A stretch of 50,712 nt of DNA from Chlorokybus atmophyticus (taxonomy: Eukaryota > Plantae > Mesostigma and Chlorokybus algae): the NCBI GenBank assembly GCA_009103225.1, contig RHPI01002503.1, forward strand, positions 381,456-432,167, read 5' to 3'. How positions within the stretch are numbered: the stretch's first letter is position 1; every line of letters begins with the position of its first letter. Below the pieces are notes generated by a model. That model was not told where the DNA came from and did no database searches. It worked only from the letters and a program-made list of their open reading frames with translations. Position numbers and translations under genes: made by a program. Below, one piece after another: positions 1-50,712 of the stretch.

Positions 1-1
1 C

Positions 2-1656
2 CGCTCGCAACGAAGATCGGCTGCAGCAGCCACCTACAGTCTTACAAAAAGCTCACGTGTGCCTCGTGCCCGAACGCAGCCGAGGACAACTGCAACGAGC
101 TCGAGCCCGAGCCTAAACGCTGAAGAGGACTCTCCTACACCGTACGATGAGTCTCAGGAGACTGTCACCAAAGAAGTGGCCTTTCAGGAGCCATCCGAGC
201 GTCGCTGGAGCGCACAAGTAGCAGCACACATGCTGCTGACCAGGCCTCAGCTCACTGCACACTTCCCTGTCTACAAAGACCAGGCTACAGTGCAGGAGCA
301 GTACCACATAGCTACGGGAGTTGTGGAGTTCCACATGTTCCGCCGACAACAAGGCATCACCGTGCTGGAGCTGTTCGGAGGCATAGGCAGTGGGCTTGCG
401 GCTGTCCTCAACACAGGAACAACAGTCACCAAGTACCTCTACTGTGACCCTGACCCTCAGGCACAGGAGGCTCTGAGCCATCATTTACGACAGCTGCACC
501 AGCGCTACCCGCAGCAGATACCACTGTCGGCACTGCAAGGGAGCCAGAAGCTCTACCGCAGGACATCCGCTGAATTACCAAGGATCACCTGCAGGCAGTC
601 GGCAACGTTGACCTGCTGATAGCAGGATGGGAGTGTCAAGGGCACTCCAGGGCAGGCAGAGGCCAAGGGCTCTCTGATCCTCGCTCACAGCTGTTCTGGG
701 AGCTAATGAGAGTCATCAAACTCCTACAGACCAGTCAGATCGCTAGGCCCTTGGGGTACATCATCGAGAATGTGCACTCCGAGGATGACAAGCGGCATCA
801 CGTCGCTAAAGCCTATCGACAAGTATGCTCCTTGCTGGGGCATCCTCTCAAAATCAACGCCGCGCGTCATGGATCTCGCGCACACCGCGTCCGCGCCAAG
901 TGGACCAACCTGGCCATTGTAGAGGACCTGTTTCTGGCAGAATACCTATACAGCAATCGGCCACGAAATCTCGTCGTCGATGACATCCTGGACCCTGGAC
1001 GCACAGCGCAGCCGGTCACACGCCGTGACCGCCACCACTTCTACCAGTGCAACCAGCCTGGTCAGCCGCGCCGCGCACTACCCACGCTTGTATCCTATCC
1101 AGGCTCCTACGCGTTCCGCAATGGAGGCGACGGCATGGTGTTGGACTCCAACACTGGACAGCTGGAAGAACCCAATGCCCGCGAGCGCGAGCGTGCTATG
1201 GGATTCTTTCCAGGCAGCATCACAGGCTCCACGCTGACAACCAGTCAACAGTGTCAGTTGTTAGGGCGCGCCATGGATCAGAACAGCATGGTGTGGTACT
1301 TGGAAATGTGCTTTGCTCTCCAGGACCGCCATGTGTCCTTCCGGAAGCTCGAACACCTGGCTGGGGGGTGGATTGCTCGCTTTTCAGAGACCAAAGCAGC
1401 ACACACCGCCCTCGAGACCGCCCACATGGAGGAGCAGGCAGCAGTCACTGTGGAAGACATTCCAGTGGTCGCCAACGCTACCTCGTGGTCCCACGCCATT
1501 GGACCGCTGGCCACAGGCCAGACTCGAGAGCAACTCGAGGCTCTCCTCAACAAGTGGAGGAGCCAATTCAGTTTCATTGTGAAGGAGCTGGGCATCTGCT
1601 CAGCATACCAGATGGACATTGAACTAGTAAACACCGAACCGGTGTTCAGAAAATAG
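2..1656 (+). pseudogene. Retrotransposon-encoded C5-cytosine DNA methyltransferase domain (DNMT3-like), disrupted
   Basis: Motif I LELFGGIG (365-388), motif IV DLLIAGWECQGHS with catalytic Cys at 634-636, motif VI ENV (766-774), motif VIII HRVRAKW (883-903), motif IX RERERAMGF (1180-1206), motif X LLGRAM (1258-1275), all in canonical order. Frameshift near 545 and in-frame TGA at 571-573. The frame is open from base 2, so it continues upstream of the window. Confidence 0.9.
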
Positions 1657-4621
1657 TACCGCCTCTCCAAGCTAGAAGAAGACTTGGTGGAACAGAGGTG
1701 CAAGGCGCTGCTAGATGCAGGCCTGATCGAGGAGTCCACATCGGACTTTGCGGCCGCGACCGTCATGCCCCTGAAGAAAGATTCAGCAGGCAACTGGACA
1801 CACCAACGCATGTGTGGCGACTATCGCCCCCTCAACAACAAGACCAAGCAGGACAGGTATCCAATGCCTACCGCAGAAGGCATCTTTGACGATGTAGGAG
1901 AATGCACGGTCTTTAGTATCTTGGATATGCGCCAAGGGTACAACCAGATCGCCATCAAGGAGGAGGACAAGCACAAGACTTCCTTTTGGGGAAACCGGCA
2001 GCTGTACCAGTGGAAGGTCATGCCCCTTCGGGCTGAAGAACGCTCCGGCCAAGTTCCAGCGCGTCATGGACAAAGCCCTAAAGAGGTTGGACTTCGCACG
2101 CTGCTACATTGACGACATCCTCATCTTCAGTCACAGCAATAAGGAGCATCTCCAGCACATCGAAGAGGTGCTACAGAGGCTGAAGGAAGTCGGGATGACG
2201 GTGCACCCTGACAAGTGCACCTTCTTCACCCACAAGGTACCCTACCTAGGACACATGATTGTGCCCCATGGTGTGTACGTACAGCAGGCCAAAGTGGAGG
2301 CACTGGTGGCTATCCCTGCCCCCACAGACCTCACGCGGCTGCGGGCCTTCCTCGGCCTTACCAACTATTACCGTCGGTTTGTCAAAGACTTTGCCAAGAT
2401 CGCAAGGCCTCTCAACGAACTACTGAAGAAGGACACCGAGTTCTTGTGGAAGGAGGCACAACAGGAGGCCTTTCAGGAGCTGAAGCTCCGCCTCACCACA
2501 GCTCCCATTCTGCAACGCCCTGACTACACCAGGTCGTTCATCCTGCACACAGACTGGAGCAAGCTCGGCATGGGGGCCGTGCTCGTACAGCATGACAACA
2601 ACAAGAAGGAGCGCGTAGTGTCGTACACCAGCCGCAGCAACAACAGTGCTGAGGCCAACTACAGCAGCTACGAAGGGGAGTGTCTCGCCGCAGTGTGGGC
2701 CATCTCCTTCTTCCGACCCTTTCTGTTTGGACGGCAGTTCCAACTGGTCACTGACCATCAACCCCTCAAGTGGCTAATGAACAACCAGCACTTGACAGGA
2801 AAGTTAGCACGATGGGCGCTGCTGCTCCAGGAGTACGACTTCGAGGTGGAACACCGCGCAGGCCTTGCCAACCAGGATGCGGATGGCCTCAGCCGTAACC
2901 CCCACCTCAGCACCAACGACGCCACAGGTGCCCGACATGAGTTGGGTCCTACAGCTGCACCTTCAGGTGTGGCCACCTTGTTCGCTGTCGCTGCGCTGCG
3001 CTCGGGACGCAGGACTCAGACCGCTGAGGCAGCAGCAGACGGGGACATGCCCGCTCTCGAGCCCGCCATCACCACCACCGATCCTTTATCAGAAGAAGCA
3101 ATCGCTGCCGACCCTGAGGTGGATGATGAGGAGCTGGCACCCACCGACACACGACAAGACATCTGGCTGGACGAGCCATCGCTCGCACTGCTTCAGACTG
3201 GACAACTTCCAGCAGGCATGAGCGCACGCGAGAAGGACCGCGTCCGACAACGCACTCAGCGTTACCGCTGGGCCAACGACAGGCTGTATCGACGGATACA
3301 AGATGCAGATCAGGAGGTCCCCACACCAGCTGCACGTGAAGGCATCATCTCCTCCCTTCACACCGAGCTCGGGCACTTCGGTGTCAAGCGCACGGTCAGC
3401 CTGGTCAGGACCCAGTACTGGTGGTATGGGGTGCACAGACAGGTGCGGGAGTTCGTCAGCAACTGTCAGCAGTGTGACATGGTTCGCGCCAGCCTCAACA
3501 CGCGCAATGCCACCTTGCATCCCCTTCCCATTTCCGGGTTGTTCTACCGCTGGGGACTGGACATCCTCGGAGACCTAGCGCCCTCAGCGCGAGGCAACCG
3601 CTACATCCTCGTCATGATCGAGCACTTCTCCAAGTGGGTGGAGCTGGTGCCCCTGCCCGACAAGAGCAGTGAGGGAGTAGCCCAGGCTTTCCTCTCCCAT
3701 GTACTCGGACGCTTCGGCAGCTGCGCTGAAGTCATCACCGACCAGGGTACGGAGTTCAGAGGAGCCTTCGACAAGCTTATCGACAGATGCTTCATCGACC
3801 ATCGTCGCACCTCACGCGACCACCCGCAGGCCGACGGCCTCGCCGAACGTACCGTGCAGACCATCAAGAAGGCACTGCGCAAGTACGTCCTCGCCTACGA
3901 GAAGAATACCTGGGATGATCACCTCCCATGGGTAGCAATGGGCTACCGGCTGTCCAAGCAGGCAGCCCTGCGAGAGTACAGCCCATACTATCTACTGTTC
4001 GGAAGGCAGCCATTGCTCCCTTTCCGCGCACAGCAGGAGGTCGACAGAGTGGTGGACAATCTCGACAACCCCGACGAGATGTTGTATGATCTGACAGTGC
4101 GCAGTGCGCTGTTCGAACACACAGTCCCCATGGCCTTCAACAACCTGCGCATCGCGCAGCACCGCGACACGCTGCGTTACGAGCGTGTGCGCAGTGGTTT
4201 CTACAAGGAGCGGGAGCGCCGCTTCGAGTCAGGAGACTTCGTCTACCGTATGGCGTCTACACGCGACACCCTCGATACCTCCGTCGGGCGTGCTGTCTAC
4301 AAGGTATTGAAGGTGCACCCCACAGGGGTACTGGACCTGTTGGGACAACGAGGCGAGCGCATGAAGGACAACATGGTCAACTGTGCGCCCTGTCATCTCC
4401 CCTACATTGCTGGCTTCACCAAGATCCAGCACCCGCGTCCGCTGCGCAGCACCCGATGCGAGAAGTGTGGCAGCGCCGACGACGACCCATTGATGATGTT
4501 ATGCGACGGCTGTAATCAAGGCATGCACTGCTACTGCCTTGACCCTCCACTGGACGCAGTACCCTTGTGGGAGTACTGGTGCGATGACTGCCGCATCAAC
4601 GGTCCCCCACACAGTCGGTAG
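1657..4621 (+). pseudogene. pol: reverse transcriptase - RNase H - integrase - PHD finger
   Basis: In frame with the DNMT ORF across TAG 1654-1656 (EPVFRK*YRLS). RT motifs RMCGDYRPLN, LDMRQGYNQI and KVMP/FGLKNAPAKFQR, the last interrupted by an extra C at 2023-2026, then YIDD. RNase H and DDE integrase lie in ORF 2066-4621. Confidence 0.93.
4457..4591 (+). other. PHD finger (C4HC3) at the integrase C-terminus
   Basis: CEKC..MLCDGC..MHCYC..PPL..VP..YWCDDC matches the Cys4-His-Cys3 PHD spacing. Confidence 0.92.
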
Positions 4622-4659
4622 GAACTGAGTTCTGGAGCAGAGGGCTACCCCAGAATCTC

Positions 4660-4667
4660 AGGGGGGG
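4660..4667 (+). promoter_or_regulatory. Polypurine tract (plus-strand primer)
   Basis: AGGGGGGG about 40 nt after the pol stop, directly before TG. Confidence 0.75.
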
Positions 4668-5797
4668 TGGCTTGTTGACTGTGTGCACTACGACACAGTC
4701 TGTACACAAAGGTGGCGAGCAACATCGGCTCGTCCACTGCACTAAACACCGCGTAGGCTCATCTTCAAGCCTATGCCCACGATTGGGGGGTTGTCTTTTG
4801 CTTGCATGGCTCCAATGCAGTGCACGGCACTAGCATGCGTGCAGCACTAGCACTCCTCTGCAGCCTGTCCGAGACAAGGTTGCCCTCGACCATGGCAGGC
4901 ACGACAGCTGTCATGCCATCTACCCTCGCATGCCAGTTCTTCTCAAGCATGCCTACACCCAGCCCCACGCCCGGGCTACCAGCATGAAGACCGCGCGAGC
5001 CCCAGCCTACTGCTAGCTACTGTATCACTCATGTAGCATGTAGCTAGGGCTACTTTATAGACCTGTCTGTAGGGACCGCGCGTAGCTGATCAGTTGTAAG
5101 TCTGTTAAGAACACATGTGCTATATCGAGTCTTAGGAGATTTCCGAAATAGCATGAGGCCTCGATGTGACCGTTGGCCTAGTGCCCGCGTGGCACTGCAC
5201 GGTCATGATTTGACATGTATAAGTAGAAAGTCACGTCACCAGACTGGCTGGTGACACTGTAAGTGAGTACTGTGAGTACTAGGAGTACTAAGAAGTAAAG
5301 ACTCTGTTTCTAAAGAGCTTGTGAAGCTACTTGAACTGGAAGCACGCTGCCCCAGTTGCCAAGAATTCCCTTACTGCGTGAGACACGGTGCATGCTCTTG
5401 TGCGCTGTGCCTGTCATTGCTGTGAGCTTGTCGGTGGTGTGTTGTTTCAGTAGTCAGGGTGTTGTATCCACGTGTTGCACACTCATTCACCTCACTTAAC
5501 AGTGTATCATTCTATCCGCTCATGCAAAGAACTGTGTCTACAGCACTACCTATCGTAGTGGCTTGTTGACTGTGTGCACTACGACACAGTCTGTACACAA
5601 AGGTGGCAAGCGGCATCGGCTCGTCCACTGCACTGAACACCGCGTAGGCTCATCTTCAAGCCTATGCCCACGATTGGGGGGTTGTCTTTTGCCTGCATGA
5701 CTCCGATGCAATGCACGGCACTAGCATGCGTGCAGCACTAGCACTCCTCCGCAGCCTGTCCGAGACAAGGTTGCCCTCGACCATGACAGGCACGACA
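4668..5797 (+). repeat. 239-bp direct repeat, copies 4668-4906 and 5559-5797
   Basis: Manual alignment gives 229/239 identical with no gaps; offset 891 bp. Confidence 0.97.
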
Positions 5798-5821
5798 AGA
5801 TCGTAAATCACGTAAACAACA
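4668..5821 (+). repeat. 3' LTR region (boundaries uncertain)
   Basis: Starts TG right after the PPT (TGGC at 4668 or TGTTG at 4673). TATA-like TATAAGTA near 5217. Candidate ends are CA at 5541-5542, CA at 5796-5797, or CAACA at 5817-5821, which would pair with TGTTG. The 5' LTR is not in the window for confirmation. Confidence 0.6.
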
Positions 5822-7195
5822 GCTGCATATAACAAACTCCAAGTAGGTGGAAAATGTTGTCAAGGCAAGCCAACAAGGAAGCATTCATGCCACATGGGGG
5901 CCAAGGCACAGGTACGCCCGGCCTGCTATAACAAGACATAAGACTAGATAATAGACCACCAAGACCCTCAAGCAGCAATAGGTGGGCGTGTACATCAGCA
6001 AGGGGCAGACGGAGTGCACAAGCACACCTAACCACCACCTGCAGAGTGTAGCGGAGCTGATCGTTGATATGTGCTTGTGTGGTATATTTGACATGTAACT
6101 CACGATGTCCAATATTTTGCTTCTTATGAAAGGCTCTTATAACTGGTTGAGTCAACTCGTTACAGGAGCCTTTAATACCTAGTTGATTAAGAAACGGTTT
6201 TTAACAATACAACAAGATGGTGTACTTTTACGTCAAGCGTATACAAGATGTGTTTGCATGATTGGAATATTAAGCCTTGCAATACTCATCTGAGTTACAC
6301 TTGGACTATGTGACTACACATAGGTATAGGAGTTCCGCATGTAAAGATATTAACTTTGCATTTTATTCATACATCTTAATAAAATATGACATGCGTTTAA
6401 TGTATTGATTGCATGTATGTTGATATAAGTAGACTCTACTGCTATGCATTTATGTATATGTCATTTTTATGCGTTATGTTCAATGCCGACATATTATTGA
6501 ACGAATGAAACAATAATATGTAAGGGTTAATGCCATATTCAATTTATGCCATGCATAAGCAACCAATTTGCTTGAAGAAGTGAATGCATAATAAGTATCA
6601 GTGGCTGACTTATATACAGCTACCAGGTATGTTGCATGCATCACTGGTTGATGCAAGACGCATCAACAATGAACACCGTTGAATCAACAGGTGACATACT
6701 GCAGACTGCTATGCACACATCAGTTCCTTATCTCACTATACACGCCATGTGTCGATGCTTGTAACAGGTCCCTGTGAGTTTGGTTGTAGGGAGATTTCCC
6801 GCCCTGCAACACTGATCGCGAAGCCCGCGGCCAGTGACTGTATTTATCGAGGTGCTCGGCGGAGCACCTGGATACACCTCGCCCTCCTCCTCCTTCTGCA
6901 TGCCGTTGGTCAGCACTGCACAGTGCTCAGGCTAGGCGAAATGGCTGGCATGGCTTGCACCTAATAGCCTACATTGTAACACCACATAGTTTCCTCCGCC
7001 CATCCTGTCAAGCAGCACAGCACAGACAACAGCACGCAACAGGGAATTAAGGAGGAAGTGGAGGAGGAGGAGCAGGTGGTGGTCGTGGACGTGGACGTGG
7101 AGGTGGAGGCGGAGGTGGAGGTGGAGCAGAGCCTCATGTATGGTTAGGGCTTGTAAGTAAGCTTTTTTTACTTTGGCTCAGCTTATTGTCTAGCT

Positions 7196-10100
7196 ATGGC
7201 AGTGCAGCTGCTGCGGCATGGTGCGGGAGGGCGGTGGGAGCTGGGTGAAGAGGCGTTGGCGGCTCTGGAGGCGGCGAGGGGTCCAGCGACGGTGGTGGCC
7301 GTTTGTGGGAGGTCTCGCCAAGGCAAGAGCTACGTGTTGAACCGTCTGCTGGGCCTGGACGGCAAGGCCGGCGGTTTCCGCGTGGGGTCCACGCACCAGG
7401 CTTGCACGCGCGGGCTGTGGCTGTGGCCCCGCGGCGTGAAGGTCCGCGACCACACCGTCTTCGTCCTCGACTCTGAGGGCATTGACGCCTACGACCAGAC
7501 CGCCACCACCTCCGTGCAGATTTTCAGCTATGCCGTCCTACTCTCCTCCCTGTTCGTCTACAACCAGGCAAGACTAGTTTGTCTCTCACTCATACACCTC
7601 TTATCACAAACGTCCGCAGCTTAAGCATGCATAATTGTTATACACCATCTAGTTCGTTGTGCATGCGCCTACCACATCGTTGCACAAGTCCAGCCCCAAC
7701 CGACAATAACACCACGTGTTGGTTACATTATTCCACTTGGCATGCAATGCTGCCGGTTAGCCTTAGCTCATGTCACATTGTCTGCAAAAGGCACGACGTA
7801 GCTGGTTGTTCAGGCTGCCAGCCAAAGATTGCATTAATTGTACACAGTTGTCTCATTAGACCACTGTAGTCACAGCTGATTGCTGACAGCTTAACTTGCA
7901 GAATGCAGTTGAGCATACGCCCCAAACCCTGCTATGCTGCATTGCAGATGGGTGGCATTGACGAAGCCGCTCTTGATCGGCTTGCACTCGTCACCGAGGT
8001 GGCCCGCAGGGTTGGTGCGAAGGCTGGTGCTGGCGACTCGTCTGCACCAACACTGGTCTGGCTGCTGAGAGACTTTTATTTAGAGTTGGCTGCTAATGGG
8101 CGTGCTGTCACCCCCAAACAGTACCTGGAGGAAGCCCTTACAACAGTTCCAGGCCAGGGTTCTGACATTGTGGCCAAGAATCAGGTCAGCTTGCTGCTTT
8201 GTCATCAGTGCCATTAGCTGAGTTGTCATACAGCAATGTGCGTACCCACACACATACACACGCGCATACGCAGGATATGCACACAATCGTTCAGTACTGC
8301 ATGTCATGTCATTTGCGTGCACATTATGCGTGTCGCGACCTTGTCACCTATTGACCAAGGCGCGCGCCGCTGCAACTGATGTTTGTCGTACTTCAGATTC
8401 GAGAGTCTATATGCACACTCTTTCCAGAGCGAGAGTGCTTCGCATTGGTGCGCCCTGTCAACGAGGAGCGCGATCTTCAACAGCTGGAGACTGTTGCAGT
8501 GAGCACTCACTCAACGCATACGTGGTGTGGCTTGCTGCTTGAGTAGTATGCAATGCGTGTGGATTGCACTGTCAATCAGGAATACACTGCTATGACGACC
8601 ATACCCCCATTGCAGCGCTTAGCAACAATGTGGATGGCAAACACTCACCGTGTTTTCCCAGGCAGACAAACTGCGGCCCCAGTTTCGGGAGGGTATGGCG
8701 GCCCTGACCAAGTATGTCATGTCACGCGCAGAACCAAAGCGCGTGCATGGCAGCATTCTCACAGGTCCGGCAATTGCCGGGCTTGCCAGGGCCTTTGCGC
8801 AGGCGCTCAACCAAGGAGCCGTCCCAACAATAGCGACTGCCTGGCAGAGTGTTGCGGAGAGCGAGTGCCGGCGCGCTTGCGATGCTGGGCTGGAAGCGTA
8901 CGATGCCAAGTTCGACAAGAACGTGCCTCCTGAAGTGGAGGCTCTGCGCGATGCACACGATGCTGCACTCGAGGCTGCCGTTGGCATCTTTCGTACAACG
9001 GCTCTTGGCGATCCAGCGACACAGCATGCATTCGAGCAACGCTTGATACAGAGTGCTACTGCTCGCTTCAAGGTCAGTCCACATTGCTCAACTCACAGCT
9101 GTCATTCAATTGAATGTACACAACCATTATACGCATGTTCTCGACAGGACTACAAGGAACGCGTATACGCTGTTGCGGCAGCAAAGACGTCCGATCTGGC
9201 AACTCGATTAGGGGATAAAGTCATGCAGGCAGTCAACAACCCGCAGACCACTGCGGAAGCCATATGCAAGTTGATCGAATCTGTCATTGTCGACTTTCAG
9301 AAAAATGCTGCTGGTCCTGACAAGCTTGAGAGGCTCGCGCAGTTCGCGAGCAAAGGGTAAGCATGGTTGTTCATATGCTCTTTGACTTGAATGCTTACAT
9401 GTTGCTCATGAGACTTGGGTTGGCATTGGTGCAGAGCAGTCCCTGCTTGCATGTCTTGGTTTCAGCGGCGGCTGGCAGCAAGCACGGAGGAGCTGCAGCG
9501 CATGAGTGCAGATATGCACTCAACGCGCCAGGCTGCAGAACGCGCTGCAGCGGAAGCGGCAGCCACACAGAAGGATTTCCAAACGCGCTCAGACGACACT
9601 GTGGCACAGCTGCGGAAGGATTTGGATCATGCGCGAAGTGACTTGCGCGAGCGCGATTCACAGCTCCGCGCCACAAGCACATCTGCTGAAACAGCACGGG
9701 TAAGCTTTGATCTTGTGGTCGCAGCATGTGATATTTCAGACACACCATCGCGAAAATTTATATTGGACACGCTTCTCATTTGCTATGATAGACAACAGCA
9801 GAGAACCGAGTCACAGAGCAGCGAGTGCGTGCAGAACGTGCTGAGGTGCAGCTGGCAACTTCGCATGAACAGCTTTCCGCGTTGCGTAAGGAGCACACGA
9901 CTGCTTCCACCAGGCTCAAGGTAACCAAGCTTTGCCTTCCTGGCAACAGCGTCATAGCAGACTCGTTGTGTGGCTGCTTAGCTTTAGTGTCCAATGCAGG
10001 AAGTCGAAGAGAGTGAACGCCGTCTGCGAGCCGACTGTGAACGTCTGCAGGTATATAGCACAATATGCTTATATCTTGCGGGTATGTGTTTTTTGTTGGT

Positions 10101-11067
10101 CACTGTCACAGGTATTTTCTCACTCTACGTACGCAACAGCGCGCACTGCAAACGGCAGAGTCAACGCTGTCCTCCAGAGCAGGCTTGGATGAGCAACTGG
10201 CAAGGGAACGGCAGTTGCGATCTGCTGCGGAAGCCAAAGCTGCAGAAGCACAGCAGGAGGTAGCACGCCTTGAACAAGACTCCCGACAGGCTCAAGGTCA
10301 ACAACAAACGCTGCAAGGAAGGGTGGCCGATTATGAGACGAAGTTGACGCGGACACAAGCGGCGCTTACCCAAGCAGAGTCATCAGAGCGCCTTTCTGCC
10401 GCGCAGGCTGCAACAGTTGGCTCACAGGCTGCTGCACTTCTCGTGGAGGCAACTACAGCGAAAGAAAACCTTGAGAAAGTACAGGCGGAGGTGGAGAGGT
10501 TACGCAATGAGAATGAGCAACTGAAGAACGACCTTGAACAGGCCAAGGTCTGCATTAGGATTTACTGCACTGTCAGTTGGCTACTGTATGCTGCTGTGTT
10601 GACTCATAGTGCATTGCGTTTTAGGGACGGGAGGAGGAGCGGGAGAAGAAGTTCAACACGCGTATTCAGGAGCTCAGGGCGCCCGCAGAGCTACCAACAG
10701 CATCAACTCCACCCCGCGCAGCCGAAGCCAGTTTTACGCCTGGCAAGCGCCGCCGGTCTCCTTACAGTGACATTACAGTCCCCCAGGTAACAACAATATT
10801 GTACAGCAGAAGCGCAGCCCTATGGGGGTTGCTGGTGTGGAAATAGGTCACTAGTTAACACTGTATGCAACCACAGCTCAAGCAAGAGTTGACGGATGCA
10901 GGCTACGGACATGAAGTTCTCAATCTGGGCAAGGTGCTTATCGGCTGCAACTGCTGTGTCGAGTTGTTGCCTTGGGTTTTTTTCTCATGGGTTGCATTGG
11001 CTTGCAGAAGGCGACCAAGAAAGACTTGTATGCATTGTATGAAAGGTTTATTCGAGAAGACAGATGA
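7196..11067 (+). CDS. Guanylate-binding-protein-like GTPase with long coiled coil (plant GBPL3-type), 12 exons
   Basis: P-loop GRSRQGKS, G3 DSEG, YNQ/MGGIDEAALDRL, LVWLLRDF, LFPERECFALVRP. Exons 7196-7567, 7948-8184, 8397-8498, 8662-9072, 9148-9356, 9435-9699, 9792-9920, 10000-10050, 10140-10547, 10625-10786, 10877-10933, 11008-11067 join in phase. The C-terminus TVPQLKQELT..TKKDLYALYE resembles plant GBPs. Confidence 0.88.
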
Positions 11068-11862
11068 CCTTTGTTGCAGCATTGATTGCAATTGTCTCAA
11101 CCAAGGGGTTTATTGTTGGCAGTCACAAGGTGTGCTTATTGCCAATGTAGTTTCCACCTGCATGGTGGTTGCAACGAAGTTGTTGTGGGTGTAAAGATGT
11201 GCAGGTCATTTTGCTTACCACACAGATATGGTGTTGTTTGACCGCCTACACATGAGTGGCGGCACGTGCTGTGTGCTTGTTACCATGCATGTTGCTTGAA
11301 GGCTTCACACCATGCATGCGAGAATTGCAGCATATACTCTCTTTGAACACTAACAAGCTGCATTGTGCCACCTTCCTTGGGACACTGTTACATAACGCTT
11401 CATTGAGGTATTCTTTGACACACGTGCAGCTCTCCCGTTGTGGAAGAGTCCGCAGTGTTATTGCGTCTGGACGTACTGAAGCTGATGATGGCTGGCATGC
11501 TGTGAACCAAAGGTTTTCAGCTTAAGGCAGCTTGCATGACACGTAGAGGTGCTTGCAGTTTGCAAAGCACATTTCTAGAAGATTTGCACATGCATTGTTG
11601 GGTGGGTACAATGTCACACAGTGTGGCCACAGTCGCTACAGCCCTTGCACACATGTGCTGGTAGTGTGCCACTGCCGGCAAGGCACCAGCGCATGGGTCA
11701 TCATTAGAAAGCTCCATGTGTGTCGCCTATCGTCACATCATTTTTATTGGTCATATAGTCTCTGTTGCAGGGGCCTGGCAGAAAATAGCCGGGGATTAAT
11801 GTCAGGTGTGGACGTAAGCCACGCAGAGTTGATGATGTTGCGCAAGCGCATGAGCAAGGCTC

Positions 11863-13866
11863 TCACCTGCCAAAGTGCTCTTCACCAAAGGCGCCTAGCT
11901 CCTTGATCTCCTGCGCATGCAGGCGTACCATGGCAGCCGGGTCAACATGATGCCATGATATGCGCCGCTCCAGCGGTGCTGAGGATGGCAGACTGCATTT
12001 TGGACTATCCCCTTTCCTCCCCCTGCCAGGTGAGGCTGTCCTATCAGATGCTGCCTGCTTCCGAGTGTGCTACATCTCACATGGATTTTCAACACACTCA
12101 CCTGCCACCCGAGCCGCTGCCATCGCAATGGCACTCTTGGAACCCGGGCTTACCCGATGTGAACCCTTCTGTATGTACACGCGTGCCTGCAAGTGTGACA
12201 GCAGAGCATCGCCTACCGATTCCACACCTTGGAATTCCGCTTGTATTTGCATTGCAATCCCAACTTACCGCCCGCATCGAGGACGCAGCACGCCATCACA
12301 ACGTCCGCCGCCGGCACGTTGTACCCCCAGTTTTCTGAGTACCATCTTGCGCATTTGCTCAGCTTCATGCTCTTCAACAAACCTCCACTTACCGCAATCC
12401 CTAGAGAACAACAACAAACCGTTGACAACAGACTGATGGAGAACATGACATAAATATACACACCCATGGCAACTAGTTAACAACAGCTAACTTAATACCA
12501 ACACAGACCCCACCTGCACCCCCATTGATCCAGCCGCCGAGGCCACTCCCTTTGACCTTCTCTCCTGGCTTCCCAGTGGGGCCCTTGATGTTGCCCGTGC
12601 GGCAGGCAAAGTTCGGCCCGCAGCAGTGCGTCATGCCCGCGTAGAGTGTGTCCCGCCCGCTAGCGTCCAAAGAACCCAACGAGCACAGCAGCGCCCGCAC
12701 GTACAAGTATGTGTCGTCATGGGCCATGAGGTACCTGTCATGGTCTGCATGGGTAAGTGTGTCTTTCCAGACTCACAAAGCGTTAACATGAAAGCAGGAC
12801 ATCACTGCATTACCACTTCTTGCCGGGAAACAGTGCAGCGAGCTTGTCCAGCAACACGAGGTAGTCCTCCGGTTGGGCCCCGACGGTCTTGGTGAAGATG
12901 GCAGAGTTGCGCACGCGCCCGAGCCACGACGCGGACAAAGCCTCAAAACGTGCTTGCGAGGCGGCGTCTATGCTTGCAAGGTTCTACACGAGTAGATGGA
13001 TGCAAATAATATGAGATGTTTCCCAACCTCGTACATGCTGTCCCTTTTGCTTAAACAAGGCATCATACCCACCTCTTCATCTGTGTCTGTGCGTTTCTTG
13101 CCCTTCTTGCCTTTGGGAGCATTTAAACGCACGCGCGACATGACCCCAACGGCGATGTCATCATTGGCAAGCAGCCCACAGCTCGCGCTGGTATCCTTAT
13201 TATCGCCTTTGCTCTTCTTTCCGCTTCTCGACTTCTTGCTTTTGCTGCTCTTACTGCTGCTCCTCTCCTCAGCATCTTTTTCAACAACCTTCACCTCCTC
13301 CTCCACCACCTCCTTCGCCTCAACTTCAATGTCCACCTCCTGCTGCTTGTCTGCTGCCGCGCTGGCTGTTGTCAAGTCACTTGGCAACAGCAACACACTC
13401 TCTGTGGTCTTCTGGCGCTTGAAACCAACTTTAACATCATCATCGTCACCCAACAATCGCTGCAGCCGGGCAGAGTGGTCTACACGCCGCTTGATATCCA
13501 TAGCCTTGTCGCCAAGAAGCTTGGCAGCATCCTCATTAACCGCAGCAGCAACTTCAGACACAGCGCCCGGCTGGCTTTCTGCTGCAACAACTATGGCCTT
13601 TGCAACAAGTATTGGAGCCTGGGCCTTTGGTTTGCTGCTAGCGGCGGTGGTGGGGATAGTTCGGGGCTTCTTTCCTATCACCAACGTGCGTAGGGGCGTC
13701 TTTGTAGGCACCAGGCCCTGCCCTTGTGTTGCGTATGTCTTTTGAAGCGCATTGCCCTGGTCTCTAGTCAACAATCCTGCGGGAATGACAGCACAGTATC
13801 AGATTGGTGACATACACATACACCAATGCATGCAGGGTTCTCTCTCGCGCATACGCATCTGTGTGT

Positions 13867-13910
<44 letters not shown>

Positions 13911-15808
13911 NNNNNNNNNNNNNNNNNNNNNNNNNNNNNNNNNNNNNNNNNNNNNNNNNNNNNNNNNNNNNNNNNNNNNNNNNNNNNNNNNNNNNNNNNN
14001 NNNNNNNNNNNNNNNNNNNNNNNNNNNNNNNNNNNNNNNNNNNNNNNNNNNNNNNNNNNNNNNNNNNNNNNNNNNNNNNNNNNNNNNNNNNNNNNNNNNN
14101 NNNNNNNNNNNNNNNNNNNNNNNNNNNNNNNNNNNNNNNNNNNNNNNNNNNNNNNNNNNNNNNNNNNNNNNNNNNNNNNNNNNNNNNNNNNNNNNNNNNN
14201 NNNNNNNNNNNNNNNNNNNNNNNNNNNNNNNNNNNNNNNNNNNNNNNNNNNNNNNNNNNNNNNNNNNNNNNNNNNNNNNNNNNNNNNNNNNNNNNNNNNN
14301 NNNNNNNNNNNNNNNNNNNNNNNNNNNNNNNNNNNNNNNNNNNNNNNNNNNNNNNNNNNNNNNNNNNNNNNNNNNNNNNNNNNNNNNNNNNNNNNNNNNN
14401 NNNNNNNNNNNNNNNNNNNNNNNNNNNNNNNNNNNNNNNNNNNNNNNNNNNNNNNNNNNNNNNNNNNNNNNNNNNNNNNNNNNNNNNNNNNNNNNNNNNN
14501 NNNNNNNNNNNNNNNNNNNNGGGGGGGGCTATACCAGAGGTGTCATCAGGTGGGCTCGCACGAGTTGCGGTGTTCCTATTATCCATATCGGCCCATTTCA
14601 ACACCGTTGATACGCGTGCCTCGGTCCCTCCCCATCCCGTAACCAAACTCCGGCGAGGGTTTGCCTGAAGCTGCTGCTGCTGCGACACCGGCTTCACCTC
14701 TCCTTCCTTTCCCAACTCAGAATTAAAAACCTCTTCGGACCTGCATGCAAGTTTTAACATTGAAAACGTGTAGCCATGCCATTACTTGTGCCCGAAGGGT
14801 GCAGGTTGCATGCATACAACATGCCGTGTGCATGTTCACCTGTCAAACAAGGCCGCTCCCGTGGAGGCCATGAGCTCAGATGTGCGCAGGCGTGAATTGA
14901 CAGCATGCGCGTGAAAGTTGAGCTGGTTTGCCAACAATGACGAAGACGACGAACTGACGCGACCACCCCACAGCTGTGCCGCGGTGCGCTACAACAACAA
15001 TGCATGTTGAGTGTCATTGTTACATGTTGTGTTGTTGTTGCTCACCCGCTCTGTTGCTCACCTTCATGTTGGGAGGCACATTCTGGCGCCCAATCACGCG
15101 GGCAATGTCATTCGCAAAGCTCGTCTGCACCTGTTGCTGCTCTTGACGCTTGTTGTGCTCTACACGGGCAACTTGGCTGCTGGCCTTGGTGTTGGCGAGG
15201 GTGTTGGTGGGGATGTCAACCTTGGTGCTGTAGATGACAGCGAGGGCGTCGTTCTGGCCAACGGTGCTGCCATCATCAACCCTGCGAGCGTTGCGGTAGC
15301 TCCCATCGTCACTGTCGTCCGCCCACACTCTATGCGGCCCTCTGCTCAGCGCTGAGGCGCCTGCACCCAAAACCCTAACCCTCAACCGCAGCCATGACGG
15401 CTACATTGACACTAAGCAGGACCACCGATAGGACCGCCGCCGTGACAACAAGCAAGACGACTTACTTGATGGGTTTGACAAGGAGGACAGACCGGCAATG
15501 CAGCCGCAGAGTGCTAGGAGGGCGAGGGCGTAGAGGGCGGCGCGTAAGCGCACGGCTTTCACAGAGGCGGCGGCGGAGGTGGAGGACGAGAAGAAGGAGG
15601 AGAAGTAGCTGTACTTACGGTCGTGGCGGTCGTCGTCGTCGCTGGCGTCGTTGTTGCGGGTGGCGGCGTCGCCAGCCGTGGCGGATCCGGGCTTGTCGGC
15701 GGCAAGATCCGGGTGCAGCACCGTGAACACCCGGGACGAAGAGGAGAAGGAGGCCGACGGGGAGATCGACCCTCCCCTCGCCGCCCTGCTAGCCCTCACC
15801 GTGGCCAT
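11863..15808 (-). CDS. GT31-family (Fringe / core-1 beta-1,3-galactosyltransferase-like) type II membrane glycosyltransferase, about 10 exons
   Basis: Exons 15808-15466, 15360-15062, 14988-14840, 14740-14535, 13776-13073 (or -13028), 12983-12814, 12734-12514, 12400-12269, 12186-12102, 12040-11863 are phase-consistent. N-terminal TM segment AALYALALLALCGCIAGL. Catalytic-domain motifs KKWYLMAHDDTYL..LYAG, INGGAGIAVS, ADVVMACC, ISWHHVDP. Confidence 0.75.
13875..13910. repeat. (GA)n microsatellite running into an assembly gap
   Basis: Direct reading. Confidence 0.95.
13911..14520. other. Assembly gap (N run), inside a predicted intron of the GT31 gene
   Basis: 610 Ns. Confidence 0.99.
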
Positions 15809-16346
15809 GCCGGCCTAAATCAATGTCTACATCTACTCATCCTCCCTCTACTCATCCTCCTTTGCAAACAGCACACGCAGGGATTTGCACCTGAACAAGT
15901 GAAGCAGTGCCAACGCATACACAAGCCACTTTCACTCTCTGATCCACGTTTATTGCCAAAGCCTATTGCCTAGCTGCTGCCGCCGCCGTTGCTGGCGGTG
16001 TTGCCTGGCGCCAAAGGCATCCACAGATCGCCATCACGTGATCGTTCCGCAACAACCGCGTACTGTAACTCGCAAGTGGAAGACGTCATTCAGTGTGCAA
16101 TGGTGCGACCTGGTTATAGGTCACGAGTGGTTGATCGTTATTACAATCGCAAGCAATTTCTCGCGCTCTCCAACAAAGACCGCAAAGACCACCCAACAGG
16201 TGCAATGTACACGGTATAGGAATCCATGATAACACTATATGCACAAGAAAACACCCACATCATTACCACCTCTAGCCAACTGGGTCTCACGTGAATTTCA
16301 CAACATGAATGCAAGTGCATGAGGATGTACCTCGCCCCTCGCCCCC

Positions 16347-16643
16347 NNNNNNNNNNNNNNNNNNNNNNNNNNNNNNNNNNNNNNNNNNNNNNNNNNNNNN
16401 NNNNNNNNNNNNNNNNNNNNNNNNNNNNNNNNNNNNNNNNNNNNNNNNNNNNNNNNNNNNNNNNNNNNNNNNNNNNNNNNNNNNNNNNNNNNNNNNNNNN
16501 NNNNNNNNNNNNNNNNNNNNNNNNNNNNNNNNNNNNNNNNNNNNNNNNNNNNNNNNNNNNNNNNNNNNNNNNNNNNNNNNNNNNNNNNNNNNNNNNNNNN
16601 NNNNNNNNNNNNNNNNNNNNNNNNNNNNNNNNNNNNNNNNNNN
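16347..16643. other. Assembly gap (N run)
   Basis: 297 Ns. Confidence 0.99.
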
Positions 16644-17041
16644 TCATCATTTCATGTACCTTATCGACATATATACAATTAATGCATTGTATTTCTGTAA
16701 ATGCAAGCTCCCGGGGATGCCGGCTCTACCCTCCGCCCCCCCTTTCATTTAATGAGGGGTGTTGTACGAGGCCTGCAATACGAGTGTAAAAGGGGGTTAC
16801 AAACACCCCCCACCCCATGTCACACGCATGATTCTACATACAAACACCATAATAATCTTTTCTTTATTGCATGCATGAAGTATATAATAAGCAAGACACA
16901 TGTGTGATGACATGCATGGCGAAATGAACAATATCACGCTATGCATGCGTAACTTGTGCGTATTGTGCTGAATGCAATCTGTATAGTAACATTACCGCGT
17001 GACAAAAGCCTATTTTGCTTTTATGTATGCTTCAAAGTCGT

Positions 17042-17445
17042 GAGAGTTTTATGATACATAAAATTGGTGTCAAACTAGTTTAATTGCAACTTACCATAAC
17101 GAAAACATTGGAGGTTTTTCAATATTGTTTTGGGTGGTAAGAGAGATTGTATTAACAAGAGATTGAGATCCATATCGAGGTTAACCTCGCACAAAGCATT
17201 CATTCATATGTGCATACTGTGCTGAATGCAATCCACATCATGTAAACATCATTGCGCAATGAAAAGCGTATGTTGTAAACAAGAGTTTTAATGACGTAAG
17301 GACATTTGTGAGAAACAAATTCGGTATCGAACCAATATGATTGCAACTTACGATCATAAACGCATTGAAGGTTTTTTAACATTGTTTTTTTGTGGTGGGA
17401 AAGGGCTCAATTATAAGAGATTGAGACCTCCATTATAGTTAACCT
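17042..17445. repeat. Diverged AT-rich direct repeat (about 17042-17187 and 17282-17445)
   Basis: Colinear shared blocks AGAGTTTTA, TTGCAACTTAC, CATTG.AGGTTTTT.AA.ATTGTTTT, AAGAGATTGAGA, GTTAACCT. Confidence 0.75.
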
Positions 17446-19006
17446 TGCTCTGTTGAGGCTAACCTCTCAACCTTTTGCTTATTGACATAGGGCTTGTCAA
17501 TGCGCTTGCGGATCAAGGGGGAAGGGGGGGGGGGGGGGGGGGGGGCCTAACCTCAGCCTTTGTGCATCAGGTTTGTAATGCCCCTGCCTGCTGATGCCAG
17601 CTGCCCCGCCTTGCATATCAACNCATGCAGCTGCACATATATTTATTGTTAGAGTTGAAGTATGCTATCAATTATGACATCAAATAAAAGCCCTTCATTT
17701 GCATGCCCCCTCTTTAACATATGATAAGAAACACAGGTTTGTTTACAGCTTTTATTTACTTATAATGAGTCCGCTTAAATGCCATTTGCAAATCATAAAT
17801 GCTCATTGGTTAAAGAATGAGGTAAAAGGGTTCATGTCGAAGCAAAAACACGTGTGGCAACTTGTAGTCACGACCAAGATCGAAAAACGGAATGGTGACA
17901 CATGTGCAAGTTGGCGTTAGTGCACGAGTAATAGCAGCAGTTAACAAGAGCATGAGCAACAATAGCAGCAAAGAGTAGCGATATTTGGTTGATTTCACGA
18001 GCAACATTCATGCGATGCAGATTGACGTAAATGTGCTTTCACTCTTGACAACATGCCCTGCACATGCTAAGTACAAAAAGTAATACGCCATAACAATATC
18101 TCAAGTTAATGGCATTACACTTGACCACATCAAGGCCCGAGCTTGACAAGTGCTCAATTTCCTCCCATCCCCATTAATGTAAGCGAGGGGGGGGGGGGGG
18201 GGNGGGGGACGCTACAAGCATGCTGAGACACCGTTGATGAATGATTCATCCAACTACGCGCAAGCACAGGCAGCAAGGCGGGTCAGCAAACAAAGCACCC
18301 ACATTTGTCATGGTTGTTTTGAGCCTAGGTAAAGCAGCACGGCGCGCTACACATAAGGAATTATATTGTTATTGCATGTATAAACAATGCGAAACGGAAA
18401 TGCATTTGCATAGTGACACGCACAATCAGCAGCATGCAGAATGACATAGCGCATACCATTAATATCATTGTAACACCAAGGTTGACAACCCAATTCACTA
18501 CCTGACACGCTACACTACCCCTACCACCTCGTTAGCCATGTAAGCATGCACATGCATATGCGTGCACATGCACAATGGTCATTGGTTAGTGGCCCAATCT
18601 TCGCCGAGGCAGCAGGCCAAACAGACTCCTCCTCCTCCGCCCTATGTATTGTGCATCACATCCATGTACGTATGTATATAGGCGATTATTCGTTGTGCTA
18701 CCGGCCTTAGATTGACAGCAACACTGATAGTCATATTGGCTGCATTTCCTTGCGCAATGCATGTGGACTGCAAGCATCATGCCTGACTAGAGGCCACTTG
18801 CAGTAGCAATGTGAAATGCCATTGGCTGGTTACTATCCAGACGTGCTATTATGTCGATTGAAATGCAGAACAAGAATTTTGCAAGTCTCGCACGCCGCGC
18901 AACTCTTTAATGCACAATGCACAGTGTAAAATGCAGCATGCACGACTCTTCGCATTAGCAGAACAGCATTCCATGTGATCCTGGATCTCCCAAAGCCTGT
19001 CTACAC

Positions 19007-19924
<918 letters not shown>

Positions 19925-20343
19925 GGTGACCCCGCTTGGACCACCCTGCCCACCAGGGCGACCGCCGTCACACCGCCGCCGCCGCCAACGCGGGGGGAAA
20001 GGACGGCACAACTATTTTGCCGCAGCCCTATGCTGGGGCTGCCGCAGGTCTTACCAGAGTCACATCCAGGTTGCAGGCAACTTGACCCGCCATTGCAGCC
20101 AACCCAGATGGCCTGTCCGCTCTTAACCACGTTAGGATTCGGGGCACCTACCGACGCCCGTACGACGCGGCTGTCGCTCAGAGCAGCGCCTTACGGGCGA
20201 CAATCCGGTTGTGCGGGATAGCAGCTTTGGATGCGTTGCCCCGCCGTGCGATCTGGCGTGGGGCCGCAGTGCGCGGCATCGGAATTGGCGCCAGACCTAA
20301 GCCCTAGCATGATGACTTTCCCCTTTCCTGACTTTCGCCCTAG

Positions 20344-20358
20344 AAACCCTAAACCTAA
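20344..20358. promoter_or_regulatory. Telo-box (AAACCCTAAACCTAA) between divergent RPL23 and NOT1
   Basis: Plant interstitial telomere motif. A second AAACCCTAG lies at 19800-19808 in RPL23 intron 1. Confidence 0.6.
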
Positions 20359-20657
20359 TTCAACAGCTTTGGCTTGAGCTGAGCTCTGACTGCCGGATTG
20401 CGCAGGATTGTAGCGTTGAGGGGTGTGTTGCAGGGTCGTTGGGGCGGACGGCGCTGGTGTTTTGATGGGCTGTTGATTGCATTTGTGTAGCTTTGCGTGG
20501 ATCTCTGCTTACAGCGTCTCTTTGCTTGCTTGCAGTAACTGCCATGGTTGGTGTTGGGTAAAGGCTGCGTTGCTGGTGATTGTCATTGTTGTTGGAGGTA
20601 GTTTTTGTGTTGTTGCTTTGACATAGCAGTCGTTTCATTTGATAAGGGGCGATCAGC

Positions 20658-23600
20658 ATGGTCACCACCATGCCTTTCGCGGCTGCGGTAGCTGCGCAAG
20701 TGCGCTACCTGCTCAGCAACTGCAGTAAAAAGAATTCCCGGACGGTGGCCACTGAGCTGGCACAGGTAATAGTTGACTTTCTGCATAGATTGCCTGCATG
20801 CATGCATTGCTTCTGCTGTGTGCATGCTGCCTAAATCATTGGCAAGTGTGGAGTCATGTGCAGTCGTGGGTGTCTCATGTTGTGATGTAATCGTTGTGCA
20901 GTTGACAGACCTGTACGGCGTTGAAGGTCATGTCTTAGTGCTGCAAGCGCTTTTGGAACAAGTAGATTTACAAGACCATAAGACGCTCAGTACACAACCG
21001 AAGCTGCAGCTATTGTCTGCAGAGCTGGAGCAGCTTGCTGAGTTGCCGCATGCTGCGGCCATCTTACTCCATGCATTGACAACTGCATCGCTCAACAAAG
21101 ATGGGTTTCTGAAGGATGTGGCAGTCGCTTTAAAGCCAGCTCCAGACCAGCTGCTTGCGCTGGCCGTGGCTATGACGGAAGCCTCTGATCCAGAATTGCG
21201 ACAGCAAGGTGGTTACAGCTACAGTGTGCTTTGTGCAATAGCATTGCATTGCGTTTCTAGTACAATGCTCATTTGCACTGCTGCATGGGGTGCAGGGTTT
21301 GAGTTCTTACATACGGAGGGAGAAGAGCTGATCACAAATCTTACCAAGTCGCTGCCCGAAGACTTTGTGCATAAGCTGTGTTGCACTCTAAAGTCGCAGC
21401 ACTCATCTGGTCAATTCGCGGATTTGATCCCGGCGCGATGGGATCATGAAAAGCGGTGGTCGCTGCGGCCTTTGTTCCTGGATGAGTTGCAAGAAGTGAA
21501 TTGCTTAAGGTGGCTTGCCAATTTGCCATGTCAACCCAGTGCTTTGCCGATCTGGCATGCAATCTGTACACTCCCTGAAGTAAGCCCCCAACTGTTGGCT
21601 AACCTGCTGCATTGTGCAGAGACTTCACAGCAGAAGCCGTGGCGCCATTCGAGCTTGCACACCTTGCAAGTCAGCTGGCGACAAATGTCCGTATGGCTGA
21701 TGTGTTTGAGGAGTTGGGCTACTCCAGTTGCGCAAGCAAGACGCAGTTCCTGGAGGTTGTGGACTCAGCTGGTGGGCTGGTTGTGAACGAGAAAGAAGTA
21801 GCCAGGTTGTTGGGAATGATGGCTCGCACACATACTGGACTGGAAGATTCGCAAGGCGTGCACTTGGCGTTCTGCACAGTGCTCGGCGCACTGGCTGTCA
21901 GCACCGGAGAGACAGGAACACCATCGTCTTGGAATCTGGAGGTCGTCGCATCTGCTCTTCAGCAGTTGGTGCGTTTGTCAATTCTTGTATGGTTCCTCAT
22001 TCTGACACAAGTGAGCTTGTTCATTGGGGCTATGCGTATGTTGCTCATACCACTTATGTGCAGGCCCCCAACTTGAACTGGGTGGATACCATTTGCCATT
22101 TGGACTACGAAGGTTTCTATCTTCCGGATCTGAAGGGTCTTGCTCTCATTGTCAGCATGTTCGAAAAGTGTGCTACGGTACGCAATGCTGCTGGTGGCAT
22201 TTGCGGCAAGTGCGTGTTTATGGGCTGTACATCATGTGGAGACTGACGGAAGCATGGCTCTTCTTTTCAGGAAACGTTTCCAGTGCATGCAGTTTGCGGA
22301 AAGCTATGGAAGAACATTGAGGGCCAACTGTCATTTCTGCAGCAAGCTACTTCTGCTCCACAAGATTCATTCAGCTTTGTCAATGCCCCCAACCGCCAGG
22401 TAGTGTATACTGTATGCAATGCTGTGCATGTGACCGTTTGAGTACTACACATGTATACAGAGTATATCATCAATAAAACATGCGGCGTCTCAGCAGGCTC
22501 CCATTGACGGCCTCGCAGTGAGCAAGTCGCCCATGACTGGCTTTGCAAGTCAACACTGGCTGTCGCTAGACTTGATGCACACACTTGTCCTGATTGCCGA
22601 AGGCCATTATGCTGCAGTCCGCGGTATCTTGGATGTGCCATTGAAGCAGTGCCCAGAGCTATTGCTGACTGGCTTGGCACAATTGAAGGTGCAGACGCTA
22701 TATACTGCTTGTGTTTTTCAGTTTTGCCTGCTGAGTGGACGTTTTATGGACGTTTCAACAAACAACAGTGTTGCCAATGTGCCTCAGCAGTCCAGTCGCA
22801 GGTGACTTATTTACTGTGTGGTCCATGCCCTTGTGTGTGGTGACTTTCAGGAATTTGAGAACAGTGTTCTTTGGAACGAGATGGTTGGAACCCTACTGCC
22901 GGTGTACTTGGCCAATCATCCGAATTCTTCTGTTGTATTGCATCGGGTGTGGCCCATGAACAACTCCCTGGTGTTGCGGGCTATGGTGGACATGCACTCA
23001 AAAGACCCTGGAACTGTCTCTCGCGTTCTTGATGTTGCACAAGACCTCAAGGTGTGCTGGCATAATGTGAGTTTGCATAGGACTGTGCTAAGAAGCTGGC
23101 ATCAGCAAGCTAATCTGTATGTGCTACGCAGGTGCTTCCCACCGTTCTGGACGTTCCGCACTACTCCTTCAGCATTGATGTTGCGGCACTGGCATCTCGA
23201 CGGGAGTACCTGAACTTGGAGAAGTGGTTGAACGACAAGATTGCTGCCCATCGCAGTTCATTTTTCCAGGTTTGAATGCTGTGCTTGTGCGTGCCTTCAA
23301 CTTCAATGTTGCAGTGTGCTCAGCATGCACTGCTGTCGGGTTGCTACAATGTTTCTAAGTATGCTTGTCCGCTTTGCTAAATTACTACTTTAAAAATAAG
23401 CTGATGTGCCTGCTAGGCTTGCCTCAACTTCCTCAACGACAAGATTTCGTCAGACCTGAGGACAGGGGATCAGAGCCTGGACGGGCAGCCAACCGGCAAC
23501 ATGGGTCTCACCGGAAGGAATGCTGGCGTAGTCCTCTCCGTTGAAACTGCTGCTGTGTTCTTCCGGGTGAGATTTTGACTAGTGATGTAAAGGCTCGTGT

Positions 23601-26600
23601 ATGTGCATAGCTGACTAGACATGTAGTGTGGTTATATACCTGAGCAGCAGCTGACAGTCATGCTTTGTGCAGGTGTTACAAAGCAACAGCAATCTGGTGG
23701 ATAGCGACCTGGGTGATGAGGTGCGACGCCTGTTTGCTGTCGCTGTGCAGGCAATGCCTCGACTGCCATCAGTGACATCAGAACAGGTGTGTGCTCCACC
23801 GGAGTTGCAATTCGTGTCATGGGTGTAGCAGGTGCCCTGTGGCACTCATATTTGCATTGCAGTTTCTAGTATTCTGAGTTTGATGTTGGCGCTCTCTTGT
23901 AGCCGGCTGCAGAGGCATTCGCAAGTGACGTTGAAGAGGAGGCAAACTCGTATTTTCAAAAAATTTATACATCTCAGCAGTCAATTGAGGATGTGCTTCA
24001 AATGCTGAAGGGCTTCAAGAGCTCCAGCCAGCAGAGGTATTATTTGCATGTGCAGTTGCTCCATGTCGTTGTTGCCATTGGTGGGTTATGACTTCATTAG
24101 GCTGATGCTGCTTTATTGCTGCAGAGAGCAAGATATCTTTGCCTGCATGATTCACAATCTGTTTGATGAGTATCGATTTTTCCCCAAGTACCCAGACAAG
24201 GAACTTCGCATCACAGCCATTTTGTTTGGTGAGTGATTTGGCTCGTTTTGCAGCATGTCAACTTGCATATATTTGTGCGCTTGCATGTTGGTTGTAAGGT
24301 TCACAACCACAGTTGCAACACGCCGCATGCTTAGCCTCTTGCTATGTATTTGCAGGCTCTCTTATTCAGCATCAGCTGGTGTCTTCCATCACGTTAGGCA
24401 TAGCGCTGCGTTATGTGTTAGACGCGCTGCGGAAGCCTCTGCAGACAAAGGTTGTTGTGAGGCTGGGCTGTAGTGTTATCCTACTTCAGTTTTGCTCACT
24501 TGAGGACGCGTGGTGTGCAGATGTTTATGTTTGGTCTCGTGGCTTTGGAGCAGTTCAAGGCCAGACTGGCAGAGTGGCCGCAGTATTGCTCACACATTTT
24601 GCAGATCCAGCACATGAGGCAGGCTCACCCAGAAATGATTGCCGCAATTGAGCGGCTCCTGCACCCTGCATCACAGTCAGCTGCCCCGCCAGCGCCATCT
24701 GCACTTCCAGAGTCACTGCAGTACCCACAGGCAGGGCTAGCAGCTGGAGTCATGGGGTCAGAACTCTTCGAGTTGCCTGCACAAGACTCTGCAGAGCCCA
24801 GGACGGTTGCTGCTGCAGCAGAGCGGGCTACAGGGGTAAGTTGCAGGATTCAAGGTTGTTTTGGCAGTTGCTATCATGCTGTTTGTTACTTTGTTGCAAG
24901 TCCGTTCACGAGCACATATTCACTCACTGTTGTGCAGGGAGAAGGTCAACAACACGTTGACACCTCAACACCTGGAGGCGGTGATCACAAAGCACCCGCC
25001 CAAGCAGAGCCTGCCCAGTCAGCAGCTCCTCAGCAAGCAGTGCCCACTCCGGCATCTGCTGTCCCTCCACGGACTCCAGAGCGCATATTCCCTCGCGAGC
25101 CACCCAAGGTAATCCATTCTTATCCAGAGTTCATGTGCTGCTACTCGATGTGTGCTAATTGGTTGTGTTACTCAGACACCGGAGCGAACAGTGTCGGGCA
25201 GTTTTTATAATGCTGCTTCTCCTGCCAGGCCTTCATCAGGTCAGCACGCATTGATACCACATCTTATGCATTTGCAACTGCTGCATTGCGGAAAGCCTGT
25301 GACGTGTGCAGCAAGTTGTAGTCACAGCTTGCTCATGTTGTACCTGTTGGTTCAACTGCGTGATAAACAGGTGTGCTTCCGAATAGTCTCCAGCCCCCTC
25401 CAGCTCCTTCTTTTGCGACAGCTTTGAATATAGATACGCTGATTACAGCTGTGGACCGGCTGGAGGACATGAAGGTAGGCCACTCAGGTTGTATGTTACG
25501 GGGCAATTGTTACCTGTGAGTGGTCAATGTCAGACCATCAACGCGCTTTGTCTGCTATGTCTGCAGGTTCCTTCAGAGGGTGTTCAGGACAAGTTACACT
25601 TTCTTATCAACAACATATCAGCAGCCAATTTGGACGTCAAAGCGCAGGAGCTCCTTTTGATGATTAATCCGGACTATACTAACTGGTTTGCCCAGTATAT
25701 GGTGGTTAAGCGGGCGAGCATTGAGCCCAACTTCCACGAGCTTTACATCAGTGTATTGGACAAGTTGAATGCGAAGAACGTACACCAGGAAGTATTGAAA
25801 GCAACTCATGAAAACGTCCGTGTTCTGCTGTTGTCAGAGAAGATCAAGTCTAGCTCATCAGAGAGGTCCTTGCTAAAAAATCTTGGGAGCTGGCTTGGTC
25901 GCTTGACCATTGGCCGCAACAAGCCACTACTCCAAAAAGATTTGAATCCCAAGGCTCTGATTACGGAGGCCTATGAGAAGGGCCGCATGATTGCGGTAAT
26001 TCCCTTTGTTTCCAAGGTGCTGGAGTCATGCAAGAACAGCAAGATCTTTAGACCACCAAACCCTTGGGTGATGGCAGTAATATCTTTACTGGCGGAGATT
26101 TATGCAGTCCCCGAGTTGAAGTTGAACTTGAAATTTGAGATTGAAGTGCTCTGCAAACACCTGTCCCTTGAGATATCGGACATATCTCCATCTCAACTTC
26201 TCGTTGGGCGCTCTCGTGAACAGTTTGGCAATCCAGACTTTAACCCAAGCAGAGCAACACCAGCTGCTGCTGATCAGCCAGCTGCCGTTGTCTCACCTCT
26301 TATTGCACCAACACCACCCCCAGCAACTCCTCCAGCCATTGAGTATGCAGCACCTCCCGCACCTGCCACACCTGCAGCTTCCACAATTACTAGCGCACCT
26401 TCCATGCCTAGTCCCCTTGTTGCCAACATCAGCACAGCTGAGAGTACAGAGGACTTGGTCTTGGCTCCGACACCACCTGCACCCACAGATGCAGCTGGTC
26501 CCAGCATTACAGGACCTGTTGGCGCTTTTGCTGCCAGTGCAGCCAACACAGCCAATACATATCCTGATCAAACTCTTATCCCTAACTTGAGGGCGTATGT

Positions 26601-29600
26601 GCAGATCAACCCGTCATTGAGCGTTCTCAACCAAGTGGTCAATCTCAAACGCCTAGTGCCCCTTGCTGTTGACCGTGCCATTCGAGAAATCATATCGCCG
26701 GTTGTGGAGCGCAGTGTGACGATTGCATCAATGACCACCCGGGAGTTCATTATGAAAGACTTTGCAATGGAGCCTGATGAAGGCCGCATGCGGAAAGCAG
26801 CCCATCTGATGGTGTCTAGCCTTGCTGGGAGTTTAGCGCTAGTAACTTGCAAAGAACCTTTGCGTGTATCCATGGCAAATCATCATCGGCAGCTGTTGCA
26901 GGCTTTTGCAAATTCCATTGAGCCTGCAGCACTGGAGCAGGCAGTGCAGCTAGCAACTGCTGATAACCTCGAGTTAGGATGCTCGCTTATTGAGAAGGCA
27001 GCAACGGAGAAGGCCATTCATGACATCGATGAAGCTTTGCAGCAAGCATACACTGTTCGTATCAAGCATCGCGAGCAAACTGGGCAGCCATACTACGATA
27101 TGTCCATTTTTGCTTCCGGGCGGTATCCCAGTGCTCTGCCTGATGCATTGCGCCCTAAGCCAGGGCGAATGACACCTGCACAGCAGCGTGTCTATGAAGA
27201 CTTCGCTCGGCTTCCTCGCCAGCCACCTCCAACCCCTCGTCCATACGGGCAACCTGGCCCTCCTGGTGGTGACATTGACTTGGAGCGCGCAGCTTCCATG
27301 AACAGCATGCCATTCTTGGGTGCACCAGCAGTTCCAAGCGGTGACTTAGCCTTGCGTGAAGGGGCAACCACTCCCTCTGACCAGAGCTCTTCGCTTATGG
27401 CTGGCGCCATGACCATGCCACTGCACGATGCCCAGGTGGTGTCTAGGCGGTCATCGTCGGGCGCTTCCGAGTTTGCGGCTACTTCAGAACCCTCCATGAG
27501 CACTGGCGAAGTCATTGATAAGTATAGGAACACCATCCACAAGGTTGATGTTGCGTTGAGTCAGCTGCCAGCATCTGCTGCGCAATTGGATGGCATCCCC
27601 AATGAGGCAGAGCTGAGAGCACTGATAGCGGAGATTCCCGATCACATCTCTCAGGCTGTTAGTCGTGACGAGGCGGCGCTTGCCATTGCACAGAAGGTGT
27701 TCAACCGGCTGTATGAGCACGCCAACAGCCGCATCCATATCTTTGTGCATCTTACCATTTTGGAGGCTGTGCGTGACACATGCAAGCGTGTAGACAAGCA
27801 GCTGACGAGCTGGGTGATTTACTCTGAGGAGGAAAGAAAGCTCAACCGCGAGATTATCATTGGGCTGTTTCGCTCCAACCTCATTAATGCCGGGGACTTC
27901 AGCATGCACTTGGCAAAGCTTATGGATGGTGGCCGACATGGTGAGCTGTATGCGTGTTGTCAGGGCCAGTGTGTTACACCAATGTTCCATCATGTTCACC
28001 AAGCTTACTCTTGACTTGCTGTCCAGCTGCTGCAACAGAGTTGGCTATCCATCTTGTCAAGGTCTGCATCATTCAGGAGCATCTGACAACCGCAACTGAA
28101 ATGTTCAATGTATTGGATGCCTTAAGCAAGGTGCAGCCCTGCTCTGGTTGCAAAGACACCTATTGTTTCAACACATGTCAAGTTATCTACTCCGTCATTC
28201 CTAACCTATTGTGTGCCACCAGATTGCACAGCGCCCTGGTGCTCCCGAGGCTTTGCTGCAACTTCTGGAACGTGCACGACCTTCCCAGACAAATGCAGCA
28301 GACGAGTCTGGCAGACCCAAGGATAGAAAGGTATCACGCCTGCAATGAAAGTAGTTGTACATGCTGCAATATTGCATGCCTATTGCTGATGGCTTCTTGA
28401 TCACCTCAGGCTGGACCAGTTGTACGTCCTCCATCTGCCAAAGACGAAAAGCATACTCCACGTGATGCAGGAGATCTTCCTGGCCTTCGTGAGCAGGTGC
28501 AGCTGGTTCAAGCAGTGGTCACAGAAACTGTGCACTGCATAGCTTGCTTGTACTCAATTTTGGTCATCATCCTTCAGGTGGTACTGCTTTTTGATGAGTG
28601 GGCCAGGATCTGTGAAACCAATGCTGGTGGTGGCGACAAGGCGTACACGTCCTACATTCTGCAATTGCAGCAAAGTGGACTGTTGAAAAATGATGACCTG
28701 CTTGAACGCTTTTTCCGCATACTGACAGTGAGTTGGCATAAGGCAGCATCAATGGCCACATTGTGGTCAGTGCATGTCAATCAAGTTCACTGTACTCACA
28801 AAGGGTATCAAACGCAGGAAGTTGCTGTCGCACACTGCAATGTGCCAGATGCTAATGCCACGCACCAGCCTGCTGTTCTTTCCTTCACGGCAGTGGACAT
28901 GTACTCCAAGTTGGTGGTATTGCTTGTGAAGGTACTGGTTGATTTGAAGTTACTACGCGTGTACATTCAGTGTTCATGATGATTGCGTTGATGGCATGGT
29001 ATCAGTTATTGGTTACGTGCTTACCTGCAACAGCAGTTGCCCCGAGTGGATTGATAAGTTCTGAGGTATTGACGCGAATACAGTGGTGCCGGTTCTAACA
29101 GTTTGATTTGATGCAGTACTATGGCGATCCTGCAGCTGGCAGCAGTAACATTAGCCGCATAAACCTTTTCAACAAGGTACAAGATTGTCCTCACAACTGT
29201 TGCAACGTCACTGCAAGCATCTGAGCTACGCTATGGCTACAGGTTTTGGGAGTGACTGTACGTGTCATCCAACGTGACGCAGATGAGCGGCGTGCAACTT
29301 TCAATCCCAGACCTTATTTCCGGTTGTTTGTGGACTGGCTGATGGATTTGAATGCTGCAGATCCGCTTTTGGACTCCAGCAACTTCCAAGTAAGCGCTTT
29401 TTCACCTGCAGTGTGGTGATGATTTGCGCTTGGCATGCTGACATCTGCGACGGTTCTGATCGACACTTTTCATGATCAGGTTCTGATGGCGTTTGGCAAT
29501 GCATTCCTCGCTCTTCAGCCGCTGCGGCTACCTAGCTTCAGGTGGGCACAATGCAGTTGTGAGTATCCGGTGGTGCCTAGTGGTGTTGTCGGCAAGTCCG

Positions 29601-31202
29601 TGCACTGCAATCATTGTTTGCTGATCATTGCCTATCGGCAGCTTTGCTTGGTTGGAGCTTGTGTCGCATCGACTCTTCATGCCGAAGCTGTTGATGGCAC
29701 ATTCTCAAAAGGGATGGCCACTTTTCCAGCGACTTCTAGTGGCGCTGTTTAAGTTCATGGAGCCCTATCTGCGCAATGCTGAGCTCAACTTGCCGGTACA
29801 CAACCACCGTTTGCCCTGCGCAATGACTTTCATGCATGGTCGTCCATTCATAATGTGCTCACTCTTGATGTTGTAGGTCCGCTTGCTCTACAAGGGAACT
29901 TTGCGGGTGCTGCTTGTTTTGCTGCACGACTTTCCAGAGTTCCTATGCGATAATCACTTCAACCTTTGCGATGTCATCCCGCCCACGTGCATCCAGCTTC
30001 GCAACCTTATCTTGTCTGCATTCCCTCGCAACATGCGACTGCCAGACCCATTCACGCCCAACCTAAAGGTTGCGAGTCAGCTCTTGCATGGGTCCCCAAC
30101 CTTATCTCATCACCTGTGCTTATCTTGCGCCACTTGCATCAGGTTGACCTGCTGCCCGAGATCAGCCAGTCTCCTCGCATACTGTCTGATGTTGAGCATG
30201 TGCTGAGAAACAAGCAGTTGAAAGGGGATCTTGACCAGTACCTAAAGGTGTGCCAATTATGTATGCCATGACGGTTGCATGATGTTGATCGGCTGCTGTC
30301 TCATGACAGCTAAGCATTGTTGTTGCAGGCCCGGCAGCCAGTTGCATTCATTGTTGATTTACGCCAGCGGCTGCTACTGCTTCCGCAAGATGCTATGACA
30401 CTTGGCACCCGATACGATGTCCCGCTTATCAACGCCCTTGTGCTCTATGTCGGCATTCAGGTATATGTGGCATGGCGTCCGAAGTTGTGTGTTGTGTCCA
30501 TGCGCTTTTGCTGAATTGATGGTTGTTTTGCAGGCAATTCAACAGTTGCAGAGCAAGTCACCACAGGCTGCTGCACCGATCACACATAGTGCCCCGATGG
30601 ATGTGTTTCAGCGTCTGGTCAGTGAGCTTGACTCAGAGGGCAGGTATTTCGTACTGAATGCCATTGCCAACCAGCTGCGGTATCCCAACAACCATACGCA
30701 CTACTTCTCGTGCGTCCTTCTCTACCTCTTTGCTGAAGCGCATCAGGTACTTGACTGTGTGGCATTAACATGGGGGGGGGAGGGGGGGGGAGAATGTTGA
30801 CTGGTTGCCTGCCCTGTACCCGTGGGAGGTCATAATTATCTTTTTTTGCAGGAGGTGGTGCAAGAGCAAATCACGCGGGTGCTGCTTGAGCGCCTGATTG
30901 TAAACAGGCCCCACCCATGGGGCTTGTTGATTACCTTTATTGAGTTAATTAAGGTATGTGGTAGATATTTGCGCTAGTAACTAAAAGTTGGGAATAAACT
31001 GTGGAGCTTGCTTTCCGCTTGACTCATTGTGTTCCTGTTCCAGAACCCCCGCTACAATTTCTGGAGCCACAGGTTTACCCGCTGTGCCCCAGAAATAGAA
31101 AGGTTGTTTGAGTCTGTTGCGAGGTCGTGCATGGGGCCTCCGCCAAAGGTAGCTGATGACGACCTCAACCAAGGCCCACCAGTTAACGAAGTCAAGGCCT
31201 AA
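20658..31202 (+). CDS. NOT1: CCR4-NOT complex scaffold subunit 1, multi-exon
   Basis: N-terminus [15 protein letters not shown] (ATG at 20658 or 20670), [14 protein letters not shown], large exon 25567-27940 ([29 protein letters not shown]-like [13 protein letters not shown]), C-terminal [22 protein letters not shown], and last exon [22 protein letters not shown] with stop TAA at 31200-31202. Not every internal exon boundary was traced. Confidence 0.95.
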
Positions 31203-32008
31203 CCGCAATGCGGCTGCCTAAACCTGTAGTATATGAGCATGCTGTTGTGCACACCTAGTATAGAGAGAGCATACCGTAGAGCGGCACATTGTTTGCAAAC
31301 ATTGCACCACTGCAGTTGTATAGTTAGTGTTGGGTGTCTTGTGCAAGAGCTCGTTTGCGCAACATTGGCAATGTACAGGTTTGCAATCGACATAAGTTGC
31401 CACTGTGTAAGGATTCTCAGGCTTACACAGCTCATTTCTAACATCAGTTGTCCTTGCTCACAAGTACGCCCATAGTGCTTTATATGATGATATCGCCATA
31501 ATTCACGAGGTCAGTACGGAGATACCAGGTGGTTCCACAACTCGTGCATGCTTACCGCTGGCTCCAGATCGCGACGTACTAACTTTTAACAAGACAACCG
31601 CATAAACCAGCAGGTAAGGGGAGAGAGAGTAATCAAGATGACCGCGCATGCATGCATGCATGCATGCATACATGACAGATGGGGCAAGGTAGTGTTAGCA
31701 TGCTAGTCATAGATAGCCATAGCCCGGTGGAGCGGTGGAGCGGTAATATATGTGGTGCCGGCTTATTGCAGGTGCTGTTTTGTTCATACCATGCATGTGC
31801 TTATTCTAGCATACCACCTTTTGTGCACATGGACAAGTTCGTGAACACAAATGTCAGCATCAGCAATTATTGAATGCTACCCAACCAGCACTTTGGCTGC
31901 GGGTGAATTGTGCGACAACAACGAACATACTCTAATGCACTACAGTCCACTGCTGGGCAAGCCACGCGATGAGGCAACCCAATCACTACCTGTCCAAGCT
32001 GGGTGCAG

Positions 32009-35000
32009 CTATTTCCCCAGCTTCCCAACGAACTTCCCTAAATCGTACTCTTCTGCATACTGTGACTCCTCCCACAGCTCTCCCAAGCCGCTCAGCATGG
32101 CTTTGAGCCCCGTTGCGGACTTCTTGTGTGCAGGTGGAGCGGTTGCCGTAGACGACCCCGGCTGTGACACAGTAAATAGATCGAGCAGTTGCGTGGTGTC
32201 CATGGTGTCCATGGACAGATTGTCTTTGTTGACAACTGCATTGGCAATGCTCAGCTTAAACCTCTGCAGGCTCATAACCTTCTCCTCAACGGTTCCTCGA
32301 GTGATGAGTCGATACACATTGACAGAGCGCTGCTGGCCCAGCCTGTGTGCGCGGTCCATGGCTTGCAGATCGCGCATGGGATTCCAGTCGTGCTCGACAA
32401 AGATGACAGTATCAGCGGCAGTCAAGTTCAGCCCTAGGCCTCCTACATGTGTGCTGAGCAGCAGCACATCAATCGTCGGATCCGTGTTGAAGCGCTGTAC
32501 GATGTCAAACCTCTTGGATGCTGCAATGCTGCCATCCAGCCGCAAATACGTAACTTGCGGCATTTGCTTTTGGAACAAGTCATTTTCAATGATATCCAGG
32601 AAAGCTTTGAGCTGCGCAAAGATGAGAACTCTGTGCTGGCCACCGTCCAGCTGAGCTTCACCACCTGGCAGTGACGCCTCTGCAGAGACAGGAAGTCCGA
32701 TCCCGCAATTGTGCAAAAGCTCTTGCAGTGCCAACAGCTTTGGAGCGTTATGCAGCTTATGCATGGCTTCAAGGCCACCCTCTGCCTGCACCGCAGCAGT
32801 GTGCTGCGGTATGGCAGTGTCCACAACCAGTGAAGGATGACTACACAGCTTGCGCAAGTACTGCAAGGCTTGAAACACATGTCCCGGTGCAGCTTCCTGC
32901 AACAGACAATGCCACATTATAACTACATGTTCATCGCTGCGGCAAAGCATGCAGACCTTGGAGCGCTTGTGTAAATACTTACTAGCAACGGGGCGTCCTC
33001 ACTGTCTGCTAAGTGCTCAATGTCGGTGCCAAGCTGCGATCGGGCCTGCGACCGTGAGAAGTGCTCGTACAATCGCAGCTGCAAAGGGCTCAGGTCACAA
33101 TAGATGTCCTGAATTATTTTGGGTGGAAGATCCGCTAACACCTGGTCCTTTGTTCGCCGCAGTAAGAATGGCATCACTTGCTTGTGCAGTGCATCCATTG
33201 CAAGGATGCTCGCTTCAGTGTCACGCTGCGTGCTTTTGGGATCACGAGCTGCGGTGACAGCACGGCCAAACTTCTGGTTGAACTGCTGCTCAGTACCCAA
33301 GAAGCCAGGCATCAAGAAGTCAAACAGCGACCACAGCTCCAACACGTGGTTCTGCACTGGAGTGCCAGAAAGAATCAACCTATGCTCAGCTCGCACCCGC
33401 TTGACCGCTTGAGTTATTTTTGCCTTGGAGTTCTTGATGATATGACCCTCGTCAAGGACACAGTAACTCCAAGCCATATCAAACAGAACATCAATGTCGT
33501 TGCGCAGCACCTCATATGATGTCACAACAACATTGTAGTGCTTGAAACGCTTGCGCAATGAAACACGTTCTGCCAAAGGTCCAACATATTGCAGCGGCTT
33601 GATCACGTCACCGCAGAACTTCTGCAACTCCAGCTCCCAGTGCGCCACAAGCGTTGGTGGACAGACAACAAGCGAAGGGAGAGGTTTTGAGTCTGGCCGC
33701 TGAGTTTCAGCATGCCGGGCAGCTCTGTCGGCGATGTCTGCAGCCATAATGGCAGAAGCCTGCAATGTCTTGCCAAGTCCCATGTCATCACACAGGATGC
33801 CATGCAACCTGAAACGCCTCAGGAAGGCAAGCCAATTGATGCCCTCCTGCTGGTAGCGTCGCAAGGTGCAGTTCAAACGCACCGGCAGCACGTAGTCGTC
33901 TACTTGATTGTTATCAAGCAGCTGCTCCAGGAACTGCAGGTCCGCACTGTGGGTTTCCTGCAAACCCTCTGGCAAGGACATGCCTCTTGCAAGAGGCAGC
34001 AGAGGTACAAGCGTAGCGAAGGTGTGCGTCACACTCTCTCTCACTTTCTGTTCAGAGTCGCTCATCCTGCCGAGCAATGGGACAACTAGGAGTGCCGCAT
34101 ATGGCACCGCCTGATGCCCAACAGCAGCCACAATGGCGGCGAAAGCCGCTGCAGCTCCCCGCCTCGTAGACGCACTTGTTGTGTCGCCCAGCATAGGCAC
34201 CACGTGTTGCAAAACCAGCCGTATGACTTGATCAAATGCAGTGGTGGCAAATGCAGCGATGCATCTTGCCGCAGCGCGCCGCACCAGCGCATGGGGATGA
34301 CCTAGACAAACAAACACCGCGGGCAGAAGGCGCAGCAACTGCTCCTGGAGGGATTTGTGCAGTGACGGCACCAGAATTTGCACCACCTGTTACTCTATAT
34401 TTGACAAGACGAACCACCATGGGGCCTGTTCAAGACTACATACAGTTGCAGTAACGCACCTGCAGGGACTCAACAATGGTCTGCGCTGCATTAGGCTGAC
34501 TGTGTGCCTGTAAAAAGCTGGCAACAAGTACAGCATTAGGCATGGGGTGCATGCTTGGCTGGGGTAGCGATGGATTGTCGCAAAGCAATCCCTGGAAAGG
34601 AGCTGCCATGCAGTCCCATAGCTTTGGGACGGCGGTGAACAGGCTGTCCCCAAACTGCAGCGCAAATGCTTGAAGGGTAGCTTCAGCCCCCCGCCGAGTA
34701 ACTGCTCCTTCTGCACGTGCTATAGCTTCCGCATCCATAGCAGCCTTTGCTGCTGTCAGCTCGGCTTCCAACAAGTCTTTTCGACCCACTCTGCAATGGA
34801 CCACAAGTTGTCACATACAGCACAGCACGTCCTGCTGTGAGCGATACGACGTGCATTACCTGGCTGATGCTGCAGACTCTTGCAGCTCCAACTCCTGCGC
34901 AGCTATGCTTTCGTTGTCCATATTGCCGGTAGTCAATGGTGGTGTTACAGCGGGGTCTGCGCATGCCAGTGCGCAAACATTTTTGACAATCTTGTCATTG

Positions 35001-38000
35001 GGGCTAGGGCGTCTCTCTATGCTTAACTTGGCTAGAAGCGCCACAGACCGAGCAGCCAGTCTCTGCAACGGTTCTGCCTGGGAATAACCTGAGTTAGCAA
35101 TGTCCATGCACAAGTCTGATATAGCATGAAGGTGACTGCAATACGTGCTGCCGAGTATGCATGCTGGTGAACCAAGCACCCCCTCCCAAACGCAGTTGGG
35201 TTGAGTGCGCAACAGCAGCTATGTCTGTTGCAAGTTGCATTCAGAACTGAATGCAACTTGCAATAGACATAATTACCAGCAATCAATGACCTTTGAACAC
35301 ATGGTGCACGTTGCACACATCCTTCAAAGCGCATGCACACAGCGGTGCAACAGACATCAGTACCTGTTCTCGTCGTAAGCCAGACATCAAGGGCTGAACA
35401 ACAGGGTTCAACTTGACAGGCAAGTCCCTGGTTGCCACCACTGCACTCGCTAACGATGCCAGCACACTCATGTGCAGGTTAATCTGCAATGAGCAATCAG
35501 CACTAGCTCCAGTCCATATGCCAGCCTCACAGAGCTTGCCAGCACATTGTCTTCAGCTGTGAGTTGTGCCGCACATAGCAAACATGAGCATGCACCTGTA
35601 ATTGATGAAGGTACCCAGCAGTGCCAAGCACACTGCTTCTACACTGTGATAAAAGAGCGTGTGCACTGCCAGCATCGGCTGCCTTCCCCAGTGGTAAAGC
35701 AATACTTTGTGCTAGCTGGCTGGCTGCGTCAACACCAATGCTGTCGGTGTCTGGTAACTTGTTAACCTGCAAGCATTTCAGTGATGGTACGTTAGTGAGG
35801 CTAAACGCAACGACCGCTTGCGTGCAAGGTTACGCCAACTCTGCAACCATACTGAACTGACTGCAGTTGTTTGTGATACTGATCGAGTTGTTTTGAAAGG
35901 TGTTGGGCAATCCCTGCTTGCATGGAGACCTCACCTGCGTGAGCAAGCCCGCAGCTTGCGCATGCTGGACAAGCCTTGCTGCTTCTCCTCGTAACTTTAT
36001 GTACAAAGCTCTGGACTCCACGTAAGGTTCTCTGGAGTTAGGGGAGGGACAAGATGAGTCCGTATGTTTGAGTAGATCGAGCATCTGGCTGCGAAGATTG
36101 CTTGCCGGCTCTGGCATTTGCAAAGTCGCTGGCCCCTCCGCCGGGCATAGCCACTCAGCAACCACCAGACCTGCCAGCAACCTTCTGCTGCTGGCCCCTG
36201 TTTTCAGCAACTCAGCCACGGGGAGCAGAAAGTCTTGCAGCTCTTCCGGCGGCCACATACGCAGTAGTGCTCCTAAAACTGTGCTCGAGGACATTCTCAT
36301 GTCTACCGCCTGCAGCCCATCAGCAGTGCCCACAACATAACGCTCCCCTGCATGCCTTATTGCTGAGCTGGCGAGAGCGTGTCCCGACCAAGTTGGTTCA
36401 GTCATGGGGACTTGAATCTTAGCTTCCCCCTTTGACCCGTTCGCCTCAGGTTTGTACACTGGGCGTTTTCCCACTCGGGACCGTGGCATAGACACAGGAA
36501 ACATGAACAGCGACGTATCCAGAGTAGAGCCTGACGGAGTAGACGCCAACGACAGCCAACCTTGCACCCAGGGGCGTGCTGCAGCTGACACCACAGCAGC
36601 AGGGTAACTCTGCAACCATTGCATGTGTGAGAACAGCAGCAGAGCGAGTTGCGGTACACATAACTCACCACCAGCACATGCAGTAGCAAGGGTGCATAAC
36701 TGGTGTGGCCAAGGGTTACCTCACACAGTAGGCGCCATACGCGGTGTGTGCATGACAAGACGTCCCAATGCTGCTCTACCAAACAGTTCTGGTATGTGTA
36801 CCTCAGCAGTTGCTCCAGGATTGGTACTGCCCAGACATTACCCTGCAGATGTATGTGTCACGCAAGCATAGCTGCAGACCATACAACAATAATAATGCAC
36901 CATAAGTGCATGTGCTCACACCACGCTGCAGTGCATACCTGGCCTGCGAGGCCGCCGCTGCTCAGCAAACGCTCCAAGGTTCGCATGCTACCGAGTCGCA
37001 CTGAGATGATGTTGTGACGCAAGAACGGCCACAACCTTGGCACGAGCAAAGACAAGTCTTCCTCCAAGTCAAAGTAATTCGTACCCAACTCTGATTTGAT
37101 TGATGAGTCGTGCAGCTCACTTTTTGCAACGAGTTGTTGCATCTCTTGTGCATTTGAATCTGATGCAGCCAAACCATGGCTCTGCTTGGGTGTACTGGTA
37201 GTGGGCTGATTGACGGCTACAGGCTGAGTGTACAATTCGGCTAGAAGTGTCATAATGCTGCAAGTCACAGAGTACTCAGCTCTTGTTGCAACAACACTAC
37301 AACACTACTAGAACAGACAACGCCAATTCTTGGGTTATTTATTTCTCAATGATGTCGTGCACTTGCGGCAAGCAAGCCAGCCAACCTGCTGGTGGATGGG
37401 CTGAGATCGTCAAGCTCAAGCAACGCATTCCAAAGAGTGTGAAGAATGCGCTTGAGCACAGGAGGTGGCATGGTTGTAACAATAGCGTTTGCGGCAGGTG
37501 CCAGCGCATCTGCTGCCACCGCCCTCACATCGTCATCCATGTCGTCGAGGCCAGCAGTGACAGAGGGTAAGAGCCCAGGAAGCAAAACTGGGAGTAACTC
37601 CTGCCAAGACATTACTGTTGAGTTGATAGCTTGCGATGCAAACAACCTTCTGCAGTGAAAGAGGTTATACCTGTCGCACTGCAACCAGGTACTTGATGCC
37701 GAGCAACCCACCATGCCGCACCTCCCACTCCGGGCGAGCCTATACTGGCAGACGGCATGAGAACACAGATCTGGAGCCAATCTATGCACCATTGCAATTT
37801 GCTGCCATTCAGAGCACCTGCAACTGCAGCAGCGTGCTCAAGGTATAACTCAGCAGCGCTAATGGCATGTACTTGAATGCAGCTCCAAGAGCTTGTGCGC
37901 AAGTTTCGCGTACAGGGGCGACCACTTGATCTGAAACAAAGTCACAAAACCTGCAAACGAGAGACTAGTCACAACCTGTGTTTCATGCAATGCATGCATG

Positions 38001-40596
38001 TTTGCACCAACCGGTCCAGGGCGAAAACACAAAGCAATCGCACAGCGCAATCCTCCAGCCATGCAGAGTTTGCAGCAATTGCTTCTGCCGCCGCTGGGCC
38101 TTCATGTGCTTCCTTATGCGCTGCCAATCAGCCGGTGAGGAAGTAGAAACGGAGCATGCATGGCAGTGAACTGGACGATGTCGATACGTAAGCACACAAG
38201 AGAGGTTGGAAAAAGCAAGCTATCATGCAGAGGTCAAACGCACGCATTGCTTGCTTACCAGGCTCATTGGTTGCGTCAGCTTTGGCATTGGTGTTCAAGT
38301 CTGGGATTTGAGACTCAACAACAGGTTTGGCTTGGACATTGATGCCGGCAACATGGCCTTGATATCGCAAAACTTCTCTCAAGGCCATACCAGCGCCATG
38401 CCTAACCTCCCAATCTGTCCATGTAAACACAACATGTAAATGTGGGTATGCATAACCAATTCAAAGCAAACGTGCGAGCCTTGTTGGTTTCCAGGGGGCA
38501 GCTTACTTGGGTGAAATATGTCGTGCAGAAGGTCCTCGCACAAGCTCGTAAAAACCCATCTCCCGCTAGCTGCAGCGTCTAGTGCTGCTTCTGCTGCAGT
38601 GTCAATGGCAGCCTCAATGACAAGCTGCCACAGTGTAAGACATGTCAACTTGCCATTCAAACCCGGCTGAGTCATCACATAGCTTGAGTGTCTACAGTAG
38701 TACTATTATGACAAGGCCATCACCTTGTCTGAGGACTGCGGTTGCGGGGTCATCATCGAGCGCATGCTTCGTTCTCGTTTCAGTGGCCGTTCAGCTGAAG
38801 TAGCATCTTCACCTGTTCGATCAGCATCGGCATCTATAGACAGTGATGGTGATGCATGCAGTTGAGATCCAGTTCTTGCGAGCGCTTTAGCCTTGCGCTT
38901 TAGGACATTCTTCTCGCGTGCACTGAGAGTTGCTGCCTTCTCCATCTCAGCCATCAATTCCGCAGCACCGATCGCTTGCGATGACTGTTGACATTGCAAC
39001 CTGCCTGGGGAACCTGATGGTCGCTGGAGTGCAGTAGCTTGTCAGTTATTGTAAGAACATCTGAGAGCATTCAGGATGCACATGCACCTGGCATGCAGTG
39101 GTCTGTCAGTTCGACATACCTGCACCAGGTCTTCATAGGAGATGACTTCAGTCATGTCCATGAACTGCTCAACCCCATCCAAACCTGGCACCATAAACTT
39201 AGGGTGCACACCGTGCATGACACAGCCAGCAAGGTATGAAAGCAGCATGCATGCACTTTTACACTTCCTTACCCAACCTTTTCCTCAAGTTAATCGCCTG
39301 CCGCTCCAGCCTTTGCTGTGGCGTGAGTGACGGATCTGCGAGGACATCGTACTCCTGCACAAAGTAGAGAACGAATATCAACACCGCAATATGCACATGA
39401 AATCTGAAAACCTTCCAAGGCTGTCGGGGTGTGCGCACCTGACCTCCAGAAGCCACAAGACGAGCGGCATGACGTAGCACCTGCTGTATGTCAAAACTGC
39501 GCAAAAGCTAATATCAGTGCCGCGTCTAAACTTCAGTTGACGAGCCAGGGATGCAATGCAACCCCGATCCAAATCGCATGTGACTCCATCGACTGCGATG
39601 CCATTAACACCACCGAATCCCTTGCCTTGCAAAACTGAGCTTTCCAGTTGGCGTTTCGTCTTCCGCTTTGATCTCAGCCTTGATGTCAACTACCTCCGTG
39701 GTTGTTGCGCGCTGCAACAACTCCTCAGCAAGCACATGAGATACCGCTTCAGCTATGGAGCCAATTGCACATGCTGCCGCTGTTCTTGTATCCCAATTCT
39801 TGCTGCGCAGATACCCTTGCACCTGCAGTACGACCAGACGCCATGTGACATTGCCGAGCATTGAACCAAATGCACATGACGCTGCGCAGGTGCAAGACCA
39901 GTTGGATGCCGACATGTTTCACGCACCCTGCGGAGCAAGATGGGGAGCTGCTGCCGATGCTGCTTGGCAATATCACCAATCTGCAAGGCAGCTGTGCGGC
40001 GAGTGACCGGTGACGTTCCAGCTGCGGCACAGAACAGGGAGTCAGCACGTGAGAGCGGATGGACGTAGTGTAGTTGTCAATGACTGTGCACATTGACACT
40101 CAGCTAGTCAGCCAAACCAGGCCAGCAAAGCTCCCCACAAGCTATCGTAGACAGCTTCAAAGTTTCTTCACAGCAGCATGGGCAGCATATCTGAACAAAG
40201 AAGCGGGATCACCCGCATGCAGGAAGAGTGTGATGGTCGCGGTCATAATGTGCTTGCACAACAAGCACGTTGCGCTAAAGTAAATTGCATGCGTCATGCA
40301 ATGGTACACACGACCAAACATAGGAGCGACGTACGCGCGTGTGACCCAAGATCGGCGCTGCGCATCAGCAGGAACACCTGAGACGCTACTGCTAAGTAAG
40401 TTAAGAACTAGGTCATCTATGCCATTGTCTAGCACGCACTCTGGACCACACCATCCCTGCAATAACCTGTGTAACTCAAGTTCAGCCCTGACTCAAGCGG
40501 ACTGCTAGAGCGATTAACAAACAAAGATCACTTACTGTCAAGCAGGGTCAGCAGGCGGTCCAGGCGTGTACCCCCGCCGCCGCCGCCAGCTGCCAT
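32009..40596 (-). CDS. BTAF1: TATA-binding-protein-associated Snf2 ATPase MOT1/BTAF1, multi-exon
   Basis: N-terminus RLDRLLTLLDTG..TRRTAALQIGDIAK, LRSKNWDTR, DQVVAPVRETCAQALG. Helicase motifs LCDDMGLGKT, VLDEGH, LSGTPVQN, LRRTK, STHVGGLGLNL, QAMDRAHRLGQ. Stop at 32009-32011. Confidence 0.96.
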
Positions 40597-40795
40597 ACTG
40601 GCCAGCAAGCAGCAGAGCTGCCGATCAGGCGCTGTCACACATGCACAATCAATCGCCGCCTCTTCTTGCACGCCATTGCGCCGCCGTTCCAACAATGCCT
40701 ACACAGAAAGCACGTACGCACACAGCAGCAACCAAGCAGGTAGGCAGAGCTTCTAACGCAATGCAGAGTCATGTTTATACTGCTTCCACTCGTCG

Positions 40796-40805
40796 TTTAG
40801 GGTTT
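40796..40805. promoter_or_regulatory. Telo-box (TTTAGGGTTT) between divergent BTAF1 and U1-70K
   Basis: Exact plant telomere-type motif near the middle of the 464-bp interval between the two ATGs. Confidence 0.6.
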
Positions 40806-41060
40806 GCTGCAGGGAGCGCGCGCTGCGATGAGTCGCGCCAACGCGCAGGCGGGCATCCGTGTCTCAAGCATCAGACAAAACGGCTTCAATCTGAAACGGT
40901 GAGGTTGTTTGGCGGCGGCGGCGGAGGCGGTGGTGGTGGTGGGTGGGGCGGTAAGCGAGGGCGGTGGCCGAGGACGGCTAGGAGATTGACTGGAAGTCGT
41001 CAAACAGCATCTGGTCGCCGTTGGCCTTAGTAGGAGAGGGGTTGAGTGGCGTGTAGCGCT

Positions 41061-43554
41061 ATGGACAGAGGGCCGAATAAATCGGTCGTCAACCGCGGCA
41101 CTATCCAGCAGTTGAAGGCGGTAAGAATGCAGTTTTGTGACGCTGAACGGTACGCCGTTACTGCTCTTCGCAACTGATTCCAAATGGTTATCAATTGTGT
41201 TTTGTGGACGTATGGCTGAACACCGTCGTTGCGTTTGCAGTTGGGGCAGAACCATCCAACTGGACTAACTCCAAACCTTCTCGCGCTGTTTGCTCCTCGG
41301 CCTCCGTTAGAATATGCAAAGCCTCTCACAAAGCGAAAGATGCCGCCATATGCAGGTGCTGCATGCATCAAGGCACCAGTTATCCCTCCCCCTCCCCCCG
41401 CCCCCACCCACACCCACCCACACCCACACACCCACACACCCCGGCGCCTGCTTCATCGAAGGCGAGCACGTTTCCTCACATGCATTGCTTGTTCCAGGCG
41501 TGGCGCAGTTTGTCGGCCAGTTTGCGGAACCGTCAGACCCTGAGTACCAACCTCCTATTATACCCGTGGAGTCCAAGGTAGGAGCCCAGTTTACGCAGCA
41601 ATAAAGTTTGTGCTGGTGCCCGAGGGTGCAGAAGGTGAAACATGTGTGCGCTGACAGCTAACGCGCGAAAACTTTATCTGCAGGTCAAGCGCAAAGCTAG
41701 GATTAGGGAAGCAAAGTTGGAGGCTGGAAGAGCAGCTGTCGCGGAGGCCTTGGAGTCATGTATGTTGTTATGACCGGCAATGCCCTTTGTTCGCATTTGC
41801 TGACCATTGAGCGTTTGTTGTTGTTGTTTACCAGACAATCCCACTGATGACCCTAGCATCGAGGGCGATCCATACAAGACACTTTTTATCGCACGCATTG
41901 TAAGTGAATTACACATTCATTAGACATGTGGCTACATCGCAACAGGCAAATGTGTTCGTTTGTTTTATTATGCTCACGGTAATCTCCTTCTCCTATGCTG
42001 CAGAGCTACGACACAACTGAGACAAAGCTGACCAGGGAGTTTGAGGCTTACGGGCCAATCAAACGGGTAGGTCTGCTTCCTCGGTTGGTATTGTGTCTGG
42101 CTTGTTGCATTAAGGCTTGGTGCGAAACTATCCAACTGAGGAAGTTTCACGGTGAGCGTCAAGGTCAGCTCATTATGTTTGTTGACACGACATGCATTGC
42201 ATCAACTCTCAGAAACGATTGGTTGTGACATGCAGCTTAGCTGGCTGCAGTAGTAAGTCTTTCAGCATTCAATGTCATCACATAGCTTGCTGAACCTTTT
42301 GTTAGCGTTGTATGCCGTGTTGTTTGAGCTTGTCATTTGCTTGCTGAGTTTGTGTAGAGGGTTATAAGTGCACTTGGTCAATCGGGTAAGTAGCTTCAGC
42401 TCTGGAAACTGGCTCACCGCCATCATTGTGGCACACACGATTTACGCACGAACCTGACTCAAGTCGCCTTGGCTTGCTGAAGGTTAGCAAAGGCCGTGTC
42501 TATGTAGTGCAGCCATAATGGCGGCACTGCGGCACTAGACAAGGATACGGTTGTGGTGACAGTCTCATTAACCAGCCCCTTACTGTGCAGGTGAGATTGG
42601 TTCATGACGTCAAGTCAGATCGTCCTCGAGGCTATGCGTTTATTGAGTACCACCATACGCGCGACATGAAGAGTACGTGCTCTGGCACTTCTTTAGTGTC
42701 CTTTTTGTAACGCATGTCCAGACTAGACTCACATGCGGGGTGTCTGCTGCAGCTGCGTACAAGCAGGCAGATGGCAAAAAGATTGATGGCAGACGTGTAC
42801 TTGTTGATGTGGAAAGGGGGCGCACGGTGCCTGGCTGGAGACCACGCCGCCTTGCTGGTGGTCTTGGTACAACCAGAATTGCTCCCGAAGAGGTTGCACC
42901 CAAACCAGCATCTGCTCCTCCAAGGTAATGCATTGGTCTCTGCTGGCGTGGAACTCTGGCACTGAACATGTGGTGTGCGGCAGTGAACGACCTGCGTCAA
43001 GGCCAACATCAGAACGCGACATGGAGCAGAATGGCACTGACGATAAGGTGAGCAACGAACATGAGGGAGAGAAGGAACGACTTCGCGAGAGGGAGAGAGA
43101 CAAGGAGCGAGATCGCGAGGTAGAGCGGGAGCGTGACAGAGATAGAGAACCAAGGGAGAAGTCTCGGTAAGTGTTTGGCTTGTAGTCAGCAGTGGTGCTG
43201 CAGATGGGCATGTTGAACACTAGCTTTGCATTTAGCAATGTTACCACTGAACAAGGCATGCTGTATATGACCTGCAGGGACCGTGGGCGCGATCGTGAGC
43301 GCGATGGTGACAGGGAACACCGCAGGGATAGAGATAATGATCGTCCACGCGAGCGTGAGCGTGATAGGGATCGTGACCGCGACCGTGATCGCGATCGCGA
43401 TGACCGCAGTCGAGGAAGAGATCATGAGCGCTCTCGAGACCGCGATAGAGACCATGATCGCAGCCGCCGGCACAGGCATGATGATCAGCCAGATGAGGAA
43501 GGGCGCCGCGAAAGCCATCGCCACCGTGAACGCGAGCGCGAAAGAGAACGCTAG
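41061..43554 (+). CDS. SNRNP70: U1 snRNP 70 kDa protein, 10 exons
   Basis: Exons 41061-41120, 41241-41355, 41498-41577, 41684-41759, 41835-41899, 42004-42066, 42591-42672, 42753-42924, 43002-43166, 43278-43554 join in phase. Motifs [33 protein letters not shown]1 [28 protein letters not shown], and an RD/RE/RS-rich tail. Confidence 0.96.
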
Positions 43555-44318
43555 TGTAGTTGTGTTGCTTACAGGTTTTGGCCCAAGTGTTTCAGGTAAG
43601 GTCCAGTGTATTGACTTGCGGTAAGAAGGCAGGTTTGTTGTGCTGCACTGTTTGGTCATATCCCTCCCCCCCTCCCCCCCCCGCCCAAATCTTTGGTGCC
43701 CATATCTAGCGTGATGCTGCATGTGCGCCTTTGCTTGCATGCTCAGGCGCCAGCAACCAGGGGTCCTGTACACAGGTGGTTCACCATCCTGCATCAACAT
43801 GCTGATTCAGGTCCGTTGTGACACAGTCAGCTGGCTGTCACAAGACATTGCTTGGAGGGTCATGGGAATGTCATGTTCTACTAGTGAGTAGACATCAGTG
43901 AAGACGGTTGTAACACCTGCAAACTGGCATCACTGCATGCGTTGGTCACCTGGCTAGCATTGATTTGCAAACATGGTTATCATCCATGTCAGTGAAGACA
44001 ATGCTGGTGCAGTAACTGGGAAAGAAGAAGATGACATTGCTCATTTACTGTGCCACTCATGCACAGTCATGCCAACGAAAATGCACACCGCAGGATTGTT
44101 AATCCAGGCAGCAGCCGGTTGGGTGAAGCACGTCCAGAGCCGCGAGCACACTCATGCATGCCACAATTCTTGCATTCTATTCATAATACACTCTGGGAAA
44201 TGGGTGTGGTTCTATCTAGGGTAATGTAGCAACCAACCAAGCACACAAACCGAGGGCAAGATGAGGCGGTAAGAGTTTACTACCACACACAGAACGGGGG
44301 CACCATGTGTACAATATA

Positions 44319-44710
44319 GGATGCAGAGATTGTGGCATGTATAACAATGTGAGGCATGCATTGCACACCACACACAACAGCACACAACACTTACATTCAC
44401 CACCGGGTGCTCTTCCTACTTACTACCTACCTAACTTCACTACTAGCCCAAACCCCGTTAGACAAGCATGCATGCACGCGCGGATGCACGCGGCACGCGC
44501 GGATGCATGCACGCGCGGATGCACGCGCGGTTAGACAAGCATGCATGCGCGCGCGGATGCAGAGATTGTGGCATGTATCACAATGTGAGGCATGCACACC
44601 ACACACAACAGCACACAACACTTACATTCACCACCGGGTGCTCTTCCTACATACTACCTACCTAACTTCACTACTAGCCCAAACCGTTAGACAAGCATGC
44701 ATGCACGCGC
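44319..44710. repeat. Tandem duplication, period about 236 bp, with internal ATGCACGCGCGG microrepeats
   Basis: 44319-44481 and 44555-44710 are near-identical (GGATGCAGAGATTGTGGCATG...GTTAGACAAGCATGCATGCACGCGC). Confidence 0.93.
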
Positions 44711-45420
44711 ATCACCTGCACCACGGCCATTGGTTAGCGGCTCCATCATCCAGCAGGCAGCAGCAGCAGCGTCAGCTGACTCAACGGACTCCCCCTCCTC
44801 CACCCACATCACCGCCGCCACCCACGACAGCGTCGTCCCTGCTCAACGCGACTGCGTCGTTAGGGTTTGCGCCCATCGGCGCGCAGCATGCATATGCACA
44901 GCACGCCGCACTCCCTGTCGCAGTGCCGTTGCTGTGTGCGTGTAGAGTATTGTGCCTAGTGGTAGTGCCCGCCCTGTTGGCCATGCATGGTAGTGCCCAA
45001 GACAAGAACAGCCGATGGAGACTACATGGGGAGCAGAGGCGTCTGCTCGTGTGAAGTGAAAAGCAGGCACAGCAACGACGTGCCAGTACGGAATTGGCGA
45101 CTGGTCGCGCCGATGCATGCTGCGCACCAATGCGCGTAACCCTAACTATGGTTGCGAGCGGCAGCGTAGACGACAAGGGAAGAGGCGAGGGTGTGGGCGA
45201 GAGAGATGGGGAGGGACGGGGAGTCCACGTCCTGCTGTTGCTGCTGGTGGCTGCTGTTGCAACAAGGCCGCTATCGAAAGCGCTTGTGCAGGTGACTGCA
45301 ATCGCCATGCATGCATGTCGAACAAGGGGGCAGTAGAGGTAGGGTGAGAAGTAGTCAGTAGGTAGCATGTACGCGCCGTTTGCCCCGGTGGTCGATCTGG
45401 TGAGTGTTTGTGGTGTTAGT
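44600..45420. repeat. Long diverged inverted repeat (arms about 44600-44950 and 45060-45420)
   Basis: The reverse complement of 44860-44893 matches 45113-45145 with 4 mismatches and 1 gap. Further colinear blocks are GGGGAGTCC, GCCGCTA..GTGCAGGTGA, CATGCATG and CCCGGTGGT..GT(A/G)AGTGTT. Confidence 0.7.
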
Positions 45421-46194
45421 AGCATTGCATGTGCAGATAGGTTTGCATGTACAAATTCCATCTTTTGTACACACAGAGCCTCACAGTGCATGCCCAGGAC
45501 ACACGCGCTCAGCTTGCATGTGACTCACATAGTGCTGTCATACTTTCGCATGGTCACAAGCTGTGCAACTAACACAGTAGCAGCAAGCAGCGCAACACTC
45601 AAGTAAGCAGGCACGAAGACATCATACACCAACATTAACCCAAGCCTACCCGAAGACATGGCTTTAGACGAAAACATGACCCTCCACTTGAGGCCGCATG
45701 CAGGGGCAGGCAGCAGAGAATATTAACAACATGCGGGGCGCGAAAGAGGTTAGGCTGTGTCTGCCTTCAGCAGGGACGGGAGCATGCACGACGACATGAC
45801 GATATGTCCCTTCGTGCGTAAGCGTGTGTAACATAACACACAAGAGTTGTGGTAAAGCAAGCTTTAAGAGTGGTTACGATGTAAATGCCACCATAAATAA
45901 TCATCAAGGCAACAACAAGCAAGCAACATGCAAATGCAGGCTGTTTCTGCGACTTGTGAACAAAGTGTGCAAGGTAGGTGGTTGACTATTATACATAATA
46001 CATCCAAAACAATGTCGATACATTTGGTGTAGCGAGAAAGGACGCGCGGTGTAGACGCATGCGATAAATGAGGACGCCATGCTGGCAGCGGGCGCGTAGG
46101 TGGCTTTTTGTGCTGTGTGTAGTACTACTACACACGTAAAAAACAACTAGTAGTTGTTGTTTACGTGTGGGATAAGCATGGCGTCGCAAACTTT

Positions 46195-47600
46195 ACACGG
46201 TGACTGACAAGGGACTGAGGGACTGACGGGTGCCTGACCCTACCTGACGTAACGGATTGGTACATAACGGGACTTTGTAGGACGGCCGTTACTATCAAGC
46301 AACATATACCGACGGCAAGCGGTCGACCAATAAGTACAATCGACGGCGGCCTGCCTGTGACGGCAACACCGCACTTTAAGGTGACGGCCGATTGTTGATC
46401 GTCCCATTTGCGCGATGGCGACCTATCTGTATAGCAGATAAGTCACGTTTTGGTCACATACAGTGACGGCCGACCGTCGGTCGTACCCTGACCGTCGAAA
46501 AGTATGCGCGACGGCCTGCCTACTTTGGCAAGCCAGTTACCGTTAGTCCTTATCATGTGACCTTACCGTTTATTAAATGACGGCCGATCGCCGGTCGTGC
46601 ACTTAGCGCGGCGGCAACCTATTTATTGTGTGTCAAGTATGATGAGGAAATGACCGCCGCCTTGGTACCGGCCGGCAAGTCGGGACGCTGGTACAAACAG
46701 TGCCATTGTCGCAATGGCACTATGGTACCATTAGTATGGTACGATAATGCCATTGCGACAATGGTACTTTCATACCATAATAATAATACAATAATGCCGT
46801 TGCGAGTCACGTTTCGACAACGCGTTTAAACAACTTGGGCTGCCCAAGTTGTTCAAACGCTCAACGGCTTCAAGTTGAACAGAGCGTTGTGGGCGGCGGC
46901 GGTGATGGCGGCGGCGGCGGCAACGGCTAACAGTAGGTGAGCTTGGTTGCTGTCTGATGTTGTATTACGCGCAACACCGCATGCTATCTAACCACCCTCC
47001 TTGCCTTAGGGCGGCTAGGCCTGGCCAGGCTAGGCCAGACCAGGCCAGGCGGCGGCAGCGGCCGCGCAGAAAGAACGGCGGCGGCGGAGCTGGAGCGGGC
47101 GGCGTGCAGGAGCCGCAGCTTAGTACAAGGGTAGTACTAGCAGTAGTGGTAGTGGTAGCAATAGTAGTAGTCTAGTTGTACTAGCAGTAATAGTAGTAGC
47201 TCAGTATATTACATTGTAATTATATTAATATTCTTCTATCACGCATTCTCGCACAGCTGATGACGACAATCACGTGTGACACCTAATCATGACTGAGCGG
47301 TACCAGCAGGTACCTTTGAAGGTACACATCATTAATGGTAGGTACCTTAAGGTACCTGACAATTTCGCTCAGTTAGCGTACAGTCGCCGGAACCGAACTG
47401 ATAGGTACCGGTCAGTTACCTGTTAGTTAGGTCAAGTCCCCTTTGCTTAGCTGTTGAGTACATGACAGGTATTTGTTTGGGTCAGTCCCTTTATGCAGAT
47501 GGCCGCCAACTAACGGCCGTTATGCTCAGGTTTCTGTATCGAGATCGTCGGTGGATTAAAGGTCGACGGTCTAAATGAGTATCCTCAGGTGCACGGCTGT
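46195..47600. mobile_element. Possible non-autonomous DNA-transposon-like / foldback element rich in palindromes
   Basis: GACGGC repeated 8 times in 46280-46590, several hairpins, a GGTACC cluster at 47300-47412, and weak inverted similarity of the ends (AAGGGACTGA 46209-46218 vs 47482-47491). No transposase or TSD was identified. Confidence 0.3.
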
Positions 47601-47669
47601 TGCCAATATTCAGTCGGTCGGCAGGGGAAACATTTTGCAACGGGAGTGTCATACATAGTAAATGCTTAC

Positions 47670-47674
<5 letters not shown>

Positions 47675-47748
<74 letters not shown>
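47675..47748. repeat. (AG)n microsatellite
   Basis: Direct reading. Confidence 0.97.
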
Positions 47749-47751
<3 letters not shown>

Positions 47752-48357
47752 CNAAGCTTACGGATTGCGGATGCGTGTGTGCGGCGCCTAGCCTTATTGC
47801 TCACGAGGCCAACCCCCATCGCATGTTTGTGGGGTATGAGGTGTGCGGGAGAAAATAGCACATTACCGTGCACTTGGTAAGTGTACTATCACCGCTTGTC
47901 GGCTTAGGCCGCAGGGGGCTACGCCTGAGGCCGAGCAGGGCAAGCGGTTGGTTTTTACGAGAACATCCGCCGGCGGACGAGTTCTTCCCGTTGGCGGCAA
48001 AGACGCACGGCACGCTGGGCGATGCCTTCATTATCGGCCATGCCGTGTACCCATGTGGCCTGCCCCTGGCCCACCTATGCGGGTACGTGGCCTTGTTCAG
48101 GCAGCGCATGGCCTGCACGCCTCAGCGAGCGCAAGGCATGGCACTGCTCGAGAGGGGAGCGGCGGCAGTGGCGGCTGCGCCCGGCTGAAGTCTGATGCAA
48201 GCAGCGCGCCTGACGGAGGAGGCGGACGTAGTGCTTGTGGGTGGGGCATAAATGGTTTGCCTAGTGTAGCGCTGTTGCACTCATGTTGTGCTGGGCTAGT
48301 TAAGCATGGACGCCATGTATGTGATGCTCATGTTGCTGATATTATGATTGATTTGAC

Positions 48358-48360
<3 letters not shown>

Positions 48361-48400
<40 letters not shown>
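48361..48400. repeat. (AT)n microsatellite
   Basis: Direct reading. Confidence 0.97.
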
Positions 48401-48404
<4 letters not shown>

Positions 48405-49462
48405 TGTTGTGTGGCACTGTATTCAAACAAAACATAAGCGCTACCAAGCACCGCTTATGTTCTATTAGTATACAGAGCCCCACAACACAAAGAACCACTC
48501 TGCGTTATCTGAAAGAGTTTCAAGTCAGTAGCAAAACGAAAGATATCCCCTATTGCTTTCAACACAAGCATTTGATCGCGCATGGCCGCCATGGCATGTG
48601 CTCTGTAATTGTCAAAACCTCATTATTATCGGTTGCGTAGGACACTTTACCGGCGTCAATACGTGACTATAGATGGTCATAAAGCGCTTGCAATTTGCGA
48701 TGACTACTTTTGGCTTTGATACCATCCGCAATTGCAAGCAAAAATGGCGCTAGTACTTTTCTCAAGAAAAGTTTATTGCGCACCCATGTCTCAGCTTTTG
48801 TTTTTAGCAAACTGTTTTTAGCAATCGGCATCCGTTAACCATTTGGTCTCAAGCATTAAATTAAGGGTATTGGACATCGAAGTCGTCCTGGGACAAGTAA
48901 GCGCAATACATTTCAACACGCCCAAATGAACCCGAAGAAGGAGGCGTCACATTGTGCCTCAAGACCTCTTTGAAACTATCTGCAAACATGTGTAGCATGA
49001 TAACAAAGGCAACGAAGTAACTTGATGACCCCCNCCCCCCACACACACACTTTTGCATGCGATGGGCGAGGCGGAACTTTGTTGCTGCCAACGACACCCT
49101 ATTGTTGCTTTGCCCGTAAAGGCGTGCGCCATAACAATCTCTACAATTAAACCAATATAAAAAATCGATGACCAAGTCAACGCAATCAGCTACGCCACTG
49201 ACCCTACCCACGACAGGAGTCGTCTCATGTTGACTTCTCTCCACCGCCGCCGTTGCCGCCATTCTACCCTGCCTTTAAGCTCACTGCGATGCACGACATG
49301 TAAGCTCAATTGCTCACAGCTCGTGAGTCCTATCCACCGATGAAACCATATGCAAATGATGCTTACCGGCTTACCGGCACCAGCTGTATGTGCTTTTTAA
49401 CATCTGCTTGGCATGTTGATGAAACCCATCACAGGATGACACATTGACGATCGCATGCATAT

Positions 49463-49463
<1 letters not shown>

Positions 49464-49512
<49 letters not shown>
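49464..49512. repeat. (CT)n microsatellite
   Basis: Direct reading. Confidence 0.97.
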
Positions 49513-50712
49513 NGAAGTAGTCTTCATCGATGCATTTTGCACAACACTTAACAATGTTACATTAACATTCATAATGATTTAAATAATGTACATAAAGTCG
49601 TTCAGTTGTAGGTTGACATCTTGCATTTATGGTTGATTTCTATTGTGATTCCTATAATGTTTGAAATGACAAATGACAATGTGTCATGTCTTTGCCAAGA
49701 AAATGTTCTTTGCTGTAATTGTAATCAGCATGCAGCAATCTAGCCTCATTGGCTTCAAACAATATGTGCTGCTGTTCATGACACCTATTATGGTTGGGTG
49801 CAGGCGCATTGAGGCAAAGCAAGTGCAACGACTTATAAAACTTTCATATACTTGAAAAGCAACATGGGCTCAACTCATATCGCTACAAAGTTTTAAAAGA
49901 GCGAGAGCATGCCGCGACGCTGAAAAGGCCATATTTGTTTTGAAATCAATATTGCAAGGCTTGTTCAAAAATCCATTCTTAATTACAACACAAGAGTTAA
50001 GTATGCCACTTTAGTTCATGCCCAACACTTGCTGGTAACGCCCTTATGCACTCCGCCTTGCTACCCGTCAATTAAAACACATATGTTCAAACTGTTTTCC
50101 TTGTCATTGCCAAATTAACCTCGTTTATGCCTTTATGCATTCTTTTAAACCTTGATATATGCTTCACACCCCACAAAGTTTACACATGCTCTTGTGTGTT
50201 ATGCTTGATTTATGATTTCTTATTTAGCCATACCCACAAAGATAATTGTTCTGTAACGCTTAACAATCTTTAAGTGATACGCTTTGTATTGTAGGCGTCA
50301 TAATTATGGAGTATGAGCAAGGGTATCATATTTGTGACACATGCATCATCGCAAGCATATCACCAAGCCGTAGTACCGAAGGCAGCATTAAATTTCATAC
50401 AATTATAACGCAGCAGCTCCGCCCGTCACGGTCAAGCATATTATATCTTTAGCAGAACAATGGGTTAATTGTGGAGTCATTGATATACAAGAGTGCAATT
50501 GCCAATCACATCCTCCGCAGTGTTTGTCAACACGCGAATTACCTTGCAAGTCCACCTACCTCCATGCCCTCAAGCAATAGCATCCCTCTCTTTTACCTTA
50601 TGCAATTGCTGTATAGTATACATCACCCACTTGAACTTGCATACCGTATTTGTGCCAATGCACCCCACCTTGTTACAAAACCCCCCCCTTTTATTTCGGG
50701 GGGGGGGGGGGG

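Follow-up and report, generated by a model that had tools for sequence, protein, structure and literature searches.

The window analysed here, 50,712 nt of contig RHPI01002503.1 from the alga Chlorokybus atmophyticus, leads us to ask what a DNA cytosine methyltransferase (DNMT) is doing inside the pol gene of a Gypsy retrotransposon, and whether it belongs there at all. Our joint reading, to which we assign a probability of roughly 0.8, is that the element is a decayed Chlorokybus Gypsy retrotransposon with a DNMT3-like domain likely methylating its own cDNA, and that it moved by the replication cycle proposed below. The order of the pol parts in the window is DNMT-RT-RH-INT-PHD, and the DNMT3-like C5-methyltransferase domain is placed between the protease (PR) and the reverse transcriptase (RT) (table 1). 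The Gypsy set of PR, RT, RNase H (RH) and DDE integrase (INT) is found in order, and the best PDB match of the relative P0002 is Ty3 Gag-Pol.

Table 1. Parts of the element in the window, in window positions
Feature	Position	Strand	Remarks
Upstream pol linker	2-352	+	ORF 2-619 is 5'-open at the window edge; gag and protease outside the window
DNMT N-part, motifs I-II, frame 2	353-549	+	ends at the frameshift near 549
DNMT3-like catalytic core, motifs IV-X, frame 1	574-1329	+	PF00145 E 1.5e-9; AlphaFold model pLDDT 82.5
DNMT-RT linker	1330-1656	+	closes with premature TAG 1654-1656; one ORF here in relatives
Reverse transcriptase, YIDD 2105-2116	1657-2275	+	PF00078 on both pieces; frameshift near 2023
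RNase H	2450-2839	+	PF17917 E 1.7e-36
Integrase, HHCC zinc finger and DDE core	3326-3823	+	PF17921, PF00665
C-terminal PHD finger	4457-4591	+	PF00628 E 8.3e-7; ORF stop at 4621
G-rich polypurine tract (PPT)	4660-4667	+	directly 5' of repeat B1
Repeat B1, 240 nt, ends CACGACA	4667-4906	+	96% identity to B2
Palindromic end-to-end junction ACGACA-GC-TGTCATG, B1/A2	4901-4915	+	motif also in relatives, both architectures
Repeat A2	4909-5557	+	TATA-like site 5218; predicted self-primer 5250-5264; A1 copy outside the window
Repeat B2, right element end (CACGACA)	5558-5797	+	96% identical to B1
Predicted 4-bp target duplication	5798-5801	+	predicted from 4-bp duplications in relatives

Three-frame translation places all the core C5-methyltransferase motifs claimed in the original prediction in canonical order and at the positions given there: motif I (LELFGGIG, 365-388) in frame 2 and, in frame 1, motif IV (AGWECQ, catalytic Cys at 634-636), motif VI (ENV, 766-774), motif VIII (HRVR, 883-894), motif IX and motif X (LLGRAM, 1258-1275). 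The identity of the domain is borne out by Pfam, where PF00145 matches over 574-1653 with 38.2 bits, above the cut-off of 22; the piece with motif I alone (2-616) gives no Pfam match. The domain had also been called DNMT3-like rather than DRM-like, which agrees with two rankings. A 15-row profile puts human DNMT3A first among PDB entries with 90 bits, followed by DNMT3C/B at 85 and 80, the best DRM-type protein at 48.5 and HaeIII at 42, and Foldseek finds DNMT3A/B as the best structural matches of the AlphaFold model, with TM-scores of only about 0.45 and HhaI close behind. On profile and fold similarity the domain would be classed as Dnmt3-related, and neither as DRM nor as bacterial.

Among 49 relatives, EN and the first Arg of HRxR are present in every one and the catalytic Cys in 46, the other three being gaps; in a larger set of 203 domains ENx is found in 186, HRxR in 188 and the Cys pattern of motif IV in 186. 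The canonical PC of motif IV occurs in 93 of these 203 domains and EC, the form of the window, in 85. The dN/dS ratio on the DNMT is 0.10-0.16 in 5 of 11 locus pairs with unsaturated dS, and 16 of the 20 listed differences from a sibling contig of the same genome fall on third codon positions. These values point to purifying selection on the DNMT, whose residues are kept across the family, and with the catalytic residues conserved C5-methyltransferase activity is predicted.

The copy in the window has three lesions: two frameshifts, near 549 and 2023, and the TAG at 1654-1656. The claim that motifs IV-X are in frame with the start of RT holds in that frame 1 is common to both, but the stop intervenes in this copy and the last frameshift breaks RT; similarly, the DNMT does lie upstream of RT in pol, but 'directly upstream' was loosely worded, as about 108 codons separate motif X from the stop. 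In the contigs of four sequencing runs (X1-X4), the frameshift near 549 is absent from all covering sibling contigs (two of X1, one of X2), and that near 2023 is absent from contigs in all four runs, which in X1 and X2 account for part of the depth. The region of the stop is open in relatives, where it belongs to a single ORF; the copy-specific status of the stop rests on these relatives and one divergent loose end, and the right region for reading the residue at its position was recovered in only two of nine relatives (P0181 and P0029). Since siblings or relatives lack these lesions, the decay belongs to the window copy, and the family state is a DNMT fused to RT. Judged from its sequence, the element is a dead, broken retrotransposon copy. 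In motif VII an Asn replaces the Asp that all 49 relatives have, and this may be a further lesion. Over 523-5354, 19 of the 25 listed positions at which the window differs from the covering sibling contigs show A or T in the window and G or C in the contigs, an excess as expected from cytosine deamination, with CpG and other contexts mixed.

How far does the family extend? Word-index protein searches matched 44 long and 56 short proteins; the named ones include Marchantia, Calypogeia and Closterium, one short match is labelled as a bacterial MAG, and most are nameless, with no Klebsormidium-named protein among these matches. A HMMER scan found 171 clusters (50% identity) at E<=1e-30 and 516 at 1e-10. 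Complete polyproteins of relatives have the order (zinc knuckle)-protease-DNMT-RT-RH-INT-(PHD), and in P0178, P0180 and P0181 PR-DNMT-RT-RH-INT(-PHD) forms one intact ORF in which the C5-DNMT is intronless and has its motifs in canonical order. The view that the DNMT is built into pol and is not a one-off insertion is upheld by such relatives, where it is a genuine in-frame part, and the intact natural copies are candidates for Gypsy-DNMT activity. Seven Marchantia gene models annotated as 'hypothetical' (P0014, P0020, P0025, P0029, P0030, P0032 and P0038) are gag-protease-DNMT parts of this Gypsy-DNMT3 family, and carry the risk of being taken for DNMT genes of the host.

Scenedesmus pol proteins belong to a second architecture, RT-RH-DNMT-INT-PHD, which outnumbers the first in the 150 best representatives. 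Members of this sister lineage, whose DNMT follows RNase H and precedes integrase (L029, L032, L036, L039, L042, L072 and P0255/P0384), have a higher GC content. A quick RT tree of 49 proteins with both domains plus the window splits the two architectures with an SH-aLRT of 100; the DNMT tree, made with FastTree on a long-branch phage outgroup and without host DNMT3, DRM or DNMT1 sequences, gives the same split with supports of only 82 and 91. The agreement of the trees fits long co-inheritance, during which either the domain would have moved once or one DNMT lineage would have been captured twice. Gypsy-DNMT3 elements, reported from Klebsormidium, are in this way found in Chlorokybus, Closterium and liverworts as well, and their sister lineage occurs in a chlorophyte. 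They have the look of an old family of the green lineage and not, as originally proposed, of a capture made in the lineage of K. nitens.

The 3' end of the element reads B-A-B (G-rich tract, B1, A2, B2) and corresponds to the 3' half of an A-coding-B-A-B layout, which is present in full in the metagenome loci L045 and L063. B ends with CACGACA, A begins with TGTCATG, and B1 and A2 meet as a palindrome with a 2-nt GC spacer. In the window and 80 loci the junction motif has 13 matches, against 2.2 expected from shuffles, and 11 of the 13 are at the 3' end of an element, in both architectures. L048 has the motif too. Only nine of the 24 loci with a mapped PHD have the junction; among the other 15, three contigs end within 400 nt, five end in B alone and seven show none clearly. 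Copies ending with B alone were noted at seven loci. In the sister lineage, the same palindrome is carried by L032, L036 and L076. Duplications of 4 bp border the outer ends in four of the five loci with both ends (L011, L045, L050 and L063), and in the fifth, L016, the duplication matches at three of four positions. At 12 5' ends, which come from one family and in part from loci sharing an insertion, A is never followed by B.

This anatomy sets the element apart from several familiar classes. Two full identical LTRs, as in a canonical LTR retrotransposon, are absent, the 5' repeat in relatives being A only, and the PPT precedes B instead of a TG, which comes after the junction. DIRS/Ngaro was rejected on the part inside the window, where the scan found an rve (DDE) integrase, together with 4-bp duplications, instead of a tyrosine recombinase. 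Troyka elements, as far as the available text describes them, have CG...CG ends and 3-bp duplications, as against TG...CA and 4 bp here (PMC12440569). With this end anatomy such elements would escape LTR-finding tools, and it provides a testable model for DIRS-like repeats in a retroelement with a DDE integrase.

Both the repeats and the methyltransferase could in principle be accidents of this locus. A solo LTR or a second element inserted at an ordinary LTR end, or an assembly artefact, might imitate B-A-B, and it is true that some relatives end in B alone and that L002 and L048 resemble collapsed assemblies. However, the spacer is a conserved 2-nt GC and not a variable 4-bp duplication, the duplications flank the outer ends, the layout is found in unrelated families, and it is also reported for K. 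nitens in the accessible text of PMC5890265; an accidental origin is largely refuted and very improbable. Even less credence can be given to a host DNMT3 retrocopy or a bacterial methylase that landed once in this element. Such a landing would suit the window copy, with its frameshifted DNMT and a stop before RT, and phage methylase clusters make up two of three Atlas rows among the matches listed, but it is refuted by the intact single-ORF relatives and opposed by the 171 clusters and by RT and DNMT trees that split the same two architectures. In addition, the phage matches are confined to residues 1-74, and viral contigs (30 loci) gave only these short matches to phage methylases.

No tRNA-type primer site was found after A1. 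The sequence that follows A1 complements a stretch inside A, about 30 nt past the TATA-like box where one is seen. The complement is 17 nt long in L044, L045 and L056 (0/100 shuffles for the L045 type), 16 nt in L002 and 17 nt in L048 (0/100 shuffles each), and 11-12 nt in L063 and L032 (2/100 and 1/100 shuffles); in two of the nine loci, L005 (6/100) and L036 (13/100), it is weak. In the window, 5250-5264, which lies 32 nt past the TATA at 5218, complements the sibling loose end behind 5571 at 14 of 15 positions, the site being read from this one loose end in four contigs of run X2, as the element's own 5' end is outside the window. The primer sequence differs in each of four unrelated families, an argument for function. 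A short inverted repeat over the predicted transcription start and self-primer is present in three families (window 5230-5257, L045 A and L002 A), with the possible effect of masking the primer's 3' copy.

From these signals the following cycle can be proposed. Transcription would begin in repeat A some 30 nt downstream of the TATA box, and quite probably the first 11-15 nt of the RNA would prime the minus strand on the complementary site just past the 5' repeat, a self-priming for which Tf1/Tj1 give a precedent (PMC4600332). The cDNA would thereby terminate on the right where A ends and on the left, through the PPT, where B begins, and a plus strand begun at the PPT before B would result in linear DNA with B-GC-A at each end. 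The ends of such a linear cDNA would be without TG/CA integrase sites, which would lie inside the repeats. It is rather more probable than its opposite that the ends are then joined and that the integrase opens the internal CA-GC-TG, so that A-internal-B-GC-A-B is integrated; the foamy virus integrase, which cuts palindromic circle junctions, is a precedent (PMC1180852). The junction next to the primer site would be opened by staggered cuts after CA, and the genomic form would have the same content. Copies with B alone would fit a one-repeat circle or B-B recombination. Against a circle stands the fact that the other junction is never the cut one, as the 12 5' ends show.

There is some room for a different origin of the repeats, in which RT jumps templates over a short terminal redundancy, a free circle never forms and the integrase still cuts the internal junction. 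In its favour, the sibling loose end departs at 5571, from which an overlap of 11-14 nt between the 5' repeat and the start of B follows, but the overlap of the L045 type is at most about 1 nt, and we regard the jump as unlikely. If the ends are joined as proposed, the DNMT in the polyprotein would travel with RT and integrase and would meet a double-stranded intermediate. Methylation in cis is, we infer, the simplest use of a packaged DNMT, and the odds seem about even that it methylates the intermediate, as protection or to pre-silence it, with the PHD finger as reader of the target chromatin. Methylation of the cDNA in cis was already proposed by de Mendoza et al. 2018 (PMC5890265). The original prediction had credited such enzymes with de novo CG methylation; by the available text of that report this was shown for the Symbiodinium DIRS enzymes and not for the Gypsy one. 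The K. nitens domain gave no methylation in yeast, an outcome that its authors did not take as decisive. This negative result, the frequent change from PC to EC, the PHD finger within the same polyprotein and the lack of CpG depletion in the element would suit a DNMT that is kept as a DNA-binding or chromatin module, or that acts on host DNA in trans, with its own cDNA not the target. In the window, no depletion relative to the host flanks was found (CpG o/e of 0.72-0.78 in the element vs 0.71-0.73 in flanking host DNA). On the other hand, Cys, EN and HRxR are conserved in both RT lineages, and human DNMT3B likewise failed in that yeast assay (PMC5890265), and such a role seems to us somewhat unlikely, if less so than the template jump. 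Taking cis methylation and end joining together, we tentatively suggest, with odds a little under even, a PHD-bearing, Gypsy-like clade across the green lineage with a permuted LTR, self-priming and an integrase that opens a stored CA-GC-TG, whose DNMT3, in two Pol positions that pre-date the RT split, would methylate the end-joined intermediate. If true, this would be a parallel to the capture of methylases by circle-forming DIRS elements, and a route unlike that of ordinary LTR elements.

Compared by published description, the element would belong to the Gypsy-DNMT3 (KnitGypsy-Dnmt3) type on every feature tested, including the DIRS-like B-A-B 3' repeats, and this kind of element is therefore already known. 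In the available text of PMC5890265, KnitGypsy-Dnmt3 has an intronless Dnmt3-like domain in a Gypsy Pol ORF, a streptophyte alga as host, DIRS-like repeats, conserved catalytic residues and purifying selection; its host is Klebsormidium nitens and not Chlorokybus, and that text gives no domain position, PHD, junction, target duplications, self-priming or replication model. SymbioDIRS-Dnmt3 of Symbiodinium, described in the same source, likewise has Dnmt3 in Pol, the A-coding-B-A-B layout and no CpG depletion, but differs in its DIRS RT and tyrosine recombinase, and its activity was shown in yeast (PMC5890265). EpiLTRs/DAM-LTRs are also LTR retroelements with a methyltransferase and a chromatin reader; according to the text seen, theirs are DNMT4-related, with DAM and a chromodomain, and represent a separate acquisition, and streptophyte Gypsy-DNMT3 is mentioned there (bioRxiv 10.64898/2026.05.21.726589). 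Gypsy-7a_cRei of Chlamydomonas shares a Gypsy polyprotein with a PHD finger, and the final 8 bp of its right LTR, which resemble a very short B, are missing from the left one; it is mobile in Chlamydomonas lab strains, but no DNMT is listed for it in the part available (PMC9940879). Tf1/Tj1 likewise take the primer from the element's own RNA (PMC4600332, PMC6317226), and the foamy virus integrase cuts a palindromic 2-LTR end-to-end junction (PMC1180852), as proposed here; by the passages available, both have two ordinary full LTRs, whereas the present element keeps the junction as a permanent internal feature. No published description of the CA-GC-TG junction, or of the family beyond K. nitens, was found in the available texts, which include PMC12344493, PMC6317226, 10.1101/363937, PMC8557442 and PMC9940879. 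A search for a published Chlorokybus DNMT3 retrotransposon, with Repbase, theses and subscription journals outside its scope, found none.

The rest of the window contains host genes and some minor repeats. A protein match identifies the gene of CCR4-NOT subunit 1 at 20773-30800, with a NOT1 exon at 25387-28011 that shows 100% identity to a protein labelled jgi/Chlat1 and has Mesvir1 as its next match. Chlat1 stands for Chlorokybus atmophyticus, a streptophyte alga that diverged early. From motifs, we take 7157-10800 to be a guanylate-binding-protein-like gene and 19316-19804 a ribosomal protein L23-like gene, and 32009-37837 is presumably a BTAF1/Mot1-like SNF2 helicase gene. The region 14000-18000 is AT-rich, with a GC content of 0.27-0.40 in three of its four 1-kb bins, and contains assembly gaps. 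A degenerate repeat with a spacing of 254-257 nt is located at 16955-17448, and a tandem duplication of about 160 nt (94%, spacing 231-236 nt) at 44319-44710.
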